The notes under the pieces were generated by a model that saw only the letters and a list, made by a program, of their open reading frames with translations, was not told where the DNA came from and did no database searches. From contig CAVTNP010000001.1 of NCBI GenBank assembly GCA_963736195.1, forward strand, positions 1,717,068 to 1,781,067: a DNA stretch of 64,000 nt. The letters are read 5' to 3'. Of the stretch, positions 1 through 64,000 are shown one piece after another (within the stretch, counting starts at the first letter, position 1; every line of letters begins with the position of its first letter). This stretch comes from Ignavibacteriota bacterium (lineage in GTDB: Bacteria; Bacteroidota; Ignavibacteria; Palsa-1295). The translations under genes and the position numbers were made by a program.

Positions 1-742
1 GCGGATGACGGAATCGACATTCGCATATTGCATTCTCGACGAAAAGATCACCGTATCGAAACTCATGTAATTCGAAGACGAAAAGAACAGGCTAAGTGGA
101 TAATTGCGAACGAAGGGGAGGGCGCGATATTGCGTGATTGGTGTAATGCCATCCGAGACACTCAGCGCGCAAGTCGCGCCATTCGTCGGCGTGGCGGAGA
201 AGTTTGAAAAAATAGTAGTATCTGCAATGGGATTGTCAAACGTGGGAGTGGAATGATTTGTCCATACACTATTGAGGGAATCCTGACTCATGATGATCGC
301 CCATCCGAACTTACCGGATCTATCCAAGGGGAGCGGGCGAATGTGCGGGAAGGAATCTGAAACAGCGAATAGGTGAATGAGAAGAAACTGCCAAATACTA
401 TATTCTTGGCAGGTTTCGTGGTCTGGCTCTAATTCTTCACATTCCCGATACGTCTCAAAAGTGTCAATCACCCCACCAACTTGAGTCGGAGCAAAGTAAA
501 TATTGGTATCGCCAAGATCTAATATTTCCAGCGGGTTGAAGTACCAATTTTGACCACACGAACAGGAGCACTCTAGCTCATCGGGGTCACCGCAAATAGA
601 AGGGGGATAAGCACAAACGAATTCGGTGTCGCCAACGGCGATCGTATCAGCGGTAATACTTGGATATGAGTATTGGGCATAAATCGCTTGGCCGCTGAAA
701 GCGGTTACCAAGATAAGCGCCATGAAGACTCGACGTAACATG
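1..742 (-). CDS. hypothetical secreted protein (partial; N-terminus in window, C-terminus beyond position 1)
   Basis: Reverse-complement translation from the ATG at ~742 gives MLRRVFMALILVTAFSGQAIYAQ..., a signal-peptide-like N-terminus, and stays open to the window edge. Not in the ORF track because it is incomplete. Confidence 0.4.
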
Positions 743-794
743 ATGCGAAAATCACATTTTAAGGATCATCGAGAATAAGTTTACTTTTAAAACC

Positions 795-832
795 CAAAAG
801 CGGCGGCAATCGTTCGATCGCCGCCGCTTTTT
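795..832. terminator. bidirectional rho-independent terminator-like hairpin downstream of rpsA
   Basis: aaaagcggcggcaatcgttcgatcgccgccgctttt: an 8 bp GC stem flanked by an A-run on one side and a T-run on the other. Confidence 0.5.
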
Positions 833-885
833 GAACAGTCATGAAGTATGAAGTATGAAAGGTTCTAGCCTTCATACCCACGTCA

Positions 886-3177
886 TCATCCCTCTTCCAC
901 GATAGCTGGAATTTCTCCCGGCGCGGGAGGCGCGGGTTCCAGCATTTCTTCGGGGAGATCGAAATGCCCAAGTTCTTTCGGGCTTGGAGCTTGCTCGACG
1001 AGCGCAGCAAGATCGATGGTGCCTTCGGACGTTTCCGTAGCCTCGCCATTCGCAGCGGCGGATTCATCCTTTTTCTTGCCGCGAGCACCGCCGCGTTTCG
1101 GACGCTTGTCGGTGCCGTTATCGCGTCGTTTCTTGGACATCTCTTCGAGCGTCTCCTTCGGGATCGGATGCTTCGCGTTGAACTCTTCGAGCGCCGAACG
1201 ATCTTGCGATTTCAGCCATTCGGTGGCCGAAAGTACGATCTTTTTGTTCTCGGAATCGAATTCGATCACGCGTAGATTGAGCATTTCGTCGATATGGAAG
1301 GAATCGCGAATGTTCTTGACCGGGAAGAAGGCAAGCTGCGATACAGGAACGAAACCATCAACGCCCATCGGCAATTCGACGATCACACCTTTATCGATAA
1401 TCCGGACGATCTTGCCCTCGGTATCCTTGCCTTCACCAAAAATAGTTTCAAGGTGATCCCACGGGTTTTCGAGCACTTGCTTATGGCCGAGCGAGATGCG
1501 GCGGTTTTCGAGATCGATGCCTAAGATCATGACATCAATTTCTTCACCCTTCTTTAATACTTCACCGGGATGCTGGACCTTTTTCGTCCAGGAAAGATCG
1601 CTGATATGCACAAGGCCATCGACACCCGGTTCGAGTTCGATGAATGCACCGAAGCTGGTAAGATTGCGGACAATACCGCGATGCTTGCTGCCCATGGGAT
1701 ATTTTTCGAGGAACAGCGTCCACGGATCAGGCTCGAGCTGCTTCAAGCCAAGCGATATCTTCTTGGAGTCTTGATCGATATTAAGGATGAGCGCTTCGAC
1801 ATCCTGACCGATCGAGAGTATCTGGGAAGGATGTTTGATGTGCTGGATCCACGACATTTCGCTAACATGGATCAGGCCCTCAATACCCTTTTCAAGCTCG
1901 ATAAACGCACCGTAATCTGTCATCGAAACCACTTTACCCTTGACGCGCTGGCCAACCTGATACCGTTGTTCGATCTCGGCCCACGGATGAGGCATAAGCT
2001 GCTTCATTCCGAGTGAAATGCGCTTTTTGCCCTCGTCATAATCGAGCACAACGACGGTTACGACCTGATCGAGCTTTACTACTTCGCTCGGATGCGTCAC
2101 ACGGCCCCACGATAGATCGGTGATATGGACGAGGCCATCCACGCCACCGAGATCGACGAACGCGCCGAAATCTGCAATAGCCTTGACCGTGCCTTCGAGC
2201 ACTTGTCCGCGTTCCAGTTTCTCGACGATCTCTTTGCGCTGATCGAGAATATGCTCTTCCAACAATACTTTGTGGCTAACGACAATATTCTCTTGCTGGA
2301 AATTGATCTTGACGACTCGTATCTCGAGTGACCTGCCGAGAAAGGCATCGAAATCACGGATGGGTTTGACGTCGATCTGGCTGCCGGGAAGGAATGCTTC
2401 CACCCCGAGTACATCCACGACCATTCCGCCTTTAATGCGGCGCAAACATTTTGCTTCGAGCACTTCGCCAGATTTTTGCGCTTCGATAATACGCTGCCAT
2501 GTGCGGGTGAATTCTGCGCGCTTGCGGCTAAGAACCAAACGGCCTTCACGATCTTCGATGGATTCGAGATAGACCTCGACCTCATCGCCTACTTTCAGGT
2601 CTGGCGTAAGAACAAATTCATTCCGTGGGATCACGCCTTCAGACTTGAAACCAATATCTACGGTAACCTCATCATTTGCCAGCGATACAACATGGCCTTT
2701 AACGATCTGTCCATCAACAAGTGTTGTGAGAGACGTTCCATATAATTTCTCCAGTTCGGAACGTTCTGCTGCGGTATATCCGCCGCCAAGTTTTGTGTTG
2801 GGATCGAGCACAGTAAACTTTGCTCGGCGAGAGGGAACACTCTTTGCGCGCCCGTTCGTGTGTGGCGGCTCAATGATACTCTTTGCTTGAGGCGCATCCA
2901 CAACAGGTTGTGCGGATATAGAACTTGCCGCAACTGGGAAACTCTGTGTGATCTGTTCTGATTCAGTGAGGGACGCAGTTGGATTGTCAAGAGTGGCTGT
3001 TTCTGAAGTCTCAGAAGCTTCAGAAGCAAGAGCATGAGTGGCGATGGTCGCATGATCGCTCATGCTAATTGGATTTGATTCGATTTCAGTCATGTAGGTT
3101 AATGGTCGCGCAGATGACGCGCGGTGGTTGCCGGGCATTCGATAGTTTATGATGCCGGTCTCTGCGCTACCCGTCAC
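886..3177 (-). CDS. rpsA: 30S ribosomal protein S1 (multiple S1 RNA-binding domains), with N- and C-terminal low-complexity extensions
   Basis: Repeated S1-domain motifs ([54 protein letters not shown]). The true start is probably downstream of the longest-ORF start, for example the M near 3096. Confidence 0.88.
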
Positions 3178-3425
3178 GCGCTTTGACCGGATTGAATTTA
3201 TACCCTTTTGGGGAAGCGCAGAACGGAATCCATCCCTAAGTGGTGCCCAATAAAAACGCCGTGAATGCCTTTCAAGATGACAAGGGGGAAATGGCCTATT
3301 TTGAATGATTATTGGTACTTGGTGACCTTATCACGATGGGGAGGTGAGAGCGTCGAACCGGTCTTCCGAACACACACCACGAGGACGGCAAAGTCACGCG
3401 CCCGAGGTGTGGATTGAGTAACGGG

Positions 3426-3471
3426 AATTCCTACACGCTTGGGTGGTGATGGGCGATAGATGAGCGTGGGG
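3426..3471 (+). promoter_or_regulatory. copy 1 of a conserved ~46 nt upstream element (aattcctacRcgcttgggtRRtgatgggcg...atgagc)
   Basis: About 40 of 46 nt identical to 4021..4068. Each copy sits 35-65 nt upstream of a start codon (hicB, and the 550 aa ORF). Confidence 0.4.
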
Positions 3472-3507
3472 TAGAATTATATTGGAAGTACAGCGTGTTT
3501 AGCACGT

Positions 3508-3729
3508 ATGCAACGATCAACGGAAAACGAGCTTACTTTCATTGTTGAGGATGCGGAGGATGGCGGATTTATCGCTCACGCACTGGACGAAAGTATTGTA
3601 ACAGAGGCCGATACCATTGACCAACTTCACGAAATGGTGCGCGATGCGGTGGACTGCCATTTCGAGCCAGGACAAAAACCCAAGATCATCCATCTGCATT
3701 TTGTACACGATGAAGTGATCGCGGCGTGA
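3508..3729 (+). CDS. hicB: HicB-family antitoxin (UPF0150-like, short form)
   Basis: GGFIAHALDESIVTEADTIDQLHEMVRDAVDCHFE matches the HicB N-terminal domain pattern. It overlaps the downstream hicA by 4 nt (ATGA). Confidence 0.65.
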   Translation: MQRSTENELTFIVEDAEDGGFIAHALDESIVTEADTIDQLHEMVRDAVDCHFEPGQKPKIIHLHFVHDEVIAA

Positions 3730-3968
3730 AAACTCCACGCGATCTCTCTGGAAGTGATCTTATCTTTGCCCTACGCAAGTTTGGGTATGTACGTGTCAGG
3801 CAAACCGGCAGCCACGTTCAATTAGTTACTCAAGAGTATGGAGAACATCATCTAACCGTTCCATGGCATTCACCATTACGAATCGGGACGCTCAACCAGA
3901 TACTGAGCATGGTTGCCGAGCATTTTGAAATTACAAAAGGTGAAGTGTTGATGAAGATAATGGAATAA
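3726..3968 (+). CDS. hicA: HicA-family mRNA interferase toxin
   Basis: 80 aa with GSHVQL...TVPWHSPLRIGTLNQILS, matching the HicA (YcfA-like) signature GSH...TVP.H...GTL. Translationally coupled to hicB. Confidence 0.72.
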   Translation: MKTPRDLSGSDLIFALRKFGYVRVRQTGSHVQLVTQEYGEHHLTVPWHSPLRIGTLNQILSMVAEHFEITKGEVLMKIME

Positions 3969-4020
3969 CTCAGTGCAGGATGCTAAAACTGCTCGCCCGA
4001 TGCATGAAATGAGCAACCGC

Positions 4021-4068
4021 AATTCCTACGCGCTTGGGTAATGATGGGCGGTGAATGAGCCTTTGGGG
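4021..4068 (+). promoter_or_regulatory. copy 2 of the conserved ~46 nt upstream element
   Basis: See 3426..3471. Lies about 17 nt upstream of the start of the 550 aa ORF. Confidence 0.4.
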
Positions 4069-4084
4069 AAAAGATGAAAGATGA

Positions 4085-5737
4085 ATGGAACCCATAATAG
4101 GTGCTCGATATGTTGGGGTGGGAAGTAACATGAGCCGAATTCCAGAAATCTCATTCTCAGATCTTTCAACAGGCCTTGATAAACTCGGCTCTGGTGAATG
4201 GATTACTGTCTATGAAACATCAGAAAATCATTTGGAGAATGCTTATCACTACTCTGCGATAGTGTCCGAAGAGCGAGTAGCCGAATGTTTGGAGCGATAT
4301 TCTTGGGACTTATCGATTGGCGACGGAAAGCCGGGATTTTCAGGCGATCAAATTTACTATCGGCATGCGAAGGAAGGAATAGAGCCGATTGTACTTGCTC
4401 GGTCTTTTTATTCCCTCAAGAAGAGTTATAAAGAAATTTCCGAGGAATTTCGTCTTTATTTTGATCTTTACGATGACAAACAAAACGGTAAGCTAATCTT
4501 AATAGATACGAATGGAGACGACGAAGAGGCTGTTATCATAACTCCGAGTCGAATCCAGATCAAGGCCCGACTTCTGAAGGAATTTCTTCATGCGAAGAAA
4601 GCACAACTTGCTCTCTATTTCAGCGTCGACCGCTTTTCTGAAAAATCGATTCCGGAATGCGGCGTTAGTGAGTTTCATAAAATTGAGAAAGGCCAAGATT
4701 TCATTTACGAAATTGGCGCACGACCCTGGCATTTTTTTTCTAATGACGAGCGCAGAACGCACGCGTTTTTTCAAGGGAAGAAGTTCATTCACGGTTCAAA
4801 GGATTTGCCATTCTTTAATCGATGGGTGAGCGACAAAAAACACATTGAATTTATTGTGGGTGTTGATCATGAATCAAAAGAAATCCTATCGACGTGTGAC
4901 GAAGCGAAACTTTCATCAACGGATGGTGATGGGAGTTCGTCCCATTTTTATCTAACACCGGTATTTTTTCGGCAGGAGGTGTTGACGAAGTATTATTCAC
5001 AACCAGATAAATTTTCTGTCGAAGATGGTTATCTGCATTGTGGAGGACTTTGGGGCCTGCATATGGATAATAACCATCCTGACGCTGTCATGGTTTTTCT
5101 CGGCGATCTGGGAACATTAAGTTATAAAGAACAACTTCACTGGCGAAGCTCGAACATCGTCTATACTCAAGGCATGAGCCACACTGCTTTTAAACGGGCT
5201 ATCGAAGGTGAATTCGAAGATCCCGAAAGAGCAGATTTAGTTTTTAAACAACGATTTGCTCATTTTAATGAGAAGTGGACGACCCAATTTGGCTGGAACC
5301 TATTTCTTCCACTCTCTAAGGATGATTCCCATTATCTCAGTTCGCTCAGAATTCCACTCACAAATGAGCAGAAAGAATTTGATGAGCAAGTACTGGCATT
5401 GACTAAAGTGTTCATTGATTCTCTTAACGAGGTGGAATTAGCCGCAGGGTTGAAATTAACTAAAGCGAATAGCAAGGGATTAGATAAGCTTGAGGGATTC
5501 TTGGAACGACATGGAGTGGCTAATCCAGCTATGTTTGATTTTTTAAGAAATCTTCAATCCTTAAGGTCAACTTCTGTTGCACACCGGAAAGGTAAAAATT
5601 ATGACAAGATCAAGGGTTATTTCTTTATAGATGAAAAAAATAGGATAGACATTTTTGAAGAAATCCTTATAAAATGCGTCAAGACTTTGAATACGCTTAC
5701 TCGAATTATCACAGAGTTAGCGGAACCAAAAAGTTAA
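4085..5737 (+). CDS. hypothetical 550 aa protein with a C-terminal HEPN-like motif (R-x5-H: LRSTSVAHRKG); AT-rich, island-borne
   Basis: Long ORF with AT-rich composition next to hicAB. No P-loop or other nucleotide-binding motif was seen. The C-terminal region FLRNLQSLRSTSVAHRKGKNYDKIKGYFFIDE resembles HEPN/Abi_2-type RNase motifs. Confidence 0.6.
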   Translation: MEPIIGARYVGVGSNMSRIPEISFSDLSTGLDKLGSGEWITVYETSENHLENAYHYSAIVSEERVAECLERYSWDLSIGDGKPGFSGDQIYYRHAKEGIEPIVLARSFYSLKKSYKEISEEFRLYFDLYDDKQNGKLILIDTNGDDEEAVIITPSRIQIKARLLKEFLHAKKAQLALYFSVDRFSEKSIPECGVSEFHKIEKGQDFIYEIGARPWHFFSNDERRTHAFFQGKKFIHGSKDLPFFNRWVSDKKHIEFIVGVDHESKEILSTCDEAKLSSTDGDGSSSHFYLTPVFFRQEVLTKYYSQPDKFSVEDGYLHCGGLWGLHMDNNHPDAVMVFLGDLGTLSYKEQLHWRSSNIVYTQGMSHTAFKRAIEGEFEDPERADLVFKQRFAHFNEKWTTQFGWNLFLPLSKDDSHYLSSLRIPLTNEQKEFDEQVLALTKVFIDSLNEVELAAGLKLTKANSKGLDKLEGFLERHGVANPAMFDFLRNLQSLRSTSVAHRKGKNYDKIKGYFFIDEKNRIDIFEEILIKCVKTLNTLTRIITELAEPKS

Positions 5738-5763
5738 AAGCTCCGTAGGAGCGGAATAAAAGT

Positions 5764-6417
5764 ATGAATTGTACAACAGAACCGTTATCAACCATCGTTA
5801 GGGACGTAATAATGTCTATTGCAGCGATTGCTACGGCGATTGCTGCAATTGTTGGTGTCAACTGGGGTCTGCGAATTTGGAGAAAGCAATTGCGTGAAAA
5901 AGTTGAATTTGACCTTGCAAGGCGAATTCTCAGATCTCTCAACCATTTTCGAACGCTGGTTGAGCATGCCAGGTCGAGTTTGATTAGTGGGAATGAATAT
6001 CCAAAGAATGATGAATCGTTACTTTCAGAAGGCGAAGATCCAGAAATTCTTAATGAACGTGGTGTACGAAATCGCCGCGAAATGTTGTATGTGTTCCGTC
6101 ATCGAACTCGACGTGCAAGAAAGGAGTCAAATAACCTCTGGGCACTTATCGAGGAGGCAGAAGCATTTTGGGGTCACGAAATTCGCGTGCGGCTTAGAGC
6201 ACTTATTATTCATTGGAACAAGTTAGTGGCCACGATTGAGCGTCATTATTTGAATGATCCTGGTTATCAAAATGGCGAACCAATGAAGGCATTCTCAATA
6301 ATATACGCGAGTGGTGATGCTGAAGATACTTATCAAAATGAACTCGTAGAAAAACTTGAGGCAATTGCTGAGATCGTTCGAGATAAAGTGTCGTCCCTCC
6401 GGGACTCTGGCTCTTAA
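5764..6417 (+). CDS. hypothetical membrane-anchored protein (single N-terminal TM helix, charged cytoplasmic domain)
   Basis: IMSIAAIATAIAAIVGVNWGL forms a hydrophobic helix followed by RIWRKQLREK. The gene is 26 nt downstream of the 550 aa ORF and shares its AT-rich composition. Confidence 0.5.
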   Translation: MNCTTEPLSTIVRDVIMSIAAIATAIAAIVGVNWGLRIWRKQLREKVEFDLARRILRSLNHFRTLVEHARSSLISGNEYPKNDESLLSEGEDPEILNERGVRNRREMLYVFRHRTRRARKESNNLWALIEEAEAFWGHEIRVRLRALIIHWNKLVATIERHYLNDPGYQNGEPMKAFSIIYASGDAEDTYQNELVEKLEAIAEIVRDKVSSLRDSGS

Positions 6418-6420
6418 AAA

Positions 6421-6610
6421 AATCCCGCACACCCCGCGCTTCCGCACGGGGCTACAAATATGCCGCCCCGCTGGGGCTGGATTCGTAGGGACGTGCTGCG
6501 CACGTCCGCCCCGATAATTATCGACGCATTTGAGATCGTCCGAGATCTGGAATGAGCGTTTCGGGAAAATGGACGTGCGTCCGCCGCGGCGGATCCCTAC
6601 GGTTACCGGA
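6421..6610. repeat. cluster of GC-rich palindromic hairpin units (REP-like), probable terminator(s) of the island cassette
   Basis: ggacgtgcTGCgcacgtcc is a perfect hairpin at 6488..6512. tccgccgcggcgga is a 14 nt palindrome at 6572..6596. The core GTCCGC..CGGCGGATC recurs at 9396 and 9991. Confidence 0.45.
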
Positions 6611-6640
6611 TTTTCAAAAAATAATTTTGGATTTCCTTGC

Positions 6641-6672
6641 TTTTGGATTTTGGATGTTGTATCTTTGGTAGT
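6641..6672 (+). promoter_or_regulatory. candidate Bacteroidota-type promoter (TTG ... TAtcTTTG) upstream of the 16S leader
   Basis: cttgcttttggattttggatgttgTATCTTTGg matches the -33 TTG / -7 TAnnTTTG consensus described for Bacteroidota sigma-A. It lies about 1 kb upstream of the 16S gene, which is a long but possible leader. Confidence 0.2.
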
Positions 6673-6682
6673 ACATCAATGA

Positions 6683-6855
6683 GCACCTATGTCTATAAGA
6701 ATAGCCTTGACATGGCTTTCACCACGAACGAGTTCTTTAGGAAAAGACATTATGAATACTTGTTGGAACAAACGGGCGAAATTGGCTTGGAATCGAAGGT
6801 GAGAGTGGGATGATCGGGAACTCACAAGAAAGAAAAACGGCACCTATTTCTGGGG
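6683..6855 (+). repeat. copy A of a ~175-200 bp repeat (MITE-like); inverted partner at 18425..18620
   Basis: Hand alignment of A against the reverse complement of 18425..18620 gives about 80% identity. Shared blocks include gtctataagaa, gaacgagttct, ggcgaaattggct and cgggaactcacaagaaagaaaaa. Confidence 0.5.
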
Positions 6856-7639
6856 GAAATAGGTGAGGTAAGAAGTAAGCGGCTAAGAAGAGGTAAGAAA
6901 TGAGATAGAAGGAAATTTTAGAATAATTTGGTATTATGGAACGGGCGGTGAGGGGTTATGGTTAAAGGCGTCCCAACAATAGGGAAGGCTCGTAAAACTC
7001 TCGTAGAGCCGCCGGTTAGAAGGTGCTAAAATCGTCAACGATCAGCAAACCACCCACCGGAAAAATAAAATCTTAAAAATCTCTTAATATAGCGCGGAAG
7101 CGAGAACTTCCGTTCGAGGACGCGGGTTATACCGCTCCCCTCGAAAGAGGGATTTTGTCTGCTGTTTGAAAAAGCTCTTGGCTAATTCAATAAGATCAGC
7201 AAAAACAAGTGTTCATTGAAATAGAAGGGCTACCCACATTTGGTGGGTAGCAGGAATGAGCAATCATGATTGCTCATTCGAAGTCAGCATGATGAGCCCG
7301 CGCAGTGATGCGTGGGGGTTACTTGCGGATGGGAAGACATTCCCATCCCTGTAGCGGCCAGGTCGCAAACTAAAGTTTGCGCTACATGGTCTCATCAGCA
7401 GCAAGCAACCGTGAATTTAGACCCTCACCCAACCTCTCCCGCTTGCGGGCGAGGAGCAGTGATTAAAGGGTCGTGAGGTTCACACACTTGCAATCTGGAA
7501 CAACAAGCGTTTATTTATAGACGCCACGTTGTTCTGAGATTTCAGTATCAAACCTGAAATAGTACAGCGCTAAGTAGTTCGGACGCATGTTCGCGCTATG
7601 AAGCTATCATTCTTTATGAATGATTAAGTGAAAATATGT

Positions 7640-9138
<1,499 letters not shown>

Positions 9139-9395
9139 TGCTCTGGATCCGCAGAGGATCCATCCTTCTATTCTCCTCTCCCTTATGGGAGAGGCTGGGT
9201 GAGGGAAATGTTTGGATAACATCAAGGTTCTTCACGGGCCTGTTATTCAAATGCACATAATGAATCAGCAATGATTCAAACGGATCAGAAATGGTCCGGG
9301 ACCAGCAATGGTCCGAAGGTGAATCTCACTAACCGAATCGAATACGCTAAGCGTATCGACATCATGCCTGACCCTTCTTTTCAGTGGCTTTTTAT

Positions 9396-9445
9396 GACGA
9401 GTCCGCCTCGTCGGATCAGGAACCCTCACCGCTCTGCGATGAGGG
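9396..9445 (+). repeat. hairpin repeat copy 1 (gacgagtccgcctcgtcggatc...cgctctgcgatgaggg); direct partner at 9991..10040
   Basis: About 75% identical to 9991..10040. The two copies flank the small membrane-protein gene. Confidence 0.45.
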
Positions 9446-9453
9446 TTTTTTTT
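9421..9453 (+). terminator. rho-independent terminator downstream of the 16S gene
   Basis: aaccctcaccgctctgcgatgaggg followed by a T-run of 8 and then tatttt. Confidence 0.6.
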
Positions 9454-9505
9454 ATTTTGATTTTAGTTCGATAATTTCACTTCTTCGTTCCAACTTCAAT
9501 ACAAA

Positions 9506-9887
9506 GATGAGATCTACAAAAACCTACTTTCTCGCAATGGCTGCGTTCTGGGTTATTTTTGGACTTATAACAGCCTTCTACCCCGCATTGATGAACCTGT
9601 TCCAAACAGAGGCGGGAATCAATGCGGTGACCGCATATTCGAATCATGTCTGGCGGCACGATGGTTTCGATATTATTTCCATTAGCGTTTTGTTTTTTGC
9701 GCTTTCCCGTGAAACGGTTAGCCGTAGTATGTTGCGTGCCTCGGCAATAGTAGCATTGCTTGTGACAGTTGCTATTATTTCGTCACTCGTTACGACCAAT
9801 TACTGGAACCCCTTGTTCATAGTGCCGGGCGTAAGCTGTTTTGCATTTTCTGTTTGGGGCTTTATGCTGGCCGCTAAAACGAGGTAA
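9506..9887 (+). CDS. small integral membrane protein (about 4 TM helices), hypothetical
   Basis: MRSTKTYFLAMAAFWVIFGLITAFYPAL... contains four hydrophobic segments. The start is taken after the terminator, so it is shorter than the 9384 ORF-track start. Confidence 0.5.
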
Positions 9888-9990
9888 CTCATACCCTCCC
9901 CAAGACGGGGCAGAGAACCACATGCGTTTGCACAATATCTCGCATCGCCGCGTAATGGTATCATACCTTTCTGTTTTGATGGCGTTTTAA

Positions 9991-10040
9991 GACGAGTCCG
10001 CTGCGGCGGATCGGGGACCCCGGTCGCTATGCGATCTGGG
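9991..10040 (+). repeat. hairpin repeat copy 2 (gacgagtccgctgcggcggatcggggaccccggtcgctatgcgatctggg)
   Basis: Homologous to 9396..9445 and shares the GTCCGC..CGGCGGATC core with 6572..6596. Confidence 0.45.
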
Positions 10041-10090
10041 CTTCCAATGATACTGGAACTCTTAGGTCGAAACGCTTCTGAAGTGGTGAT

Positions 10091-12505
10091 TCAGTTCTTC
10101 GCGAACAGAATTTCGAATGTCTCGGCGTTTGCTCCCCAACTGATCGAAGTAAGAGTCTTGATAGTAGTAGTCGGCGCGCCAGTGGTTTGATCGTAGCTTA
10201 CAAACGTATCGTTGTCGCTAACGTTAGAGACGATGCTACTGACACCACCCCACATCCAATTATAGATAGGCAAGATCTGGTTGTTTGGATCGATCTGAGT
10301 TCCGACGGCATTGGTCACGGTGAAGCTAATGACATGATTATCTTTCAGCTCCAGGGGCCCGGAATCATAATAGCGAACAGAGGTGGTGCGAAGCGTACAG
10401 GTCATGGTCTTTATGGTGAGTCCATCGGAAAGGAATGATCCATTGACAACGCAAAACTCGGAGTCATAGCCTGCACCAGAGGTTGCCGAAAGGAGTTTGA
10501 GATTTCCCGTAACTACCGTATCTTCCCAAGTGATCGGGATCCAATTTACTTCGTCAGGGAAGAACATAAGACTGTTATCCTGTGACCCGTCGGAATAGTT
10601 ACGAGTAGTCTCGAATTGGAACTGCATTCCATTTTGCTGATGCCATAAGCTCCAGAGTCCTCCATTGCCGATCGTTGCGGTCGCTGTTGCTTTTCCCATG
10701 AGCTGGTTCTTCGCGTTGTCATACAGCGATAACGTGATCGTGAAGGTACCCGACTGCGTAAAGGTGTGCGATGCAGAGCCTTCATTGTAAAGCACATCTG
10801 GCTCTGATTGATCTCCAAAATCCCATTCATACCGGGCATTGCTTGGAATAGATGCTGCCGAGCAACTCCAAGAATAGGAAACGTTGGGCTGGCCCGTCAT
10901 CGATTGCGGGTCAATGACGAGTTGGTTACTAAAAATGGTATCCCAGATGAAATCTACCCATTCATAATTTGTATCTGGTAGGGGTTTAGCGACGAAATTG
11001 AATCCAATTATGTTTCTCCCATATTGCAATGGAAGCATTCCATTCATTATCGAGATCGGGGTACCATCAATACCATATGCGACGAAAGCAGGACTCCAGC
11101 TCAACTTAATGCTGTCGGATTCAATGGTCAGATTGCTTGGCAGACTAACGAAGGCTCCAGCGGTATTATCATAATATTTCAGAGTTACGCTGGGAAATTG
11201 TGCGTTGCCGATAGTCTTTGCTTGTACCTCAGTCCACCGTTCGGCGACCTGATCCCATGGAATGTAGGCGGTCTTCGCCAAGACTGCAAACCGGTCAAAA
11301 ACCTTGACAACATTCCCAACTTTCAATGGTGTGCCATACGGCTGAAGTTGGCCGTTGACATAGTCGATCTCTTTTTGCGCTCCGGGGTAGTTCGGATCTG
11401 CAATGAGAAGCTTCCCATTTAACTTATCGGTGTACTGCACCCCATAGCATACCATTGCATGCCCACCGGTATCAGCGGATTGATACATGATCAACGATTG
11501 CGGTTGCTTGCTTACATAGATGCTAAGCAAAAATAATTTGAATGTGAGAGCTGGATTCCATGATTGGAACGACACGTGGTGAACCCAGTGATCGAACACC
11601 TGGTCATGTTGCACGACCGAGGCAAATCTATATCCGAGACGGTCACCACTGGGCATATTTGTCGTGGGAAACGCCGGATTGGGATTCAGGTACCCATTCA
11701 ACGAATGCCCTAAGGTATTCTTCTCCTCGATGAAGTACCACATCGAAGTCAAACTCTGACCGGCGCAATGCCCTCCTGGTGCAATATAGCTTCCAAAGTT
11801 TGTAAATTCCCAGTCATCCGTTCCAAGTTTGAACTCTGTCACTTGATTTCCGGTCGAAAATAGTTTATTTTCATCCATCGCAAGAATGACGATGTCGCTG
11901 TAACTGATTGTCGCATCCAACGGGGTTCTTGATCCTCCCCGCAATCTGCTTGAGCTAGTAAGTGTAGAAGTAGAGAAGTGGCAGGTGGAGATCGTAATCG
12001 AAGTACCGGACTCCGCATCAACTGGGATCGGTTCAAGTTCACCCGTCGATTCATTATAGAAGAATGCCCCTGCAACACTGCCTGTCGGAAGGGTAATTGG
12101 AATTTGTACTGTCATCGGATTCGAGGCATATCCTCCACCGTTCGAGATCGTTATCATCGGCGTGAGAGGAACGAGGTCGCTGCTGAGTGTTGTACTCGTG
12201 ATGGGGGCATACAATATCGTAAAAGTTCTGGAAATCGGATAGGCCGTATCCGGAACGGTTAACGTCATGCCGTTCAATTGAGTCTGTGAAGCAAAGACGG
12301 GGACAATGCCACCTCCGCTAGAAACCACCTGGTTGGCTAAGGTGGTCTTGGATCCAAGGGTAAACACCGTCCCCGTTTGCGGCTCGCTTGGCCCGGTAGG
12401 AGTGAACTTGCAGCTTGCTAAAAGAAGGAGCAGGATTTGCGATTTCAAAAACGATTGAAAATGGGATTGCAAGCGACTAATAGTTCTTTTGTTCAGCATA
12501 ATCAT
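10091..12505 (-). CDS. secreted lipoprotein, putative papain-like cysteine peptidase with C-terminal beta-rich domains
   Basis: Lipoprotein-like signal (LLLLASC). Candidate catalytic Cys context GGHCAGQSLTSMWYF and His context GGHAMVCYG resemble the papain-superfamily C/H motifs. This has not been verified by alignment. Confidence 0.45.
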   Translation of the reverse strand: MIMLNKRTISRLQSHFQSFLKSQILLLLLASCKFTPTGPSEPQTGTVFTLGSKTTLANQVVSSGGGIVPVFASQTQLNGMTLTVPDTAYPISRTFTILYAPITSTTLSSDLVPLTPMITISNGGGYASNPMTVQIPITLPTGSVAGAFFYNESTGELEPIPVDAESGTSITISTCHFSTSTLTSSSRLRGGSRTPLDATISYSDIVILAMDENKLFSTGNQVTEFKLGTDDWEFTNFGSYIAPGGHCAGQSLTSMWYFIEEKNTLGHSLNGYLNPNPAFPTTNMPSGDRLGYRFASVVQHDQVFDHWVHHVSFQSWNPALTFKLFLLSIYVSKQPQSLIMYQSADTGGHAMVCYGVQYTDKLNGKLLIADPNYPGAQKEIDYVNGQLQPYGTPLKVGNVVKVFDRFAVLAKTAYIPWDQVAERWTEVQAKTIGNAQFPSVTLKYYDNTAGAFVSLPSNLTIESDSIKLSWSPAFVAYGIDGTPISIMNGMLPLQYGRNIIGFNFVAKPLPDTNYEWVDFIWDTIFSNQLVIDPQSMTGQPNVSYSWSCSAASIPSNARYEWDFGDQSEPDVLYNEGSASHTFTQSGTFTITLSLYDNAKNQLMGKATATATIGNGGLWSLWHQQNGMQFQFETTRNYSDGSQDNSLMFFPDEVNWIPITWEDTVVTGNLKLLSATSGAGYDSEFCVVNGSFLSDGLTIKTMTCTLRTTSVRYYDSGPLELKDNHVISFTVTNAVGTQIDPNNQILPIYNWMWGGVSSIVSNVSDNDTFVSYDQTTGAPTTTIKTLTSISWGANAETFEILFAKN

Positions 12506-12770
12506 TTCCTCCGTATTGAGCTCTTAAGCTTTTTATACCGATTATATTACAACATAAATGCCATACTCTACAAATGAAATTTAACGCCCGTAGGGAGCAG
12601 GTTCAATGTCTCGATTTTACGATCACCGCTTTGGGAGCGGAAAAATTTCCATGAATCGTTAATAATATTTACCCCGGGGAAGGGCTATTTTCCCTATCTC
12701 AAATGCTTCAGATGATCGTGAATCAGAGTTCGATTTTCTCGGTTCTTTTACTCTCATTTGAGTCATCGAA

Positions 12771-15341
12771 ATGCAACATAAATTGATTGAAAGTCGAAAT
12801 GGCCTCATCCTCGTTGTCGCAATGCTTCTATCTGTTCCAGGTAATGTAAGCGCGCAGCACACCAACGGCATCGTTGCGCGAATGCTGTTCCCACCGAGGA
12901 ATTTCGAAATTCTACTCGGCGATACCATTGTGCCCACAGTGCGGGTCATTAACACGGGCACGGTAATTGATACCGGAATTAAAGTGTGGTTCCGATACAG
13001 CAATGTGTCCTGGCCGAATAATACAGCGGTCTATTCAAGTAAAATTAGCGTTCCTAACCTTGCGCCTGGCGATAGCATCGACCTTAGTTTTGCAGCTTAC
13101 GCATCAAATCCTAATATCATTTCTGAGTTAGGCACATTCACTGGCTGTCTGACTACTCTGGATACTGTGCCACTCACTACGACATGTTCTTCGATGTTCG
13201 CGATTCGCAGAACATCGGTTCCCTTTTTCGATCCATCGGATGGGTATTCCAAAGCTTACGTTGGTAATTATAGCATCCCAGATCAAACGATGTGGGTGTC
13301 GCTTGGCGCTACAGTAGTCGATGGAGAGGACTCGACATGGGATCCGCCGCCGCCACGTTACTCTCTTCCTGGAGTAGGGCCTGACTCGATGATTTCGCCA
13401 GTAATTCGTCTTGATCGATTAGATTATAATGGGAATTTCTATTCGGGAACGGGTGTCGGAGATACGCTAACGAGTTTCCCGATTTATTTGGGTGGAAAGC
13501 CATCCGTTTTCTTTTACTTCGATTATATGCGGGCAGGCCGTCATCGTTATCCTTTGGGGTGGGACGATAGCGTGATGTTTGGTCCGGAAAATACCATCAC
13601 CGAGAAAGGCGGGAATGTCATTCGTGCTGGCGATTCCCTGATTCTCGAATTTGAAAAACCATCAGGTCCCGTTACAAACCCCGGCCCGAACGATTGGAAC
13701 GAAATAGCAGCGATCGACGGCGGTCACGATTTCGAATACAAACGTTTTTCAGCGCATCCGGATTCGAGTGGTTTGCAATTAACGATAGACGGAATTACAA
13801 AAGAATTGCGAGACACTACGAATTATTTCACTCCTGATTTCCGGTTTCGCTTGCGTCTCAAAGCAAATAACGATGCTTCGCAAAACGCGCCGCCTGTTGA
13901 TGATGCCGATCAGTGGTATATCGATAACCTCATGTTGGGATTTCCATTGGTGCCTGAGTATGAACTAAGATGGGTTCGTGTCGCAAATCCCTACACCAAA
14001 GTGCCTTTGTCACAGTCCGATTTTCCGATATTCCTGAATCTGGGTATTATTGATTTGGGATCGTCTTTAGACCTCCCACTTGAAGTTGATATTATTAATC
14101 CTTTTGGCGATACGGTTTACTCGCAGTTCGTTGATATTCCCTCGTACTATGGGGTCGATACCACTATCCAATTTCCGAATTGGGATGCATCCGGCGAACC
14201 CGGTAATGATACGGGAGCATATTCCGTCATTGCACAAATAGCTCAAGCAAATTTCCAAAACTATAACACTACGGAAACATATTCGAAATTTTACTTAAAC
14301 ACCGAGAGCGGTGATACAGCCATTCAGGAATTTGCACTGGACGATGCTGGCATGAATCCTGCGCCTGGAGTCGGCAACAATATTCCAAAACTAACCGGAG
14401 TACCTGGCTCAGGAATTGGCTTCGATCACATGAAAGGAAGTTTTGCAATGGACTTCTATCTCGGCCATTATGATTCTGTTGCTGGCGTGAGATTGTATTT
14501 TGGAAGTGCAAACCCCTCACCAGATATTGTCAGTATTGGCTTTTGGAGCGGCAGCCCGGACAACAATTCTCCGCTGGCTTCATTTTTTGCACTGCGTGAT
14601 ACTGCACATCTCGATCAATTCTCATCATATTATTTCCCCCAACCTGTTCCGCTCCCAGGTGGTGTCTCCTATTGGATTTCGGTAAGCCAAGTGGAAATAG
14701 ATAATATGGAACTTGGTGCAAGCGTTTCTCGCGGAGGGGAACAGATAGTTCGTGAGAACGCTACCTCGCCACAGATCAGCCCAATATACACTTCGCCTTA
14801 CGGCACACAATGGGGCAGCGGCGCCGCAGACAACAATGGTAACCCGATCAATGCATTTGAAGTGGAAACGGGAAATGGAAACGATAATTGGATTCCGTTT
14901 AGCGCTGCTATGAGCTCGACAGACGACATACAACCGATGCTTCATATTGGGGATACATCGCCGTGGATAGGTGCCGGAACCTATATTCCTATGATCCGCC
15001 CGATATTGGGGGCAGTACCGTCGCAGAGCAGTGTATCAACATTCCCAGCCGCGCCGAGTTTCGCGTTGGAACAAAATTATCCAAACCCATTCAATCCCAC
15101 CTCGACTTCAACGACGATCTCGTTTACACTGGATGTTCCTGGCTTGACGTCGATCACCGTTTCCAATATTCTTGGGGATGTTGTGAAGAAGTTGGTGAAT
15201 GCTCCAGAGGCTGCCGGATCACATGTTGCAGTGTGGGATGGAAAAGATGAGAACGGGTCATTCGCTCCCGCTGGCACGTATCTGATCACTCTGACATCAA
15301 ATGGGCGGCGTGTAACAGAAAAGATGATTGTAACGCAATGA
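12771..15341 (+). CDS. large secreted protein with a T9SS type-A C-terminal sorting domain
   Basis: N-terminal signal peptide (LLSVPGNVSAQ). The C-terminal ~85 aa, QNYPNPFNPTSTSTTISFTL...GTYLITLTSNGRRVTEKMIVTQ, matches the Por/T9SS CTD pattern. Confidence 0.8.
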   Translation: MQHKLIESRNGLILVVAMLLSVPGNVSAQHTNGIVARMLFPPRNFEILLGDTIVPTVRVINTGTVIDTGIKVWFRYSNVSWPNNTAVYSSKISVPNLAPGDSIDLSFAAYASNPNIISELGTFTGCLTTLDTVPLTTTCSSMFAIRRTSVPFFDPSDGYSKAYVGNYSIPDQTMWVSLGATVVDGEDSTWDPPPPRYSLPGVGPDSMISPVIRLDRLDYNGNFYSGTGVGDTLTSFPIYLGGKPSVFFYFDYMRAGRHRYPLGWDDSVMFGPENTITEKGGNVIRAGDSLILEFEKPSGPVTNPGPNDWNEIAAIDGGHDFEYKRFSAHPDSSGLQLTIDGITKELRDTTNYFTPDFRFRLRLKANNDASQNAPPVDDADQWYIDNLMLGFPLVPEYELRWVRVANPYTKVPLSQSDFPIFLNLGIIDLGSSLDLPLEVDIINPFGDTVYSQFVDIPSYYGVDTTIQFPNWDASGEPGNDTGAYSVIAQIAQANFQNYNTTETYSKFYLNTESGDTAIQEFALDDAGMNPAPGVGNNIPKLTGVPGSGIGFDHMKGSFAMDFYLGHYDSVAGVRLYFGSANPSPDIVSIGFWSGSPDNNSPLASFFALRDTAHLDQFSSYYFPQPVPLPGGVSYWISVSQVEIDNMELGASVSRGGEQIVRENATSPQISPIYTSPYGTQWGSGAADNNGNPINAFEVETGNGNDNWIPFSAAMSSTDDIQPMLHIGDTSPWIGAGTYIPMIRPILGAVPSQSSVSTFPAAPSFALEQNYPNPFNPTSTSTTISFTLDVPGLTSITVSNILGDVVKKLVNAPEAAGSHVAVWDGKDENGSFAPAGTYLITLTSNGRRVTEKMIVTQ

Positions 15342-16114
15342 TAGCTGCTGTTTCCATTACCCCCATCGGCTATATCTCCACGCCCTTTAAAAGCAAAGCG
15401 GAAGCGCCGCATCAGCCGGAGGGTGGGGTTGAAGGAATTATAAAGTTGCTTGAAGGGCAGAATTTCGAGCAGGCGCTGGAAGACCTGGCCGGAATGGAAA
15501 AGATCTGGTTGATCTACTGGTTCGACCGGAACCCCAATTGGAAACCGAAAGTGCTGGTTCCGCGTGGCCCTCGGCAAAAGCGAGGGGTGTTTGCAACGCG
15601 TTCCCCGCATAGGCCAAATCCGATAGGGCTTTCGCTGGTGGATCTTATCGAAGTGCGTGGTCTCATGATTCACGTCCGCAATGTCGATCTGCTCGATGGA
15701 ACTCCGATCTTAGATGTTAAGCCGTATCTGCCGAACGTCGAATCGTATCCCGATGCATCTTCAGGCTGGATTGGAGAGGTCGCCACCGGTAGTGAATACC
15801 AGATCGATTATTCGCAGCTTGCTATTGCGCAGCTCGAATTTTTGAAAACGCATAGCGTAGAGTTGAAGAACCGTATCGAACGAGTTCTCTCTCGAGATCC
15901 AACGCCCCATCCTTACAAGCGCGTTGAGCGCCATGGTAACCATTGCATTCAAGCAATTCGTGGATGGCGAATCGTGTTTCACGTCGAGAATAATGTTGTA
16001 ACAGTGGACGAGATCCGAAGTGGGTATTCACAAGAGAAAATATTAGAAGCAACAGATCTTTCGGATGCCGAAGCGCAAATGGCATTCCTGTCAGCATTTA
16101 AATACGGAACATAG
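15338..16114 (+). CDS. trmO: tRNA (t6A37) methyltransferase TrmO/TsaA-like (UPF0066 N-domain plus C-terminal extension)
   Basis: IGYISTPFKSKAEAPHQPEGG...DGTPILDVKPY matches the TsaA/YaeB family pattern. There is a 4 nt overlap with the upstream gene. Confidence 0.75.
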   Translation: MIAAVSITPIGYISTPFKSKAEAPHQPEGGVEGIIKLLEGQNFEQALEDLAGMEKIWLIYWFDRNPNWKPKVLVPRGPRQKRGVFATRSPHRPNPIGLSLVDLIEVRGLMIHVRNVDLLDGTPILDVKPYLPNVESYPDASSGWIGEVATGSEYQIDYSQLAIAQLEFLKTHSVELKNRIERVLSRDPTPHPYKRVERHGNHCIQAIRGWRIVFHVENNVVTVDEIRSGYSQEKILEATDLSDAEAQMAFLSAFKYGT

Positions 16115-16124
16115 AAATTCCTCT

Positions 16125-17021
16125 TCAACGCTTTTTCTCGATCTTAGCAAGACTTAGATCGGTATTAAATAATTCATTCATCTGGGTGAGGAAGTGATTC
16201 GACAGCTCTGGTGTGAGCGATTTTGTTGGAGTGTGGAGAAAAAAATAAACAGTTTGCAATCCGTTATCCATCCATAATTTGATGCGAGTGGCCCATGCAT
16301 CGATTCGTGTGAAATCCGTCTCGTGTAATTCATTGCCGTTGAAGCGAATGAAGGCTGTTCGCGTTGTTAGGCCCATGTGCAACGCATCGCGTCGCCCCGA
16401 TGTATCGGTTATGACGGTGCCGATCTTTCGCTTGCGCATTTCTTGAAATAGTGTATCAAGTACTTGATGGTCTGAGAACCACTCTGCCCGGCGCAATTCG
16501 ACATACAGTGGGAGCGTTTTATCCCACAGGTCAAAAAAAGTCACGAGGTCGTCAAACCGTTGCGGAGAGAAGGTGGAGTGTAATTGCAAGAACACAACCC
16601 CGAGATGCTTCCCGAACGCATGCATGGAATCGCAGAATTCTGTTAGAGCCCGTCTATTCTTACCCAGAGGCTTTACTTGACAGATCGGCTGCGATACTTT
16701 GGGGCAAAACAGGAACCCTTTGGGAACGACATTTATCCAATCTTCCACCATTGTCCGCGTCGGAATCCGGTACAAGGTCATGTTCTGCTCGATCACGTTG
16801 AACTGCTGCGCATAGAACTTCAGGTAATCCTTCGGCTTAGTGCCTTTTGGATAGATCTTTCCTGGAAATCCATCATTGCCCCACTCTGGTAATCCTGAAT
16901 AGATATTCACCCGTTTGGCGGGTTTTCCCTTCAATACTTTTGCTGTGATCGGATGATCGGGAGGCAGCGAAAAGTCGATGTGGTCGATTTCGTCCAGGTG
17001 TCCAAATTTCATGGAATGCAA
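16125..17021 (-). CDS. DUF72 (UPF0759/YecE-like) family protein
   Basis: YAQQFNVIEQNMTLYRIP...WINVVPKGFLFCPKVSQPI matches the DUF72 signature F..VE.N.TFY...W...P.GF.F..K. Confidence 0.65.
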   Translation of the reverse strand: MHSMKFGHLDEIDHIDFSLPPDHPITAKVLKGKPAKRVNIYSGLPEWGNDGFPGKIYPKGTKPKDYLKFYAQQFNVIEQNMTLYRIPTRTMVEDWINVVPKGFLFCPKVSQPICQVKPLGKNRRALTEFCDSMHAFGKHLGVVFLQLHSTFSPQRFDDLVTFFDLWDKTLPLYVELRRAEWFSDHQVLDTLFQEMRKRKIGTVITDTSGRRDALHMGLTTRTAFIRFNGNELHETDFTRIDAWATRIKLWMDNGLQTVYFFLHTPTKSLTPELSNHFLTQMNELFNTDLSLAKIEKKR

Positions 17022-17078
17022 AATTACGACAATGTACCCGGCAATGTGTTATATTTGGTAGGGCTTTGATAGGCACCT

Positions 17079-18386
17079 ATGGTGACCACAATACCCATGC
17101 AACGGATTATTTGTCATCTCGATATGGATGCGTTCTTCGCCTCGGTCGAGGAGAAGCACGATCCAGGTTTGCGCGGTAAACCCGTGCTTGTTGCCGCCGG
17201 CCCGGTAGGGCGTGGCGCGGTGGCTTCGTGCAATTATGTCGCGCGTAGGCTTGGCATAAAGACGGGTATGAGCACGCAGGAGGCCATGAGGATCGCCCCA
17301 AATGCTACTCCGGTGCGCGCGAATTACGACCGCTATCAAGAAGCTTCTGAACAAATTCTGAGAATTGTCTATCGTTTTACGCCGGAGGTCGAGCCTCTGA
17401 GTCTGGACGAATGTTTCTTTGAACTCACGAATGTTATTCGCCGGTGGCCCGATCCGCACGTTGCTGCTGAGGCAATTCAGCGGACGATCCAGGAAGAACT
17501 TGATCTCAGTGCTTCCATCGGCATTTCGTGTGGCAAAGCCCTTGCAAAAATAGCGAGCGATTACAAAAAGCCGCACGGTATCACGGTTGTTCCATTTGGC
17601 TATGAGATGGACTGGATCGACCCACTGCCCATCGAAGCCGTGCCGGGAGTGGGAACTGCCACGCATCGGAAGCTATCGGAGCTTGGTATTGTAACCTGCG
17701 GCGATCTTTGCAAGCTTAGTCTCGGAACGCTGCACAAACTCTTAGGAAATGTGCATGGCAGCTATTTATGGAACCTTGTTCGTGGCCGCGACGATCGGCC
17801 GCTCTCCAAAAGAGGCGCGGCAAAATCCATTTCGCACCAAAGCACGCTGCAAAATACTACTACCGATAAAGACTATGTGGAATCGCTCCTGCTCTATATC
17901 GCCGAACGCTGCCTTTGGAGGCTTCGCAAGAGCGAGATGAAAACCCGAAGCCTTTCGGTCTATATGCGTTTTGCCGATCAGCGATTTGCCCAGCGCGTCG
18001 TTCATCTAAAATATGCCACGCAGGCGGAGCAGATCATTTTTCCGCTCGTATCGCAAATGACGCGCAACATTTGGGAATCGAATCCAAAGCCACGCGTGAC
18101 GTTCATCGGCGTTCACCTCTCCGATTTCCAGCCCGCAACGCCGCAGGAAAAATTGTTCTTCGACGATACAGAAAAGAAAGAGCGGCTTTCGCGTGTGATG
18201 TCCACCATTCGCGAAAAATTCCACGGGCCGCTCATTACCAGCGCGCGGACTTTCGGTCTCCACCATTCTTACCGCCTCTCGCAAGCAGGGCTTTCATTTA
18301 CCGTGATGAAAGTCGAAGAAGAAGAGGCCGCGCAGATGCATAGAAAAGAAGCCGAAGGATACGCGGCGATGGATGCGGTTGAGTAG
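17079..18386 (+). CDS. dinB: DNA polymerase IV (Y-family translesion polymerase)
   Basis: IICHLDMDAFFASVEE...GKPVLVA and SCNYVARRLGIKTGM are classic DinB/UmuC N-terminal motifs. Confidence 0.9.
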   Translation: MVTTIPMQRIICHLDMDAFFASVEEKHDPGLRGKPVLVAAGPVGRGAVASCNYVARRLGIKTGMSTQEAMRIAPNATPVRANYDRYQEASEQILRIVYRFTPEVEPLSLDECFFELTNVIRRWPDPHVAAEAIQRTIQEELDLSASIGISCGKALAKIASDYKKPHGITVVPFGYEMDWIDPLPIEAVPGVGTATHRKLSELGIVTCGDLCKLSLGTLHKLLGNVHGSYLWNLVRGRDDRPLSKRGAAKSISHQSTLQNTTTDKDYVESLLLYIAERCLWRLRKSEMKTRSLSVYMRFADQRFAQRVVHLKYATQAEQIIFPLVSQMTRNIWESNPKPRVTFIGVHLSDFQPATPQEKLFFDDTEKKERLSRVMSTIREKFHGPLITSARTFGLHHSYRLSQAGLSFTVMKVEEEEAAQMHRKEAEGYAAMDAVE

Positions 18387-18424
18387 ATGTGTGTGTGTGG
18401 CTCCCAGATTCTCCCAAAGGTAAT

Positions 18425-18620
18425 GTTTCATCAGGAAATAGGTGCTATTTTTCTTTCTTGTGAGTTCCCGATGGATCCTCGTTTCCGAGCCAATTTCGCC
18501 ATTTGTTGCAACAAATTCTTTTCACAGAGAACTCGTTCATAACGAAAGCTAATGCCGACTGCCAGATTGTCAATGAACATGACACAAAACACTGTTCTTA
18601 TAGACACTTGGTGCCTATTA
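18425..18620 (-). repeat. copy B (inverted orientation) of the ~175-200 bp MITE-like repeat
   Basis: The reverse complement aligns with 6683..6855 at about 80% identity. Confidence 0.5.
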
Positions 18621-18970
18621 CTTCACTCTGAATATACGGCGGGAATTTCCGGAAGTCAAGTGATTCCTGAAAATAGATGAAAATAATTTCGAATGATGTA
18701 GCGCAGGCGTCATCGCCTGTCCTTCGGATTGCGTGGTAACAGGGGATTACGGGACCGGCGGGGAAAGCATCGTGGGCGATGCGTCCGGCGCTACAAGATG
18801 CCCCATTTCATCCTTGTATTTAATCTTTCATCTTTGCCCCCGATCCCTCCCCGGTTTCATCTTTCCTATTTGATCTTTGCCCAAGATAGGTGCCAATTTA
18901 TGGAATTAAATGGGCGATGTCATGGGGTTGAGAAAGATTTATTGAATTATCGTGTCGGGCGGCAGAAATT

Positions 18971-19732
18971 TCACGGCATCGTCACCGCGATCACATTCGA
19001 TTTCGGGCCGGTTGAAGAAAAACGGGTTTCATTGTGAACGGGATCGAAAAAGGAGAATGCAAAACCATCTGGATGGTCGTCATTAAAGACACTTGAAGAA
19101 CTTACATAGATTGTCTCACCGGAATAAGCACCAGCCGATCTAAGAGCATCATATGTGAAATAACCATCATCGTATTGATCTGTTAGGAGGTGAGCATCTG
19201 AAGGCTGTGTGTTTGAATCAAGGTCGCAATACATTGCGAAATATGGGATTGAGCCGAAAGCTTGAACATTATAACCTAATGTTAATCCGTCAAAATATGC
19301 TTTTGTTATGACAGGAGTAAAACTCGGCATTTGAGCTATTCCAGCAGGAGTAAGGTCAAGTCTTCCACCGACCATTTGTTGCTCATACCAGTGAAAGGTT
19401 CCAAACCCAGATTTTGTAGCGCTAATGCTATAAAGTCCCTCCGGAACCGCGTTAATTTCCCATCGCCCAGAGGAGTCAGTTGTTGTGCTAATGGATGTAC
19501 CGTCAATCGAAACGGTTATTCCAGAAAAATTTGAGAGGACTAGTTGAGTAGAATCAATCAAAGCTACCCTCCCTGCAAAGGAGCCAGTTGTGCCGGGCGA
19601 AGTAGTGGTTTTGCAGCCACCCATCCATGCGAGCACCGCAACTGCAATGACGATGCCGACAGGTATCTGTTGAAACGAATGAAAACGTGACTTGAGGAGA
19701 TTCTTCATAATTTGCCTCTGATTAAGAAACAC
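18971..19732 (-). CDS. lipoprotein with a carboxypeptidase-regulatory-like (transthyretin-fold) domain
   Basis: MKNLLKS...AWMGGCKTT lipobox. GRVALIDST...GITVSIDGTSISTTTDSSGRWEINAVPEGLYSISATKSGF matches the CarboxypepD_reg pattern. The likely start is the M at ~19708. Confidence 0.55.
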   Translation of the reverse strand: MFLNQRQIMKNLLKSRFHSFQQIPVGIVIAVAVLAWMGGCKTTTSPGTTGSFAGRVALIDSTQLVLSNFSGITVSIDGTSISTTTDSSGRWEINAVPEGLYSISATKSGFGTFHWYEQQMVGGRLDLTPAGIAQMPSFTPVITKAYFDGLTLGYNVQAFGSIPYFAMYCDLDSNTQPSDAHLLTDQYDDGYFTYDALRSAGAYSGETIYVSSSSVFNDDHPDGFAFSFFDPVHNETRFSSTGPKSNVIAVTMP

Positions 19733-19808
19733 GAACTCTCAAATAACACTCGAATTTTGATTTTGTTACACCTATGCCGGTGATCATTCTGGGATTTAAT
19801 GGAAGTGG

Positions 19809-20351
19809 GTGATGTTAGATACTCGGTCAATATATTTCGTCTATGAGAACCCCTATTTTTATCCTGGTGCTCGCGTTTGCATGAGTGGGAATGCATTTGC
19901 CCAAAAGATTGAGGATCGAATGACGCCAGCACAACTTAAGGCCCTGTTTCCTCAGTATTCAAAGATGTTCGATGATTCGGGTATTGTCGCTATAGATTCA
20001 TCAGATCATTTCTACTTTCACGGTGTGAAGGGTGAGGCGGACTTCATGTTCCAATTTGGCCACCTCAAGTGGTTTCGATGGGTTTATTCGAATGGAAAAA
20101 AACCATTTACACTATTGACAAAAAAGGATCGGAAAAAATTATCTAAATTATTCAAAGGATTAATTGCCGATTATGGGCCTTTTCAAGTACAAACTACTTT
20201 TGGTGATTACTATTGGCAAATGTCACGTGCTAATGTTGCCTGTGATTATTCCGCTCGAGATTTTAGATTTGGGGTTTATGACAGTGCATTTGTAAAAATG
20301 ATGTTCGCACCTACTCCAAATCACCATGATTCAACCGCTGCAAAACGTTAG
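19809..20351 (+). CDS. hypothetical protein
   Basis: A 180 aa ORF with no recognisable motif. The start is uncertain. Confidence 0.35.
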   Translation: MMLDTRSIYFVYENPYFYPGARVCMSGNAFAQKIEDRMTPAQLKALFPQYSKMFDDSGIVAIDSSDHFYFHGVKGEADFMFQFGHLKWFRWVYSNGKKPFTLLTKKDRKKLSKLFKGLIADYGPFQVQTTFGDYYWQMSRANVACDYSARDFRFGVYDSAFVKMMFAPTPNHHDSTAAKR

Positions 20352-20368
20352 CGTATCTCAGATCACTC

Positions 20369-20463
20369 TCAATGCTTCCCATTCTGATGCATTCCTTCAC
20401 GCATCGCCCGTCAAAATATGCCCCAGCTTTTTGCGCTTGGTTTCTAAGTAACCGGTATTCCGT
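20369..20463 (-). repeat. degenerate partial copy A of the ribBA 3' end (att-like direct repeat)
   Basis: The reverse complement reads ...[12 protein letters not shown] and then carries a 1 nt deletion relative to the ribBA tail. tcaatgcttcccattctga...atatgccccagctttttgcgcttggtttctaagtaacc is shared with 21078.. and 21702... Confidence 0.6.
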
Positions 20464-20763
20464 TTAGGGTGCGGGGTAATGAGCATCTCTGCGGATTCCT
20501 TCACGCACGTATTCTGCAGCCAGCGTAGCGAGATCGACTTTTCGTTTCTTTGCAAGCGTCTTCAACTGCCGTGCTGAGGCATCATCGATATGGAGGGAGA
20601 TTAGGCCCTCGGTCCGCTTGAGGTTGGGAAAGGCATTAGGTTCGGTAATTCGTCCCTCTTTTGAAAAGCTGAAATAATCGCTCATTTCGTGGGTTGCCCA
20701 GAACTCGCGTTCCTCGTCCTCGGAATCGAATTTCGGAATAGGTTTAAGGTTCTTGCTGTCCAT
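20464..20763 (-). CDS. brnA: BrnA-like antitoxin (RHH/CopG-type) partner of BrnT
   Basis: 99 aa, with the 3' end overlapped by the brnT start in operon order toxin-antitoxin. The C-terminal LKTLAKKRKVDLATLAAEYVREGI resembles a ribbon-helix-helix. Confidence 0.6.
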   Translation of the reverse strand: MDSKNLKPIPKFDSEDEEREFWATHEMSDYFSFSKEGRITEPNAFPNLKRTEGLISLHIDDASARQLKTLAKKRKVDLATLAAEYVREGIRRDAHYPAP

Positions 20764-21076
20764 AATCGTTTCTGTCTTTTCTACTCATCGGCCGTGCCGA
20801 TATTACTCGAATGCTTCTTGCTCTGATAGTAAACACCAAGGTGAGCAATCTGTTTCCGTCCGTTTTCCCAAGTACACCATAACGAGTTTCTGTCGTGGAA
20901 TGCTTGGGATCATCGGAAAATTGCAGCGGCTCGTTTCCAAAAATTTCCTCGGCCTCTACATTGGAGACTCGATGCTTTTTCCAATTTTTGTTGATATTAC
21001 CGGTATCCCATTCGAAGCCCGTGCATCGTGCAACCAGCGCGGCAATATCTGAATGACGGGAATCGTCAGCATTCAT
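20744..21076 (-). CDS. brnT: BrnT-family toxin (DUF497 ribonuclease)
   Basis: FEWDTGNINKNWKKHRVSNVEAEEIF...RYGVLGKTDGNRLLTLVFTIRARSIRVISARPMSRKDRNDY matches the DUF497/BrnT consensus FEWD..K...N..KHGVSF.EA..VF...R.I..ARRA...ER..Y. Confidence 0.75.
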   Translation of the reverse strand: MNADDSRHSDIAALVARCTGFEWDTGNINKNWKKHRVSNVEAEEIFGNEPLQFSDDPKHSTTETRYGVLGKTDGNRLLTLVFTIRARSIRVISARPMSRKDRNDYGQQEP

Positions 21077-21077
21077 T

Positions 21078-21187
21078 TAATGCTTACCATTCTCGCGAAT
21101 CCCTTCGTGCATCCCAGCCAAAATATGCCCCAGCTTTTTGCGCTTGGTTTCTAAGTAACAGGCGTTCTGTGCGTTCGAGGGGAATTT
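21078..21187 (-). repeat. partial copy B of the ribBA 3' end (in-frame tail ...[25 protein letters not shown] stop)
   Basis: About 110 bp similar to 21702..21811. Conservation is codon-like, with conservative and synonymous changes and the stop retained. Confidence 0.65.
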
Positions 21188-21214
21188 GTTCAAACATAAA
21201 ATCACGCACAGGTT

Positions 21215-21415
21215 CTAAACCGTTTCGAGAGACACTTTCAAAATGTCTCCCATCGAGACGCGTTTTGAGAGGCGCAGAATTTCTACGCCGACCACTTCAT
21301 CGTGCTCGTTAAAATCGAGTACAACGCCTGGCGTGACTTCCTCCGAATCCACTATTTTGGATTCGTCGAGCCGCAGGTACAGCGCATCCGATTCGCGATC
21401 TACTTTTAGTCTCAT
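21215..21415 (-). CDS. DUF2283 (YuzE-like) small protein, putative antitoxin-like partner
   Basis: MRLKVDRESDALYLRLDESKIVDSEEVTPGVVLDFNEHDEVVGVEILRLSKR is the typical DUF2283 sequence pattern. Confidence 0.65.
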   Translation of the reverse strand: MRLKVDRESDALYLRLDESKIVDSEEVTPGVVLDFNEHDEVVGVEILRLSKRVSMGDILKVSLETV

Positions 21416-21663
21416 AGCTTATTCTTGAGCCTCCGGTCAAAAAAGGTCGATACGACAAGCGGAGGAACTACCGTATTATTCAATACAACCCGAAGAACGC
21501 GGTTTCCGTTTTCGGTGATTCGGGCAAGGAAATGGGTTAGTTCTGGATCCTCCCGATCCGGCTCAGTTCGGACGGGATTTTCAATGGTTCGCGCGACCCA
21601 GTCCGGATCGATCTCCCTCTCTATTATCGCATCACGAGCATGGCTTGTATATTCTAATTGCAT
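21412..21663 (-). CDS. DUF4258 protein, putative toxin-like partner of DUF2283
   Basis: HARDAIIEREIDPDWVARTIENPVRTEPD... matches the DUF4258 N-terminal pattern. It overlaps the downstream DUF2283 gene by 4 nt. Confidence 0.6.
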   Translation of the reverse strand: MQLEYTSHARDAIIEREIDPDWVARTIENPVRTEPDREDPELTHFLARITENGNRVLRVVLNNTVVPPLVVSTFFDRRLKNKL

Positions 21664-21701
21664 TGTAACAATTTCATTTGCTCATGCTAATTATTCAAGT
21701 G

Positions 21702-22931
21702 TCAATGCTTCCCATTCTGATACATCCCTTGGTGCATCCCCGTCAAGATATGCCCCAGCTTTTTGCGCTTGGTTTCTAAGTAACCGGCATTCCGTGCGTT
21801 CGCGGGAATTTCTATGGGAACCCGCTCGACTATTTCTAAGCCATAGCTCGAAAGTCCCACCACTTTTTTCGGGTTGTTCGTCATCAGGCGCATTTTTCGG
21901 ACGCCGAGATCGGCCAGCAGTTGCGCGCCCAATCCGTAATCGCGCAGGTCGGCTTTGAATCCAAGTTTCTCGTTCGCTTCGACAGTATCCGCGCCTTCTT
22001 CCTGCAATTTGTAGGCGCGCAGCTTATTTGCCAATCCGATCCCGCGCCCTTCTTGGCGCATATAGACCACGATCCCGCGGCCTTCCTGCTCCACCATCAT
22101 CATCGCAGCATGAAGCTGATCCTGGCAATCGCAGCGCAAGGAACCCAGCGTATCGCCGGTAAAGCACTCGGAGTGCACGCGCACCAGCACCGGCTCACCA
22201 TTCGCAACATCACCTTTTGTGAGCGCGATATGCTCCTTGTGATCCACTTTATTCTCGTACAAGTGCAACCGGAAATCGCCGTATTCCGTGGGAAGGTTAA
22301 CCTCCACAATTTTGTGCATCAGCTTTTCGCGCGTCATCCGATACGCGATGAGATCCTGCACGGAAATGATCTTAAAATTGAACTCCTCGGCAAATTTCAC
22401 AAGCTCTGGCATCCGTGACATGGAACCATCCTCGTTCATTACTTCACACAGCAGCGCGATGGGTTGGAATCCCGCCATTCGTGCAAGATCGACAGCGGCT
22501 TCGGTATGTCCGGCGCGGCGCAGCACACCTTCATCGACGGCGCGAAGAGGGAAGATGTGCCCAGGCCGCGCGAAATCGTGACCGACGGTCTTAGGATTTG
22601 TCAGCGCAAGAACGGTTTTTGCACGATCGCTGGCGGATACGCCGGTGGAAGTTCCATGCAAATAATCGATGCTGACGGTGAACGGCGTTCCATGCCGCGC
22701 GGTATTGACGTCCACCATCATCGGCAGATCAAGCGCCGCCGCGCGTTCTTCGGAGAGCGGCGCGCAGATAATTCCACTGGTCCGCCGCAGCATGAACGCG
22801 ATCATCTCCGGCGTAACCATTTCTGCCGCCGCGACGAGGTCGCCTTCATTCTCGCGCTCCTCATCGTCAACGACAATGACCATCCGTCCGCGCCGGATGT
22901 CTTCAAGTGCTTCGTCGATGGTGTTTAACAT
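21702..22931 (-). CDS. ribBA: bifunctional 3,4-dihydroxy-2-butanone-4-phosphate synthase / GTP cyclohydrolase II
   Basis: RENEGDLV and [14 protein letters not shown] are RibB motifs. CDCQDQL and [33 protein letters not shown] are RibA motifs. The last ~35 codons coincide with repeat copy C (21702..21811). Confidence 0.9.
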
Positions 22932-22967
22932 AGTACCGAGTGATGAGTAATGAGTGCCGAGTGGGGA

Positions 22968-23330
22968 TTATGCTGCTGGCTTATCCGAATTCTTCGGCAC
23001 AACGGTTCCGAGCGCGGTTTTTTCTACACGGATCTTGGTGTTGTCTGAAACCTGGAGTAGAACGGTTGTGTCCTCGACTTGGGCAACTGTCCCGTGGATA
23101 CCACTTGCAGTAATTACCTTGTCACCTTTTTCCACCTGCTTGATAAGTTCTTCCCGCGCTTTTTGGCGTTTCTTTTGCGGACGGTAAAGTAAGAAGTAAA
23201 AAATGAGGACGATCACGATGAGCGGCAGAAACTGCATCACCGGATCCATCTGCTGACCGGCCGCTCCGCCGCTCGGTTGCGACATAAGAAGCTGCATTTT
23301 TTCTGGATTGAATAGGGAAGAAATCGTCAT
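22968..23330 (-). CDS. yajC: preprotein translocase subunit YajC
   Basis: One TM helix (LPLIVIVLIFYFLLYRPQKKRQK) followed by GDKVITASGIHGTV, the YajC signature. There are only 36 nt to ribBA, so the two are probably co-transcribed. Confidence 0.85.
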   Translation of the reverse strand: MTISSLFNPEKMQLLMSQPSGGAAGQQMDPVMQFLPLIVIVLIFYFLLYRPQKKRQKAREELIKQVEKGDKVITASGIHGTVAQVEDTTVLLQVSDNTKIRVEKTALGTVVPKNSDKPAA

Positions 23331-23572
23331 GAAAAAAGTAATATTGAATATGTAAAGAGCTGAATTTTGATTAAGAGGCTATTTTCTTCAATAGCCTGTC
23401 TAAAACAGGTATCAGGGGTGAATCATTCAGGATTGGGCGCGGAGAACTGCGGTATTGGGAAATCAGGGGAACTGCCATTTGTTCTCCTGTTTTCCACCGC
23501 GTGCGCGGAATTTCGGGCTATCCGAAAGAACGCATATTTTTGTACTAAATTTTTAGTGTTTGGGCTACTACC

Positions 23573-24040
23573 TTGAAGCTTACCGACTATCTTAACCCTG
23601 ATTCGATCGCGATCGGCATGGAAGCCGATTCGAAAGAGGCTCTGCTCGATGGCATCCTGAAATTAGCTGAGAAGAACCCCCACGTTCTTGACGCAAAAAA
23701 GATGCGCGCGGCAGTTATGGAGCGTGAAAAGATCATGTCCACGGGCGTGGGGAAGAATTTCGCGATCCCGCATGGCAAGACCGATGCCGTGGATGACATC
23801 GTCCTTGCGTTTGCCACGATGGCTCAGCCCGTAAATTATGGTTCGATGGATAATGAACCAGTGAGAATCGTGTTGCTGCTCGTAAGCAAGGAAAACCTCG
23901 TTAGCCAGAGATTGAGCCTTCTTAGCCGCGCCTCAAAAGTAATGAATTCCGATTCGGCCCGGACTGCGCTCATCAATGCCAAATCGCCGGAAGAAGTGAT
24001 CTCCATTTTCAATCAGGAAGAAGCGCGCATTGGAGAATAA
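23573..24040 (+). CDS. ptsN: PTS EIIA type-2 domain protein (PtsN/nitrogen-regulatory IIA-like); TTG start
   Basis: The whole sequence reads like a PTS_EIIA_2 domain (EALLDGILKL, AIPHGK). Confidence 0.7.
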   Translation: MKLTDYLNPDSIAIGMEADSKEALLDGILKLAEKNPHVLDAKKMRAAVMEREKIMSTGVGKNFAIPHGKTDAVDDIVLAFATMAQPVNYGSMDNEPVRIVLLLVSKENLVSQRLSLLSRASKVMNSDSARTALINAKSPEEVISIFNQEEARIGE

Positions 24041-25364
24041 GCTATCCAAAGCCGAGCTCATCCAGGCGCCGCGTGGTACGAAGGATATCTTGCCCGATGA
24101 AGCAAAAAAATGGCGGGAGATCGAGCGAGCCGTCGATGATGTTGCTACGCTTTTCGGTTATGGCGAGATCCGCACGCCGATCTTCGAGCAATTGCGCTTG
24201 TTCAGGCGTGCAGTCGGCGAAGAAACGGACATCGTGTCCAAGGAGATGTTCCTTCTCCAATCGAAATCTGAGGACGAAGAATTTGCTTTGCGTCCGGAGC
24301 TTACGGCCCCTGTGGTTCGTGCAGCCATCGAGCATGGCTTGCTCACCGGGCAATCGGATTGTCTGCGATTATATTACAATAGCGCGCCGAACTTTCGTTA
24401 TGAGAAACCGCAGAAGGGAAGATTCCGTCAATTCCATCAATTCGGCACAGAATTGCTTGGCCCTGATAGCCCGCTTGCCGATGCCGAGACTATCTCTTTC
24501 GCTATTTCGGTGTATCGCCGGCTAGGTCTTTCGAATTTCAAGGTAAGGCTGAACTCACTCGCATCGCCATCTTCGAGAGAAACATGGAAGCAGATATTGG
24601 TCGATTATCTCAGGCTGAATCTCGATCTGCTCTCCGATGAAAGCAAGCGGCGCACCGAAACGAACCCCATGCGAGTTTTGGATTCGAAGGACCCGCGCGA
24701 TCAGGCTGTCATCACCGGAGCGCCATTGCTTTCCGATTTCTTATCGCAAGATGACCGAGATCATTTCGAGAGCTTGCAATTGTTGCTTCGGCAAACTGGT
24801 ATCGAATTCACGGTCGATCCACTACTTGTCCGGGGACTGGACTATTATACTCGAACTGTATTCGAGATCACCTCCAGCGATCTTGGTTCGCAGGATGCGC
24901 TATGCGGCGGCGGAAGATATGATATGCTCGTCCAGCAGCTTGGGGGTCCGGAAACGCCGGCGTTCGGTTTCGGCGCCGGGATGGAACGTTTATTGATCGC
25001 GTTGGAATCGCCACGGCAAGCAGCGGAAATTACGCGAGCCGATCATTCGATTTACGTGATCGCTCTAAGCTCAGCTGATGCTGCAAGGCCCTATCGAATA
25101 TCGCCTGTGCAATTGCAGGCGTTTGAAACCACAAGCGCACTTCGCCACGCAGGCCTTACCGCTCTCATGGATCTGAACGGCCGCTCAATGAAAGCCCAAA
25201 TGCGTGAGGCCAATCGTGAGAAAACGCATTTTACGTATATCATAGGTGAAAACGAGATCAAAGAAGGTTCCGGAATCTTAAAGAATATGCAATCCGGCGA
25301 GCAGGCCAAAATAAGTTTTGACACGATCGCGGAAGCAATAACGAATAGGCTTCCTCTTTCATAA
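24030..25364 (+). CDS. hisS: histidine--tRNA ligase
   Basis: Class II aaRS motifs with HisS-specific regions (RGTKD, FRYEKPQKGRFRQFHQ, GGGRYD). Confidence 0.9.
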   Translation: MENKLSKAELIQAPRGTKDILPDEAKKWREIERAVDDVATLFGYGEIRTPIFEQLRLFRRAVGEETDIVSKEMFLLQSKSEDEEFALRPELTAPVVRAAIEHGLLTGQSDCLRLYYNSAPNFRYEKPQKGRFRQFHQFGTELLGPDSPLADAETISFAISVYRRLGLSNFKVRLNSLASPSSRETWKQILVDYLRLNLDLLSDESKRRTETNPMRVLDSKDPRDQAVITGAPLLSDFLSQDDRDHFESLQLLLRQTGIEFTVDPLLVRGLDYYTRTVFEITSSDLGSQDALCGGGRYDMLVQQLGGPETPAFGFGAGMERLLIALESPRQAAEITRADHSIYVIALSSADAARPYRISPVQLQAFETTSALRHAGLTALMDLNGRSMKAQMREANREKTHFTYIIGENEIKEGSGILKNMQSGEQAKISFDTIAEAITNRLPLS

Positions 25365-25392
25365 TCCATACATCATCATTCATAATTTTCCC

Positions 25393-26559
25393 ATGGAGCC
25401 ATTACCACCAGTAAAAGAAGTCGAATATCGTTGTTACATCGGTAAGGTGTTCGAGGAACTTTCAGGCACGGAATTCATGACCTTCGCCTTCGAGACCGCG
25501 AAGGAGTTCTCGAGCTTTCGCTATGAGATCGCGGTGCGATACCGCATCCAGCCGGGGCTGCTCGAGTTCAAAGTGCTTGGCATGACGGCTACGCGCACCA
25601 TGATGCCGGCGTTCGGAACCGCTCGCTCGGTGCTCAAGGTGCCGCTCCTGCCGCTGGGGGTTTATACCGTGAAGATGATCAAGAGCGACGATACCGAGAA
25701 TATGTTCAGCATCGAGGTCTCGAAAAAAGGCTTTCAGATTTTGCTGCCGATACCGCGCAAGCGGTTCATCGATCTGGTGATCGAAAATAAGGCATCCATT
25801 CCGAACGCAAAGCACCTTTCGACGGTATCGAAAACGCCACCGGTTCCGTTGGTGCCGCGCACGATTCAAAAACGTGTACCATTGCCGGGCGAATTGGAGG
25901 ATGGTGAAATGGAAATGGTTGAAGAGACAGAGATGCAGGACGATGATGTCCTTTTTGACGAAACTCCGAAATCGAAGAGCGGAGCTAAACATGCGATCGA
26001 GGAGATAAGTGAAGTTCCCGAGACTCACAGGCCCAGTGCGAAGCCAAAAGCAGAGCCAAAGCACAAACCCGAGCCAAAACACAAAGCTGAGCCAGAGCCA
26101 AAGCACAAAGCTGAGCCAGAGCCAAAACACAAAGCCGAACTGGAGCCAAAACACAAAGCCGAACTGGAGCCAGAACACAAAGCTGAGCAGGAGCCGAAGC
26201 ACAAAGCTGAACCAGAGCCAAAACACAAAGCTGAGCAGGAGCCAAAACACAAAGCTGAGCAGGAGTCGAAGCATAAAGTGGAATCTAAACCAAAAGCCGA
26301 GCCAAAGACCGCGAAAGCACCGACTGAGAAGGCTGCTAAAGTTCCGAATGTGAAAACGGCAAAGGCTACTTTAGTCAAAGAGAAGAAACCAGAGCAAAAG
26401 CCTGCCAAACCGGCACGCGCTGCGGCCAAACCCGCTAAGAAGGTGGCCGGCAAAGCGAAAGCCCCGGCACCAAAGGCTGCTGCAAAGAAGAAAGCTCCTA
26501 CGAAACCAAAGCCAGCACCAAAAGCTAAAGCGGCGAAGAAATCAGGGAAGAAGAAATGA
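25393..26559 (+). CDS. hypothetical protein with a tandem (K)AEPEPKHK octapeptide array and a Lys/Ala/Pro-rich histone H1-like C-terminal tail
   Basis: About 10 copies of AEPEPKHK or close variants, encoded by 24 nt DNA repeats at 26040..26290. The tail is AKPAKKVAGKAKAPAPKAAAKKKAPTKPKPAPKAKAAKK. Confidence 0.7.
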   Translation: MEPLPPVKEVEYRCYIGKVFEELSGTEFMTFAFETAKEFSSFRYEIAVRYRIQPGLLEFKVLGMTATRTMMPAFGTARSVLKVPLLPLGVYTVKMIKSDDTENMFSIEVSKKGFQILLPIPRKRFIDLVIENKASIPNAKHLSTVSKTPPVPLVPRTIQKRVPLPGELEDGEMEMVEETEMQDDDVLFDETPKSKSGAKHAIEEISEVPETHRPSAKPKAEPKHKPEPKHKAEPEPKHKAEPEPKHKAELEPKHKAELEPEHKAEQEPKHKAEPEPKHKAEQEPKHKAEQESKHKVESKPKAEPKTAKAPTEKAAKVPNVKTAKATLVKEKKPEQKPAKPARAAAKPAKKVAGKAKAPAPKAAAKKKAPTKPKPAPKAKAAKKSGKKK

Positions 26560-26571
26560 TCTGAACAAAGC

Positions 26572-26955
26572 ATGCCGATCAAGGCATTCGAGATCATTCT
26601 TTACATTTCCGATCAAGCTCGCAGCGGTGATTTCTATTCCCAAGTTCTGGGTGTAGAACCTTCACTCGATGTTCCGGGAATGACGGAGTTCGACATCTGG
26701 GGTGCGAAACTTGGCTTGATGCCAGCGAGTGGGATCCAATCGCTGCTTGGAGATTCGAGAATAGATCCAGCGAGCGCCATTTCACGATGCGAGTTGTATA
26801 TGCTTGTGGATGATCCTCTCGCGTATGCTGCTCGCGCACAGTCGGCGGGTGCTACGGAATTGAGCGCACTCCAACTTCGAGATTGGGGCGACGAAGTGGC
26901 GTATTATTCAGACCCCGATCATCATGTGCGTGCCTTTGCGCGCAGATCAAAATGA
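26572..26955 (+). CDS. VOC/glyoxalase-family protein
   Basis: 127 aa. The N-terminal beta-alpha-beta region is typical of the glyoxalase/bleomycin-resistance fold. Weak call. Confidence 0.5.
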   Translation: MPIKAFEIILYISDQARSGDFYSQVLGVEPSLDVPGMTEFDIWGAKLGLMPASGIQSLLGDSRIDPASAISRCELYMLVDDPLAYAARAQSAGATELSALQLRDWGDEVAYYSDPDHHVRAFARRSK

Positions 26956-26998
26956 TTGCAAGGACGCGTAACCTATTTCAGGTTTAAATCACCAGCTA

Positions 26999-27400
26999 TT
27001 AACTCCAGCGGAACCGGAAGGTCACGCTGGTGCCATCATGGGAGGATTCGATGCAGGAATCGCTGGTGAGCGCTTTGACGAGATACACTCCGCGTCCGCC
27101 GGGGCGGTGAAGATAGGGGCCGTTCGTTGGGTCGGGTACTAATTCAGGAATGAAGCCGGCGCCACGGTCGCGCACGGTAAAAGCTATTTCGTGATCTTCG
27201 GTTTTGCACTCGAGCTTTACCTTGCTCGTGCGGCATTCTTTACAGCCATGCCGTATGGCATTCGTCACACATTCGGAAAGCGCAAGCAGCACGTTATGCC
27301 GAAGTTCGGCAGGAACGCTGGCGCGGTCGAGCTGCTGGCGAGTCCACTCGTGAACTTGCTCCAGCTCGTCTAATCTGCCCGGTATGAGCAAATGATCCAT
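26999..27400 (-). CDS. anti-sigma regulatory factor-like Ser kinase (RsbW/SpoIIAB-type HATPase_c)
   Basis: ALSECVTNAIRHG...FTVRDRGAGF...PGGRGVYLV are N-box, G1 and G2-like motifs of GHKL ATPases of the RsbW type. Confidence 0.6.
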   Translation of the reverse strand: MDHLLIPGRLDELEQVHEWTRQQLDRASVPAELRHNVLLALSECVTNAIRHGCKECRTSKVKLECKTEDHEIAFTVRDRGAGFIPELVPDPTNGPYLHRPGGRGVYLVKALTSDSCIESSHDGTSVTFRFRWS

Positions 27401-27420
27401 CTTTGTGCCTGGGTGAGTGC

Positions 27421-27762
27421 TTACAGCTTACTTTGCTTAATTTTGGCCAATTCCTGCATCAGATCCATCAGCTTAGCCATCCCAGCCGGGGAAACTTCGA
27501 GGAATTCCTCTGAATAGGTGTGACCGTTATCCCTGGCGTGTGCGAGAATTGTGCGCACTTGCTGTACGGTGTCCCTAAAAGTTTGTTGCAGTTTACCAAA
27601 GCCTTCTGCTTTCGGCCCCTCGCGCTGCATAAGCAGGAAGGTTTTGTGCGCGAAAGTCGCGTAGAAAGCCAATTCATGCTGTAATCCCGGCTCATTCGCG
27701 AGCGAGTCCAGCAGAGATTGAGCAGGTGAGGTAGTTTCTATCGGCATTGTGATGTCTTTCAC
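27421..27762 (-). CDS. hypothetical protein
   Basis: A 113 aa ORF with a plausible context but no recognisable motif. Confidence 0.4.
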   Translation of the reverse strand: MKDITMPIETTSPAQSLLDSLANEPGLQHELAFYATFAHKTFLLMQREGPKAEGFGKLQQTFRDTVQQVRTILAHARDNGHTYSEEFLEVSPAGMAKLMDLMQELAKIKQSKL

Positions 27763-27774
27763 CTGTTATTCCCG

Positions 27775-27850
27775 CGAAAGCGGGAAACCAGGCCCTAAGT
27801 TTGCGCTAAATCCAAACCTGGATTCCCGCTTTCGCGGGAATGACACTCCT
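27775..27850. terminator. pair of oppositely oriented palindromes (cccgcgaaagcggg / cccgctttcgcggg) between two minus-strand genes
   Basis: Each unit is self-complementary and the two are reverse complements of each other. This is a likely terminator or attenuator for the upstream gene at 27853..28611. Confidence 0.35.
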
Positions 27851-27852
27851 AA

Positions 27853-28611
27853 CTATGCCGCAACTTCCGAGGCCGTGGCAGCTGTAGCACCGGCCCCACG
27901 CGCCGTTTCGACGAATGCAAGCAGTTCGTTATTATACTTATCCCATAGTTCGGGACTCATATCCGTTACGATACCTCGCAACGCTTCGGAGTTTTCAGGC
28001 TTAGCGGTAACGAGTTGCTCCAGTTGGCGATTATTGAAAAAGCTGTATGGCTTCACTCTGGCTTCGCGCGCCCGAGTGTTGCGCCACTTGCGAACTGCAT
28101 CGAACAGCGGGAAATCGGCATCTGCTATTTGTGGCTTGTAATCTTCGGTCGGTGCCTTATCTGCTTTCGGAGCCGGAGCGCTTTGGCGCGGAGTGATACC
28201 TGGCTGACCGCCAGATTGCGGAGAGAACTTTCGCGATGGCTGTCCACCTGAGTAACCTTGCCGTGCATGCTCAGTTTGAGCTGATTGACGGTTTTCCGCT
28301 TGCGGAGGACGGTTCTCATACGCCACGAATACATTCCACACGCCGAGCACGATCGGCGCGCCATCTGCCGATGGAAGTGAAGTTGACGGTGCAAAACTTG
28401 CCGACCAATGCCGGACTGATTTCCCTACAAGGAATTCGTTCACTGCCTGCTCGTCGGCAGCGTTTTGAATTTGAAACGTCTTTATCTGAATGTCGGAAGA
28501 AGAAAAATTGCTGTTCGCCATGAACGGAATTGATTGAAAGAGTTTTCGAAAAGGGTCTAAATGCCTTAGAACGGGATTGAAACTTGCAAACCGAGGCAAA
28601 CACTCCCGCAA
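27853..28611 (-). CDS. HRDC domain-containing protein (probable start at the M near 28521)
   Basis: The C-terminal FPLFDAVRKWRNTRAREARVKPYSFFNNRQLEQLVTAKPENSEALRGIVTDMSPELWDKYNNELLAFV matches the HRDC fold consensus of RecQ/RNase D C-termini. Confidence 0.55.
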   Translation of the reverse strand: MRECLPRFASFNPVLRHLDPFRKLFQSIPFMANSNFSSSDIQIKTFQIQNAADEQAVNEFLVGKSVRHWSASFAPSTSLPSADGAPIVLGVWNVFVAYENRPPQAENRQSAQTEHARQGYSGGQPSRKFSPQSGGQPGITPRQSAPAPKADKAPTEDYKPQIADADFPLFDAVRKWRNTRAREARVKPYSFFNNRQLEQLVTAKPENSEALRGIVTDMSPELWDKYNNELLAFVETARGAGATAATASEVAA

Positions 28612-28746
28612 CCGAGCGCCGTTTTCAAGCTGATTTCGAAGCTTCCGTAATAATTCTGCAAAAAACCAAAGATTTTTTTGTAACCCAAGCGACCCTGTGC
28701 GTTCTTGTCTGAGGGAGAATGTACTCCCGTCCTAAATGAACTGATA

Positions 28747-29970
28747 ATGAAACGCAAACTTATTCTTATTGCTACGATTTTTACAATTGCAGTTACTCCA
28801 ATCGCTCAGGCTCAATGGAAGCAAACGAGCTTGGAAAATAAGAATATTAGTGTCTTGGCTGTTATGGGATCGAACATCTTTGCAGGGGCTCCCTACGGCG
28901 GCGGCATTTTTCTATCGAAGGACAGTGGTACGACTTGGAATCTGGCGAATACTGGCCTCACGAATACATACATTCTCGCGATCGCGTCGATCGGAACAAA
29001 GGTCTTTACTGGAACCGAGGGGGGCGCCTTTCTTTCGTCCGATAGCGGTAGGAGCCGGGCATCGGCTAATAATGGCCTTTTTGATTCCATTGCTCAGCAA
29101 TATGTTTATGTTAACAGTTTTGCGGTGAGCGGTCCATTCCTTTTCGCTGGAACTTGTTGTAACGGAGTTTTTTCATCGATCGATAATGGCCAAAACTGGC
29201 ACGCTGTTCACAATGGGTTAACTGGTAGGCGTATTTTCGCGCTATACGGAAGTGGCTCAGATATCCTTGCTGGAACTGCAGACAGCGGCCTATATGTATC
29301 GACGGACAACGGCCAAACCTGGGCATCGGCAAACGCGGGTCTGGGTAATAACACAGTGGCTGCCATTACATCTATGGGAACTACAGTCTTCGTTGGCACC
29401 GGTACTCCAGGTGTTTTCCTTTCTACCGATGATGGGAAAAATTGGACTTCGGATGGACTGCCGAGTACGAATATTAAGGCTTTTGCCGTTTTTGGTACGA
29501 ATCTTTTTGCTGGGACGCAAGATGGCGATGTATTTCTCTCGACGAATAGGGGTACCGACTGGACGGCAGTCAATAACGGTTTCACCAATGTCCAAGTTAG
29601 TTCGCTGGCTCTCGGTGATTCGATGCTATTTGCAGGAACATACCAATCCGGTGTTTGGCGGAGACCGCTCTCCGATTTCGGAATTAGTGCTGTCACTCCG
29701 ATCACATCGTTCAAATCCCCCCTCACCACCTACCCCAACCCCTTCACCAACAAAACGACGATAACCATTTCGCCAACAGAAAGCGGCGTAGCAGAAATAT
29801 CGGTGGTGAATTTGTTGGGTGAAGAAGTAGCGCACGTCTTTAATGGCGAGTTGGAGCCCGGAGCGCATTCCTTCACCTGGGACGCAACCGGTTTACCGGC
29901 TGGAGTGTATGAGTGCCTGGTTCATCAAAACGGTCGCACGGAGTCGCTTCCAATGGTGTTATCGAAATGA
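28747..29970 (+). CDS. secreted BNR/Asp-box repeat (beta-propeller) protein with T9SS C-terminal sorting domain
   Basis: Six S-x-D-x-G-x-T-W motifs: SKDSGTTW, SSDSGRS, SIDNGQNW, STDNGQTW, STDDGKNW, STNRGTDW. The C-terminal TTYPNPFTNKTTITIS...VYECLVHQNGRTESLPMVLSK is a T9SS CTD. Confidence 0.8.
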   Translation: MKRKLILIATIFTIAVTPIAQAQWKQTSLENKNISVLAVMGSNIFAGAPYGGGIFLSKDSGTTWNLANTGLTNTYILAIASIGTKVFTGTEGGAFLSSDSGRSRASANNGLFDSIAQQYVYVNSFAVSGPFLFAGTCCNGVFSSIDNGQNWHAVHNGLTGRRIFALYGSGSDILAGTADSGLYVSTDNGQTWASANAGLGNNTVAAITSMGTTVFVGTGTPGVFLSTDDGKNWTSDGLPSTNIKAFAVFGTNLFAGTQDGDVFLSTNRGTDWTAVNNGFTNVQVSSLALGDSMLFAGTYQSGVWRRPLSDFGISAVTPITSFKSPLTTYPNPFTNKTTITISPTESGVAEISVVNLLGEEVAHVFNGELEPGAHSFTWDATGLPAGVYECLVHQNGRTESLPMVLSK

Positions 29971-29976
29971 TCTAAT

Positions 29977-31221
29977 ATGAGATTTCAGCTACTCCTCCTC
30001 GTTTCAACCGTTATTCTGTTATGCCTCGCAAGCGCCGGCGCTCAGGCACAATGGATCCAGACCACAGGGCCGAGCGGTACGGAATGTTTTTTGGGAACGG
30101 GCACGGACCTTTTTGCCGGTACGCAGGGGGGCCTGTTTCTTTCGACGAATGATGGTCTAAGGTGGAACCCAATCGGTCCGGCCGGATTCGATTCGAATTG
30201 GTTTACCTCCATTGTTCAATTCGGTGGGAAGATTTTTGTAAGTACACTTAACAGCGGAATCTTTGTATCGAGCGATATGGGTGTAAACTGGATGGCGGAT
30301 TCGCTTGGTGTTTCTGGTTCTACTACGCTCGACGTCGGGGAGATCGTGTCGAGCAATACGAATATCATTACGGGCACGAACGTCGGCGTATTCACTTCCA
30401 CTGACTCAGGTGTAAGCTGGCAGAAAACACTTGACGTGCCAACTATGAAGCCAATGTTAGCAGATGGAAAGAATGTATATGGCCTTGTTAACCTCGATAC
30501 CACGTTTTACTACTCCAGCGATGCCGGGTTAACCTGGGAAAAGCGCGGATACTTCATAGGCCAGATCTATTCCATGGTGAATGTTCATGGCGATATCTTT
30601 GCTGCGATGAGTAACGGCGCTGGGTTTTATTTATCCACGGATCAAGGCAACACCTGGGCCACTGCGGATGGCGATCTGATCGTTGAAAACTTTCCACGGT
30701 TCAACGCCCATTTTGCATACACCTATGGCGATGACGTCTTCATCGGATCGGATTTTGGCGTTTTTCTGACGACCAATGAAGGCCTCAATTGGCAAGATGT
30801 AACGGACAGCGCGGTTCAGCCGGAGGATGGCCATATTCTTGATATAGATGGGATCATTGCGTGGAATGGAAACCTCTTTGTTGGCGCTGATGATAGCGTG
30901 TGGTACCGCCCCTTGTCGCAAATGCTTCCGAACGACTCCGTTAGCGCATCCCCGACTCCGACTGCAGGAATCGCAGTTTATCCCGACCCGATCGCGCAAT
31001 CCGCGAGTATGAATGTTACGCTCGAAAAGTCCGCAGTGGCGGATATTTCGATCGTCAATATGCTCGGAGAAGAGGTCGCGAATATTTTTAATGGCGCATT
31101 GTCTGAGGGCACGCATTCATTGGTATGGAGAAGGCCAAGCAGCCTGCGCGCCGGCGCTTATGAATGCGTTCTGCGGCTGAATGGAACTTCCCAGCAAATT
31201 CCTATCATTCTGGAACAGTAG
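29977..31221 (+). CDS. paralogous secreted BNR/Asp-box repeat protein with T9SS C-terminal sorting domain
   Basis: Six Asp-box motifs: STNDGLRW, SSDMGVNW, STDSGVSW, SSDAGLTW, STDQGNTW, TTNEGLNW. The CTD AVYPDPIAQSASMNVTL...AYECVLRLNGTSQQIPIILEQ is similar to the upstream gene. Confidence 0.8.
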   Translation: MRFQLLLLVSTVILLCLASAGAQAQWIQTTGPSGTECFLGTGTDLFAGTQGGLFLSTNDGLRWNPIGPAGFDSNWFTSIVQFGGKIFVSTLNSGIFVSSDMGVNWMADSLGVSGSTTLDVGEIVSSNTNIITGTNVGVFTSTDSGVSWQKTLDVPTMKPMLADGKNVYGLVNLDTTFYYSSDAGLTWEKRGYFIGQIYSMVNVHGDIFAAMSNGAGFYLSTDQGNTWATADGDLIVENFPRFNAHFAYTYGDDVFIGSDFGVFLTTNEGLNWQDVTDSAVQPEDGHILDIDGIIAWNGNLFVGADDSVWYRPLSQMLPNDSVSASPTPTAGIAVYPDPIAQSASMNVTLEKSAVADISIVNMLGEEVANIFNGALSEGTHSLVWRRPSSLRAGAYECVLRLNGTSQQIPIILEQ

Positions 31222-31223
31222 AG

Positions 31224-31913
31224 TTACACACCATCGCGCCGAATTCCCAGCCGGTGCATCGTGCCATGCTTCGCCTCGCGATGGCGGAATAGGAACGTAA
31301 GCACCACTCCGGCAGCGAATCCACCGATATGGGCCATATAGGCGATCCCTCCTTCGAAAGTGGCTGCGTGCTGATATTGGGATGTCCAGCCAGATATTAG
31401 CTGCGTGAAGATCCACATGCCAAGCACGAACCACGCGCTGACTGTCAATGTGAAGGGAAAGAAGAGCAGTACGCGCACCTTGTTTTTAGGGAAAAGAATA
31501 AGATACGCTGCCAGCACCCCGGCAATAGCTCCGGAAGCACCGAGATTCTGCACTTCTGAATCCGGCACGGCAAAGGTTTGGGCAAGCATCGCTGCCACGC
31601 CACATCCCACGTAGAAAATAATATACTTTACTTTGCCAAGATTATCTTCGACGTTATCGCCGAATACATAAAGATAAAGCATATTCCCAAATAGGTGAGC
31701 GATGCCGCCATGCAGGAACATCGAGGTGAAAATATTGGTAAATGGTTGCCGGCCGGCGATAAATTCCGCGGGTATCAGCGAGTATCGTTGCACGAAAGCA
31801 TCTCCGCCAGATAATTCCAGAAGGAAAACAAGCACATTGACAACGATGATGATCGTCGTAACAACGGGGTAGGAAACGCGCTGGGTGTTATCGTCGCCAA
31901 TAGGGAGCAGCAT
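31224..31913 (-). CDS. rhomboid-family intramembrane serine protease
   Basis: GASGAIAGVLAAY carries the catalytic Ser in the GxSG motif, and AHIGGFAAGVV carries the catalytic His. The protein is polytopic. Confidence 0.8.
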   Translation of the reverse strand: MLLPIGDDNTQRVSYPVVTTIIIVVNVLVFLLELSGGDAFVQRYSLIPAEFIAGRQPFTNIFTSMFLHGGIAHLFGNMLYLYVFGDNVEDNLGKVKYIIFYVGCGVAAMLAQTFAVPDSEVQNLGASGAIAGVLAAYLILFPKNKVRVLLFFPFTLTVSAWFVLGMWIFTQLISGWTSQYQHAATFEGGIAYMAHIGGFAAGVVLTFLFRHREAKHGTMHRLGIRRDGV

Positions 31914-32190
31914 TCACTTTGCTCAAATTAAGAATTGTGAGTTAAGAATTGAAAGGGCTTTTTGGCTGTCGAAACAAACGCAAGTGGAGCACGAGCAGTC
32001 TAGATTACACTCACGAACTAAAACGATTTCCATCGCCTCTTTAGTGCGCGCCATTGAACTGAAGAAAATGAATCTAGCAATTGTCAATCGCTCAAATGAA
32101 TTTTGCCGCCCCAGCACTCGTTGACAAGCTCAATCCCATCAGCGATAATAATAGCGAAGATCATACTTATGGCATCTTCGCAATGGGATA

Positions 32191-33522
32191 TTGCCAATCA
32201 TGTCAGAATCTCAGTTCGATTCCGAGGTAAGAATAGAATTATCGGACACGCCGGCTCCGGAGGAGCGCGGTGGCAGATCACAATACGCTAAATTCTTGGC
32301 GATGTCGGCGCAGAACAAGCGGAGAAATTTCAAGCTCGGTGTGACTAATGGAGTACTGTATGGACTCGGCACCTCGTTCATCGCGCGTTCGACGATCATT
32401 CCAAGTTTCTTGTCACATCTTACCTCTTCGAGCCCACTGATCGGAGTGGTTTCTCAGTTCGAATCCATCGGGTGGTATTTACCGCAGTTTATCGCGGCGT
32501 CGTTTGTCGTACACTGGCCAAAGAAGTTACCGCTATACCGTATAGGCTGGTGGGTGCGAAGTGTCGCACTTTTCTCGCTTGCTGCAGTTACGCTATGGTC
32601 GCCGAGTTCAGCCGCACTGCTTGCGCTGGCAATCGCGCTCTATGCAATGTTTGCCGCTGGCTCAGGGCTTAGTGGAGTGGTCTTTCTGGAATTGGTCGCG
32701 AAAACGATCCCGCCCAAACGTCGCGGGCGCTTTTTCGGACTTCGTATTTCGCTTGCTTCTATGTTGTCGGTCACGCTTGGGGCAGGAGCGATCTCGCTGA
32801 TCCTTTCGTCCCGTCGGTTCCCAACGAATTTTGGATTATTATTTCTTGTGTCAGCCGTTATCGTAACTGTTGGACTGGGATTTATGGCATTCATGCGTGA
32901 GCCGCGAACCCGGGTCGTGCCAGATCCACGAACGCTCATGGAACATTTTCGCGAAGGCTGGAGGATCTACCGATCCGACCGTCGCTTCTCGAGCTATCTA
33001 CACACTCGAATGCTCATGGCTACGTGTACGATCGGCGTACCATTCCTTGTTATTTTCGCGCATCAAAAGCTGGGCTTTCATGTGAGCGATCTTGGCATGT
33101 TCGTAGCTGCGGATTGCCTTGGGACCGTCATCGGGAATTTCTTCTGGGAACGTCTTACCGATCGGCGCAGTGCGAAAGTGTGCCTGGAGGCGGCGACGCT
33201 GGTGAATATCGCACTTCCGATCGTAGTTTTACTTTATCTTTGGTTACCATTGCCGAAAATACTGTTTGCCCTGGTGTTCGCGATCGCCGCCGCGTTCGAT
33301 GCGGGAACGTCGATCGGGGGTCTGACTTATATCATTGAGATCAGTCCAGAGCATGACCGCGCTACCTATATTGGTTTGTTTAGCAGCCTCATGTCTCTGC
33401 CTCTGATGCTGACGGCTGTGGCAGGTGTAATACTTGATCTGACCGGGTTTGGTGTGCTTTATGGACTTGTACTCTTTCTTTCTCTAGCCTCGCTCATTGC
33501 GATTCGGCGATTGGAAGGTTAG
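32191..33522 (+). CDS. MFS-type transporter
   Basis: Twelve predicted hydrophobic segments. GRFFGLR and similar loop motifs lie between TM2/3 and TM8/9. Confidence 0.7.
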   Translation: MPIMSESQFDSEVRIELSDTPAPEERGGRSQYAKFLAMSAQNKRRNFKLGVTNGVLYGLGTSFIARSTIIPSFLSHLTSSSPLIGVVSQFESIGWYLPQFIAASFVVHWPKKLPLYRIGWWVRSVALFSLAAVTLWSPSSAALLALAIALYAMFAAGSGLSGVVFLELVAKTIPPKRRGRFFGLRISLASMLSVTLGAGAISLILSSRRFPTNFGLLFLVSAVIVTVGLGFMAFMREPRTRVVPDPRTLMEHFREGWRIYRSDRRFSSYLHTRMLMATCTIGVPFLVIFAHQKLGFHVSDLGMFVAADCLGTVIGNFFWERLTDRRSAKVCLEAATLVNIALPIVVLLYLWLPLPKILFALVFAIAAAFDAGTSIGGLTYIIEISPEHDRATYIGLFSSLMSLPLMLTAVAGVILDLTGFGVLYGLVLFLSLASLIAIRRLEG

Positions 33523-33727
33523 TGGGCGCCTGCGAGCCAGCGGTGGAGAATGCAGAGGAGTGTGGGCATGATAGGGTTCCAAGCCCCTTAATGAAGGCTT
33601 AATATGGCCAAAAGACTCTAATAAAGCGGTTTGCGAGTACTTTCCATCTGATACATGTTAATTTTTTAACTGGAGCACTCGGTTGGACACCGGAAGAGCG
33701 GCCGTTGTCACACTCCGCAGCAGATCG

Positions 33728-35902
33728 TCAATTGAAAGGCGCGGCGCGCTTCAGGAGGTCATCCAATCCGGGCTCTTTTGAGTTTTTTGGTTTTCCGGGA
33801 TGAATGATGGAAACCTGGCATCCTTCCGCGGCTTCGACCAATTGGCGGAACGTTCCTGCACTTGGGTCGGCAATGTAGGCCTGTTTGTTCTCGTTATAAG
33901 CAAACATTTTATTATTAAGCTGCGTACACTCGTTACAACTGGTGCAGCGAGCAGTCTCAATATACGGCTCATCCCCGTGTTGTTCTTCCACTTCGACAAC
34001 GAGCACTTTGTTCGCTTTCGCAGGCTCCGCAACAACCAGCGTAGCGACCGATTCTTTAACAGGCTGCGCCGTCGATAATGCTGCATTGACTTGCGCTTTG
34101 ATCTGCGCGGCGAGCAGGCGTTCCGCGTGGGAATTGTGAATCCCTCCCAGTTCCTGCAGGCTGCGCCACATTTCGCGGCATCGGCGCGTCTCCTGGAAGG
34201 TGCGCCGATCGACAATGGCTCGGTGCAACAGGCCTTCGTTATCAACAACCGTAATAAACGGGACCTTGTCTGAAAATTGTTGAATTTCGCTTTGCAGTGC
34301 CTCTGATAGCGAGAGCATTACTCCACTCGCTTCTATCTTATCTGTGAGTGCAAAATGATCGTAGAATCGGTCATCCATGGCCATAAAATCGGCAAGCGTG
34401 AATGCCAGCATTTCCGCTTTCGCCTGGTGTGCTTCATTCTCGTATTCAAACGCATGCACAGGCCAATCATCGTCGGAACTCGGATTTTGATCGACCACAA
34501 GTCGTGATGCCCAATCCGCACCCGCGGAGGGATCATAAACAATTGCAGGAAATGCACGCGACTCCATTGCCGAAGCCGCAACCAAATAGGGTGGGAACGC
34601 TGTAGTATGTTCGTTAGCGCCAGAAAAGATACTGAACAGAGCAGGACCGTTGTATGATAGACCCCGCATCAATGCATCTCGCGATTGAAAAAGATGCGAA
34701 GCGCTTGATTGGAGTACAAATACATCGGTCAGCCCGATCGCCATCTCTCGCAGTTGGCGCGAACCGGATGCCAGCACCATGTGGCCTTCGGCAATAGCGG
34801 ATGGTTCGAGAATATCGTCAGTTTGGACCATCACCCTAAATGGCAGTCCGGCTGAGAGAGCTTCAATGATATGAGCAGTCTCGTCGGCATCAAGCTCGTT
34901 GCTATTTGTGCAGATCAGATAGTCCGGCAGCTTTGCAAGTTCGTTGGCGTCGAGTCCATTCGCGCCAAAATTCTCGAACACTACATTATGCACTGACTCG
35001 CGATAATCTCCATTCGCTTCAAGTTCTGCGACAGCAAGAGCTTTGAGCAGTTCCACTGCTTCATTGTGACGCTCTTTATATGCCAATAAGGCCTCGGAGC
35101 AACGTTCGAATGAGAATCCATAAGTTCCTGTGCCTTCACCATCTATGGGATAGAATTGTTGATTTTCAAGAACATCGATCAGCCCGCGAATACGTTCGCG
35201 GCGTTCGTCCGTAAGTCGAAATCCTGGCTTTGCATGAAGCAGAATTCGCGACATAGCATCGAAGTTGAAAGCACTCGAGAACGATTCACCAACGGCAGCT
35301 TTCAGACGATCGGGCGCTCGGCCGATCTCCGACACTGCGGTTTCTGCTTCGAGAATTCCGCGAAGTTTTAACAACAATCGTTCGGCCTGCTCGCGGAATG
35401 CCGCTGCTTTAACAGCCTGAACCGCATTCCATGCATGCCGCATAATTCGTGGTGGCAGTTTGGAATCGACATCGACGAGTTCACCATTCGCGTGGAATAA
35501 GTGGAATAATCGCGTGGCGGAGTTCTCGATGGTTTCGTTCTTTCCGGCAAGTCGAGTTACAGCAGCGTTCCAAAGGGTGGCGAAATCACCCGCTCCATTC
35601 TCAGCCAAATCGCGGCGGAGTTCCCGTTCAAGTTCATAGCCGTGACGCGCGATCCTGTCGCGGTCTGGATCGTTGTGAAGGGTTTCAACGGCATCGTCGA
35701 TAAGTCTGCTAAGCGAAAGCACGGCTCGTTCGGTCGAACCCGCTTTGTTGAGCAATAGTGGGAAGTCGTAACGCAGCGAGGTTAGGTCTCGGTGACGGGC
35801 AAAGAGAGCGGGTCGATAATTGCCATCTATCGGCCGCAGACTCGATCCGGTGGTACGGCCCGTGAGATGGAAGGCTATCTGGTGTTGAGGTTGGACTGCC
35901 AT
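33728..35902 (-). CDS. large uncharacterized protein (~725 aa) with a C-terminal single-cluster ferredoxin domain
   Basis: The C-terminal ~60 aa, ...EPYIETARCTSCNECTQLNNKMFAYNENKQAYIADP...AAEGCQVSIIHPG, has the C-x2-C-x2-C...C spacing of single [4Fe-4S]/[3Fe-4S] ferredoxins. The start is taken at the M after the korB stop, since the longest ORF would overlap korB by 62 nt. Confidence 0.65.
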   Translation of the reverse strand: MAVQPQHQIAFHLTGRTTGSSLRPIDGNYRPALFARHRDLTSLRYDFPLLLNKAGSTERAVLSLSRLIDDAVETLHNDPDRDRIARHGYELERELRRDLAENGAGDFATLWNAAVTRLAGKNETIENSATRLFHLFHANGELVDVDSKLPPRIMRHAWNAVQAVKAAAFREQAERLLLKLRGILEAETAVSEIGRAPDRLKAAVGESFSSAFNFDAMSRILLHAKPGFRLTDERRERIRGLIDVLENQQFYPIDGEGTGTYGFSFERCSEALLAYKERHNEAVELLKALAVAELEANGDYRESVHNVVFENFGANGLDANELAKLPDYLICTNSNELDADETAHIIEALSAGLPFRVMVQTDDILEPSAIAEGHMVLASGSRQLREMAIGLTDVFVLQSSASHLFQSRDALMRGLSYNGPALFSIFSGANEHTTAFPPYLVAASAMESRAFPAIVYDPSAGADWASRLVVDQNPSSDDDWPVHAFEYENEAHQAKAEMLAFTLADFMAMDDRFYDHFALTDKIEASGVMLSLSEALQSEIQQFSDKVPFITVVDNEGLLHRAIVDRRTFQETRRCREMWRSLQELGGIHNSHAERLLAAQIKAQVNAALSTAQPVKESVATLVVAEPAKANKVLVVEVEEQHGDEPYIETARCTSCNECTQLNNKMFAYNENKQAYIADPSAGTFRQLVEAAEGCQVSIIHPGKPKNSKEPGLDDLLKRAAPFN

Positions 35903-35912
35903 AGTCGTGTTT

Positions 35913-36905
35913 CTAATTGGGCTGAAGTCCTTCGGGCCACACGGTGAACTTATCGAACTCGGATTCGAGTCCATTTTTGATCAAACTGTTTGTGCGAAGG
36001 CGCGCGTCGTACCTCACATCTTCATAGCAGGGTACGTCCTCGTTGCGGTAAAGTATTCCGACGGGAATGGGGTCAATGCCGGAAGCGATCTCACGCGCCC
36101 GGTTCATATCCGATGGATCGTGTTCTTCCATCTTGGTATAAGTTCTTGCCAGATTGGAATCGATATGAATTCCATCCTCGTGATGCAAGAGGAGCACGCG
36201 CTGCGGATCGTGAAGCCACGGGTCCATAAGCTTTGGCAGCCATTCTGGGCAGCGTTGAATGATCCGAATAAATCCTAACCCTTTATGGTGATAAGCTGCC
36301 GAGATCACTTGATAAAGCACTTCTGGGATCCAATCCACTACTTGTGCAACAAAGGAAACGTTTGAAATGCCAAGCGTAACAGTGAGCGGATTTAAAGCTT
36401 CGAGATAGCTTCCGTGCGGCGTGGTGTTACTTTTAAGGCCGATGGGAGAAGTTGGTGAAGCTTGTTTCTTGGTCAAGCCATAGATCTGATTGTCATGCAG
36501 CATGACTGTCAGATTCATGTTGTATCGAATACCGTGGATCCAGTGTGCGGCGCCGATGCTGCAGCAATCTCCGTCGCCCATATTGACGAAGACTTTCAGA
36601 TCAGGCCGCGCAAGTTTTACTCCTTCTGCGATCGGCAGGGCGCGGCCATGGATTCCGTGGAACCCGTAGGTATTCATATAGTGGGGAAGTCTGCTCGAAC
36701 ATCCGATACCGGAAACGAAAACAGTTTTTTCCGGCGCAAGGCCCTCGTCGCGACAGAGACGCTGCACTGCCGTGAGGATCGCGTTGTCTCCACACCCGGT
36801 ACACCACCGTGGCACGCCTTTTTGGTAATCCTCGAGTTCATGCTGCTCCTCGTAAAGTTGGAGCAGGCATTCATTTGCGCTAATGGTATCTATGGTGTTA
36901 GTCAT
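35913..36905 (-). CDS. korB: 2-oxoglutarate/2-oxoacid:ferredoxin oxidoreductase beta subunit (TPP-binding)
   Basis: CTGCGDNAI...GIGCSSR...GDGDCCSIG are the TPP and Fe-S motifs of the KorB/PorB family. The start is set at MTNTID, which gives a 4 nt overlap with korA. Confidence 0.85.
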   Translation of the reverse strand: MTNTIDTISANECLLQLYEEQHELEDYQKGVPRWCTGCGDNAILTAVQRLCRDEGLAPEKTVFVSGIGCSSRLPHYMNTYGFHGIHGRALPIAEGVKLARPDLKVFVNMGDGDCCSIGAAHWIHGIRYNMNLTVMLHDNQIYGLTKKQASPTSPIGLKSNTTPHGSYLEALNPLTVTLGISNVSFVAQVVDWIPEVLYQVISAAYHHKGLGFIRIIQRCPEWLPKLMDPWLHDPQRVLLLHHEDGIHIDSNLARTYTKMEEHDPSDMNRAREIASGIDPIPVGILYRNEDVPCYEDVRYDARLRTNSLIKNGLESEFDKFTVWPEGLQPN

Positions 36906-38863
36906 GACAGAGCCTCCAGAATCACGCGGCGAACAGTATTCGGTTTTAGTGGTGTGCCTCGGCATTCGCTCCAGCAATCGACATCGACGAGATAGCGAGC
37001 GCGCAAAAGCGTCGCGAGAGCCGAGTAGCGGCGGTTGCTTTCATCGATCATTTCATCCGCAGGAGAATCGCTCCAGTTGTTCTCGATCGTCATGACTTTT
37101 TTGAATCCGGCCATGATCTCTTTTATGCCGGGCGGCATTGGCTGGATAAATGTCAAATGCAGTGACGATACTTTGGTTCCCTCCGCGCGAAGTGCTTCGA
37201 CCGCCTCTTCGATCGCTCCCTTCGAGCTTCCCCAGCCAATCACGAGGAGATCGCCTGTGGCATCTCCAAAAACGGTTGGCGGTGAGAGAGTCTTTTGCAA
37301 CGTCGCGAGCTTTAAGCTTCGCGCACGCATTGCACGCTGGTTAATTTCGGGATCGTACGCAACGTGGCTGTTCTCGTCATGCGCGAGTCCAGTGAGCGTA
37401 TGCATGCCGCCCGGCTGACCCGGGATGAAGCGGCGCGCAAGGCCCGTCTTTGGATCCCAATCGTAGGGTTTCGCCCCAGCGGGAACCGCACTCTGGTCGA
37501 TCGGTGGCGCCAGCCACGCTTCATCGAATACCGGCCGCTTGAACGGCTGCTGGGAACTTGCAAGATTGGCATCCGATAGGATGACGACCACCATGTTGAA
37601 GGTTTCCGCGATCTTGCGTGCAGTAATGACGGAATAGAAACAGTCTTCGATGGTTGCCGGCGCAATTACAACTTTGGGTGCATCGCCATGGCTGCCGAAG
37701 ATGGTGGTCATGAGATCGCCCTGTTCGGTCTTTGTTGGTTGTCCCGTGCTTGGGCCGCCGCGCATTACGTTTACAACGACTAAAGGTATTTCGCCCATTA
37801 CTGCGAGACCAATGGCTTCTTGCTTGAGCGAGTAGCCAGGGCCGGAAGTAATAGTTACTGTACACTTGCCGGCATACGACGCGCCGATCGCAAAGGAACA
37901 CGCGGCGATCTCATCTTCCGCCTGATGTACGATGCCGCCGACCTCCTCGAATACATCGCTCAAATAATGCGATGCGGAGGTAGCGGGCGTGATCGGGTAC
38001 ATTGCGCAGATCTCCATGCCTGAGGCAAGCACACCGAGTGCAAGCGCAGTATTGCCGTTGACCACAATTTGTGGCACTAGCGATTTAACTGCGGGAATCT
38101 CATAAAAGAAATCGAGATTTGCCTCGGCCCATGCGTATCCGGCTTCGAGCAGTGCAATGTTGCTCTCGATGATCTGTGTCGCTTTTTTGCCGAATGTCAG
38201 TGCAACTTGCTCCCGAGCAACCTGCAGATCGAGGCTGTATGTGCGGCAAAGCAACCCGAGGGCAAACATATTCTTCCCCTTGCGTGGATCGGAAACGAGC
38301 TTTCGGCATTCATGCTCCATCGGAATCTCATAGATCTTATATCCTGCAGTTCTTAATTGTGCCAGCGTGTCGGAATACGATTTGACGATCTTCGGGTCGC
38401 GATCTCCACTCCACATTGATTCCAGCAGAATAGTGCAACCGGGCTTCAGTTCATTCGAACGAACTCTTCCAAGAAGAACCTGCTCGTTGAAGGCCACGAC
38501 CAGGTCGGTTTCGTTGCCGCCGTTCGTTACTTGCTTCGTGCCGATGCGGATGCGGTTCCCGCTGGCACCTGCGACGCTGCGGGCGGGTGGCCGAATCTCC
38601 GCCGGAATGATCTCAACCGTCCATACTCCGTTCCCCATGCGGGCCACGATCGAGCCGAACGATTGGCCACATTTCTGCGCGCCTTCGCCGGAATCGCTGA
38701 TGATCTCGACAATATGTTCTTTCAGCCGTATGGCCTTCGCGTGGGTCGTGCCGCCCTCGGCGCGACTAAAGCTGATTGGCTCCATGAGCATGCCGGTGGC
38801 GGCACGCTCCACGCCGCCGTTGGGATTAGTTCTATTCCTGGTGACTTCTTCTACTTCCATCAT
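36902..38863 (-). CDS. korA: 2-oxoglutarate/2-oxoacid:ferredoxin oxidoreductase alpha subunit (gamma-alpha fused type)
   Basis: At 653 aa, with both a gamma-like N-domain and an alpha domain, it resembles the Bacteroidota/Chlorobiota KorA form. It overlaps nfnB by 4 nt. Confidence 0.8.
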   Translation of the reverse strand: MMEVEEVTRNRTNPNGGVERAATGMLMEPISFSRAEGGTTHAKAIRLKEHIVEIISDSGEGAQKCGQSFGSIVARMGNGVWTVEIIPAEIRPPARSVAGASGNRIRIGTKQVTNGGNETDLVVAFNEQVLLGRVRSNELKPGCTILLESMWSGDRDPKIVKSYSDTLAQLRTAGYKIYEIPMEHECRKLVSDPRKGKNMFALGLLCRTYSLDLQVAREQVALTFGKKATQIIESNIALLEAGYAWAEANLDFFYEIPAVKSLVPQIVVNGNTALALGVLASGMEICAMYPITPATSASHYLSDVFEEVGGIVHQAEDEIAACSFAIGASYAGKCTVTITSGPGYSLKQEAIGLAVMGEIPLVVVNVMRGGPSTGQPTKTEQGDLMTTIFGSHGDAPKVVIAPATIEDCFYSVITARKIAETFNMVVVILSDANLASSQQPFKRPVFDEAWLAPPIDQSAVPAGAKPYDWDPKTGLARRFIPGQPGGMHTLTGLAHDENSHVAYDPEINQRAMRARSLKLATLQKTLSPPTVFGDATGDLLVIGWGSSKGAIEEAVEALRAEGTKVSSLHLTFIQPMPPGIKEIMAGFKKVMTIENNWSDSPADEMIDESNRRYSALATLLRARYLVDVDCWSECRGTPLKPNTVRRVILEALS

Positions 38864-40350
38864 TGGGCGACCCTCACTCTCATAAAATTGTGCTCTCGTA
38901 GATCAATACCGAATAATGATCGATCCACCTTGAAAGGACCTACATCCCGAATGCCCAAAAATGCTTTCATACCACGCGCTGCTTTCCTGCCTGCGCCCAT
39001 TGCTTCGATAACAGTCGCCGCGCCGGTGACAATATCGCCGCCGGCGAAAACACCGGCCATCGATGTCATAAGATTGTTATCCGTTTCGATATAACCACGC
39101 TTGTTAAGCTTCAGCTTTGATGTTTGACCAATGATCGGATTGGCGTTCGTGCCGATTGCATAGACCACCTCATCGGTCTCGATCTCGAATTCGCTTCCGG
39201 GAACCGGGACTGGCCGGCGGCGCCCGGAATCATCAGGCTCGCCCAACTCCATTCGTATGCATCGGATAGCATGTACTGAACCTTCACCATCATCCAATAC
39301 CTCGACAGGATTGGTCAGCCAGTGGAACTCGATGCCTTCCTGCTCGGCGTGATGAACTTCCTCCGCTCGGGCGGGGCACTCGGCTTTCGAGCGGCGATAA
39401 ACACACGCGACCGTCTCAGCTCCGAGCCGCTTGCTGACGCGCAATGCATCCATCGCTGTGTTGCCGGCGCCAACAACCACTACATGTTTTCCAAGTGGGA
39501 GTGGTGTATCGACATTCGGAAAATCGCGGGCGCGCATGAGGTTGCATCGCGTCAGAAGTTCGTTCGCAGATAGCACACCGTTGAGCGAGTCGCCTGGAAT
39601 ACCAAGCATCGTAGGATAGCCCGCGCCTGTTCCAATGAACACCGCATGGAATCCTAACTCCTCGATCATCTGCTCGATCGTGAATAGCCTGCCGACAAGT
39701 GTGTTGCACTCGAACTTAACTCCAAGCTGCTTGAGCTTTTCAATCTCTGCATCCACAACGGTATTCGGAAGACGGAAATCGGGAATGCCATAGCGAAGGA
39801 CGCCACCGGCTTCGTGGAACGCTTCGAAGACCGTAACCTCACAGCCGGCTTTCGCCATGTCGGCCGCACAAGCCATGCCGGAAGGCCCGGAACCGACGAT
39901 CCCGATCTTAAAGATGCTTGGTTGAATGTAGGGCTTGTTGACCCATCGGTTCGCGATCGCGAGATCGCCGACAAAACGTTCCAACCTGCCGATCGCTACG
40001 GGAACCAGATTTTCACCAACCGTGCAGACGCCTTCGCATTGGTTCTCCTGCGGGCACACTCGGCCACAAACGGCAGGGAGCAGGTTCGTTGCAGTAATAA
40101 TATCATAGGCTCCGCGAAAGTGGCGCTCGCCGATCTTTTGGATAAATCCCGGAATATCGATCGAGACCGGACATCCTTCGATACATTTTGGATCAGGGCA
40201 GAACAGGCATCGCTCTGATTCACGAATAGCCTCCGCTTCGGTATAGCCGCAGTTTACTTCCTCGAAATTTCGTGCTCGCACATGTGGATCGAGTTCTCGA
40301 ACCGGTGTTCGCTCCTGCGGTATCGTTCGTACTGTACGTTTCTTTGCCAT
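38860..40350 (-). CDS. nfnB: NfnB/SudA/GltD-like NADPH-dependent oxidoreductase large subunit (2x[4Fe-4S] plus FAD/NAD(P) binding)
   Basis: An N-terminal Cys cluster (CLFCPDPKCIEGCP, CGRVCPQENQCEGVC) and two dinucleotide-binding motifs (IVGSGPSGMACA, VVVVGAGNTAMD), as in glutamate synthase small-subunit-like proteins. Confidence 0.8.
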   Translation of the reverse strand: MAKKRTVRTIPQERTPVRELDPHVRARNFEEVNCGYTEAEAIRESERCLFCPDPKCIEGCPVSIDIPGFIQKIGERHFRGAYDIITATNLLPAVCGRVCPQENQCEGVCTVGENLVPVAIGRLERFVGDLAIANRWVNKPYIQPSIFKIGIVGSGPSGMACAADMAKAGCEVTVFEAFHEAGGVLRYGIPDFRLPNTVVDAEIEKLKQLGVKFECNTLVGRLFTIEQMIEELGFHAVFIGTGAGYPTMLGIPGDSLNGVLSANELLTRCNLMRARDFPNVDTPLPLGKHVVVVGAGNTAMDALRVSKRLGAETVACVYRRSKAECPARAEEVHHAEQEGIEFHWLTNPVEVLDDGEGSVHAIRCIRMELGEPDDSGRRRPVPVPGSEFEIETDEVVYAIGTNANPIIGQTSKLKLNKRGYIETDNNLMTSMAGVFAGGDIVTGAATVIEAMGAGRKAARGMKAFLGIRDVGPFKVDRSLFGIDLREHNFMRVRVAQ

Positions 40351-40426
40351 CCGCTTGGGGAAATTATGAATGATGAATTATGAATGATGAATTATGAATG
40401 ATGAAAGTAAAATGAAATGATGCTTC

Positions 40427-41341
40427 CTACACTGATAATTCAGATTCAATCAATTTTTCTTTGATGCCATTCATACGGCAGGTTTCCGACCAGCGTGCTG
40501 TCGCGGCGCGCTCTTCCTCCTTGTAGCGGCGCAGGCGCACCATCAGATCGTCGAAGTCCACTTGGTGGCCATCGAAATCCGGACCATCCACGCAAGCGAA
40601 CTTAACCTGCTCACCGACCTTTACTCGGCACCCGCCGCACATGCCCGTGCCATCAACCATAATGGGATTGAGGCTGACCATGGTCTTGATTCCGGCTGAC
40701 CGCGTTGCTTGCGCGCTCGCTTTCATCATTACAGGAGGACCGATCGCAACAACTTCGTCGATGTCAGCATGCTTTTCGATCGCTTGTTTAATACCATCAG
40801 TCACAAATCCTTTAATTCCAGCCGAGCCGTCATCCGTGCAGATAACAAGTTCGTCGCAAATGCTCCGAAATTTATCTTCCCAAAATATCAGATCTTTGTT
40901 GCGGAATCCGAGGACACCGATCACATAGGCGCCATTTTGCTTCAATGCGCGTGCTTGCGGAAAAACCGGAGCGACGCCCAACCCGCCACCTACACAGATG
41001 ACTTTTTTGGCGTTGGTAATGTGACTCGGAATACCCATCGGCCCTGCCAAGCCATACAGCGAAGTCCCGATCTGGCAGGTTTGCTGCATTTCCAGCGTAG
41101 TCTTGCCGACAGCCTGAATAACGAGCGTGATCGTCCCTTTTTCCCGATCGAAATCGGCGATGGTGAGTGGAATCCGCTCACCGGTTGCATGGGACATCAC
41201 AATGACGAACTGACCGGGCTTTGCCGCGCGGGCCATCATCGGATGATGGACTTCGAGCATGTAGGTCACATCGGAATAATCCTCGCGTGCAAGGATTTCA
41301 AATGTCTGAGCATTGGTGCCGAAGGCAGCTAAATTTTCCAT
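40427..41341 (-). CDS. nfnA: NfnA/SudB/PyrK-like ferredoxin-NADP+ reductase small subunit (FAD plus [2Fe-2S])
   Basis: A PyrK-like fold. The C-terminal GMCGGCRVKVGEQVKFACVDGPDFDGHQVD is the typical [2Fe-2S] Cys cluster of this family. Confidence 0.7.
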   Translation of the reverse strand: MENLAAFGTNAQTFEILAREDYSDVTYMLEVHHPMMARAAKPGQFVIVMSHATGERIPLTIADFDREKGTITLVIQAVGKTTLEMQQTCQIGTSLYGLAGPMGIPSHITNAKKVICVGGGLGVAPVFPQARALKQNGAYVIGVLGFRNKDLIFWEDKFRSICDELVICTDDGSAGIKGFVTDGIKQAIEKHADIDEVVAIGPPVMMKASAQATRSAGIKTMVSLNPIMVDGTGMCGGCRVKVGEQVKFACVDGPDFDGHQVDFDDLMVRLRRYKEEERAATARWSETCRMNGIKEKLIESELSV

Positions 41342-42172
41342 AATAATCCCCCTACATTCAGGAGTATAAAAAATCATACCGAAGCGCTGTTAATCAGACA
41401 TCCTCACGATTCATGGCAAATAAACTAACGAAGTGCCATACAGGGCAAGAGCTGCTTAGTAAGATTTCTTATTTATGGTAAGAAATTTTAATTTTTGCAA
41501 TGGGAGGGGATACTTTCTACAAAACTTGAGCTGTTCGAAACGCTGTGAATCACTGGTTCAGACGGTCGGATGGATGTTCTGAGGCTGAAGGCCATCAAAC
41601 CTTGCCAGTATGAACAAACTCACCCTGAATCCATTCAAGAGGCAGGAAAAGACAATTTGAGCCAAGCCACACAATCCCATAATTCATGGTTCACACAGCT
41701 TCTACACCAGGCCCATGACCACCTGATGGTTCGGCGGACCAGCGAGACAAACTGCACCCTCTTTCTCATCGGTCAGAAATAGATTCAGATGGTTAATACC
41801 ACTAAAAACCGACTCGAGTGCCTTACTGAATGCTCCGAGCGCTTTCAGTTGGTTGCATGAAATTATACCGTTCGTCTATACGCATACTACGATCGCATTT
41901 TTCTTGGCAGGAATATCAAAATTGACGAAACGAAGCAATCAAACTCCGGAATTAATATTCTTCTTTTTTCGCACTGATGATTTTTGTAAGTGCCAATATT
42001 TAGCGATAATGATTCGCTTCGAAATAGTGAAGTTTGCGTCGCTCACTCTATTGCAATAGCAAACTGAAGACAACATCTGGAGTTGCAACGCCACATTCTC
42101 AGGCCAATCGGAGTGCAGAGAAGGTTTAGCTTTATGAGTGAACGCTCCTGTGTGAACAGTTCTTGAACAAGT

Positions 42173-42832
42173 TCAACGTTCAACGATCATCGAAACGCGC
42201 TGGATTTGCGTGCCAGACTGAACCACGCACTCATACATGCCCGTAGGCATAGTGCTGGCGTCCCAGATGAAGTATTGATTCCCACTAGAAAGATTACCAC
42301 TGAACAACCGCGCGACCTCCTTTCCGAGCAGATCTACAACCGAAACGTTCACATACCCCCCATTCGACGTGAATGTGATCGTCGTGGAGTGGGAGAATGG
42401 ATTTGGGTATGCGCTGATAGAATTCCCTTCAGGTCTCGAAGGTGCAACAGTGTTTGTGGCGATCATCTCTGAAAGCGGGCGGCGCCAAACACCGTTGCTG
42501 ATAGTTCCTGCGAAGAGAAAGGAGCCGCTTACCGCCAGAGACCAAATCAACGTGTTTGGCAATCCAGTATTGACTGACGTCCAATGTGCGCCATAGTCGG
42601 ATGAAAGATAAACGCCTCCTGCTCTTGCGGAATTTTTTAAATAGTTGTCTGCAGCAAAGAGATTTGTACCACTCACCGCAAAGTTACCGACCGAAGATGT
42701 TAACGGTAACCCATTGCTTGACGCTTTCCAACTTGCGCCGTTATCGGTCGAGAGAAAGACACCTCCCGTGGTTGCGCCGTCACCCTGGCCAGTCCCGGCA
42801 AACAGATTCGTGCCAACCAACGCAAGCAGCAT
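42173..42832 (-). pseudogene. N-terminally truncated paralog of the BNR-repeat/T9SS-CTD proteins (possible gene remnant)
   Basis: Only two Asp-box motifs remain (STDNGASW, SSDYGAHW), together with an intact CTD (SAYPNPFSHSTTITF...MYECVVQSGTQIQRVSMIVER). There is no signal peptide and an in-frame stop lies just upstream. Confidence 0.45.
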
Positions 42833-42881
42833 GAACCGCGATTTTCAGGATTTTGCGGATTAGCAGGATGGATTTTTGGGA

Positions 42882-43793
42882 TTATTTTGCAGTCGAATCG
42901 ACAGAGATGAGGGTGAAAGTGCGTTTCATATACTCTTTAGTTAGCCCTCCACTGGTTTCGGTTCGAAGAACGGGTAATCCATCGGAAGTTCGAAATTGTT
43001 CGAGACGGTCGGTTTTGCCGTGACCGGCAACGGTGCCACCAAACACCTGGTAGTTTATTGCTTTCGTTGTTAGCTCGTATATTCCTGCTTTCCTCTCGCT
43101 CAGATTCTGGCTAAGAGAATAATCGTTGCGATACGAATTATAACTCGGGCCGGGAGGGTTTAACACGACGGGACCACTGGCAGAATGATTTAATGGAATA
43201 TGAGGAGGGTTTGTCACCTCGTGACTGCTATCGTTCCATTCAGAACCACGGCGAACATTAGATCGAGCCGACCGTGGAGCAAAGTTCTTGTACAATGATC
43301 GTTTGATAGCTGTACTATCCTCGACCCCCCAGCCGTTGAAATTGGGATCTTTCATCTTTTCGTGAAAGATGCTATCATGGGTGTTGCGCCGAAGGATCAT
43401 TCCATCAAGATACATTCCATATTTATCTACCTTTACACTATAAAGTGGAATGTCTTCTCCGAGATTATGGGATACGCGTGGTCCTTCCAATACATCGTGT
43501 GTGTCATCACCGCCCTTGAAATCGTGCGTTTCGGTATTTTGCACAACGAGCGTTGCAGAGCCATCGAGATCAACATTTACGACCGCAATTTGAATATCTT
43601 CCTTGGAATCAAAATTTCCTCCTTCATAACCTGGCGGGTTATCCGGGCTCCGCATCTCATCCAGCCGCTGATAATGCAAGACAGTTCCTGCCTTGAAATG
43701 ATAGGAAAGATCGACCGGCGTGGGCGCTGTTGCCTGTGCGAGAGAGGTTTTGGCATAAGCCATCGAGATCAAGATGCAGCAAAAAAGTATTTT
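42882..43793 (-). CDS. secreted hypothetical protein
   Basis: The signal peptide is ILFCCILISMAYAKTSLAQA. The longest ORF, with its start at 43844, would overlap the tRNA-Val, so an internal GTG/ATG start is more likely. Confidence 0.45.
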   Translation of the reverse strand, partial: KILFCCILISMAYAKTSLAQATAPTPVDLSYHFKAGTVLHYQRLDEMRSPDNPPGYEGGNFDSKEDIQIAVVNVDLDGSATLVVQNTETHDFKGGDDTHDVLEGPRVSHNLGEDIPLYSVKVDKYGMYLDGMILRRNTHDSIFHEKMKDPNFNGWGVEDSTAIKRSLYKNFAPRSARSNVRRGSEWNDSSHEVTNPPHIPLNHSASGPVVLNPPGPSYNSYRNDYSLSQNLSERKAGIYELTTKAINYQVFGGTVAGHGKTDRLEQFRTSDGLPVLRTETSGGLTKEYMKRTFTLISVDSTAK

Positions 43794-43837
43794 CACAACG
43801 ATATGTTCCACAAATTCTAACTTCTCAATTGAAACCG

Positions 43838-43912
43838 TGGGCATTACAGGGTTCGAACCTGTGACCTTTCGCGTGTGAGGCGAACGCTCTGGACCAGCTG
43901 AGCTAAATGCCC
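43838..43912 (-). tRNA. tRNA-Val (anticodon CAC)
   Basis: The reverse complement folds as a cloverleaf: acceptor GGGCATT/AATGCCC, D stem GCTC/GAGC, anticodon stem TTCGC/GCGAA with loop CTCACAC, T stem ACAGG/CCTGT with loop TTCGAAC. No CCA is encoded. Confidence 0.85.
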
Positions 43913-44241
43913 GGACGGCTCCTAACTTCCAGAAATTTATGGTGGTTCCATTTTATGCGTCGTTTATGAATCTTTCTTCAGATAAATTCCCGTGAAACAG
44001 AATTAACCACTTTGTATCATTTTTTCGTGTGACATCGCGCAGCCTTTGGCGTTATACCTCTGAGGTCGATAATGCATAAGGTCCTCCCGGACGAATGATC
44101 CTTCGGAAACCGTTCGCATTATCCACCCACCGGTCGCTTATCGCATGTCGATGGGCCTGGTTTGTCAATCGTGGATGCACTCCCGTCGCCGATGGGACGC
44201 ATTCGAATCACAATCACTTTTTTATTAGTACGAGGTCTGAT

Positions 44242-45027
44242 ATGAAAAGACTAATCGGAGCACATTCACTCGCTCTTTTTGTAATATTGCCGCTTGCCTT
44301 GGCAAGCTGTTCCAACCCAAATTCTGCACCCGGAACGGTGGGAACCGGCATTACTCCGTCGGATTATTCTGCGGCAGCGTTCTTTAATACGCAAACGCTC
44401 GGGGATACCTCTTCAGTACCGTTTCCATTTTGTTTTCCCGTCCAATATTTACAGCAAAAACTTGGACTGACTGACACCCAAGTTCTGGATATTCAGAATT
44501 TGCAGGATTCTCTGCGGCTTGCATTGCAAACCCAGCTAGCCGCACTGAAAGCTGCCGGCAAGGTAAGTCCGGATTCCGTTCGCGCTTTGCGATTGGAGTA
44601 TCAAACGGATCTCTATACTGGCATAGCCGGAATACTGACCACGGCACAGCTTGCGGATCTGCAATCACTTCAGCCACCGCTTGGCCCACCAAATCAGTTT
44701 GGCCGAGGTCCAATTCCAGGGTGGGGTGGCCGAGGCCATCGAGGTCCGGATACCGTGAAAGTGCAAATTTCTGCCGCGCAGCGCGACAGCTTGGAGTTGG
44801 CTCGACTTGAAGCGACCCTTGCGACTGCCGAAGACACTTTGACGGCGACACAAATCTCGCTCATTCAGAATTTGCAAACCACGCTGATAGCGGATACAAC
44901 GCTAACGCCGCAGGGTCGGAGCGCAGAGTTCGATGCGCAACTGCAAACGATCCTTACATCGGCTCAGCTAACCGATTTACAACGGCTTGCTAATATCGGA
45001 GGTCGGCCACGCCGATGGCATCGGTAG
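44242..45027 (+). CDS. periplasmic LTXXQ-motif (Spy/CpxP-like) lipoprotein
   Basis: Lipobox LALASC. Repeated LTxxQ motifs are present: LTDTQ, LTTAQ, LTATQ, LTSAQ. Confidence 0.6.
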   Translation: MKRLIGAHSLALFVILPLALASCSNPNSAPGTVGTGITPSDYSAAAFFNTQTLGDTSSVPFPFCFPVQYLQQKLGLTDTQVLDIQNLQDSLRLALQTQLAALKAAGKVSPDSVRALRLEYQTDLYTGIAGILTTAQLADLQSLQPPLGPPNQFGRGPIPGWGGRGHRGPDTVKVQISAAQRDSLELARLEATLATAEDTLTATQISLIQNLQTTLIADTTLTPQGRSAEFDAQLQTILTSAQLTDLQRLANIGGRPRRWHR

Positions 45028-45049
45028 CCAAAGTTATTCATGACTCCGT

Positions 45050-45086
45050 ATGGGGACTCGCTGACGGCGAGTCCCCATTTTTTTTG
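45050..45086 (+). terminator. rho-independent terminator
   Basis: ggggactcgctgacggcgagtcccc followed by a T-run. Confidence 0.65.
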
Positions 45087-45310
45087 CCATTTTGAGGCCG
45101 GTTTTCCACATTTTTTTGATTTTTCCACAACCTCCAAATTTTCTTCGTATATTTGTAGAAGTTTAGAAGGAAAGTGGCTGGCAAAAATCAATTTTTGCCG
45201 TTTTTTGTCCGCCTCGATCCTATGCGTTTCGTTTAGTTAGCAGAGGGGAATTAGTTTGCACCTGTATCGGAATACTCCCCTCATTTTATCAACTTCTTCT
45301 AATCAATTCT

Positions 45311-48300
45311 ATGAGAAAAGTCCAGCGCATTCTTTGGGTGAGCATCATGCTGCTTGCTACCATCGCGTTAGCTCCACATTCTGCATTCGCGCAGGTGAGC
45401 ACCTCAACCGATGTTCCCCGCACGCTTAGTTATCAGGGCGTTCTTCAGTCGGACAATGGCGCGCCTGTCAACGGTGTCAAGCCGATGACGATTCGGCTGT
45501 ATTCGGATTCGGCAGGTTCGCAACTTGTTTGGGAAGATGAATTTGCAGTCAACGTGCAGAACGGCGTCTTCAATGTGATCCTCGGATCTCAGAAGCCGCT
45601 GCCCGATGCATCGCAGGTTACGGGTGCCCTCTGGCTGTCAACCCAGATCGGCGATTCGCTCGTCACTGGTTCGCTGACGCAGCTTTCGGCTTCGCCGTAT
45701 GCGCTCACAGTCCCGAACAATTCTATTACAGCCTCGAAAATGGGAACGGATTACGTCGGCTCGATCTCGTTGAATGGTAAGAAAATGACCGTCCGCGGAG
45801 GCGATCTCAATATTGTAACCGACGGTACCCTTCAGGCTACCTATGTGCCGACCTCCAATTCACTGCTTTTGAGCGCAACAGGTGGTGGTAATGGCAGTGG
45901 CAAGGGTAGTGGCAATGCGCTTATGAGCAATTACTGGGGTGAGTCTCCGTATCCGATGAATTACCTTGGGGATATGTGTTACAATGACCAAAACGACAAT
46001 GCCCAGACCCTTGAATGCAATTGGAGTACCCAGAAGATGTTTGTTACCGAGACGGGCACGGGAACACAGGGTTCTGCGCCAACATGGGCCACAATAAATG
46101 CAAGCGATCTTCCGCCGCTCGATAGCTGCACAGGGACGGTTCACGTCTCGAATGGTGGAACCGGCTGCACCTCCTATTCTACAGGTGACTTCTTGTATTG
46201 CTCGGGGTCAAACGCTCTTTCGCGACGCAGCATAGGTTCCGCTGGGCAAATTCTATCCTGCCAAAGCGGCCTGCCGACCTGGCATACACTCTGCGGAAGT
46301 GATCTTCCGGCTCTTGATAGCTGTCACGGCACAGTGCATGCCGCGAACGGAGGTACGGGTTGCACCACGTACAATGTCGGAGATATTTTGTATTGTTCAA
46401 CCGCAGGATCGCTTTCGCGGCTTAGCTGCGGATCAACCGGGCAGATACTGCAGTGCCAGGGCGGAGTTCCAACCTGGCAGCCCTGCCCGTCAGGAACGGT
46501 AACAGGGATTACCTTATCAACCGGATCAACAGGACTCACTGTTAATGGCGGCACGAGCGCCACTGTGAATTCCTCCGGTACATTTTCTATTGCCGGCACG
46601 CTTGCTATCACCGATGGTGGTACCGGCGCAACGACGGCCACTGCAGCGATCAACAATTTGCTTCCATCGCAGACAAGCAATGCGAACAAATACCTGCAAA
46701 CTAACGGCAGCGGAACACTTGTGTGGGCATCCGGCCCAGTTGGAGCTACAGGAGCAACTGGAGCTACCGGTGCCACAGGAGCGACAGGCCCGCAAGGACC
46801 AGCAGGCACGAATGGCGCTACCTGGTGGACTGGTACCACGGCTCCGGCCACGGGTACGGGTAGTGTCAACGATTATTATTTCGAATCCTCCAATGGATAC
46901 GTGTATGAAAAGACAGGAACGTCAACCTGGACTCAGATCGCAAATATCACTGGCCCAACAGGAGCCACTGGTGCAACAGGTGCTACCGGCCCCACGGGAG
47001 CTACCGGAGCAACAGGAGCGACTGGTGCAGCAGGAACGAATGGCCTTACTTGGTTTACTGGGACGACAACCCCAGCCTCTGGCACCGGCGCACTGAACGA
47101 CTTGTACTTTGAGTCGACAAATGGTTATGTCTATCAAAAGACTGCTTCGACAACATGGACGCAGATTGCCAACATCACCGGGCCACAAGGACCTGCTGGT
47201 ACCAATGGAACAAATGGTACTAACGGTACCAACGGAACGAATGGCACGAACGGAACGAATGGTGCCACGTGGTGGAGCGGCACCAGCACGCCATCGACAG
47301 GCACGGGCAGTGTAAACGACTACTACTTCGAATCATCGAATGGCGAAGTCTATCAGAAGACTGGCTCGACGACGTGGACCGCTTTGGCGAACATCACAGG
47401 CCCAACCGGTGCTACGGGCGCAACGGGCGCGACCGGAGCTACTGGCCCGCAAGGTCCACAAGGTATCCAGGGCGCGACCGGTGCAACTGGAGCAACGGGC
47501 GCCACTGGCCCGCAAGGTGTTCAGGGAGCCACCGGCGCAGCCGGAGCGAATGGTGCCACTTGGTGGAGCGGCACCAGCACACCGTCCACAGGAACGGGTA
47601 GCGTAAACGACTACTACTTCGAATCATCGAATGGCGAAGTCTATCAGAAGACTGGTTCGACGACGTGGACCGCATTAGCGAACATCACAGGCCCAACCGG
47701 AGCAACCGGAGCAACCGGTGCCACAGGAGCTACTGGCCCGCAAGGTCCACAAGGTATCCAGGGAGCAACCGGCGCGACTGGAGCAACGGGCGCCACTGGC
47801 CCGCAAGGTCCCCAAGGCATCCAGGGAGCAACCGGAGCTACTGGCGCGACTGGCGCAACCGGCGCCACCGGCGCAGCCGGAGCGAATGGTGCCACCTGGT
47901 GGAGCGGCACCAGCACCCCATCGACAGGCACGGGCAGCGTAAACGATTATTATTTCGAATCATCGAATGGCGAAGTCTATCAGAAGACTGGTTCGACGAC
48001 GTGGACCGCATTAGCGAACATCACAGGCCCAACCGGTGCAACTGGAGCAACGGGCGCGACCGGAGCTACTGGCCCGCAAGGTCCCCAAGGCATCCAGGGA
48101 GCGACCGGCGCGACTGGAGCAACCGGCGCCACTGGCCCGCAAGGTGTTCAGGGAGCCACCGGCGCAGCCGGAGCGAATGGTGCCACTTGGTGGAGCGGCA
48201 CCAGCACACCGTCCACAGGAACGGGTAGCGTAAACGACTACTACTTCGAATCATCGAATGGCGAAGTCTATCAGAAGACTGGTTCGACGACGTGGACCGC

Positions 48301-51300
48301 TTTGGCGAACATCACTGGCCCAACCGGTGCAACTGGCGCAACGGGCGCGACCGGAGCTACTGGCCCGCAAGGTCCGCAGGGTGTTCAGGGTGCAACAGGC
48401 GCCACTGGTCCGCAGGGTATTCAGGGAGCGACTGGAGCAACCGGTGCAGCCGGTGCGAATGGTGCAACCTGGTGGAGCGGCAGCAGCACGCCATCACCTA
48501 GCACGGGATCCAACAACGATTATTACTTCGAAACCTCAAATGGGGAAGTATATCTAAACGTTGAAGGATCGTGGACCGCTATAGCGAATATCACTGGCCC
48601 ACTGGAGCAACAGGCGCGACCGGAGCAACGGGTGCCACAGGAGCTACCGGGCCGCAGGGTCCGCAAGGTATTCAGGGAGCAACCGGAGCTACGGGAGCAA
48701 CCGGAGCAAGCGGAGCCACGGGCGCCACAGGCCCGCAGGGTCCCCAAGGTGTCCAAGGTGCGACGGGAGCCACAGGAGAAGCCGGAGCAAATGGTGCGAC
48801 CTGGTGGAGTGGTACAAGTGCACCGTCATCAAGCACCGGATCGAATAATGACTATTATTTCGAAACTTCGAATGGCGAGGTTTATGAAAAGATCAGTGGT
48901 TCCTGGGGTAATGGGATCTCCAATCTCACCGGGCCGCAGGGTCCGCAGGGTGATGTTGGCCCAACAGGCACAAATGGAACGAATGGCATCAACGGTACCA
49001 ATGGCACCAATGGCGCGACGTGGTGGTCTGGAACTTCGACACCTTCCTCCAATATCGGCTCGAATAATGATTATTATTTTGAATACTCGAACGGAGAGGT
49101 TTACGAAAAATCTTCTAACACGTGGTCAGAAGTAGCAAATATTACAGGCCCAACTGGTCCGATGGGAGCCACAGGCGCAACTGGAGCAACTGGCCCACAG
49201 GGTCCGCAAGGAGTTCAGGGCGAGACAGGCGCAACCGGAGCAACTGGCGCACAAGGTGCGACGGGAGCCACAGGTGCAACTGGAGCGACCGGCCCACAGG
49301 GTCCACAAGGTATTCAGGGTGCTACTGGAGCAACCGGTGCCACCGGCGCAGCCGGAGTGAATGGTGCCACTTGGTGGAGCGGCACCAGCACACCGTCCAC
49401 AGGAACGGGTAGCGTAAACGACTACTACTTCGAATCATCGGATGGCGAAGTCTATCAGAAGACGGGTTCGACAACTTGGACAGCTTTAGCGAACATCACA
49501 GGCCCAACCGGCGCAACAGGAGCGACGGGTGCAACTGGAGCACAGGGTCCGCAAGGCATTCAGGGTGCGACCGGACCACAGGGTCCGCAAGGCGTACAGG
49601 GTGCGACGGGTGCAACTGGCCCACAAGGTACGCAAGGCGTTCAGGGTGCGACGGGTGATACTGGCCCGCAGGGACCGCAAGGCGTGCAGGGTGCAACTGG
49701 TGCACAGGGACCACAAGGCCCTGCTGGCAACAATGGAACGAATGGAGCTACCTGGTGGTCTGGGACGACTTCACCATCCTCAAGCACCGGAGTCAACAAC
49801 GATTACTATTTCGAAACCTCGAATGGCGAGGTTTACGAGAAAATTAGTGGTGCATGGGGTAATGGAATTGCCAACCTGACTGGCCCACAAGGCCCACAAG
49901 GCGATGTTGGTCCTGCCGGATCCGATGGTACTAATGGTATCAACGGAACGAATGGAACCAATGGAGCGACTTGGTGGTCAGGAAGCTCGACACCATCATC
50001 GAGCATCGGTTCGAATAACGATTACTATTTCGAGTACTCGAATGGCGAGGTATACGAAAAGTCAGCTGGGACGTGGTCAGAGGTTGCCAATCTCACCGGT
50101 CCTGAGGGTCCACAGGGTCCTGCGGGTCCAAGTTCACTCTCAACAAGCACGAGTACCAGCGGCTCCGGATTCTTGGTTGCTAATGGTTCTAATGTGACGT
50201 TCGAGAGTGCCGTCAACCTGGCTTCTTCTGTTTCCGGTACACTTGCGGTCAGCAATGGCGGTACAGGTACTACCACAGCGCTCAGCACAGGCAGCGTCGT
50301 GTTTGCAACGTCTGGCGGGACATACACTGAGGATAATAACAACCTCTACTGGGATCAGACCAACCACCGGCTCGGTATCGGGACAACATCTCCGGGACAA
50401 TCACTCGATATTAATGGTACTGTGCAGATCGAGAACATGCCTACCGGAAGCACAACCGAAAATGTCGTGACTGCGGATGATAATGGTGTTCTCTCGGTGA
50501 TCCCGGCTTCTGATCTTATGGGAACGGGTTCCGGTCTCCAGGGCGGATCATGGCTCATTCAAGGTAATTCTGGAACTGATCCGAGCCAGAACTTTGTCGG
50601 GACGACCGATGCGAACGATCTTGTATTCCGGACCAATAATACCGAATTCATGCGAGTTCAGTCTGGCGGAAATGTCGGTATCTGGACTACAACGCCGAAT
50701 GCGGCCCTTGAAGTGGATGGATCCTTCTTAGCGTCTGGAAGCACAGGAGCGGCTCCTGCGTCAGGTGCTGGAACGCGACTGATGTGGGATCCCGATAACG
50801 CTGCATTACGCGCGGGTTCTGTCGATGGCACCCAATGGGATGAGGGATCGAGCAACATTGGCTCGAACTCGATGGCCTTTGGGTATGATGTTACGGCATC
50901 TGGTGCATACGCGTTGGCATCTGGGAATTACTCCAACGCAAGTGGCGCGAATGCCACAGCGATGGGTAATTCGGCGTCAGCGAGTGGTAATACTTCCGTA
51001 GCCATTGGATATAACACTGCGGCAGGCGGAGATTATTCTACCGCACTGGGCTATTTAACGCAGGCGAACTACAACTACTCCACCTCGATGGGTAGTGGTA
51101 CCGAAGCCAACAACCAATACGCAACCGCGATGGGTAACGGCAGCTATGCTGGCGGGAATAGTTCGACGGCGATGGGATACCAGACTCAGGCGAACGGAGA
51201 TTTCTCCACGGCTATGGGTAACGCTACGCAGGCGACTGGAGAGTATTCAACGGCTATGGGTTATGGAACCCTTGCAACGGCGCAGTCCTCTTTTGCAATT

Positions 51301-52197
51301 GGCGAACAGGGCTCGGAAGCAACTGCCGAAGCTTCGATGGCAGCGGGTATCGGCACCACTGCAGAAGCAATGGACGCGACAACATTTGGCGAAAATACTA
51401 TTGCTAACGCAGAGGGAGCCACCGCTTTCGGAAACACTACGAATGCAAGCGGATTGTACTCGGTCGCATTCGGCACTTCCACGACAACGACGGGAAGCAA
51501 TTCAGCTGCCTTTGGTGAGAATGGAACGACTGCCGGAGGAGAGGCTTCTGTGGCGATGGGTAATGATGCCCAGGCGAGCGGAGCTTATTCGCTCGCAATT
51601 GGCAATACTACCACTGCCAGCGGTTCTTCTTCATTCGCATCGGGTAACAGCAACATTGCGCAAGGTGCAAATTCGATCGCCATTGGATATAATTCTGACG
51701 CCTATGGCGACAATTCAGTCGCTATGGGAGTCGATGCCTCAACCGGCGTTGGGACGACCTATTACAACAATTCGTTCGTCTATGGTGATGGTTCTGCATC
51801 AACACTCAGTGATGCATCAAACGAATTCACCGTCCGCGCTTCGGCTGGATTCGAATTCTACGATAATGCGACCACTGCGCCAGACATGACCCTTGCAAAT
51901 GGGCAGCTCAATGTGAGTGGCACAGTCCGAGTAGGCGGCAGCATCGTTGCTACCTCAAGCAGCACGGCGCAATCGTCGGATAATGGCGTGACCGTCTCGG
52001 ATGTACCGGTCTTTATTATTTCAGCCGGTTCTACATCGGGTGCATTCGCACTGACCATGCCAAGCGGTTCGATCACCGGTGACATGATCGTCGTTATTAA
52101 TCAGGACCCGAACTACTGCGCTACCTATGGCTCGACTGCGAAAGTTGCACCGCTCGGTTCGCGCACGTTCTACTTCGACGGCAGCAACTGGCAGTAA
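45311..52197 (+). CDS. giant secreted fibrous protein (~2300 aa if the frameshift near 48600 is bridged): collagen-like G-X-Y tracts alternating with 12 copies of a ~46 aa WW...DYYFE...NGEVY...ANITGP module, NGGTG tail-fibre-like repeats, and a YadA-head-like SxAxG repeat region
   Basis: Signal peptide [28 protein letters not shown]. The two ORFs 45311..49135 and 48571..52197 are the same gene in different frames; the second ORF resumes the GATGATG collagen repeat. Approximate domain map: Cys-rich NGGTG repeats at 46080..46740, collagen/module array at 46740..50140, Hep_Hag-like repeats at 50880..51780. Confidence 0.75.
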
Positions 52198-52236
52198 GAC
52201 CAGGAGATCAGCATTTAATCATATCTCGAGAGAGAG

Positions 52237-52273
52237 TTCACTGGCGCGAGTTCGAAAGAACTCGCGCTTTTTT
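52237..52273 (+). terminator. rho-independent terminator
   Basis: gcgcgagttcgaaagaactcgcgc followed by T9. Confidence 0.7.
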
Positions 52274-52367
52274 TTTGCGTTAGCTGAAGTCCGAGTATTG
52301 CCAATTGGTAGCATCCGGCAATATTTGACGTAAATTTGCACGAAATTCATAAACGATACTTCAACAG

Positions 52368-54239
52368 ATGAACCGAATTCGCCTATTTTCGCTCGCACTA
52401 CTCATCACTACGTTCTCGCTACGTTCGTTCGCCCAGGGTCTCGGTTGGGACTATCAGGAACAAGCCCGCTCCCATACCACCGATCTTCAGCACGTCGAGA
52501 TGCACATCTCGTTCGATGAACCTGCCAAGAAAGTGATGGGGACGGTTCTCCAAACCCTCGCCATCCTGCCACAAAAAGAATCGGTGAACGAAGTGGTCTT
52601 CGATGCCGTGAATCTGAATATCGAGAAGGTTTGGCTCGACCAGGGTAAAGGCAAGCAGATTCCACTTACGTTCAGCACCAAGGATTCGGCGAAGCTTCAC
52701 ATTACGCTCGATCGGGTGCATCCCTATGATGTCCCATTCACGATAGGCATTCAATATTGGGCTCAGAACCCCAAGAAAGGATTGTATTTCATTCAACCTG
52801 ACACGTTCTATACACAGAAGCCCGAGCAGATCTGGACGCAAGGCGAAGGGGAAGAAAACCGGAATTGGTTACCAACTTATGACTATCCCAACGACAAGAT
52901 GACGACGGACATGTTCGTCACCGTACGTGCCGACCAGCAGGCGCTTTCGAATGGTCATCTTGTTTCGAAAGATAAGAATAAGGATGGAACCGTAACCTGG
53001 CATTGGAAGGAAGACCATCCGTATTCCACCTATCTCATTATGCTTGGAATTGGACATTATGATGTTGTTACCGATAAATGGCGTGGGAAGGATGTCGATT
53101 ATTGGGTGTATCCGGGCTGGGCCAAAGAGGCGCATCGCATATTCGGGCTGACGCCAAAAATGATCGAGTTTTATTCCGATCGCACCGGGTTCCCGTATGC
53201 ATGGGAGAAATATGCGCAGATAGCGATCGCGGATTTTACGTATGGTGGCATGGAAAACGTAAGCGCAACCACGCTCAACGATTACGTCATGTTCGATAAA
53301 CGTTCCGGCGTGGATTTCAGCAGTGAGGGGCTCATCGCCCATGAATTGGCACACCAATGGTTCGGCGATCTTGTCACATGCCGCTCATGGATCGAGATGT
53401 GGTTGAACGAATCGTTTGCAACGTATTTCGAAGCGATGTTCCGCCAATTCAACGATGGCGAGGATGAATTCGAGGAGGAAATGCAGGGTGCACAGAACGC
53501 CGGAATTGGGGCAGAGACGAGCCTCGGAAAAAAGCCCATTGTCGCGATCAATAATTACACGGCGAATCATTATCCGCGCGGCGCGGCTACGCTCAACATG
53601 ATCCGGCACATACTCGGCGACTCCGGATGGTGGCATTCGATCCATCATTACCTCGATGTCCATCAATTCCAACCCGTCGTTACTCAGGATTTCAAGATGG
53701 CGATCGAAGAAGCAACGGGTCAGAACCTCGCATGGTTTTTCGACGAATGGGTCTATAAGAGCGGTCACCCCATCTACGATGTGACCTACAACTATGACGA
53801 GGCTGCGAAGATGTTGCACATGACGGTCACGCAGACCCAAAAACACGACACCCTCACCGGCACATTCAAAATGCCCGTCGATGTGGAACTTACAATGCCC
53901 GATGGCTCGACGGTCATGCAGACGCTTCATGTTCAGGATTCTTCACAGCAGTTCGATATTCCTTCGCCGCAGAAGCCGATGATTGTTATTTTCGACAAGG
54001 GCAATACTATCATTAAGGAACTCAAGATACACAAGACCCCAGACGAGTGGATCGATCAGCTATCGCTTTCGAAACGCGCGATCGAGCGTTCGCAAGCTGC
54101 ACTCGCCATGCTGCCGGATTCTGTTGGGAAAGACCCGCGCGCATTCGAAGCATTAAAATATGCCGCAGTGCACGATGAATTTTTGGGCCGTGCGGCTCCA
54201 TGCGCTGGCGACGCTTGGATCCTGGGCCAATGCCAATAA
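52368..54239 (+). CDS. M1-family zinc aminopeptidase (catalytic portion; continues in another frame, see 54160..54852)
   Basis: Signal peptide. HELAHQWFGDLVT...WLNESFATYFE is the HExxH-x18-E M1 signature, and GGMENVS is the GAMEN-like exopeptidase motif. Confidence 0.85.
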   Translation: MNRIRLFSLALLITTFSLRSFAQGLGWDYQEQARSHTTDLQHVEMHISFDEPAKKVMGTVLQTLAILPQKESVNEVVFDAVNLNIEKVWLDQGKGKQIPLTFSTKDSAKLHITLDRVHPYDVPFTIGIQYWAQNPKKGLYFIQPDTFYTQKPEQIWTQGEGEENRNWLPTYDYPNDKMTTDMFVTVRADQQALSNGHLVSKDKNKDGTVTWHWKEDHPYSTYLIMLGIGHYDVVTDKWRGKDVDYWVYPGWAKEAHRIFGLTPKMIEFYSDRTGFPYAWEKYAQIAIADFTYGGMENVSATTLNDYVMFDKRSGVDFSSEGLIAHELAHQWFGDLVTCRSWIEMWLNESFATYFEAMFRQFNDGEDEFEEEMQGAQNAGIGAETSLGKKPIVAINNYTANHYPRGAATLNMIRHILGDSGWWHSIHHYLDVHQFQPVVTQDFKMAIEEATGQNLAWFFDEWVYKSGHPIYDVTYNYDEAAKMLHMTVTQTQKHDTLTGTFKMPVDVELTMPDGSTVMQTLHVQDSSQQFDIPSPQKPMIVIFDKGNTIIKELKIHKTPDEWIDQLSLSKRAIERSQAALAMLPDSVGKDPRAFEALKYAAVHDEFLGRAAPCAGDAWILGQCQ

Positions 54240-54852
54240 TTCGATCCTGGAACTCATACTCGATCGTTCCAGGAACGATCCGCGTGCCGATGTTCGCTCG
54301 CTGGCCATTCAACTTTTGGGGCAATCCGCATATCCCAAACCTATGGTCGAGCCGACCTTGAATGGGATCATCGCAAACGATTCCAGTTACAATGTGGTCG
54401 GCAACGCGCTCCAGGTGCTGCATTTGTACGATCCTGATCTTGCATATCAGGATGCACTGGGATACCTCAAAACAAATTCCCCTCGCGATCATATCCGGCA
54501 CGAGGCAGTCATAGTGCTCGAACATACCAAAACTCCTGCATCTTTGCAACAGCTTATTGCGCTGGTCGATACGCGTAATATTCCGAACGATTCGCACCAA
54601 TCGACTCGCAATGATATCGTCGATGCCATTAGCAAATTCGTTTCGGTGGACTCCGGCCTGGTATATCGAACATTATGGAATCTTACGATGAATGGCGACA
54701 ACGGTGTCCACGGCTCTGCGATCAACCGGCTTGCAGATATTGGGAATGCCGCAACGATGCATCAACTCGAAGCACAAGAAGCTACGCGGCCCGAGATGAA
54801 ATCGACGTATGAAGCGGCGTTGACAAAAATGCGGAAGCGGCTGGGAATGTAA
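54160..54852 (+). CDS. C-terminal HEAT-repeat domain of the M1 aminopeptidase, in a different frame (frameshift at the T5 run 54180..54184)
   Basis: Joining the frames gives ...AAVHDEF|WAVRLHALATLG..., a canonical HEAT repeat (D..W.VR..A..ALG). Further repeats follow (DPRADVRSLAIQLLG). Confidence 0.6.
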   Translation: MPQCTMNFWAVRLHALATLGSWANANNSILELILDRSRNDPRADVRSLAIQLLGQSAYPKPMVEPTLNGIIANDSSYNVVGNALQVLHLYDPDLAYQDALGYLKTNSPRDHIRHEAVIVLEHTKTPASLQQLIALVDTRNIPNDSHQSTRNDIVDAISKFVSVDSGLVYRTLWNLTMNGDNGVHGSAINRLADIGNAATMHQLEAQEATRPEMKSTYEAALTKMRKRLGM

Positions 54853-55083
54853 GTCTGGCAACTCACATGCCAACCGTTTTTAGGGTTCGGGGCTACCGAT
54901 TCTTTTTCTTCAGCCGTTAAGGAAACGAACCAGCGCATATTCACATTGAACATGCAGCGCGTCATGTAAAATTCTGGCTCGATCCGGTAGAGTTATCGGA
55001 ATCAAAGGGTTTTCGGAGCCATGAATTGACAGAATTGGCACATTTAGTAGAGGCACATCAACATGAATTCAAAAATAAATGGG

Positions 55084-55323
55084 ATGAACACTTTAGAAAT
55101 TAAGGTTGATAGCGCCGTTGTCGATGTGCGCGTTACCGACGATGAGATTCAAATGTCGCTTGCAGATGGCCGTCAGGTTTCTGCCCCGCTCGAATGGTTT
55201 CCCCGCTTGCGACACGCTACCCACGAGCAGCGAGCCAACTGGAGATTAATCGCGAACGGGGTCGGCGTCCATTGGCCGGAGGTGGATGAGGACATTTCGG
55301 CTCGGAGTCTGCTGGCGGCTTAA
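55084..55323 (+). CDS. DUF2442 family protein
   Basis: [46 protein letters not shown] matches the DUF2442 signature. There is no DUF4160 partner nearby. Confidence 0.6.
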
Positions 55324-56069
55324 GTTGGTACTTGTTGCTGCCACCGCTCCAGCTTAAACGTCTCGCCTAAATACAGTCGTCGGATTTCCTCATCGCTTGC
55401 AAGCTCTTCTGCGGAACCGGCTCGATAGATCGTTCCATCGATCAAAATATACGCGCGGTCTGTGATCGAGAGCGTTTCATGCACATTGTGATCCGTGATG
55501 AGAATGCCAATACCGCGCTCTTTTAGGCGAATAACGATCTGCATGATCTCTTCCACCGTAATGGGATCGATTCCGGCGAATGGCTCATCGAGCAACATGT
55601 AGGCAGGGTTGGTGGCAAGAGAACGCGCGATCTCGCACCGCCGGCGCTCACCGCCGGAAAGCATGTAGCCATACGATTTCCGGATATGCGCTATGTTTAA
55701 TTCCTCAAGGAGTTGCTCGGTTCGTTCCTTGCGTTGCTTGTTGGTCAGCGAGAGCATTTCGAGAATAGCCATCAGATTCTCCTCGACGGTCATTTTGCGG
55801 AAGATAGATGCTTCCTGTGGCAGATAACCGATTCCTTTTCGCGCGCGCGCATACATCGGTAGAGGGGTGACATCCTCGCCATTGAGCAGCACGCGGCCTT
55901 CATCCGGCTTGATGAGGCCGGTGATCATGTAGAAGGTGGTCGTTTTACCGGCGCCGTTCGGGCCGAGCAATCCGACGATCTCGCCAGGCGCGACGGACAC
56001 GCTCGAATCTTTCACGACCGTGCGTTTCCCATAGATCTTTTTAAGATGCTCTGATTTAAGTTCTTGCAT
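55320..56069 (-). CDS. lptB: LPS export ABC transporter ATP-binding protein
   Basis: Walker [12 protein letters not shown], signature [13 protein letters not shown], Walker [12 protein letters not shown]. Its size and its context downstream of an OstA-like gene fit LptB. Confidence 0.8.
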
Positions 56070-56110
56070 GATGAAGTTCTTGCGTGATGAAGATTTGCAT
56101 GAAACGGCGA

Positions 56111-57682
56111 TCAACCCGCCGATTTGCGTTTGGGTTTTTCGCTGGGATTTGGTGGTGGTGCGGGTTCGGGCGGTGTTGATGCAGGCGCCACAGCAGGAGC
56201 GGGTTGGGCGAGTGTTTCTGCTGTTGTCGGCAGTACAAATTCCTCGCGATGCGGTCGTAGGTTATCGTGCCGTTCGTAGGCTGTAAGATGGAATGCCTTC
56301 GCTCGCCCCTTGACGAATCGCTCTGGGAAATATTCTCCCTCGGTGCCGGAAATAACTGCGATACGCACCACCTTGCGGTTCTGGAAATCCATTCGGATCG
56401 TGTCGCCGGAAGCGCGGTTCAATCCATCGGGCTTCTCATCGCTCGTCAAAAAGTGGATGGATAGAGCGCTTGACATATCATACAACTCTCGCGCAGTATC
56501 TTGCCGGACAATGAGCAGCATATTATCACCTTCTAACTGATCGATGCGGCCAGAGTTCGGAAATTCCTCTTGCGGACTAGTCGCGAATGCATGCCCGAGC
56601 GCGTATATTTTATTGATGTGGTGCTCCTTCATCAGCATGGAAACGCTATCGGCGTCGATCTCGGTAGAATCATTCCAAATGTGCTGCCGATGATCGGTCA
56701 TCTGCTTTGCTTGAAATACGCTCATAATGTCATGAATCTGATCATAGACCAGTTTGCCTCCGCTCAAGCTAAAATTTGACCGATACAATCGGACACTATC
56801 GATGGCGATAAATCTTGCAGAATCGCCCTGATAGAGTTTCATCGTATCCGCACGGACGAACATTGTATCGAACACGGTGTTGACCTTGCCGGTGCTATCG
56901 CGAACTTGGGAGCTATCGATATACAGCAACAACGGACGCTTCGGGACGACCAGATAATTTCCGACCGAAAAACGAGCAAGCGTATCGCCAAATATGGTGG
57001 TGTTATTCTGAATATCTTCAACAGCAACATTCCCACGCGCATGTAATTCGCCATGAAGCTGTGAATTAAAGAGCCAATCCGAAGCGAGCCGGAGGGAATC
57101 GTTCGCGAGATGAACGCTGCCTTTTGCAATGGTTTCACCAAGCGCTCGAACATTCGTGATCGTATCGCCGGTGAGCGAGCCGGAATCGCTCGTAACGGAA
57201 GCATGACCATAAAGAATGGATGTTTCCGTGGAACGATAATAGGTCATGGAATCGGAAAGGCTGGTATTCTTTCCCTGCGTTACTGTTACATGATGAAAAA
57301 AATGGGCTATTTGAGTATTCTCATTGTAATCGCCTTCGTGGGCAGTCAGCTCCTGATCGCGGTCGAACATTCGGACTCCGCCATCGCCATAGCCAATGGA
57401 TGTGGAGTCATTATAAATAACGTGCGGCGCGTAAAGTGCAAGCGTATCCTGATGAATTGCCACATTGCCCGTCATTTCCATGCGATGGGCGGTGGTGAAA
57501 TAAATTGCTTTATCTGCCGAACCATACAGCGACCCTTGCACGAACTGCATGTGTCCGATGTATTGTTGAACCGGCAATCCGTTGATAACGCCACCGAACA
57601 GGGTATCGGCAGTGATCGTCACGGGAATTTGGGCACGCAAATTGCTTGCAACAATAAGGAAAGCAAGCGGGAGAAATGTCAT
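56111..57682 (-). CDS. OstA/LptA-like domain periplasmic protein (multi-repeat)
   Basis: Signal peptide [18 protein letters not shown]. Beta-jellyroll OstA-like repeats are present ([32 protein letters not shown]). It is upstream of lptB in the same orientation. Confidence 0.5.
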
Positions 57683-57730
57683 CCTGAGCAGAGTTCTTCT
57701 TTGCGAAAGCGAAGACGAACGGAGTCGAAG

Positions 57731-57790
57731 GATCTTATGCTTGGCCGGCAAAAGATCCTTCGACTTCGTTCGCCGCTGCGAACTCCGCTC
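57731..57790. other. long hairpin (21 bp stem, 1 mismatch, 15 nt loop) in the divergent clpB / lptA-like intergenic region
   Basis: cgaacggagtcgaaggatctt-atgcttggccggca-aagatccttcgacttcgttcg. Confidence 0.5.
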
Positions 57791-57846
57791 AGTATGACTC
57801 AAGAAAAACATTACGTAATAAGAATTTCAAAAACAACGCCTGACGT

Positions 57847-59166
57847 ATGGCAATCAATCCAAGTAAACTAACAGTTAAGTCGCAGGAGGCGCTGCAGGCG
57901 GCTGTCGAGATCGCAGCGAATTACGGAAATAACCAGGTAGAGCCGGAGCATTTGCTTGCCGCGCTTATTCAAGATCCCGAAGGTGTAGCAACCTCGGTGC
58001 TGCGAAAACTTGGGGTAAATATCGACCAGCTACGCGTTCGTGTGACCGGCGCGCTGGAAAAGCTTCCGAAGGTGACCGGTGCGCAGGGTGCGAATCAATT
58101 TGCCTCGAATAATCTGAACAAGCTGTTCGATGTTGCCCGCAAGGAAGCTGAAGCGCTGAAAGATGAATACGTCTCGACTGAGCATTTGTTGCTTGCATTG
58201 CTCGATGGCAGCACGGCTTCGGCCAGGCTCCTCAAGGAGCATGGTGTCACAAAAAACAGCGTGCTTACTGCACTCCAATCCGTCCGTGGCACCCAGCGTG
58301 TGACCGATCCCAATGCCGAAGAACGCTACCAATCGCTCGAAAAGTACGGACGCGACCTGACCGAAGCGGCGCGCAAAGGCAAGCTCGATCCCGTTATCGG
58401 GCGCGAGGAAGAAATCCGCCGCGTGATGCAGGTGCTATCGCGCCGCACGAAAAATAATCCCGTCCTCATCGGCGATCCGGGAGTGGGGAAGACGGCTATC
58501 GTTGAAGGCATCGCAAATCGTATCGCGTCCGGCGATGTGCCGGAGGGATTGAAAAGCAAACGCATTGTTGCGCTCGATATGGGAACGCTCGTCGCTGGAA
58601 CCAGTTTTCGCGGTCAGTTCGAGGAACGATTAAAAGCGATCGTGAAAGAAGTTGCGGAGTCCGCCGGAGAAATAATTCTATTTATAGACGAACTCCACAC
58701 GCTCATCGGCGCCGGTGCTACGCAAGGCGCGATGGATGCGGCGAACATCCTGAAACCAGCGCTTGCTCGCGGTGAATTGCACACCATCGGTGCAACCACG
58801 CTCGATGAATATCACAAGCACATTGAAAAAGATGCCGCGCTCGAACGCCGGTTCCAGCCCGTCTTTGTTGGCGAGCCAAGCGTGGAGGATACCATCTCCA
58901 TTCTGCGCGGATTGCAGGAAAAATATGAAGTGCATCACGGCGTTCGCATTCGCGATGCCGCGCTTATTGCCGCCGCGCAGCTTTCGGATCGCTATATTGC
59001 CGACCGTTTCCTTCCCGACAAAGCCATAGATCTTGTGGATGAAGCCGCCAGCAAACTCCGCATCGAAATAGATTCCATGCCCGCCGAACTCGATCAGATC
59101 GAACGGCGCATCCGGCAGTTGGAGATCGAGAGGGAGGCGTTGAAACGGGAACAGGCAGCGGCGTGA
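57847..59166 (+). pseudogene. clpB: clpB N-terminal fragment (N-domain plus NBD1 plus start of M-domain, 439 aa); gene truncated
   Basis: Clp N repeats, Walker [14 protein letters not shown], ...[44 protein letters not shown], and then a stop. Full-length ClpB is about 860 aa, and NBD2 is absent from the rest of the window. Confidence 0.7.
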
Positions 59167-59179
59167 ATCGATTAGTAGA

Positions 59180-59857
59180 TCAAAGATAGGTACTGCCCAA
59201 CGCAATGATTATCGTTGAACAAGCGACCGTTAGAACGGATGCGGTTGAATAGATGAATTTTGATCGACTGTAAAACAAGCGGTAAAACAGCAAGAGTATG
59301 AAAGCGGTCAAAAACAATCCCACAAAGTCGGCGACAACAACGGAGCTTGGATTCATTTTCCACCATGATCTTGCAATCTTGTGATCGATACCAAGCACAA
59401 ACAGAATACTCAGAAAATTGGTACTTGATTTTAGCACCCTTTCTTTATATAGGGCTTTCTCAGGTGGTGTCAACTTTATGCCTGAGAAGATGTAGTCGGT
59501 TTCCATTGGAATCAGGGTCACGAAAAAGAATTGCATTGGTAATTGAAAGGCCAAAGAGTTGTAGTCAGCCCTCAAGTAACCCAAAAGAATTATTAGAAGA
59601 TACACTATTGCAAAAACGATGATCATAATCCAATATTTCGGAATTCGCATTTGCATGTTCGATAACATCACTGCGAGAAATAGCGGTAAAAGAATGACAT
59701 GATCTAGCTGCGACGCATTCAATGATTTTCCGAAGATAATAGGGTACATCCAAAGTGTTGAGATTAGTGAAAGCAACGCAGCACACAAAATCAGATAGCT
59801 GTGAAAGTGACGATCAAGGTTCAGGGAAAGTGCCATCGGCTTTATTGTTGCTGGCAA
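59180..59857 (-). CDS. hypothetical polytopic membrane protein in an AT-rich segment abutting the clpB break
   Basis: A 225 aa ORF with about 6 hydrophobic helices. Its composition is markedly AT-richer than the flanks. Confidence 0.45.
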   Translation of the reverse strand: MPATIKPMALSLNLDRHFHSYLILCAALLSLISTLWMYPIIFGKSLNASQLDHVILLPLFLAVMLSNMQMRIPKYWIMIIVFAIVYLLIILLGYLRADYNSLAFQLPMQFFFVTLIPMETDYIFSGIKLTPPEKALYKERVLKSSTNFLSILFVLGIDHKIARSWWKMNPSSVVVADFVGLFLTAFILLLFYRLFYSRSKFIYSTASVLTVACSTIIIALGSTYL

Positions 59858-59916
59858 AACCGACTATTCACATGAGTGGTTTCGCCACTGATTCATGGTC
59901 GCATAGCGACGCAGTA

Positions 59917-60105
59917 CCCGCAGCCCAGGGTGCAGCAAGTATCGCCGACGATGCGCGCGGAACCCTGGGTTGAAGTTGCACATTTTGAATTCAAAGCCCT
60001 GAAAGGGCGTTGTAAAATCGAGCGGTCAACATCGCCCTTCCAGGGCTACAATTTCAAAATCAATCGCGACCTGGGGTTCCGCTTCGCTGCACCCCAGGCT
60101 GCGGG
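59917..60105. repeat. ~190 nt long imperfect palindrome (MITE-like, or a structured ncRNA)
   Basis: Outer arms acccgcagcccagggtgcagc / gctgcaccccaggctgcgggt. Inner arms cattttgaattcaaagccctgaaagggcg / cgcccttccagggctacaatttcaaaatc. Several gccctNNNagggc mini-hairpins are also present. Confidence 0.5.
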
Positions 60106-60663
60106 TACACCGTCCCTTCGGGACTGGGATTTATGTGATGGATGGGATTTTTGGGAGGTAGCTGTGCTTTATCACGAGGTACATTATGAGTGGAATAACC
60201 ATAGCCGAGAAAGATCACAATGTCGTTGTCACTGTGGATGTCGATATTATCGAGCGTTGGCGCATCGAGCAGGCATTGAGCTTGCTTGAGATCGCTCCGC
60301 GAGATTATTCGCATATTCCATCTATCGATCCGGAAGAGCAGGCCGAGATAGGAGCAAGCCTCTTGCGACGAACGCCCGAAGACCGAAAGTACACAGTCAT
60401 TTGCGACGGATGAGTACGTTGTGGGTTTCCATAGTCCAACGGGACGCTATGTTTTTGTGGTGTAGCACCGAGCCTTCAGGCTCGGTGTGATAATCAGCCG
60501 AACCTGAAGGTCCGACGCTACACTTCTCTTATGAATAATTTCGAATTTCTTTGGCTTCGTTATTAAAATACTTATATTGGTAGTATTATAATAGGCACCA
60601 ATGTCCGCTAGAAACAAAACTGCATAAGTTCATGAATATTTTGCATGAGTTCATGAACTCCTA

Positions 60664-61500
60664 ATGCAAAAAAAAATTATAATGCCCGAATTCAGCGAAA
60701 AACCTTATGTTTTCGGTACTCACACCGCTGAGCTTGAACGGCTCGGACTTCAGCACCGTGTGTGGCGGCCGGATGTAACCGATGCTTGGCGGCGGGCGGG
60801 ATTTACCACCGGTCAGACGATTCTCGATCTTGGATCGGGACCGGGTTTTCTTAGCATGGATCTGGCGGAGATCGTTGGGCCATCCGGGCGTGTGATCGCG
60901 TTGGATAGATCGTCCAATTTTCTGAATTATCTCGATGCCGAAGCTCAAAAGAAAAGATTGCACAATATCTCCACGCATTGCGTGAATCTCGATGAAGATG
61001 AGATTCCCAGCGTTGCCCTCGACGGCGCGTATGCGCGGTGGCTTTTTGCGTTTCTTCGGAACCCGAAAGGATTGTTGGAGCAGGTTGTAAAAAATTTGCG
61101 CAAAGGTGGCACCTTCGTTCTTCACGAGTATTTCCATTATCATACATTCGGCTTTACATCACCTTCACCGGCGTTCGATGTGTTTATTGCAGCAGTGCTG
61201 AAGGGGTGGTATGCGGAAGGAGGCAAGCCCGATATTGCACCGGAACTTCTAAGGTGGTGCCAGGAACTTAGCCTGACTATTGAATCGGTCAAGCCGATCG
61301 TCCATGTTGTAACTCCCGAAAGCTACATCTGGCAATGGCCGAAATCGTTTGTGGAAGTATCGCCGTGGCGGCTTGCCGAACTTGGATATATGTCCAAGGC
61401 TGAAGTGGAATCATTACAGCGGGAGTTTCGCGGTTTCGAACAGGATGGCCATACTCGAGTGATCACGCCTGCCGTGCTAGAGATTATTGCCAGAAAGTAG
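60664..61500 (+). CDS. class I SAM-dependent methyltransferase
   Basis: ILDLGSGPGFLS is motif I, and VIALDRS is the motif II context. Confidence 0.7.
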   Translation: MQKKIIMPEFSEKPYVFGTHTAELERLGLQHRVWRPDVTDAWRRAGFTTGQTILDLGSGPGFLSMDLAEIVGPSGRVIALDRSSNFLNYLDAEAQKKRLHNISTHCVNLDEDEIPSVALDGAYARWLFAFLRNPKGLLEQVVKNLRKGGTFVLHEYFHYHTFGFTSPSPAFDVFIAAVLKGWYAEGGKPDIAPELLRWCQELSLTIESVKPIVHVVTPESYIWQWPKSFVEVSPWRLAELGYMSKAEVESLQREFRGFEQDGHTRVITPAVLEIIARK

Positions 61501-61683
61501 AGGTCTGCCTCTCGATCTGTTTGGGTGCAGGCGTTCATCAGATGCACTCGACCATTCATTGCTTTATTTTTTGGATGAATTGTCGAGCTTTGTGTTTGAT
61601 GCCTTGGAAAGCTCTCAAGACACTAGCGTGGATGAATACTATCCATGGGGTGATCCAAATTTTTCGGCATAATCCAGGTTCAC

Positions 61684-62691
61684 ATGTTTTTTATTGATCA
61701 AGCTCAGATTCGGATCGAAGCCGGCAATGGTGGTGATGGAGTTGTCTCTTGGCGGCGGGAGAAATACGTGCCGAAAGGCGGTCCGGATGGCGGTAATGGC
61801 GGCCATGGTGGTAACGTGTATTTCGAGGCAGATCCTGAGCTTGGCACCCTGCTGGATTTTCGCTACCGGCGGATTCACAAGGCAGAGGATGGCGGAAAGG
61901 GAGCTGGCAAGCTCTGTACCGGCAGAAGTGGAGAGGATCTTGTCATACGCGTCCCGATCGGGACGGAAATTCGTTCAACGCAATCGGGTTTAACCGTTGC
62001 TGACCTTACCGAACCTCACCAGCGCATACTCGTGGCTCGCGGTGGTAAGGGGGGGCTTGGCAATGCTGAGTTCAAGTCGGCGACCAACCAAGCTCCACGG
62101 AAGCAAACGAATGGCAAACCTGGAGAAGCCTTCGATTTGGAGTTGGAATTGAAGCTTCTTGCCGATGTGGCGCTTGTCGGATTCCCAAATGCTGGGAAAT
62201 CCACGCTCATCTCTCGAGTTTCTGCGGCGCGTCCTAAGATCGCTGATTACCCATTCACGACACTCGTACCTAATTTGGGTATTGTCCAGGCCCCGGAAGA
62301 GCACAGATCGTTTGTTGTGGCCGATATTCCAGGTTTGATCGAAGGAGCAAGCGAAGGGAAGGGGCTTGGATTACAATTTCTTCGGCATATTGAGAGGAGC
62401 CGAGTACTCCTGTTTTTGCTCGACGGGACTTCGACCGACCCAGATCCCCGGAAGTCCTACAAAACTCTGATAAAGGAGCTCCAAAAGTTCAATCCCGAGC
62501 TGCTGGACAAGCCCCGAATCATTGCGATAACCAAGGCCGATGCAATGCCTCCCGATGCGTTACGAGCTTGCGCTCGTATGCGAATCGATAAGCAAAAACC
62601 GCTGACCATCAGCGCCGTTTCCGGCGAAAATATAAGCGTGCTTATCCAAATGCTATGGGATGCAATCGGTGCATTTCGCTCTGGCTCTTAG
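61684..62691 (+). CDS. obg: GTPase Obg/CgtA
   Basis: The Obg fold Gly-rich N-domain (GGDGVVSWRREKYVPKGGPDGGNGGHGGNV), then G1 GFPNAGKST, G3 DIPGLIEGA, G4 TKAD. Confidence 0.9.
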   Translation: MFFIDQAQIRIEAGNGGDGVVSWRREKYVPKGGPDGGNGGHGGNVYFEADPELGTLLDFRYRRIHKAEDGGKGAGKLCTGRSGEDLVIRVPIGTEIRSTQSGLTVADLTEPHQRILVARGGKGGLGNAEFKSATNQAPRKQTNGKPGEAFDLELELKLLADVALVGFPNAGKSTLISRVSAARPKIADYPFTTLVPNLGIVQAPEEHRSFVVADIPGLIEGASEGKGLGLQFLRHIERSRVLLFLLDGTSTDPDPRKSYKTLIKELQKFNPELLDKPRIIAITKADAMPPDALRACARMRIDKQKPLTISAVSGENISVLIQMLWDAIGAFRSGS

Positions 62692-63297
62692 CCAGCAGTG
62701 AGCAACTACTTATTTAAGTACGAAGGATGATAGCGCTACGATAACCGTCAGCAAAGAGGCTATTTCTAAAAATAGTCTTCGAGTGGTAACTTCTGGACGT
62801 CCAAACATAATGAACCCTGAAATGTGGCAAGTCTTGCGGGGTTGAAAAACACTCAAGGATAGGGATCCTGGGATATTCGCCCCGGCAGAACCAAACTAAT
62901 TTGTTTCTAAACTATTGATTTAACTAAACTTAGAGTCGACGGAGGGGCAAACCTCGAATCGAACCTGCACAAATTTACGACATTTATCCACACAATGCAA
63001 GGAAATTGACGACAAAAATAGATGTCCCAAAGAAAGAAATGTGAAGAACTTACTTATCAACATTTTTCACCACAAATCTACACTACACCGTGCATTTAGG
63101 TTCGCCGTCATAAATGCAGTCATTCGAACCAATCGGTCGAAGCTGCGGTCAGAGTTCGATGAATAATTCGGGCTTCGATTTCCATACACCAAGAAAGATA
63201 AACCTGAAATAGGTACGACCAATCGGAAGGGCGGGATTATTCCAAACAGTCTTTTCTATCTGCGGAACCTACTGATTTCGCTGGGCATTTAAGGCTC

Positions 63298-63370
63298 GCT
63301 TCCTTAGCTCAGTTGGTAGAGCAACTGACTCTTAATCAGTGGGTCGCCGGTTCGAGCCCGGCAGGAAGCA
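63298..63370 (+). tRNA. tRNA-Lys (anticodon CTT)
   Basis: Cloverleaf: acceptor GCTTCCT/AGGAAGC, D stem GCTC/GAGC, anticodon stem ACTGA/TCAGT with loop CTCTTAA, T stem GCCGG/CCGGC with loop TTCGAGC. No CCA is encoded. Confidence 0.9.
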
Positions 63371-63570
63371 CACCTATTAAATTCGAGTAGTGAGTACCGA
63401 GTTTTTTTTCTTTTTTACGGGCCTTGAAGAAGTCTTGCTGGGGGTTTGTCTTACTATTGTGCGTTTCCTGCGCTCCAACGCGGTTTGTTGAGCCAGTACC
63501 GGATGGGCACATAAATGTTACCGCCTCGTTAGGCGGACCGTTCTTCGATTTCTCAGGTACAACAATTCCG

Positions 63571-64000
63571 ATGCCTCTCACATCCGTTGCTGCGGGATAT
63601 GGCTATTCCGATAAACTCACGCTATCTGGAGGTTTGCAAACAACCTCGCTTTTATTCGATGATCTTCAACTGGATCTCGGAGCATTGCAGGAACTCAATC
63701 AGCAAGATCAGTTCATTCCAGCGGTCTCCGTATGTCCAGTCGCGAATTTGTTTTTAGCAATGCGTGATGGAAGTTTTCGTATATGGCCTGAGGGGGATGT
63801 CAACTTCTATTGGCATTATGGCAGTAGCGGGAACCTCATTTACCTTACAAGCAGCAATTGGTTTGACCTAACCTCTTCGCGCGCGGACGATGAGCCACAA
63901 ACTCGGCATTGGGTCACAAATATCGGATTGGGTCATCGTTTTGAAGGTACACATTGGCAATATACCATTGAAGCGAAGTATCTCGAAGTTGGCATTCCAA
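63571..64000 (+). CDS. hypothetical protein (partial, runs off the window end)
   Basis: The reading frame is open from the ATG at 63571 to the window edge (MPLTSVAAGYGYSDKLTLSGG...). The start is not verified. Confidence 0.3.
   Translation, partial: MPLTSVAAGYGYSDKLTLSGGLQTTSLLFDDLQLDLGALQELNQQDQFIPAVSVCPVANLFLAMRDGSFRIWPEGDVNFYWHYGSSGNLIYLTSSNWFDLTSSRADDEPQTRHWVTNIGLGHRFEGTHWQYTIEAKYLEVGIP

Follow-up and report, generated by a model that had tools for sequence, protein, structure and literature searches.

A widespread unnamed protein family with a putative sensor and an HEPN-like domain in an apparent patchwork block between rpsA and the 16S rRNA gene of an Ignavibacteriota bacterium

The described proteins closest to the one considered here include the Avs anti-phage sensors. 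[quoted passage not shown] Sensor domains of the Avs7 type also occur without the STAND ATPase, fused to other effectors that include an HEPN-like RNase (PMC12803255). GMT islands hold abundant defence cargo (10.1101/2023.03.28.534373).

We analysed a stretch of 64,000 nucleotides from an Ignavibacteriota bacterium (the window), in which an AT-rich block lies between rpsA (886-3177, minus strand; six S1 domains) and a lone 16S rRNA gene (7640-9132). Two proteins encoded in the block, of 535 and 217 aa, belong to widespread families that Pfam, NCBIfam, PHROGs and PADLOC leave unnamed. On the best reading, the block is no two-gene cassette but a small mosaic in which three modules, each mobile on its own, have been inserted between a pair of housekeeping genes. 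The modules would be HicBA, a single-chain sensor-HEPN defence candidate (535 aa) and an orphan membrane protein (217 aa), an identification that we hold with about as much confidence as doubt.

Composition, hicBA and hairpins of the block

The open reading frames lie where the earlier note on this DNA had placed them, between rpsA and 16S, and its impression that the block is AT-richer than its flanks is borne out by GC, GC3 and tetranucleotides. GC content is 40.4% in the 535-aa gene (4130-5737), 43.3% in the 217-aa gene (5764-6417) and 46.4% in hicBA, against 50.2% for the whole window. Segments of 1.6 kb average 50.3% (sd 3.5%), and the 535-aa gene is second lowest among 624 of them; the block is the AT-richest DNA in the window. 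GC3 in the genes of the block is 0.35-0.41, compared with 0.55 in rpsA, and the tetranucleotide distance ranks 16th of 309.

The leftmost module pairs a candidate minimal HicB-like antitoxin of 73 aa (3508-3729, plus strand) with an 80-aa hicA toxin gene that has a GTG start (3726-3968, plus strand). The previous reading of this pair as hicB-hicA stands for the toxin, which matches PF07927 (HicA_toxin) with an E-value of 1.3e-11 and 44.8 bits (cut-off 27), as well as phrog_353 'toxin' (E 2.3e-8). The HicB half is less secure: the Pfam match to DUF1902 is weak, at 20.4 bits under a cut-off of 22, as is the match to PDB 2yzt (E 0.23). The pair resembles type II HicAB toxin-antitoxin systems in having a hicA above the Pfam threshold and a small upstream gene whose last 4 nt are also the first 4 of hicA. 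It differs from them in that its HicB-like protein is so short, falls under the DUF1902 cut-off and carries no recognisable DNA-binding domain.

An 84-nt imperfect direct repeat, missed in the earlier note, brackets hicBA. Its copies, 74% identical to each other and both on the plus strand, lie just upstream of the HicB-like gene (3382-3465) and upstream of the 535-aa gene (3977-4060). The window has two occurrences of the 30-nt core, AATTCCTACRCGCTTGGGTRRTGATGGGCG, against none in 100 shuffles. A supposed third copy at 6550-6571 is unconvincing, with similarity that spans only about 22 nt.

At the right edge of the block, the region 6415-6625 is GC-rich and folds much more stably than shuffled sequence (z = -4.0). 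The palindromes here had been taken for terminators or REP-like elements, and neither proposal is supported: the plus strand of 6415-6625 has no T-tract terminator, and positions 6489-6507 are the only place in the window with the perfect hairpin GGACGTGCTGCGCACGTCC. The hairpin GGACGTGC...GCACGTCC, again with a single occurrence in the window, does not repeat as a REP-like element would. Counts of classical terminators and promoters are no higher than in shuffled sequence. Further GC-rich hairpins and the inverted repeat I14 occupy 6484-6601, with no U-tract. Part of the palindromic region, a two-hairpin element at 6432-6478 (plus strand) that lies 15 nt beyond the end of the 217-aa gene, has a previously overlooked, sub-threshold likeness to the Acido-Lenti-1 RNA motif. 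RF01687 matches it at full length with the linker conserved, at 29.8 bits, below the gathering score of 37; a second full-length match at 60070-60125 (30.7 bits) is also below 37.

The 535-aa family: domains, distribution and neighbourhoods

The longest open reading frame of the block (4085-5737, plus strand) has 550 codons, counted from an alternative upstream ATG at 4085. The probable start, on the evidence of a homologue alignment and of the 535-aa database copy P0001, is ATG 4130, giving 535 aa. The family has more than 1,000 homologues and is represented in 204 species among 185,579 species genomes. Its distribution is patchy across bacteria and archaea, with relatives in Patescibacteria, DPANN, Bathyarchaeia and Methanophagales archaea, Acidobacteriota, Streptomyces, cyanobacteria, Bacteroidota and Psychrobacter; 11 plasmids and 12 IMG/VR contigs carry it as well.

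That the large protein has no recognisable family, as had been noted, agrees with the searches: the 535-aa protein matches nothing in Pfam (E<=1), NCBIfam, PHROGs or PADLOC (PADLOC-DB 2.0), and Pfam yields no consistent family across 40 members. Searches of PDB sequences with full-length and N-terminal family profiles gave chance-level matches only, with 8dgc absent. Among named candidates, Upx was ruled out as the identity of the protein, being more than 1,100 aa long with a PD-(D/E)xK nuclease. The N-terminal fragments (about 125 aa) of GAPS2, 7, 8, 9, 11, 12 and 13 show no BLAST similarity to it; the remaining GAPS1-13 proteins of GMT islands were set against it by eye only.

The AlphaFold2 model is confident (pLDDT 84.4, pTM 0.71) and accompanies a division of the protein into a beta-strand-rich N-terminal region, the putative sensor (residues 1-362; 4130-5215, plus strand), and an all-helical, HEPN-like C-terminal region (residues 363-535; 5216-5737, plus strand). 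The latter contains the motif R479-x5-H485 (RSTSVAH, in the context LRSTSVAHRKG and in 535-aa numbering; 5564-5584, plus strand). Previously noticed in this one protein, the motif proves to be a family-wide feature: all 83 homologues compared (35-55% identity) share both residues, and a separate set of 40 sequences has H485 throughout and R479 in at least 90%. The N-terminal half of the family is less conserved than the C-terminal half, and Streptomyces has a stand-alone 276-aa version of residues 268-525. The HEPN flavour ascribed to the C-terminus can be kept in part. It is favoured by the motif and by weak to modest fold matches to HEPN toxins, including 5yep and 7ae2; against it, no Pfam HEPN or Abi_2 profile matches, and the suggested Abi_2 membership is not upheld.

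Structural comparison of the protein returned a sole strong match, SeAvs3 (8DGC), which falls on residues 1-362 and covers 158 of the approximately 345 N-terminal residues. No Cap4/DUF4297, P-loop, TPR or EcAvs4 entries are among the fold matches. A STAND NTPase is likewise not indicated, either by P-loop, NACHT or AAA matches in Pfam, by STAND structures among the fold matches or by the length of the protein, only 535 aa. By elimination, we consider the N-terminal domain most likely to be related to the beta-strand-rich C-terminal sensor of SeAvs3. The PDB profile searches give no sequence-level link to 8dgc. The likeness of this domain to part of SeAvs3 was another feature missed in the earlier note.

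The family often sits beside restriction genes. Immediate neighbours include Eco57I (7), TaqI_C (5), MmeI_Mtase (4), HsdR (3) and GmrSD (3), together with Vsr, resolvases and integrases; within four genes on either side there are integrases at 11 loci, HsdR at 7 and HsdS at 6. A type IIG restriction-modification enzyme lies near the gene at 5 loci, with overlapping stop and start. One locus adjoins GmrSD and a type I system, and another follows a type III-like system and Mrr. On a Pseudomonas syringae plasmid, the homologue is the first cargo gene after gmtY-Z-X of a GMT mobile island. About a third of the contexts (locus L009, for example) have housekeeping surroundings, as does this window. 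The defence-island setting proposed earlier is found among homologues, in restriction and defence islands and on mobile elements, whereas HicAB, which had been seen as a companion, gave one weak match in 85 loci. No downstream partner is conserved across loci.

These neighbourhoods raise the possibility that the protein is an accessory to restriction-modification and not an autonomous sensor. In that case the target of its N-terminal domain would be nucleic acid or the restriction enzyme, with the HEPN-like domain stepping in as a reserve nuclease or a regulator where restriction has failed. Restriction-modification genes are indeed the commonest immediate neighbours, and at 5 or more loci of Bacteroidota type the last 14 nt of the type IIG enzyme gene overlap the start of this gene. 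This overlap suggests translational coupling, and a link this tight, seen in some clades, might point to an accessory role. A frequent linkage of HEPN domains to restriction-modification operons was reportedly observed by Anantharaman and colleagues in 2013. Counter to this, the neighbouring system varies (types I, IIG, III and IV) and is absent from many loci, including this window, a pattern more in keeping with genes gathered in islands than with set partners. In addition, the only strong fold relative is a sensor of phage proteins. We regard an accessory role as unlikely.

Alternatively, the protein may have no part in defence, as a selfish or addiction toxin of mobile elements or as a non-catalytic HEPN-like protein serving another role, and its likeness to Avs3 may reflect a common beta-sheet architecture without common function. 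The lack of a PADLOC match and the copies in ordinary chromosomal contexts are compatible with this, and HEPN domains also occur in toxin-antitoxin toxins (5yep and 7ae2, both among the fold matches). We judge it quite unlikely. A defence candidate is what we prefer, because restriction and mobile neighbourhoods coincide with an invariant HEPN-type motif and a unique structural link to Avs3.

The 217-aa family and its juxtaposition

The 217-aa gene (5764-6417, plus strand) begins 26 nt downstream of the 535-aa gene. Its product was described as single-pass and membrane-anchored, and it does have one hydrophobic, predicted transmembrane helix near the N-terminus (residues 14-32; 5803-5859, plus strand; Kyte-Doolittle 19-residue maximum 2.23). 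Of 44 family members, 38 share this feature. Because the flank after the helix has a net charge of +3, the positive-inside rule suggests that the C-terminal domain is probably cytoplasmic (N-out/C-in).

The membership of this protein in a large family had not been recognised. A threshold of E<=1e-3 gathers 1,591 cluster representatives, and every one is about 200-220 aa long. Nothing in Pfam, NCBIfam, PHROGs or PADLOC matches the protein, nothing in Pfam or PADLOC matches the 44 members, and the family profile finds chance-level matches only among PDB sequences. One relative follows an MmeI-type enzyme with a 4-nt overlap. Others lie beside a PemK toxin-antitoxin pair, beside DUF5677, among IS110, HNH and PIN genes, and in a Legionella integrase island adjoining RelB. 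These are genes that stand alone in mobile surroundings, and their family is large and distinct from that of the 535-aa protein.

The earlier note had joined the two proteins in one cassette, and they could be imagined as a two-component abortive-infection system of a cytoplasmic HEPN RNase (535 or 550 aa) and a membrane partner, possibly aided by HicAB. The genes share a strand, and the 26 nt between them contain no terminator-like site. Both have low GC3 (0.375 and 0.353), and both families occur elsewhere directly downstream of MmeI/Eco57I-type enzymes. Against this, tblastn found 217-aa homologues within 8 kb of the 535-aa gene in 0 of 85 loci from other genomes, and 535-aa homologues in 0 of 5 loci with close 217-aa relatives. 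Three wider members of the 217-aa family were all solitary, and the 535-aa family has no constant gene after it. A two-component system is already largely refuted by this absence of co-occurrence, and we consider it very improbable. The operon model is attractive but is corrected here as wrong. On our reading, the 217-aa gene is present only by juxtaposition, although given the 26-nt gap it may well be co-transcribed with its neighbour.

Proposed function and relation to known systems

We propose that the 535-aa protein may be a single-gene, single-chain defence system. The more variable, beta-rich N-terminal domain would serve as a sensor of a ligand or protein, and the more conserved, helical C-terminal domain as an HEPN-type RNase using R479 and H485. 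Binding of a phage-derived protein to the N-terminal domain might relieve autoinhibition or drive dimerisation. Dimerisation is suggested because the active sites of HEPN proteins are composite, built across a dimer. RNA cleavage would then lead to growth arrest or abortive infection. Three mobile modules, with a sensor-HEPN defence candidate and a juxtaposed 217-aa protein, are in our view the best explanation overall, and one that stands an even chance of being right.

A bolder version is that the family carries out STAND-independent pattern recognition, in which the beta-rich terminase-binding module of Avs1-3 is fused to an HEPN RNase and the 217-aa family is an unrelated orphan membrane effector. 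Recognition of a conserved phage protein, for example the large terminase ATPase, and shutdown of the cell through RNA cleavage would both fall to one 60-kDa chain. The Avs module would have become detached from its ATPase and TPR scaffold, in a family that extends from Patescibacteria and DPANN to Streptomyces and Bacteroides, and the 217-aa family (approximately 1,600 cluster representatives) would be an effector of mobile islands. We regard this version as unlikely. The sensor-HEPN candidate itself is concrete and cheap to test as a new anti-phage system made of one gene. If confirmed, it would mean that an Avs sensor module can function in the absence of the STAND ATPase, and that protein-sensing immunity reaches the tiny-genome Patescibacteria and DPANN, where large Avs proteins would be costly.

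Compared with SeAvs3 of Salmonella enterica (8DGC), the 535-aa protein is about one quarter of the size and is without the STAND ATPase, the TPR array and the Cap4 nuclease. There is no sequence-level similarity between the two, and the SeAvs3 domain matched was deduced rather than read from an alignment. HEPN RNase toxins and Abi proteins, here the HEPN-MNT structures 5YEP, 7AE2 and 7BXO, the C-terminal HEPN of AbiA in 8OZ7 and the Abi_2/AbiD family, are similar in their helical C-terminal domain, invariant R-x5-H, low-level fold matches and association with mobile and defence loci. They differ in that the 535-aa protein has neither a Pfam HEPN/Abi_2 match nor an MNT-type antitoxin neighbour, and in that its HEPN-like domain, at about 170 aa, is longer than theirs and joined to a beta-rich domain of 345 aa.

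The logic of a sensor fused to an effector with no ATPase is that of Dsr1 and other proteins with Avs7-type sensors, including an HEPN-like protein of Streptomyces (PMC12803255), and also that of Upx (10.64898/2026.04.30.721860). Upx combines its nuclease with a large, previously unannotated sensor distinct from Avs sensors, in a chain of more than 1,100 aa. The sensors of Avs7 and Dsr1 are of TPR type, whereas the candidate sensor of the 535-aa protein is compact and beta-rich, and its putative effector is HEPN-like.

Composition and flanks of the block

The ORF calls agree with the gene map of the earlier note. Between rpsA (886-3177, minus strand; six S1 domains and long terminal extensions) and the 16S rRNA gene (7640-9132) lie a 73-aa ORF (3508-3729), an 80-aa ORF (3726-3968; GTG start, 4-nt overlap with the preceding stop), a 550-codon ORF (4085-5737) and a 217-codon ORF (5764-6417). 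Homologue alignment and the 535-aa database copy, P0001, indicate that the large gene probably starts at the ATG at 4130 and encodes 535 aa; residues are numbered from that ATG. The AT-richness noticed by eye is borne out by measurement: GC content is 50.2% over the whole window and falls to 40.4% in the 535-aa gene and 43.3% in the 217-aa gene; compared with 1.6-kb windows (standard deviation 3.5%), the 535-aa gene comes second lowest of 624. The block genes have a GC3 of 0.35-0.41, compared to 0.55 for rpsA, and the tetranucleotide distance of the block is in the top 5%. Housekeeping genes occupy both flanks (rpsA, 16S, TrmO, DinB, RibBA), with neither an integrase nor a transposase gene close to the block.

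The longest rpsA ORF encodes 763 aa; a long low-complexity N-terminal extension precedes its S1 domains, and its C-terminal tail is acidic/basic. The 16S rRNA gene is solitary: 23S, 5S and spacer tRNA genes were found nowhere in the 64 kb, which means that this organism has unlinked rRNA genes.

Of the two small proteins, the 80-aa one is a HicA toxin (PF07927, 44.8 bits; phrog_353 'toxin'). Its 73-aa neighbour, which matches DUF1902 weakly and under the cut-off and has a marginal PDB match, is a candidate minimal HicB-like antitoxin. The pair is bracketed exactly by an 84-nt imperfect direct repeat (copies at 3382-3465 and 3977-4060, 74% identity), whose 30-nt core is confined to these two copies within the window and did not arise in any shuffle. 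This repeat may have been left by an insertion, as a scar, or may reflect duplication of an upstream (leader/promoter) region. A third copy, sought after the 217-aa gene, was unconvincing.

At the GC-rich right edge, the palindromes do fold strongly: the folding of 6415-6625 reaches z = -4.0 relative to shuffled sequence. Their description as terminators or REP-like elements was not supported, as no U-tract terminator was found in this interval and the hairpins after the first two do not repeat elsewhere in the window. The first two hairpins and their linker (6432-6478) form a full-length match to Acido-Lenti-1 (Rfam; 29.8 bits, below the gathering threshold of 37), a motif that PMC2864571 lists among probable non-coding RNAs, from Acidobacteria and Lentisphaerae. 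Another full-length, sub-threshold match lies at 60070-60125 on the plus strand (30.7 bits, gathering score 37); the two copies have a common structure and little flanking sequence in common. Two independent full-length sub-threshold matches in 64 kb point to a small structured element that is dispersed.

The window holds other repeats. A long 9-nt-periodic array (46739-50131) encodes collagen-like Gly-X-Y tracts and also repeats larger units of ~290-450 nt; a 24-nt unit rich in AAAGC and GAGCC occurs ten times in tandem at 26018-26329. Three related tandem segments at 20369-21811 (625-708 nt spacing, 85-96% identity over 57-108 nt) suggest a small tandem paralogue family.

The 535-aa family and its predicted domains

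The impression that the large protein belongs to no recognisable family was correct, in that neither it nor 40 members matched Pfam, NCBIfam, PHROGs or PADLOC. Among the candidates examined, the family comprises >1,000 proteins at E<=1e-3; the best 120 relatives share 46-54% identity, are 450-570 aa long and contain no Pfam domain. A scan of 185,579 species, at one genome each, yielded 204 relatives. Their distribution is scattered: Patescibacteria, Woesearchaeota, Bathyarchaeia, Methanophagales, Micrarchaeota, Acidobacteriota, Nitrospirota, Streptomyces and other actinomycetes, cyanobacteria, Bacteroidota, Psychrobacter, Clostridium and Sporomusa. Eleven large plasmids, where the label is always 'hypothetical protein', and 12 IMG/VR contigs also carry members, and the GenBank phage collection contains none. 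A 342-aa distant relative on an IMG/VR contig (L109, 3249-5801), matching residues 266-457, has a DUF6441 gene and a phage head-tail attachment gene as neighbours, apparently within a region of phage structural genes.

The AlphaFold2 model (40-sequence alignment) is confident (pLDDT 84.4, pTM 0.71), with a beta-strand-rich N-terminal region to around residue 345 and an all-helical C-terminal region. In the latter, the R-x5-H motif on which the HEPN claim was based is firmly established: R479 and H485 are the same residues in 83/83 homologues examined, and conservation is strong around them (L475, Q476, S480, A484, K487). The fold is less decisive. Foldseek matched the region to two HEPN toxins with probabilities of 0.87 and 0.63 and poor E-values, and unrelated helical bundles scored equally well or higher. 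Given a real motif, poor E-values and bundles that score as well, we consider a HEPN domain plausible.

The only strong structural match, which maps to residues 1-362, is to part of SeAvs3 (Salmonella enterica antiviral STAND protein 3, 8DGC), with 158 of about 345 N-terminal residues aligned; no sequence-level link between the two proteins was found in profile searches of PDB sequences. The match list for the N-terminal region includes no Cap4/DUF4297 or other PD-(D/E)xK nuclease, no P-loop/STAND protein, no TPR protein and not EcAvs4. Because these are missing and the query is beta-rich, the SeAvs3 counterpart is, by elimination, likely the beta-rich C-terminal sensor. This sensor, named 'CTD' in 10.64898/2026.08.25.746987, is described as common to SeAvs3 and EcAvs2 and as binding the terminase ATPase domain, and was characterised as beta-strand-rich in EcAvs2 (10.64898/2026.04.30.721860).

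Across the family, the C-terminal half is more conserved than the N-terminal half. Streptomyces plasmids encode a 276-aa stand-alone protein equivalent to residues ~268-525, followed by a DUF4238 gene (L098, Streptomyces longwoodensis plasmid, 4979-5809). This form lacks the N-terminal domain, and the C-terminal half therefore behaves like an independent module.

Gene neighbourhoods and the 217-aa family

We called ORFs in 83 loci with the 535-aa family and clustered the neighbours; no conserved upstream or downstream partner emerged. Immediate neighbours are rich in restriction and mobility functions: Eco57I (7), TaqI_C (5), MmeI_Mtase (4), HsdR-type domains, N6_Mtase and GmrSD (3 each), with Vsr, resolvases and integrases. 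Within +/-4 genes, labelled by Pfam, we found tyrosine integrase (11 loci), HsdR (7), HsdS (6), GmrSD (3) and resolvase (3), and in five loci a fused type IIG enzyme, with the start of the family gene placed 14 nt ahead of the enzyme's stop. Such close linkage with type IIG enzymes, seen in some clades, lends support to a rival explanation, in which the protein serves restriction-modification systems as an accessory. In one locus the order is HTH gene, family gene, GmrSD and type I system; in another, a type III-like system and Mrr nuclease precede the family gene. On Pseudomonas syringae ES4326 plasmid pPma4326F (L097, 5956-7536), the member WP_007250370.1 opens the cargo of a gamma-mobile-trio (GMT) island, immediately after gmtY, gmtZ and gmtX, and is followed by an unannotated 327-aa gene. 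GMT islands have been described as armouries of defence systems (10.1101/2023.03.28.534373). Homologues do occur in restriction and defence islands; other copies, including that in the window, have ordinary chromosomal surroundings. Another rival reading is that of a selfish toxin or non-defence protein.

In five loci, mostly Psychrobacter (L069, L072, L074, L078 and related), a 394-aa conserved protein with no Pfam match is encoded at position -1, 42-46 nt upstream, and could be a clade-specific partner. DUF5677 recurs beside both unnamed families (L004, 1949-3495, and two loci in the 535-aa family neighbourhood).

A word-indexed search with the 217-aa protein found four relatives only. With a full HMMER profile, 1,591 cluster representatives scored E<=1e-3 and 457 of them E<=1e-10; each is ~200-220 aa long and aligns end to end. 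The family has no match in Pfam or PADLOC. Its invariant positions are G35, W39, R70, R114 and W136, plus a LEAEALWG-like motif. A single N-terminal hydrophobic helix is present in 38/44 members, and its positive following flank suggests, by the positive-inside rule, a cytoplasmic C-terminal domain. Relatives occur directly after an MmeI-type enzyme (4-nt overlap), beside a PemK toxin-antitoxin pair, beside DUF5677, among IS110, HNH and PIN genes, adjoining RelB in a Legionella pneumophila integrase island and, in one further case, in mixed context.

The 26-nt gap makes co-transcription of the two genes likely in this organism. A 217-aa homologue was found in 0/85 loci carrying the 535-aa family, and no 535-aa family member in the loci of 217-aa relatives examined. 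What looked like a two-gene cassette is therefore a juxtaposition at this locus, and these co-occurrence data largely exclude the two-component model of the earlier note.

A putative single-chain sensor-effector

The evidence best fits a reading of the 535-aa protein as a putative autonomous sensor-effector. A variable Avs3-sensor-like N-terminal domain would recognise a ligand of phage origin, such as perhaps a terminase-like ATPase, and recognition would switch on a conserved putative HEPN-type RNase domain, most simply via dimerisation. The family is a well-defined, widespread and testable candidate, every functional step of which we infer. In the profile libraries and literature searched, we found no earlier description of this family, of its Avs3-like domain or of the 217-aa family. 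Single-chain proteins combining a sensor with HEPN are, as a kind, already known in defence. Avs-type sensors work without the STAND ATPase when fused to other effectors, including a HEPN-like RNase (PMC12803255), and these fusions provide a precedent for the ATPase-free design proposed here.

What the first reader, a model, noticed from the sequence alone, without database searches (positions are those of the whole stretch)
20369..21811. Three tandem copies of the ribBA 3' end delimit two toxin-antitoxin cassettes, an apparent serial-integration hotspot at ribBA
The last ~100 bp of ribBA (encoding ...[25 protein letters not shown]-stop) recurs in the same orientation at 21078..21187 and 20369..20463. 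Copy B still reads in frame as ...[25 protein letters not shown]-stop. Copy A has a 1 nt deletion but is still recognisable. Between C and B lies a DUF4258/DUF2283 pair, and between B and A a BrnT/BrnA pair. Duplication of a gene's 3' end is the classic scar of site-specific integration into that gene's terminus. Here each inter-repeat unit is only ~600-700 bp, is a TA module, and no integrase is encoded in the window. That points to successive integrase-in-trans, mini-cassette or decayed-island insertions at one att site. The codon-level drift between copies suggests donors with slightly different ribBA alleles.
Basis: seen in the sequence. Interest (0 to 1): 0.7.

Follow-up and report, generated by a model that had tools for sequence, protein, structure and literature searches.

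The report
Toxin-antitoxin cassettes stacked on ribBA's tail
In this uncultured Kapaibacterium-like bacterium, two small toxin-antitoxin gene pairs were inserted one after the other into the last ~108 bases of the riboflavin gene ribBA, each leaving a displaced old gene end behind it; close relatives carry zero, one or different cassettes at the same spot, so this is a real, strain-variable insertion hotspot whose recombination enzyme is still unknown.

Summary
ribBA (21702-22931, minus strand) ends in a ~108-nt segment that recurs twice downstream in the same orientation: B at 21077-21187 and A at 20369-20463. A 37-nt core is identical in all three copies (0 expected by chance). DUF4258/DUF2283 lies between C and B, and BrnT/BrnA between B and A.

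Thirteen related loci (RibBA 88-96% identical) show this is a variable hotspot:
- Some have an empty site (L094, L081).
- In L081 the functional ribBA end plus its flank is orthologous to copy A plus its flank (91.9%).
- In L090 a real ribBA runs straight into BrnT with the same junction as copy B (91.6%).
- Others have two copies enclosing other cassettes: a Phd/YefM-type antitoxin, another DUF2283 gene, or a sortilin-like gene.

So B and A are displaced former gene ends. BrnTA most likely came first and DUF4258/DUF2283 second.

No integrase was found in 39 window ORFs or in the 13 loci. The repeat has no attC-like fold and no phage or plasmid match. I favour repeat-mediated homologous recombination with toxin-antitoxin addiction (about 0.45) over an unseen trans-acting site-specific recombinase (about 0.28). 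It is a new variant of a known kind of scar.

The parts
21702..22931 (-). ribBA, a bifunctional DHBP synthase / GTP cyclohydrolase II gene, 409 aa, intact
   Evidence: Pfam PF00926 and PF00925, and NCBIfam PRK09311 at 637 bits. A 100% identical protein, P0001, sits on a 1.79-Mb contig.
21702..21811 (-). Repeat copy C: the functional tail of ribBA, from codon ~374 to the stop codon
   Evidence: The repeat starts at AAATTCCCGCG and ends at TGA.
21664..21701 (-). 38-nt spacer between the ribBA stop codon and the DUF4258 ATG (left flank of cassette 1)
   Evidence: Homologous to the spacer in L082. Reduced to 3 nt in L088.
21412..21663 (-). Cassette 1 toxin-like gene, DUF4258, 83 aa
   Evidence: Pfam PF14076, E = 9.8e-9. 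The family is listed among the BECR / RelE-ParE-fold toxin families of type II modules (PMC11980606).
21215..21415 (-). Cassette 1 partner gene, DUF2283, 66 aa; overlaps the DUF4258 stop codon by 4 nt
   Evidence: Pfam PF10049, E = 4.5e-17. The same pair follows ribBA in L082 and L088.
21188..21214 (-). 27-nt right flank of cassette 1
   Evidence: Shared with L088 (...TTATGTTTGAAC|AAATTCCC).
21077..21187 (-). Repeat copy B: a displaced former ribBA tail. It is still in frame from codon ~377, with a TAA stop.
   Evidence: 85% identical to C. Its tail is most similar to the functional ribBA tail of L090 (0.87). Window 21187->20653 aligns with L090 368-901 at 91.6%.
20744..21076 (-). Cassette 2 toxin, BrnT, 110 aa; its ATG directly follows the stop codon of copy B
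   Evidence: Pfam PF04365, E = 9.6e-22. A 90% identical homologue lies directly after ribBA in L090.
20464..20763 (-). Cassette 2 antitoxin, BrnA (CopG/RHH type), 99 aa; overlaps BrnT by 20 nt, and its stop codon abuts copy A
   Evidence: Pfam PF12441, E = 6e-15.
20369..20463 (-). Repeat copy A: the oldest displaced ribBA tail. It is 5'-truncated by ~14 nt and frameshifted by +1. It is contiguous with the native downstream flank.
   Evidence: Copy A plus flank aligns with L081 7137-7763 at 91.9%. With the frameshift removed, the tail reads TGMREGMHQNGKH, against TGMHEGMHQNGKH in P0005/L081.
19809..20351 (+). Convergent ORF of unknown function. It is the native downstream neighbour and marks the far edge of the insertion.
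   Evidence: Orthologous to the 169-aa gene at L081 7248-7757. No Pfam hit.

Best explanation
This is a strain-variable cassette array anchored on the last ~108 nt of ribBA.

Proposed sequence of events:
1. Incoming DNA carried a ribBA-like tail joined to a small toxin-antitoxin operon. It recombined with the resident ribBA terminus.
2. The incoming tail became the new functional gene end. The resident tail was pushed downstream of the cassette as a non-functional relic.
3. In this lineage that most likely happened twice, giving native tail (A), then ribBA-BrnTA-A, then ribBA-DUF4258/DUF2283-B-BrnTA-A. Import of a pre-stacked two-cassette array in one step is not excluded.

Favoured enzymology: no dedicated integrase. 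The relic tail beside each cassette acts as portable homology. Ordinary RecA-type recombination with DNA from related strains can then move, stack or delete cassettes, using the ribBA body as the left arm and the tail as the right arm, or a Campbell-type single crossover of a circle excised between repeats.

Why toxin-antitoxin pairs predominate: deletion between repeats is expected to be frequent, and losing an addictive module kills the cell. Orphan antitoxins and toxin fragments in relatives are the expected decay products.

Expression: the cassettes are co-oriented with ribBA and tightly packed, and no intrinsic terminator precedes them. They are probably read through from ribBA.

Shown: the copies, the gene identities, the empty sites, the orthology of A and B to functional tails in relatives, the variation in cassettes, and the absence of a recombinase in the sequence examined. 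Inferred: the order of events, the recombination enzyme, the addiction-based retention, and co-transcription.
For: - Empty sites exist. L094 has ribBA, 39 nt, then the next gene. In L081 the functional tail plus flank aligns with window copy A plus flank at 91.9%.
- An intermediate stage exists. L090 has a real ribBA of at least 476 nt running into BrnT with the same CATTAA|ATG junction as copy B. The copy B tail is closest to the L090 tail.
- A similar pattern appears in another lineage. L088 copy 2 is 99.1% identical to the functional tail of L089.
- Other relatives carry different cassettes between two tails. L083 has a possible toxin remnant (42-aa ORF, no Pfam hit) plus a Phd/YefM-type antitoxin. 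L085 and L087 have a sortilin-like gene plus an orphan antitoxin. L091 and L092 have BrnTA plus DUF2283.
- Homologous recombination or gene conversion acts on the copies. The window cores are closest to each other (97-100% over the 46-nt block; the 37-nt core is identical), while the tails track different relatives. Both L091 copies share the private variant CATCTTTTG.
- No recombinase domain was found in 39 window ORFs or in the 13 related loci.
- No minus-strand terminator-like site lies between ribBA and copy A.
- Toxin-antitoxin cassettes are known to counter-select cassette excision in chromosomal integrons (10.1101/2022.08.03.502626).
Against: - Homologous recombination explains spread and stacking once a cassette-plus-tail unit exists. 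It does not explain how at least four unrelated cassette types each came to sit between ribBA and a tail copy.
- The repeat always runs from a narrow zone (codons ~372-380) to exactly the stop codon. That is the classical signature of integrase-mediated insertion into a gene's 3' end.
- The informative parts (core and tail) of displaced copy B, and all of L088 copy 2, look recipient-like. That fits a crossover near the 5' edge better than randomly placed crossovers.
- 108 nt at 85-90% identity is a poor RecA substrate.
- Natural competence of these organisms is unknown.
- Only 64 kb of a genome of at least 1.79 Mb was examined for recombinases.
- A sliding-window comparison of ribBA bodies showed no clear donor tract upstream of the repeat.
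Confidence: 0.45

Rival explanations
1. This is a cassette platform served by a recombinase encoded elsewhere in the genome. The ribBA terminus is an attB site. Each mini-cassette, a toxin-antitoxin operon plus a ribBA-like tail, is a circularisable unit. A tyrosine or serine recombinase acting in trans inserts it, with the crossover near the 5' edge of the repeat. This would be integron-like in logic but without attC hairpins.
For: - The duplication runs from a narrow 5' zone to exactly the stop codon in every cassette type.
- Cassettes are minimal (0.47-0.71 kb) and co-oriented, with ORFs abutting the repeats.
- Where informative, displaced copies are recipient-like, as expected for a fixed crossover at the 5' edge.
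- The 7-mer ATTCCCG at the repeat's 5' edge also starts the gene that follows ribBA in empty-site relatives. In L082, cassette 1 is joined to that gene exactly there.
- The phenomenon is confined to one narrow clade. None of 80 other ribBA loci shows it.
Against: - No recombinase was found in 39 window ORFs or in 13 related loci.
- The repeat has no secondary structure beyond shuffled controls, with z from -1.5 to +0.6.
- The candidate inverted repeat around codons 376-381 is not conserved among sites that have been targets.
- There is no excess synonymous conservation of the core among orthologues: 0.249 against a gene mean of 0.279, rank 131 of 398.
- Right-hand junctions differ between cassette types, at about -9, -3, 0 and +14 relative to ATTCCCG.
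Confidence: 0.28
2. These are decayed integrative islands (CIME-type accretion). Full-size integrase-bearing elements inserted site-specifically into the ribBA 3' end. They then lost everything except their toxin-antitoxin stabilisation module and the att repeats. New elements later integrated next to the remnants.
For: - The overall topology matches the three-step accretion model for CIMEs at gene 3' ends (PMC5704250).
- It also matches the e14/icd pseudo-tail scar of 163 bp (PMC6379469).
- Toxin-antitoxin modules are common maintenance genes of islands (established knowledge).
Against: - No relative carries a full or partial element with integrase, excisionase or transfer genes at ribBA, in any of 13 loci.
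- Deletions would have had to trim several independent elements to exactly ATG...stop of a toxin-antitoxin operon. The gaps to the repeats are only 0-38 nt on the left and 0-27 nt on the right.
- There is no phage, plasmid or viral match.
Confidence: 0.1
3. The structure arose by local duplication, not import. An unequal or microhomology-mediated tandem duplication copied the ribBA tail plus the downstream spacer once in an ancestor, for example between ATTCCCG in ribBA and ATGATTCCCG at the start of the next gene. The present diversity then arose by gene replacement inside the slot and further unequal crossing-over.
For: - The ATTCCCG microhomology sits at the two relevant positions, 39 nt beyond the ribBA stop codon in L094.
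- The Phd-cassette junctions read TATGATTCCCG or TATGATCCCCG.
- In L088 and in the window, the functional tail and the most distal tail are both native-like.
Against: - The tail of copy B and its junction with BrnT are orthologous to a functional ribBA end in another genome, L090. It was therefore once a working tail, not a local copy of C or A.
- The DUF2283-cassette and BrnA junctions are not at ATG|ATTCCCG.
- The 7-mer is common: 18 copies in the window.
Confidence: 0.1
4. This is an assembly artefact: collapsed or mis-joined strain variants of the ribBA end.
For: The source is a metagenome-derived contig, and related strains coexist in the same samples. L083, L088 and L094 all come from ERZ26871208.
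Against: - The copies are 10-25% diverged in their tails and are separated by intact, different operons.
- Copy A is frameshifted and truncated.
- The same C-cassette 1-B architecture is seen at about 80-84% identity in L088, an independent long-read contig. Two-copy arrays occur in five other assemblies.
Confidence: 0.02

Closest known systems
e14 (and phage 21) integration into the 3' end of icd in E. coli
   Same: The element supplies a replacement 3' end for a housekeeping gene. The original end is displaced to the far junction as a pseudo-tail (icd', 163 bp), with codon-level differences (PMC6379469). The repeat runs from the crossover to the end of the gene.
   Different: e14 is a ~15-kb prophage that encodes its own integrase. 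Here the inserts are 0.6-0.7 kb toxin-antitoxin operons with no recombinase. There are two in series, and many alternative cassettes in relatives.
CIME / tandem accretion at gene 3' ends (ICESt1/ICESt3 at fda in Streptococcus thermophilus)
   Same: [quoted passage not shown] Members lack integration genes and depend on functions in trans (PMC5704250).
   Different: CIMEs are kilobase-scale remnants found beside related integrase-bearing ICEs or IMEs, with short att repeats (tens of bp, from my own knowledge). No such parent element was found at ribBA in 13 loci. The units here are single operons trimmed to their ORFs.
Toxin-antitoxin cassettes in sedentary chromosomal integrons
   Same: Co-oriented, tightly packed small cassettes, each followed by a ~100-nt repeat. 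Toxin-antitoxin pairs are enriched, and they penalise cassette loss (10.1101/2022.08.03.502626).
   Different: No IntI and no attI. The repeat is a protein-coding gene tail without attC-type hairpin potential. The array is anchored in ribBA.
SCCmec / SCC composite islands at the 3' end of rlmH (orfX) in staphylococci
   Same: Serial insertion at the 3' end of a housekeeping gene, tandem elements separated by direct repeats, and recombinase-less pseudo-SCC units mobilised in trans (my own knowledge, not tested here).
   Different: The SCC repeats are ~15-18 bp. The elements are kilobases long, and the Ccr recombinases are known.
Minimal mobile elements of Neisseria and homology-facilitated illegitimate recombination in transformable bacteria
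   Same: Different small cassettes occupy the same slot next to conserved genes in different strains. They move by homologous recombination without dedicated mobility genes (my own knowledge; the term appears in PMC8627216 and PMC10745880).
   Different: Minimal mobile elements sit between two conserved genes and do not duplicate a gene end. Here the right-hand homology is a portable copy of the left-hand gene's tail, and the downstream neighbours are not conserved.

Membership tests
Integron cassette array | An IntI-type tyrosine recombinase with attI next to the array | tested here: not met
   No Phage_integrase or other recombinase Pfam hit in 39 window ORFs, nor in the gene tables of 13 related loci. 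The rest of the genome was not examined.
Integron cassette array | attC sites: imperfect palindromes (R''-L''...L'-R') that fold as single-stranded hairpins | tested here: not met
   DNA folds of both strands of C, B and A give z-scores from -1.49 to +0.56 against shuffles. No GTTRRRY / RYYYAAC boxes were seen on inspection of the sequence.
Integron cassette array | Co-oriented, compact cassettes, each followed by the repeat | tested here: met
   Both operons are on the ribBA strand. Gaps to the repeats are 0-38 nt on the left and 0-27 nt on the right.
Site-specific integrative element in a gene 3' end (e14/icd type, CIME accretion) | [quoted passage not shown] | tested here: met
   The repeat runs from codon ~374 to the stop codon in all copies, and ribBA remains a full 409-aa ORF.
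Site-specific integrative element in a gene 3' end (e14/icd type, CIME accretion) | An empty site in relatives, and a displaced native tail contiguous with the native flank | tested here: met
   L094 and L081 are empty. Copy A plus flank aligns with L081 at 91.9%.
Site-specific integrative element in a gene 3' end (e14/icd type, CIME accretion) | An integrase encoded by the element, or by a related element at the same site | tested here: not met
   None in the window or in 13 related loci. No viral, phage or plasmid hits.
Site-specific integrative element in a gene 3' end (e14/icd type, CIME accretion) | A fixed crossover position or conserved core recognised by the recombinase | tested here: inconclusive
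   Junctions cluster within ~25 nt but differ by cassette type. There is no excess synonymous conservation of the core. The informative parts of B and of L088 copy 2 are recipient-like.
Type II toxin-antitoxin BrnT/BrnA | A BrnT (PF04365) toxin followed by a CopG/RHH antitoxin (PF12441), in overlapping genes with toxin-then-antitoxin order | tested here: met
   77.5 bits (cutoff 34.5) and 56.2 bits (cutoff 28). The genes overlap by 20 nt. The toxin-then-antitoxin order is as listed for BrnT in PMC11980606. Toxicity and neutralisation were not tested.
Putative type II toxin-antitoxin DUF4258/DUF2283 | A DUF4258 (BECR-fold toxin family) gene adjacent to a small partner gene | tested here: met
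   PF14076 at 35.8 bits (cutoff 25) and PF10049 at 62.4 bits (cutoff 23), with a 4-nt overlap. The pair is conserved in L082 and L088. That DUF2283 acts as the antitoxin is inferred, not shown.
Homologous-recombination-driven islet (minimal-mobile-element type) | Different cassettes at one slot in related strains, with no mobility genes | tested here: met
   At least six cassette configurations in 13 loci, and no mobility genes.
Homologous-recombination-driven islet (minimal-mobile-element type) | Conserved flanking genes on both sides that supply the homology | tested here: not met
   The left flank (hisS, PTS-EIIA, yajC, ribBA) is conserved in all loci. The right-hand neighbours differ widely. 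The only constant right-hand homology is the tail repeat itself.
Homologous-recombination-driven islet (minimal-mobile-element type) | The host takes up DNA and recombines it (natural competence) | not testable with these tools
   The organism is uncultured and only 64 kb was available.

The most novel reading that the evidence does not exclude
The last ~108 nt of ribBA may be the attachment site of a previously undescribed cassette-capture system in Kapaibacteria. A recombinase encoded elsewhere in the genome would insert and excise integrase-less mini-cassettes, each carrying a replacement gene tail. The result would be an integron-like, ribBA-driven expression array that uses a coding gene end instead of attC hairpins.
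Probability: 0.25. Interest if true: 0.8.

Novelty: new variant of a known kind. Interest (0 to 1): 0.55.

Why it matters
How chromosomal toxin-antitoxin modules move between genomes is poorly understood. Here, natural variation captures the process at one locus:
- an empty site;
- a one-cassette stage;
- stacked cassettes;
- orphan antitoxins;
- the displaced gene tails that date the order of events.

If recombination between portable gene-tail repeats is enough, this is a simple integrase-free route by which addictive modules colonise and stack behind an essential gene. It would also explain why the RibBA C-terminal tail is hypervariable in this clade. If instead a trans-acting recombinase is responsible, it would be a new cassette system outside the integron paradigm, in a little-studied phylum. 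Either outcome is directly testable with long reads from the source samples.

Tried and rejected
- **attC-like site.** Folding both strands of C, B and A as single-stranded DNA gave energies no better than shuffles. Rejected.
- **DNA-level constraint on the 37-nt core.** Synonymous differences among 8 orthologues were 0.249 against a gene mean of 0.279, rank 131 of 398. No special constraint. The within-window identity is better explained by homogenisation.
- **Recombinase core formed by the inverted repeat TCCCGCG..CACGGAA** (flagged as terminator-like on the plus strand). The right arm is not conserved among target tails. Rejected.
- **Prophage or plasmid origin.** The exact core and a degenerate tail pattern gave 0 hits in viral contigs. 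The whole array gave no match against phages and plasmids.
- **Metagenome contigs DNA scans.** These gave 0 and then 1 locus. The one locus, L084, has no cassette.
- **Exact-protein look-up of the window's RibBA.** Not on record.
- **Donor tract in the ribBA body.** A sliding-window identity comparison against 8 relatives showed no clear breakpoint. It cannot separate homologous from site-specific recombination.
- **Generality.** None of 80 species-representative ribBA loci, including six more distant relatives in or near the Kapaibacterium group, has a downstream copy of its own tail. The phenomenon is clade-specific.
- **90-aa ORF upstream of DUF2283(73) in L088.** No similarity to DUF4258 and no Pfam hit. 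It is left as unknown.
- **42-aa ORF in L083.** It looks by eye like the N-terminus of a RelE/ParE toxin but has no Pfam hit.
- **Sigma-70 promoter and terminator scans.** Counts were at the levels expected from shuffles. They are not informative for this phylum.


Full report
**Observation**

The window encodes a 409-aa bifunctional RibBA on the minus strand at 21702-22931. It hits Pfam DHBP_synthase and GTP_cyclohydro2, and NCBIfam PRK09311.

Its last ~108-110 nt (copy C, 21702-21811) recur twice downstream in the same orientation:
- Copy B, 21077-21187, is 85% identical to C over 108 nt.
- Copy A, 20369-20463, is 96% and 85% identical to C in two blocks.

A 37-nt core is identical in all three copies. 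It has 3 hits in the window at up to 3 mismatches and none in 100 shuffles. Every copy ends at the stop codon.

- Copy B is still in frame: ...[26 protein letters not shown].

The genes between the copies are as described:
- DUF4258 (21412-21663) and DUF2283 (21215-21415) lie between C and B.
- BrnT (20744-21076) and a CopG-type BrnA (20464-20763) lie between B and A.

The packing is extreme. The BrnT ATG follows the stop codon of copy B with no spacer, and the BrnA stop codon abuts copy A.

BrnT and DUF4258 are both listed among the BECR / RelE-ParE-fold toxin families of type II modules (PMC11980606).

**Organism and synteny**

RibBA is most similar to Candidatus Kapaibacterium / Bacteroidota MAGs. 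An identical protein lies on a 1.79-Mb contig. A series of 88-96% identical proteins lies on contigs from other samples.

In all of these, hisS, PTS-EIIA, yajC and ribBA are syntenic upstream. Everything downstream of ribBA varies.

**Comparative anatomy of 13 related loci**

| Locus | Tail copies | What follows ribBA |
|---|---|---|
| L094 | 1 | 39 nt, then a 286-aa gene (simplest empty site) |
| L081 | 1 | a convergent 169-aa gene |
| L084 | 1 | no cassette |
| L089 | 1 | a RES/Xre-like pair on the opposite strand |
| L082 | 1 | DUF4258/DUF2283, no second tail |
| L088 | 2 | DUF4258/DUF2283, a second tail, then a 90-aa ORF plus another DUF2283 |
| L083 | 2 | a 42-aa ORF (possible toxin remnant) plus a 63-aa antitoxin that sources name Phd/YefM |
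| L085, L087 | 2 | a sortilin-like gene plus an orphan antitoxin (Phd-like or DUF2283) |
| L091, L092, and a 9.9-kb JGI contig (no DNA held) | 2 in L091/L092 | BrnT, BrnA, DUF2283, then a truncated tail in L091/L092 |
| L090 | 1 seen (contig ends in BrnA) | a real ribBA running straight into BrnT |

As a control, none of 80 species-representative ribBA loci from diverse phyla has a downstream copy of its own tail. That set includes six more distant relatives in or near the Kapaibacterium group. The phenomenon belongs to one narrow clade.

**The extra copies are displaced former gene ends**

- L081 7137-7763, its functional ribBA end plus downstream flank, aligns at 91.9% with window 20463-19837, which is copy A plus flank. 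With the frameshift removed, copy A encodes TGMREGMHQNGKH. L081 has TGMHEGMHQNGKH.
- L090 368-901, its functional ribBA end plus BrnT and the start of BrnA, aligns at 91.6% with window 21187-20653. It shares the TAA|ATG junction and the ILAGMH variant.
- The tail of copy B is closest to the L090 tail (0.87). The tail of copy A is closest to the L081 tail (0.91).
- In L088, the second copy is 99.1% identical to the functional tail of its relative L089.

The most economical history for the window is therefore:
1. native tail A;
2. ribBA(B)-BrnTA-A;
3. ribBA(C)-DUF4258/DUF2283-B-BrnTA-A.

One-step import of a pre-stacked two-cassette array is not excluded.

**Mechanism**

Either a single crossover of a circle (tail plus cassette) or a double crossover gives this topology. 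In the double crossover, the left arm lies in the ribBA body and the right arm is the tail copy that follows the cassette in the donor.

I looked for a dedicated recombination system and found none:
- no recombinase or transposase domain in 39 window ORFs;
- none in the gene tables of the 13 loci;
- no phage, plasmid or viral-contig match;
- no attC-like folding of the repeat;
- no excess synonymous conservation of the core among orthologues.

There are signs that homologous recombination or gene conversion acts on the copies:
- The cores of the three window copies are closest to each other, while their tails track different relatives.
- The two L091 copies share a private variant.
- L088 copy 1 is a mosaic.

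These observations make repeat-mediated homologous recombination my preferred engine. Toxin-antitoxin enrichment would then follow because deletion between repeats removes non-addictive cargo but is penalised for toxin-antitoxin pairs. This matches the role shown for toxin-antitoxin cassettes in chromosomal integrons (10.1101/2022.08.03.502626). Orphan antitoxins and a possible toxin remnant in L083, L085 and L087 fit that decay logic.

**What keeps the site-specific alternative alive**

- The repeat always runs from a narrow zone (about -9 to +14 around ATTCCCG, codons 372-380) to exactly the stop codon.
- Where informative, displaced copies look recipient-like.
- Homologous recombination does not explain how unrelated cassettes first acquired a tail.
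- Unexplained: ATTCCCG is also the start (ATGATTCCCG...) of the gene that follows ribBA in the empty-site relatives. In L082, cassette 1 is joined to that gene exactly there, without a tail copy. This could be a secondary recombination site, a microhomology used in a deletion or in homology-facilitated illegitimate recombination, or chance. The 7-mer occurs 18 times in the window.

**Comparison with known systems**

- The scar resembles e14 in icd, where a pseudo-icd' of 163 bp is left behind (PMC6379469).
- It also resembles CIME accretion at gene 3' ends (PMC5704250).
- In its logic it resembles toxin-antitoxin cassettes in integrons.
- It fails the defining tests for an integron (no IntI, no attC). 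It also lacks the integrase-bearing parent element required for the e14 and CIME classes.
- It shares with Neisseria minimal mobile elements the absence of mobility genes. It differs in that the right-hand homology is a portable copy of the left-hand gene's tail.

**Verdict**

The serial-insertion-hotspot reading is supported, although one-step import of a stacked array is not excluded. The att/integrase reading is not supported by anything found, but it is not excluded.

Confidences: homologous-recombination-driven accretion 0.45; trans-acting recombinase 0.28; decayed islands 0.10; local duplication 0.10; artefact 0.02.

This is a new variant of a known kind of feature. Interest is 0.55.

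Noticed in passing
window 21702-21740 (RibBA codons 397-409) and proteins P0001-P0016: The last ~10 residues of RibBA are hypervariable among proteins that are otherwise 93-96% identical ([40 protein letters not shown] and others). This is consistent with repeated tail replacement at the hotspot, with a weakly constrained tail, or with both.
   Followed up: partly
L094 7270-7280, L081 7908-7918, L082 7752-7762; window 21801-21809: The 7-mer ATTCCCG marks the 5' edge of the ribBA tail repeat. It also forms codons 1-3 (ATGATTCCCG) of the 283/286-aa gene that follows ribBA in empty-site relatives. The sequence to the left of that ATG is different in all three genomes.
   Followed up: partly
window 45311-52197 (+): Two very large overlapping ORFs (1274 and 1208 aa) are full of 9-nt-periodic, collagen-like GGx-CCx repeats, in several repeat families of up to 300 nt. 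They may be one gene split by a frameshift, or an assembly problem in repeats.
   Followed up: no
window 26018-26329 (+), inside ORF 25393-26559: About ten tandem copies of a 24-nt unit (an 8-residue K/A/E/P-rich repeat) in a 388-aa ORF with no Pfam hit.
   Followed up: no
window 19809-20351 (+) against L081 7248-7757: The window's copy of the convergent downstream gene diverges from its L081 orthologue at the N-terminus. L081 starts with a signal-peptide-like MKSTIFLFAVAFS, and the window reads ...FYPGARVC before the shared MSGNAFAQK. The window's gene may be 5'-damaged.
   Followed up: no
L093 5001-5613 and 6007-6921; window 16125-17021: A 64%-identical BrnT/BrnA pair sits at a different locus in another relative, without any ribBA tail. 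It lies next to a DUF72 gene whose homologue lies ~3.4 kb beyond the array in the window. A second, partial BrnA-like gene lies at L093 1490-1783.
   Followed up: partly
L089 7283-8627 (-): In one relative, the position right after ribBA holds a RES-domain / Xre-MbcA-ParS-type pair on the opposite strand with no tail duplication. Toxin-antitoxin-like modules therefore reach this spot by more than one route.
   Followed up: no
window 43837-43912 (-) and 42882-43844 (-): tRNA-Val(CAC) overlaps by 8 nt the predicted start of a 320-aa ORF that has no Pfam hit. No integrase is adjacent.
   Followed up: no
L062 2641-2695 and ~2800-2855: A Dethiobacter MAG has a perfect 55-nt duplication inside or next to its ribBA end. 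This was the only such hit in the 80-locus control, and it may be an assembly artefact.
   Followed up: no

Follow-up and report, generated by a model that had tools for sequence, protein, structure and literature searches.

OFORs (2-oxoacid:ferredoxin oxidoreductases) and Nfn enzymes play central roles in low-potential electron metabolism and in CO2 fixation. In OFORs, the domain of the PFOR domain VI type sits at subunit interfaces. Some OFORs are wired to nucleotides, such as the phenylglyoxylate:NAD+ oxidoreductase PadEFGHI and the 2-oxoglutarate:NADP+ oxidoreductase KorABC, both of Azoarcus evansii, and the PFOR-CPR fusions of Euglena and Cryptosporidium; we know of none among these systems with a complete NfnAB pair or with a pseudo-PFOR scaffold that bears a tethered ferredoxin. 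Swinging arms are familiar from the 2-oxoacid dehydrogenases, in which the lipoyl domains of E2 are carriers on Ala/Pro-rich linkers. To our knowledge, the choice of ferredoxin partner by two-subunit KorAB in aerobes is poorly understood. Among the Nfn enzymes, P. furiosus NfnII is non-bifurcating, and close Nfn homologs may be simple NADPH:ferredoxin reductases (PMC8097209). Here, we describe an operon that encodes NfnAB and KorAB together with a 724-residue protein, X. Across hundreds of bacterial species, the gene for X always stands beside those for KorAB, and in most cases beside those for NfnAB as well, so X probably serves as a private link for electrons within a 2-oxoacid/NAD(P) redox module that has not been described before. 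A full-text literature search found no description of X or of an nfnAB-korAB operon, and neither a curated family (Pfam, NCBIfam) nor a PDB structure was found for X as a whole.

The five-gene cluster and its enzymes

The genes nfnA, nfnB, korA, korB, and X lie co-oriented on the minus strand at positions 33728-41341 of the window, the 64,000-nt stretch of Ignavibacteriota DNA that was analysed. The nfnA-like gene (40427..41341) encodes 304 residues from an ATG behind an AGGGGG Shine-Dalgarno-like stretch and is followed by the nfnB-like gene (38860..40350; 496 residues), korA (36902..38863; 653 residues), korB (35913..36905; 330 residues), and X (33728..35902). korA overlaps nfnB and korB by 4 nt each, the korA/korB overlap being read directly in the sequence as ATGA, and 10 nt separate the TAG of korB from the ATG of X. 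Both the ORF coordinates and the junction reads agree with the compact cluster that a sequence-only reading had described, and the boundaries are the same in a gene call made independently on a public contig that carries the identical protein. Upstream of nfnA on the minus strand lies a region of ~830 nt (41342..42172) without a long ORF (the longest is 70 residues), which we presume to be the promoter/regulatory region of the operon. Its minus strand gave no sigma-70-like match in a scan that does not cover Bacteroidota-type promoters. Counts in the sigma-70 and terminator scan were at or below the shuffled expectation, and the host probably uses promoter types other than sigma-70.

NfnA carries the Pfam domains DHODB_Fe-S_bind and NAD_binding_1 and scores 385.7 bits against NCBIfam PRK06222 (cut-off, 220). 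Its best solved relative is the small subunit of P. furiosus NfnI (5jca_S; E = 1.4e-96), an alignment in which the cluster motif DGTGMCGxCRV...FACVDGP is matched, and we assign it as a PyrK-like small subunit with predicted FAD, [2Fe-2S], and NAD(H) sites. NfnB, with Pfam domains Fer4_20 and Pyr_redox_2 and a score of 575 bits against TIGR01316 (cut-off, 472), is closest among solved structures to T. maritima NfnB (4ylf_B; E = 8.5e-161), the cluster motifs being aligned, and is predicted to be the GltD-like subunit with two [4Fe-4S] clusters, FAD, and an NADPH site. The window protein is ~20 residues longer than T. maritima NfnB, and outside the aligned region it has a conserved C-terminal tail of ~30 residues (LGIRD..Y..LFGID.RERNF.RVRVA) that is kept in 44 cluster-linked sequences.

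KorA contains Pfam POR, POR_N, and PFOR_II in the domain order III-I-II of an OFOR alpha subunit, scores 520 bits against TIGR03710 (cut-off, 483), and has M. marinus OGOR alpha as its best solved relative (6n2n_A; E = 3.7e-77). KorB contains Pfam TPP_enzyme_C and PFO_beta_C and reaches 241.6 against TIGR02177, under the cut-off of 261.9. Aligned with S. tokodaii OFOR beta (5b46_B; E = 4.5e-52), it conserves WCxGCGD, GIGCS, GDGD, and the cysteine of Q-x-CP; the GDGD...DN ThDP motif is intact, and four Cys residues are available for one [4Fe-4S] cluster. Neither subunit has a ferredoxin (delta) domain. By these features, KorAB is a predicted two-subunit 2-oxoacid:ferredoxin oxidoreductase. The nearest solved relative of KorA is an OGOR, and KorB is slightly nearer to the broad-specificity S. 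tokodaii OFOR.

Architecture and ancestry of X

Four parts can be distinguished in X (all coordinates on the minus strand): a largely helical domain without a convincing relative in structure or sequence (residues 1-320; 34943..35902), a degenerate PFOR domain VI or OFOR-beta-like domain of the ThDP PP-fold (residues 321-590; 34133..34942), a flexible linker or tether (residues 591-645; 33968..34132), and a ferredoxin domain with a predicted single [4Fe-4S] cluster and a conserved C-terminal tail, HPGKPxNPxEPGL..L..RA..F (residues 646-724; 33731..33967). The ferredoxin domain gives the only Pfam/NCBIfam match in X (Fer4_13, residues 649-701; 25.7 bits against a cut-off of 24.5). The cysteines of its motif, C653-x2-C656-x2-C659...C695, are the only (nearly) invariant ones of X across 62 diverse homologs, and this ligand set together with the ferredoxin fold identifies a single-cluster ferredoxin. 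Such a domain had been recognized in the sequence-only reading as being of the P. furiosus type, a label that needs minor correction, the nearest solved ferredoxin being D. africanus Fd I and not P. furiosus Fd. We also considered whether the body of X might hold another Fe-S site and rejected this, as Cys 145, 268, and 575 show only partial conservation. In the AlphaFold model, pLDDT falls below 50 at residues 612-642 of the linker, which is the least conserved part of X (20-33% identity); across the family, it measures 44-116 residues (median, 65) and is composed of 20% Ala, 14% Glu, and 10% Pro.

The N-terminal ~660 residues had been described as unplaceable. They indeed match no Pfam or NCBIfam family, and the helical residues 1-320 resemble no known fold, but an AlphaFold model and a broad family profile showed residues ~320-590 to be distantly homologous to PFOR domain VI, the equivalent of the OFOR beta subunit, with the PP-type ThDP-binding fold. 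X as a single sequence against the PDB, like the narrow profile A1, matched the ferredoxin and nothing else; hhalign detected no similarity between profile A1 and an alignment of the KorB sequences from the loci (probability, 0.4%); and X did not match Pfam TPP_enzyme_C, Pfam PFO_beta_C, or NCBIfam PorB_KorB at E <= 0.01. The broader profile A2 was the only sequence search of X to reach PFOR. Longer relatives of X carry PFOR domains I-III in front and are collinear with D. africanus PFOR (E = 5e-22), domains I-II, III, and VI falling at almost identical residue numbers. The X of the window, from which domains I-III are absent, corresponds to the C-terminal portion of a PFOR-like paralog combined with the helical domain, linker, and ferredoxin. 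An origin as a recent KorB duplicate was rejected, since X is nearer to single-chain PFOR and its fused forms are collinear with PFOR. A ‘PFOR-like’ gene of the Riftia symbiont that is co-regulated with dimeric korAB (PMC11636981) may be a fused X homolog.

The ThDP/Mg2+ motif GDG-x(25-30)-N/DTE is missing in X, and PFOR ‘LVLDTEVYSNTGGQ’ aligns to ‘VMVQTDDILE’. The positions equivalent to GDG (333-335, placed by length-based alignment to KorB in a region outside the HMMER alignment to PFOR) are TNS in the window protein and differ among the 62 homologs. X likewise lacks the cysteine that ligates the proximal [4Fe-4S] cluster: PFOR ‘YAPCINHG’ aligns to ‘IFSGANEH’, and the column holds a Cys in 1/62 family members. 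Sequence and model together suggest that ThDP binding has been lost and that X is probably a non-catalytic, degenerate relative of PFOR.

Genomic linkage and the role of X

A neighbourhood survey of X homologs bore out a very strong linkage to korAB and nfnAB. Upstream of X in related loci, we found KorB in 67/68 cases, KorA in 53/53, NfnB in 49/49, and NfnA in 45/45, and the association persists through gene rearrangement in several phyla. NfnAB is not universal: in locus L082, which encodes a fused form of X, the 6.5 kb upstream contain no nfnAB, and the genes that follow X specify an RnfB-like Fe-S protein and a further OFOR alpha subunit; linkage to KorAB is the more universal of the two. 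ORF clustering revealed no further conserved neighbours within 4 kb on either flank of the operon, past the end of X and ahead of nfnA. Of 58 loci, 17 contain an additional, divergent OFOR set and 9 contain an RnfB-like gene. At least ~500 species-level genomes carry the operon, and the X family comprises >2000 clusters at 50% identity, whose members bear only the names ‘ferredoxin’ or ‘hypothetical protein’ in public databases. Hosts include abundant soil and freshwater Acidobacteriota and Burkholderiales, and many of them are presumably aerobes.

We favor, with a probability of about one half, the reading that X is a non-catalytic accessory subunit of KorAB that descended from a PFOR-like paralog and carries a tethered ferredoxin swinging between KorB and NfnB. 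The body of X would dock on the enzyme assembly, and the ferredoxin would alternate between the single [4Fe-4S] cluster of KorB, which belongs to the two-subunit OFOR type without a built-in two-cluster ferredoxin domain, and the [4Fe-4S] clusters of NfnB. With 2-oxoglutarate (2-OG) as the putative substrate, and the direction tentative, the five proteins would link the conversion 2-OG (or another 2-oxoacid) + CoA <-> acyl-CoA + CO2 with the NAD(H)/NADP(H) pools, and no free ferredoxin would be involved. The overall reaction would then be 2-OG + CoA + NADH + 2 NADP+ <-> succinyl-CoA + CO2 + NAD+ + 2 NADPH. A bolder version, which we consider distinctly unlikely, is that all five proteins form one supercomplex in which the pseudo-PFOR-anchored swinging ferredoxin channels electrons between a bifurcating NfnAB and KorAB. 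If so, aerobic or microaerobic bacteria without a low-potential ferredoxin pool could perform NADPH-driven reductive carboxylation of succinyl-CoA to 2-OG (2 NADPH + NAD+ + succinyl-CoA + CO2 -> 2 NADP+ + NADH + 2-OG + CoA), oxidation of 2-OG in the reverse direction would yield two NADPH, low-potential electrons would be shielded from O2, and the assembly would represent a new class of self-contained, ferredoxin-tethered OFOR machine.

Alternatively, X may be a freely diffusing, dedicated ferredoxin of KorAB that forms no stable complex, its body serving stability, protection of the cluster from O2, or regulation, with NfnAB merely recycling it. Genomic linkage and a conserved ferredoxin fit a soluble shuttle equally well, and shielding of a low-potential cluster could matter in the apparently aerobic hosts. 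X also evolves ~1.8 times faster than the neighbouring genes for the catalytic subunits, a rate not usually expected of a core subunit that is tightly integrated, and no natural fusion to KorB or NfnB occurs among the best 150 representatives. We nevertheless find a free shuttle somewhat unlikely: a conserved body of 640 residues, a PFOR-derived interface domain, and a linker of 44-116 residues would be costly for such a protein, and the conserved terminal tails on NfnB, KorB, and the ferredoxin domain suggest docking.

The descent of X as a degenerate paralog of the enzyme that it accompanies, and its closer tie to KorAB than to NfnAB, would also suit an assembly, repair, or protection factor for KorAB that stands outside the principal route of the electrons. 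It might, for instance, be a pseudo-beta subunit acting as a chaperone of KorA, or it might re-reduce an oxidised cluster. We give this little credence, however, as conservation within X is strongest in the ferredoxin domain, the co-occurrence with ferredoxin-using NfnAB survives changes in gene order and points to throughput electron transfer, and the tight gene spacing suggests translational coupling and comparable expression, which would be atypical for a chaperone. It is very unlikely that the PFOR-like domain retains catalysis or binding of a ligand (CoA, acyl-CoA, a nucleotide, or non-canonical ThDP) and that the operon encodes a second chemical step, for while D363 and K356 show fair conservation, X has no GDG...N motif and the corresponding columns vary, the cluster-ligand Cys is gone, the unfused form is without a PYR-domain partner of its own, and no Pfam or NCBIfam family matches the body.

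If X is indeed a PFOR-derived scaffold with a tethered ferredoxin, it would provide a concrete and testable model of insulated electron transfer between a 2-oxoacid oxidoreductase and the NAD(P) pools, illustrate how a pseudoenzyme can be co-opted as an adaptor for electron transfer, and be a candidate building block for engineered CO2 fixation driven by NADPH; metabolic models built from genomes should then stop treating the KorAB of X operons as free-ferredoxin-dependent.

Comparison with known systems

Residues ~320-590 of X share the domain VI fold and traces of sequence with single-chain PFOR/NifJ (D. africanus 1b0p, M. thermoacetica 6cin). Unlike PFOR, X is without the ThDP/Mg motif and the proximal-cluster Cys ligand, a helical domain matching no known fold takes the place of the internal two-cluster ferredoxin domain V, and a one-cluster ferredoxin is appended C-terminally on a long linker. 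KorA and KorB are ordinary members of the two-subunit OFORs/OGORs that use free ferredoxin (M. marinus OGOR, 6n2n; S. tokodaii OFOR, 5b46), whereas here the partner ferredoxin is encoded directly downstream and fused to a PFOR-derived body of ~640 residues. NfnA and NfnB are close homologs of the solved Nfn subunits (T. maritima 4ylf, P. furiosus NfnI 5jca), with the architecture described in PMC8097209, but share their operon with an OFOR and a tethered ferredoxin, and NfnB has the extra C-terminal tail. The locus follows the same concept as PadEFGHI, KorABC, and the PFOR-CPR fusions, in which an OFOR core and an Fe-S flavoprotein reduce NAD(P)+ instead of free ferredoxin; those systems, unlike that of the window, use a single flavoprotein subunit or a fused reductase domain. 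Like the lipoyl arm of E2, X holds a small carrier on a structural core through a long, poorly conserved, Ala/Pro/Glu-rich linker. Its carrier is an Fe-S domain that would move electrons rather than acyl groups, and by this analogy, the ferredoxin arm of X may be similarly mobile.

Gene cluster and genomic linkage

Five co-oriented genes on the minus strand make up the cluster outlined by the sequence-only reading: an nfnA-like gene (40427-41341), the first of the five, an nfnB-like gene (38860-40350), korA (36902-38863), korB (35913-36905) and X (33728-35902; 724 codons). Coordinates, junction reading, domain models and an independent gene call all confirmed this arrangement, with 4-nt overlaps at nfnB/korA and at korA/korB (ATGA at the latter) and a gap of 10 nt between the korB stop and the X ATG. 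An identical X protein is present on a public contig, where the independent call gave the same boundaries. A 748-codon version of X, starting within korB, was unsupported because homolog alignments begin at Met25. The NfnA, NfnB and KorA labels scored above curated Pfam and NCBIfam cut-offs, and all four enzyme labels were confirmed.

The region 5' of nfnA (41342-42172, ~830 nt) contains no ORF longer than 70 aa, is unusually long for an otherwise compact window and gave no Rfam match. Genes neighbouring the cluster carry T9SS sorting domains. Elsewhere in the window, there is a complete 16S rRNA gene (7640-9132, plus strand, 1502.8 bits) with no adjoining tRNA; neither 23S nor 5S rRNA matched anywhere in the 64 kb, suggesting that the rRNA genes are unlinked. 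Two very large plus-strand ORFs, 45311-49135 (1274 aa, collagen triple-helix repeats) and 48571-52197 (1208 aa, collagen and YadA-head repeats), share ~565 nt; GC is raised (58% vs. ~50%) and AT skew strong in this region. The pair may be a frameshifted gene for a single surface protein, collagen-like or a trimeric adhesin, or may reflect a mis-extended start. A Clp/Hsp100-type ATPase ORF at 57847-59166 (plus strand, 439 aa; Clp_N, one AAA module and AAA_lid_9) is about half the usual ClpB/ClpC length and may therefore be a frameshifted or split gene.

Scanning one genome per species, we recovered at least 509 confirmed X loci, the best 80 of which came from Acidobacteriota (Blastocatellia, Pyrinomonadaceae), Kapaibacteria/Ignavibacteria, many Burkholderiales and other Proteobacteria. 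Among loci with enough upstream DNA, the neighbours keep one order and orientation: korB preceded X in 67 of 68 loci, korA in 53 of 53, nfnB in 49 of 49 and nfnA in 45 of 45, so that the proposed linkage to korAB and nfnAB holds among homologs. Relatives just 36-42% identical to X have the same five genes. At one locus korA-korB-X faces a convergent nfnB-nfnA pair, and on a partial 4-kb contig a convergent nfnB-like gene faces X; the association of X therefore outlasts rearrangement. An 864-residue form of X likewise comes after korA-korB, as does a 1460-residue fused form, which carries domains of pyruvate:ferredoxin oxidoreductase (PFOR) in front. At the locus of the 1460-residue form (L082), no nfnAB was found within 6.5 kb upstream, and X is followed (13845-15537) by an RnfB-like protein (PF04060 FeS plus a 4Fe-4S dicluster) and another 2-oxoacid:ferredoxin oxidoreductase (OFOR) alpha subunit. 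No other gene was conserved around the module among the neighbouring genes compared. X is thus tied genomically first to KorAB and then, in most lineages sampled, to NfnAB.

Across 43 complete loci, pairwise distance matrices of the five proteins correlate (r 0.69-0.88), with a mean p-distance of 0.20-0.26 for the four enzymes vs. 0.44 for X. Identity to the window's proteins across phyla is 72-92% for the enzymes and 46-63% for X, with the highest enzyme identities at loci L004, L008 and L009. These identities, along with the T9SS sorting domains near the cluster, make a host from the Bacteroidota/Ignavibacteriota-Kapaibacteria group probable. We consider it very likely that X is functionally coupled to KorAB. 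In the Riftia symbiont, a "PFOR-like" gene and dimeric korAB are reported to fall together in expression under sulfide limitation (PMC11636981). This gene may be a fused X homolog, in which case it would provide the first expression evidence for co-regulation with korAB.

Nine betaproteobacterial loci also have an RnfB-like ORF 1-3 kb downstream of X. Another nfnB-/korA-/korB-like set, divergent in sequence (25-36% identical to the window's), is found no more than ~10 kb downstream of X in mostly betaproteobacterial loci (L021, L023, L028, L034, L040, L042, L047, L056, L058, L060, L069, L071 and L079), which suggests that the combination of an OFOR and a GltD-like flavoprotein is a design that recurs.

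Fold and ancestry of X

X belongs to a large family, with 1372 matches in a word-indexed search and, among 50%-identity clusters, 2063 representatives at E ≤ 1e-3, of which 836 reach E ≤ 1e-30; members, if named at all, are called only "ferredoxin" or "hypothetical protein". The sequence-only reading could not place the N-terminal ~660 aa. Pfam and NCBIfam bear this out, recognising only the C-terminal Fer4_13 domain, and a PDB sequence search found no match outside the ferredoxin part; the structural model and a broader profile, however, assign part of this region. A confident AlphaFold2 model built with 28 homologs (pLDDT 81, pTM 0.73) has a helical domain (residues 1-320), an alpha/beta domain (residues ~321-590), a disordered stretch (612-642, pLDDT below 50) and a small C-terminal domain after it. 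Structure comparison assigns the alpha/beta domain to the PFOR family, in keeping with Foldseek, whose top 17 matches were all single-chain PFORs (probability 1.0). The relationship was not detectable at the sequence level with a narrow X profile. A broad profile of 62 homologs, 30-58% identical to X, matched Moorella PFOR at E 0.0015 (profile positions 357-483 vs. PFOR residues 978-1118).

In this alignment, PFOR "LVLDTEVYSNTGGQ", the second half of the ThDP-Mg motif, stands opposite X "VMVQTDDILE", and PFOR "YAPCINHG", which holds a proximal-cluster ligand, stands opposite "IFSGANEH". The GDG-equivalent columns are variable across the 62 homologs, only one of which has a Cys at the Cys-equivalent column; the only invariant or nearly invariant Cys in the family are the four in the ferredoxin domain. 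X lacks the motifs needed for ThDP catalysis and, judging by these motifs and the model, has probably lost ThDP binding.

Lengths of 1188-1460 residues occur in part of the family, where the additional N-terminal region matches PFOR domains I-II and III. A profile of eight long relatives matched Desulfovibrio africanus PFOR (E 5e-22) in three collinear stretches (profile 134-329, 468-629 and 1034-1125 vs. PFOR 135-329, 464-632 and 1021-1116), and the family therefore derives from a full-length PFOR paralog. In this paralog the helical domain took the place of the domain IV-V region with its internal two-cluster ferredoxin, domain VI lost its catalytic motifs by decay, and the C-terminus gained a one-cluster ferredoxin. 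In the window's version of X, domains I-III have been lost as well. A recent copy of KorB was rejected as the source of X because its structure resembles single-chain PFOR more closely than the beta subunits of two-subunit enzymes. We hold the PFOR-derived reading of X, both structural and evolutionary, with great confidence.

Partner enzymes and a proposed electron-transfer route

The nearest solved relatives of NfnB and NfnA are T. maritima NfnB (4ylf_B, E 8.5e-161) and the P. furiosus NfnI small subunit (5jca_S, E 1.4e-96), with Fe-S motifs aligned in both cases. Both are from characterised electron-bifurcating enzymes; the close paralog NfnII is non-bifurcating (PMC8097209). KorA is nearest to the M. 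marinus 2-oxoglutarate:ferredoxin oxidoreductase (6n2n_A, E 3.7e-77), and KorB aligned with the S. tokodaii OFOR beta subunit, with the GDGD...DN ThDP motif and four cluster Cys intact. Neither KorA nor KorB contains a ferredoxin domain, and the pair is therefore of the two-subunit, single-cluster OFOR type that depends on an external ferredoxin.

In two alignments, identity to the window's X was 68-80% for the ferredoxin domain, 38-58% for the PFOR-like domain, 31-56% for the helical domain and 20-33% for the linker. In 63 family members the linker, taken as the segment between the conserved W-x-L-Q-E-L motif and the first cluster motif, spans 44-116 residues (median 65), with Ala (20%), Glu (14%) and Pro (10%) over-represented. 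Linkers of lipoyl-domain swinging arms have a similar composition, a likeness we offer as analogy only. The tail after the last Cys is strongly conserved (HPGKPxNPxEPGL..L..RA..F). Cluster-linked NfnB has a conserved C-terminal tail, LGIRD..Y..LFGID.RERNF.RVRVA (38860-38955, minus strand; residues ~466-496), past the T. maritima NfnB alignment, and the KorB C-terminus carries a conserved G..aE.DK.TvWP motif. These tails, together with that of the X ferredoxin, are possible docking elements.

In OFORs, the domain ancestral to the X body forms subunit interfaces, and for this reason we propose that the body docks on the enzymes. The tethered ferredoxin would then ferry electrons one at a time between the cluster of KorB and those of NfnB. 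With the stoichiometry of Nfn (PMC8097209), the net reaction of the module would be 2-oxoacid + CoA + NADH + 2 NADP+ ↔ acyl-CoA + CO2 + NAD+ + 2 NADPH. We put the probability of this full model, with a docked body and a shuttling ferredoxin, at about 0.5. That X is instead a free dedicated ferredoxin, its body serving for protection or regulation, is a more doubtful alternative. Residual catalytic or ligand-binding activity in this motif-depleted protein is quite improbable, and so, to the same degree, is a role for X in assembling or repairing KorAB.

Relation to known systems

Full-text literature searches, Pfam, NCBIfam and the PDB yielded no description of the X family, its pseudo-PFOR nature, its tethered ferredoxin or a conserved nfnAB-korAB-X operon. 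X is of interest as a widespread protein of clean architecture that lends itself to direct testing. The components come from known families, namely KorAB, NfnAB, Fer4_13 ferredoxins and the PFOR superfamily. There are also precedents for wiring an OFOR to NAD(P): PadEFGHI and KorABC of A. evansii and the PFOR-CPR fusions of Euglena and Cryptosporidium share this concept with the route proposed here for the module.

Follow-up and report, generated by a model that had tools for sequence, protein, structure and literature searches.

Architecture of the fibre gene

The 64 kb stretch of DNA from an Ignavibacteriota bacterium that was analysed here (referred to as the window) carries at 45311–52197 the coding sequence of a giant fibre protein. 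As assembled, the region consists of two open reading frames, 45311..49135 and 48571..52197, and the protein exists as a single product, of 2,295 aa, solely after repair of the frame. Its parts and flanking signals are as follows.

45050..45078, + strand: intrinsic terminator of the upstream LTXXQ-like lipoprotein gene (13-bp stem with 8 GC pairs, then T8)
45124..45155, + strand: candidate promoter (sigma-70-like consensus-scan match, with TAtaTTTG at 45148–45155)
45311..45391, + strand: Sec signal peptide, by inspection an n-h-c leader ending AFA, with cleavage before QV
45392..45910, + strand: conserved beta-rich N-terminal domain, a distant MAT_N relative by its NF053851 match and the presumed cell-proximal anchor
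45962..46495, + strand: Cys-rich region with 13 Cys, including two NGGTG repeats of ~64 aa at 46103–46495
46496..46732, + strand: further NGGTG/TDGGTG-type fibre repeats, including TVNGGTS
46733..48601, + strand: collagen/module array, units 1–7, in frame 2
48599..48603, + strand: frame break, a single-base deletion by comparison with 7 other units
48601..50133, + strand: collagen/module array, units 8–12, in frame 1
50134..50865, + strand: post-array shaft, matching PHROG tail-fibre families 9942 and 3269
50866..51747, + strand: YadA-head/Hep_Hag-type SxAxG repeats, ~290 aa (PF05658, E 1.7e-39, 10 stretches)
51775..52197, + strand: conserved neck (FVYGDGSA…), followed from ~51910 by a rare C-terminal tip and the stop codon
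52243..52268, + strand: intrinsic terminator of the fibre gene (11-bp stem with 7 GC pairs, then T9)

The signal peptide, N-terminal domain, Cys-rich NGGTG repeats, YadA-head repeats and distinct C-terminus listed in a preliminary description of this locus were all found. The leader has, by inspection, a hydrophobic equivalent in all ten aligned members of the N-domain family. The base of the fibre is marked by its cysteines, 13 of the 14 in the whole protein lying within aa 223–392, where the two Cys-substituted NGGTG repeats occupy aa 265–392; the Cys-free form of this ~64-aa repeat is common to hundreds of fibre proteins. The repeats that follow at 46496..46732 are, according to the coverage profile, the most widely shared portion of the N-terminal 480 aa, and the post-array shaft is conserved in three Ignavibacteriota metagenome-assembled genomes (L002–L004) and in P0001.

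The terminator at 45050..45078 marks the 5' limit of the fibre transcription unit. The Bacteroidetes-type -7 consensus is TAnnTTTG, with which the putative TAtaTTTG element at 45148–45155 would be compatible. The whole gene is bracketed by terminators, none of them close to the frame break, and the best explanation of the locus is one monocistronic gene. An invertible promoter was considered and rejected, as no suitable inverted repeats flank the gene.

The frame break at the junction of unit 7

The single ORF of ~2300 aa that had been proposed does not stand in this assembly, in which a one-base deletion breaks the frame. Frame 2, entered at 45311, carries the sense as far as 48601; from there it continues out of frame until it meets a stop at 49135. 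The remainder of the sequence is found in frame 1 (48571..52197). The absent base maps to ~48601 (CCCA[A]C), at the junction of unit 7, which reads ATCACTGGCCCA-CTGGAGCA as against GGCCCAAC[C/T]GG in other units; around the break itself, GGCCCA-CTGG stands against GGCCCAACYGG in 7 other units. At this position, GGCCCAACTGG in most reads would mean an assembly error and GGCCCACTGG in all of them a real pseudogene. A programmed frameshift and phase variation were rejected, as the break has neither an X XXY YYZ slippery site nor a long homopolymer and the 9-nt collagen repeats vary in length while keeping the frame.

Of the two sources that can be considered for the deletion, an error of the consensus sequence is judged somewhat likelier than a genuine recent inactivating mutation. 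Downstream of the break the coding frame runs without an internal stop across 1,198 codons, compared with 18 and 52 stops in the other two frames, and the orthologues of the gene are intact. Moreover, the break lies inside the repeat array, beyond the reach of an independent Logan assembly, whose contig ends at 47341; the array was presumably resolved by long reads, which would put the weakest polishing precisely there, and the deletion shares with an indel in the nearby M1 peptidase gene a position at a short homopolymer, typical of the residual error of long-read assemblies.

The converse reading, in which the deletion is real and the fibre gene is a recently inactivated pseudogene in this genome, is given a little less than an even chance. 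The break does stand in the assembled sequence, and two nearby genes are broken as well, namely the M1 peptidase gene, whose frame is restored if a T5 run is read as T4, and ClpB, cut short at 439 aa. Elsewhere in the window, Logan contigs agree with the assembly over 8.5 kb with zero indels; random consensus errors are thus rare and the assembly is on the whole not prone to error, for which reason the frameshift could be real. Neither half of the fibre is on record as a called protein, which is expected of an annotated pseudogene. Exact-product look-ups, tried as a way of telling whether the frameshifts are real, returned no record of either M1 peptidase half, of the fibre's second half or of the ABC ATPase. 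Should the deletion be real, and with the same slightly-below-even standing, only a stalk of 1,097 aa with an out-of-frame tail of 178 aa could be secreted, lacking the YadA-like head and the tip. It has to be noted for annotation that the giant single ORF appears only once the frameshift is repaired.

The collagen/module array

Twelve modules with the pattern W[WF]xG…NDYYFE…NGEVY…W…N[IL]TGP occupy aa 504–1598 of the repaired protein, with G-X-Y tracts of 26–80 aa between successive modules; the tracts are matched by Pfam Collagen at E 2.5e-47 and 2e-38. The G-X-Y residues total 621, which would correspond to about 180 nm if fully helical. Tandem repeat analysis (TRF) returned periods of 291 nt (4.8 copies) and 336 nt (93% matches). 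The preliminary description had counted 12 near-identical units; the number stands, although near-identity at the DNA level is confined to 5 of the 12 modules (3, 4, 5, 6 and 10, at 90–98%), the remaining seven showing 48–78% identity. A block of two modules is duplicated at 48784–49083 and 49735–50034.

Among the five young modules, 18 of the 19 variable sites are synonymous third-codon positions; the modules are under selection. Over the first 2,031 nt of the fibre gene, an independent Logan contig agrees without a single indel; it stops at 47341, at the start of the near-identical units. Because the variation is concentrated at third-codon positions and the Logan contig agrees without indels, the array is not an assembly artefact.

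The module itself, which could not previously be placed in a family, turned out to be widespread: it is found in 4,180 cluster representatives and on its own matches PHROG tail-fibre families 15437 (E 7.6e-8) and 3904. It has no Pfam model, its profile returned one spurious capsid match only from the PDB sequences, and tblastn with this short query against 50,697 GenBank phages gave no match at E ≤ 1e-3. On the viral contig L011 it occurs in a GpJ-like tail-tip protein (ORF 3025–6108) adjoining a tape-measure gene. The phage GpJ-like and Mtd-type tail proteins share with the fibre the module W-x-x-G…[DN]-x-Y-[FL]…G-x-V-Y-x-K…W, frequently in tandem and frequently beside G-X-Y tracts, and differ from it as components of the virion that have phage N-terminal domains and lack a signal peptide. 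The module is, on these matches, a genuine phage-fibre repeat. The alternation of module and collagen is seen in 28 of 102 multi-module proteins; the design is not unique to this gene, since other proteins have the same alternation, although with 11 collagen linkers the present array has the most collagen-spaced units when compared with the 150 best module carriers.

Comparison with the known collagen-like adhesins Scl1/Scl2, Lcl and BclA reveals PF01391-matching G-X-Y tracts, partial NCBIfam matches and repeat-number polymorphism as common traits, together with the Thr-rich Y position of BclA. The NCBIfam matches concern the G-X-Y region only and all score far under the cutoffs of the families, with 174 bits against a cutoff of 500 for Lcl and 138 against 325 for SclB. 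Unlike these proteins, the fibre has no detected LPXTG anchor, Lcl_C or BclA_C domain, and its collagen is split into 13 tracts by the module; we know of no description of Scl1/Scl2, Lcl or BclA with a 46-aa module. Comparable in construction are the EPclA/EPclB proteins of E. coli O157, in which collagen segments are interrupted and flanked by phage tail-fibre repeats that form globular nodes and the collagen tracts differ in length by multiples of three residues (PMC3368898). Electron micrographs of an E. coli prophage collagen-like protein reveal stalks of collagen that a globular phage-fibre repeat links together (PMC3368898). The EPcl proteins differ from the fibre in being prophage-encoded side tail fibres without a signal peptide, with one or two collagen domains and with the domains PfN, Pf2 and PfC (PF08400, PF03406, PF06820) (PMC3368898); none of these domains was detected here.

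A more far-reaching interpretation, which we advance as a doubtful proposal, is that the module could be an undescribed and very widespread trimeric "node" domain that nucleates and registers short collagen helices in phage and bacterial fibres alike, so that arrays would be chains of independently nucleated segments whose length can be retuned by unequal recombination. If this were true, the syntenic Ignavibacteriota locus would offer a natural series in which one fibre varies in length and tip. A common repeat of phage and bacterial fibres that is missing from current domain databases and the PDB would be a reasonable target for structure determination, and the module might possibly be useful for engineering segmented bacterial collagens.

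Syntenic orthologues and distant kinship with mosaic adhesive trimers

A genome scan with a 4-sequence alignment as the query located an orthologue at the same syntenic locus in three Ignavibacteriota metagenome-assembled genomes (L002, L003 and L004), making four genomes with the window; conserved neighbours at 70–95% aa identity flank the locus in all three. The orthologues are 1,344, 1,381 and 2,137 aa long and contain 1, 0 and 6 modules, respectively, the longest being an uninterrupted ORF in L002 with the same module order as here. Modules 1–2 are orthologous to modules of L002, and the others have expanded separately in each lineage. The locus is therefore length-variable, as had been suspected. 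The neck is shared by all three orthologues, and the tips fall into two kinds, one common to the window and L003 and another to L002 and L004. Outside the window, the tip encoded there is found only in L003 (71%) and P0271 (70%), and it has no match in Pfam, PHROG or NCBIfam; an AF2 prediction on the C-terminal 146 aa with the sole homologue reached a pLDDT of 35 and was unusable.

The chromosomal setting also bears on a possible origin of the fibre from a prophage, a tailocin or an extracellular contractile injection system encoded elsewhere in the genome. The many PHROG tail-fibre matches would agree with such an origin, as would the fact that real phage tail proteins contain the module and NGGTG repeats. 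Phage and tailocin fibres assemble in the cytoplasm, however, and this protein has a Sec signal peptide that is conserved across the N-domain family, as well as a base region with 13 Cys. The locus is moreover stable and syntenic between housekeeping genes in four genomes, and the N-domain was not found in 2.9 million viral contigs scanned with two peptide patterns. The 64 kb window is free of phage genes throughout, which extends the earlier remark that none flank the gene, the flanking genes being of the housekeeping kind. This origin is thus already largely refuted and is regarded as very improbable, and the earlier notion of a Sec-secreted chromosomal fibre built of phage-tail-fibre-type parts is upheld.

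Secretion as a trimeric autotransporter or by the type IX system (T9SS), with an anchor or sorting domain too divergent to be detected, would be in keeping with the ten YadA_head repeats and with an organism that clearly uses T9SS, as several neighbouring genes encode its C-terminal domain (CTD). No such CTD (Por_Secre_tail or type B) was found in the fibre protein at E ≤ 10 (Pfam) or E ≤ 0.1 (NCBIfam), and no YadA_anchor (PF03895) at E ≤ 10 on the C-terminal 146 aa or the whole second half; the same scans, as a positive control, did find CTDs in the products of the genes at 42173–42832 and 28705–29970. The absence of a T9SS CTD and an autotransporter anchor noted in the preliminary description is in agreement with these scans. 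The NCBIfam YadA_autotrans model scored 41.7 bits against a cutoff of 750. The fibre shares with the YadA family the YadA_head repeats (PF05658, about 290 aa), but it lacks the YadA_anchor translocator and the stalk and neck Pfams, and the head lies near its C-terminus rather than at the N-terminus. The same-locus orthologues, furthermore, have two unrelated C-termini, which rules the C-terminus out as a conserved secretion signal; a hidden anchor or sorting domain is accorded very little probability.

What is constant in the family is the other end of the protein. The N-domain matches the NCBIfam model NF053851 (Bdello_MAT_N) at E 4.8e-6 and 26.5 bits over profile positions 6–81 of 162, i.e. 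below the curated cutoff of 60 bits and over approximately the first half of the profile, which makes the protein a distant relative, outside the Bdellovibrio MAT subfamily proper. Among its relatives, 9 of the 10 close ones match the same model, and so do 104 of the 121 wider ones, whose best E is 4.5e-15. In the AF2 prediction, the core of the domain (aa 38–115, pLDDT 85–93) is a beta-sandwich, for which structure comparison against the PDB and BFVD gave generic beta-sandwich matches only. The N-domain family spans several phyla and carries as alternative tips Peptidase_S74, BclA_C (TNF-like), Collar+Gp10_C, Lcl_C, pectate-lyase-like and Gly_rich_2 domains.

The mosaic adhesive trimers (MATs) are chimeric fibres of Bdellovibrio bacteriovorus, and the paper that describes them also lists MATs of the FCB group, one of which is collagen-like (Caulton et al. 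2024, PMC10769870). The fibre has in common with the Bdellovibrio MATs a signal peptide followed directly by a detectably homologous, conserved beta-rich N-domain, a long shaft of phage-like parts, a C-terminal tip that is exchangeable (with or without S74 across the family), the lack of a known outer-membrane anchor, and a chromosomal gene that is not prophage-borne. It differs from them in the half-profile, sub-cutoff N-domain match, in a shaft of collagen, module and YadA-head repeats in place of intertwined beta-prisms, in its size, about twice the typical ~1,000 aa, and in its host, an Ignavibacteriota bacterium not known to live as a predator; in the 64 kb window, in addition, a single such gene is seen.

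The preliminary description had considered a previously undescribed class of surface fibre. A class of its own, unrelated to MATs, could be argued from the sub-threshold and partial MAT_N match, from a module and a tip without counterparts in Pfam or the PDB, and from a number of collagen linkers exceeding that of each of the 150 best module carriers. Yet all components are shared with known fibre families, the kinship of the N-domain is reproducible among the wider relatives, its family combines a constant base with a swappable tip following the same logic as the MATs, and a collagen-like example is already among the published FCB-group MATs. A new class is consequently unlikely, and the fibre is instead probably an unusually large new member of the described mosaic adhesive trimer type.

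The collagen G-X-Y and YadA-head folds are obligate trimers, and since the protein contains both 621 G-X-Y residues and YadA-head repeats, we infer that it forms a trimer; surface display and an adhesive role are proposed as well. The domain composition, homologies, synteny and variability of the locus and the selection on its modules are direct observations. The locus is quite probably the gene for a Sec-exported, trimeric cell-surface fibre of MAT design that varies in length and tip. In the proposed model, the N-terminal beta-sandwich domain would keep the fibre attached to the cell, and an exchangeable C-terminal binding tip would be carried by a modular shaft. The shaft would begin with a disulfide-rich base of NGGTG fibre repeats and continue into the 12 collagen/module units, which would make it exceptionally long, each module acting as a phage-tail-fibre-type beta element and putative trimeric node that registers or nucleates its collagen segment. 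Beyond the array, a YadA-head-like beta-roll would lead to the rare tip, which presumably binds a ligand. Unequal recombination between repeat units would lengthen or shorten the shaft, and replacement would change the tip.

The MAT-type design, studied experimentally only in Bdellovibrio, would by this assignment extend to a conserved and hypervariable chromosomal locus of Ignavibacteriota, and the range of 0–12 collagen/module units together with the tip swaps among related genomes provides a comparative series for the evolution of fibre reach and specificity. The 64 kb window holds no second copy of an N-domain gene, and one locus in a Krumholzibacteriota metagenome-assembled genome (L006) carries two N-domain genes 3 kb apart.

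Reading frame and architecture of the fibre gene

The interval 45311-52197, which the preliminary description had read as a single protein, is divided in the ORF listing into 45311..49135 (frame 2, 1,274 aa) and 48571..52197 (frame 1, 1,208 aa), and three-frame translation shows the sense reading leaving frame 2 at ~48601 and continuing in frame 1 (…ANITGP|LEQQ… vs …HWP|TGATGATG…). Alignment of the sequences following each of the 12 'N[IL]TGP' motifs reveals that a single A is missing at the unit 7 junction, since this reads ATCACTGGCCCA-CTGGAGCA, whereas seven other units have GGCCCAAC[C/T]GG at the same position. Joining the translations of 45311..48601 and 48601..52197 yields a conceptual repaired protein of 2,295 aa, on which all residue numbers are given. 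The giant fibre as first described (leader, collagen/module units, NGGTG and YadA-head repeats) is largely correct, save that the frame break had been overlooked.

Architecture of the repaired fibre protein
aa 1-27: Sec-type leader
aa 28-~200: conserved N-terminal domain
aa 223-392: Cys region with 13 of the 14 Cys of the protein, including two ~64-aa Cys-substituted NGGTG repeats
aa ~396-474: additional NGGTG/TDGGTG repeats
aa 475-1608: collagen/module array, thirteen G-X-Y tracts alternating with 12 modules
aa 1609-1852: post-array shaft
aa 1853-2146: SxAxG repeats
aa 2156-~2200: conserved "neck"
aa ~2200-2295: tip

The Pfam scan of the fibre returned Collagen (E 2.5e-47 and 2e-38) and 10 YadA_head repeats (E 1.7e-39) and no other significant family. 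The G-X-Y tracts comprise 621 residues, with X mainly A or P and Y mainly T, Q or N, and with the usual collagen rise (0.286 nm per residue) they alone would reach ~180 nm. The widespread repeat NGGTG…GD[IL]LY…G.L..L..G..GQ[IV]L…G.P.W is free of Cys in most homologues (e.g. the proteins P0004 and P0006) but has 5-6 Cys per repeat in the window (45962-46495, aa 223-392) and in the orthologue from locus L002 of an Ignavibacteriota MAG, which suggests a lineage-specific, disulfide-stapled base.

Two genes downstream of the fibre are also broken:
52368-54852: M1 aminopeptidase, in two pieces, an ORF of 623 aa and a HEAT-repeat ORF of 230 aa; the break at ~54176-54181 is a T5 run (GAATTTTTGGGCC), and T4 would restore …DEFWAVRLHALATLG…; continuous in the orthologous loci L002, L003 and L004
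57847-59166: ClpB, ending at 439 aa in the middle domain (…[15 protein letters not shown]), with no continuation in any frame
59167-60660: stretch past the ClpB stop, where GC falls abruptly from 0.55 to 0.38-0.42
59180-59857 (−): unannotated membrane-protein ORF within this low-GC stretch

An inserted or rearranged segment, or a chimeric join, could account for the ClpB truncation and GC drop.

An assembly error is slightly favoured as the origin of the fibre frame break. Consistent with that, the downstream frame is free of stops over all 1,198 codons (the other two frames contain 18 and 52), the fibre orthologues are intact, and the adjoining M1 peptidase is split too, yet forms a single ORF in all three relatives. 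The break lies, moreover, inside the part of the array not spanned by the independent Logan assembly, and polishing would have been weakest there if, as we infer, long reads resolved the array in the source assembly. A real mutation, to which somewhat less than an even chance is given, is in turn favoured by the Logan contigs of run ERR11630400, which match the window at 99.97-100% with zero indels over 8.5 kb, and by the presence of ClpB as a third broken gene nearby, with its abrupt GC drop. One of these contigs spans 43888-47341, that is, the first 677 fibre codons, and stops exactly at the start of the near-identical units. With neither a slippery heptamer nor a long homopolymer at the break, programmed frameshifting is unlikely, as is phase variation of the classical kind.

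The collagen/module array and its module

The module is 45-47 aa long, with 20 alignment columns invariant across the 12 copies (N-G-x-T-W…G…P…G…N-D-x-Y-F-E…G-x-V-Y…W…N-x-T-G-P). While the count of 12 units stands, near-identity is confined to modules 3, 4, 5, 6 and 10 (90-98% at the DNA level), the remainder sharing 48-78%. Tandem-repeat analysis (TRF), as had been proposed, detected two periods, one of 291 nt (4.8 copies) and one of 336 nt (93% identity), and a two-module block is duplicated as units 8-9 and 11-12. Of the 19 sites that vary between the five young modules, 18 are third-codon positions, and at the protein level these modules are 98-100% identical; the module as translated is therefore under purifying selection, and such a pattern is not expected from a collapsed or duplicated assembly, which argues against the array being an artefact.

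The preliminary description could not place the module in a known family. No Pfam model and no match among PDB sequences were found for it; the module alone nevertheless matches the PHROG tail-fibre families 15437 (E 7.6e-8) and 3904, and a profile of the 12 copies retrieved 4,180 proteins at E <= 1e-3 (1,169 at E <= 1e-10) from 1.84 billion cluster representatives, some with as many as 16 copies. Among them are phage tail proteins of the GpJ and Mtd_N types as well as collagen-like proteins, and in L011, a viral contig, the gene after the tape measure encodes a GpJ-like protein of 1,027 aa ending in 3-4 tandem modules. This common fibre repeat, absent from Pfam and PDB, is the most useful by-product of the analysis. 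In carriers with at least five modules (n=102) these mostly stand back to back, and collagen tracts make up at least half of the linkers in 28, so that the alternating design is not unique to the window fibre. In collagen-spaced units, of which it has 11, the window fibre ranks first among the best 150 module matches. A published precedent for such alternation is EPclB of an E. coli O157 prophage, in which a phage-fibre repeat lies between two collagen domains and which appears in EM as globules on flexible stalks (PMC3368898).

Probable kinship with mosaic adhesive trimers and exchange at the locus

In the mosaic adhesive trimers (MATs) of Bdellovibrio, a signal peptide precedes an invariant ~130-aa beta-rich N-domain that has no PDB homologue and is thought to bind a cell-surface element, and beyond it lie a trimeric fibre and an exchangeable tip, which may or may not include S74 (PMC10769870). 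The window fibre family has the same design of leader, conserved N-domain, varied shaft and differing tips. The sole non-collagen NCBIfam match of the fibre is NF053851 (Bdello_MAT_N; aa 28-99, E 4.8e-6), which scores 26.5 bits where the curated cutoff is 60, and is matched over profile positions 6-81 of 162 only. Homology searching with aa 1-480 separated into two components, the NGGTG region recurring in hundreds of proteins and the N-domain in a limited set. Members of the latter have a common leader and motif pattern ([10 protein letters not shown]…TIRLY.D…VWED…GVFN..LGSQ…LSASPYAL…SIT..K…DYVGSI..NG), entirely different shafts (collagen, coiled-coil, Hep_Hag-like) and tips including Peptidase_S74, BclA_C, Collar+Gp10_C, Lcl_C, pectate-lyase-like and Gly_rich_2; Bdello_MAT_N is matched by 9/10 of these relatives and by 104/121 of those from the profile search (best E 4.5e-15). 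AF2 predicts a confident beta-sandwich core (aa 38-115, pLDDT 85-93), and since this model finds only generic sandwich matches in PDB and BFVD, the proposed homology to the MAT N-domain rests on HMM evidence. A Krumholzibacteriota MAG (L006, JAFGBK010000116) has two genes with MAT_N-like N-domains, 3546-3788 and 6525-6818, ~3 kb apart, a pair that hints at clustered paralogues, as in a MAT-like repertoire, outside the phylum of the window.

In a scan across GTDB species genomes, the fibre gene turned up in three Ignavibacteriota-type MAGs (L002, L003 and L004), at a syntenic chromosomal locus. The order LTXXQ-like gene, fibre, M1 peptidase (a single ORF with the HEAT region fused), ABC ATPase, LptD-like and ClpB is kept, except that L004 is without the LTXXQ-like gene; flanking proteins are 54-96% identical across genes and MAGs. 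The suspected length variability is borne out, the orthologues having 0-6 modules and 1,344 (possibly an underestimate) to 2,137 aa, against 12 modules in the repaired window fibre.

Fibre orthologues at the syntenic locus
Window (repaired): 2,295 aa; 12 modules; tip in common with L003 (71% identity)
L002 (uninterrupted ORF): 2,137 aa; 6 modules; tip in common with L004, ending …YLY.CV.ANTWER.ALSTW
L003 (one long collagen tract): 1,381 aa; 0 modules; tip in common with the window
L004: 1,344 aa; 1 module; tip in common with L002

In the L004 fibre (PLYO01000033), the collagen tract at ~aa 395 is a very long (GQQ/GPQ)n with an ambiguous residue (X), a repeat probably not cleanly resolved in this short-read MAG.

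The tip of the window and L003 has just one further relative among 5.8 billion proteins searched. L003 has this tip although its flanking genes have diverged furthest among the three MAGs, which indicates tip exchange. Modules 1 and 2 of the window have orthologues in L002 (75% and 82%). Every other module finds its closest copy within the same genome, which makes the expansions lineage-specific. The two unrelated C-termini among orthologues at one locus argue against a cryptic CTD or anchor, and because of them the information for export and retention must reside in the conserved N-terminus, as in the logic put forward for MATs. Published MATs already include FCB-group examples, among them a "Collagen-like" one from a member of the Saprospiraceae, and also a MAT from Omnitrophica (Supplementary Table S3 of PMC10769870). 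With these, the Bdello_MAT_N relationship and the swappable tips, a previously undescribed class of surface fibre is not supported; the window fibre is better regarded as an unusually long, collagen-spaced member of the MAT-like chimeric fibre superfamily, at a hypervariable syntenic Ignavibacteriota locus.

Proposed mode of action and genomic setting

The fibre gene is monocistronic, strong intrinsic terminators (45050-45078 and 52243-52268) bracketing it whole, with none near the frame break; invertible-promoter-type inverted repeats were not found at the gene. Its product is predicted, by inspection of the leader, to be Sec-exported, and across the family the base is constant and shaft and tip are variable. 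In the proposed model, the N-domain would dock the fibre on the cell envelope and the disulfide-rich NGGTG base would stiffen its proximal end. The collagen segments may then serve as rigid spacers between modules acting as trimeric nodes, each registering or nucleating one short triple helix, with the YadA-like beta-roll and the rare tip presumably binding ligand. Unequal recombination among repeat units could alter the reach of the fibre, and tip replacement its specificity. A candidate ecological role is adhesion to particles or to cells, the latter possibly prey or hosts.

As originally stated, no phage genes flank the fibre: neither phage, tailocin nor eCIS genes occur in the 64 kb window, the larger ORFs of which are all ordinary chromosomal (ribosomal protein S1, TrmO, Pol IV, RibBA, HisRS, rhomboid, MFS, 2-oxoacid:ferredoxin oxidoreductase, GltD-like, LptD-like, ABC ATPase, ClpB and Obg). 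Several nearby secreted proteins have T9SS sorting domains (Por_Secre_tail or FlgD_ig-like):
42173-42832 (−)
28705-29970 (+)
12771-15341 (+)
The organism thus uses T9SS, and the fibre is without a T9SS sorting domain.

The gene upstream of the fibre, 44095-45027, encodes a protein in which L-T-x-x-Q motifs recur and which probably has a lipoprotein signal (from the internal start, MKRLIG…LALASC); this product matched no Pfam family. Its counterpart adjoins the fibre gene in L002 (72% identity) and L003 (56%); that it might be a periplasmic chaperone of the fibre is pure speculation. Further upstream, tRNA-Val(CAC) at 43837-43912 (−) overlaps the predicted start of the ORF 42882-43844, the true start of which probably lies downstream.
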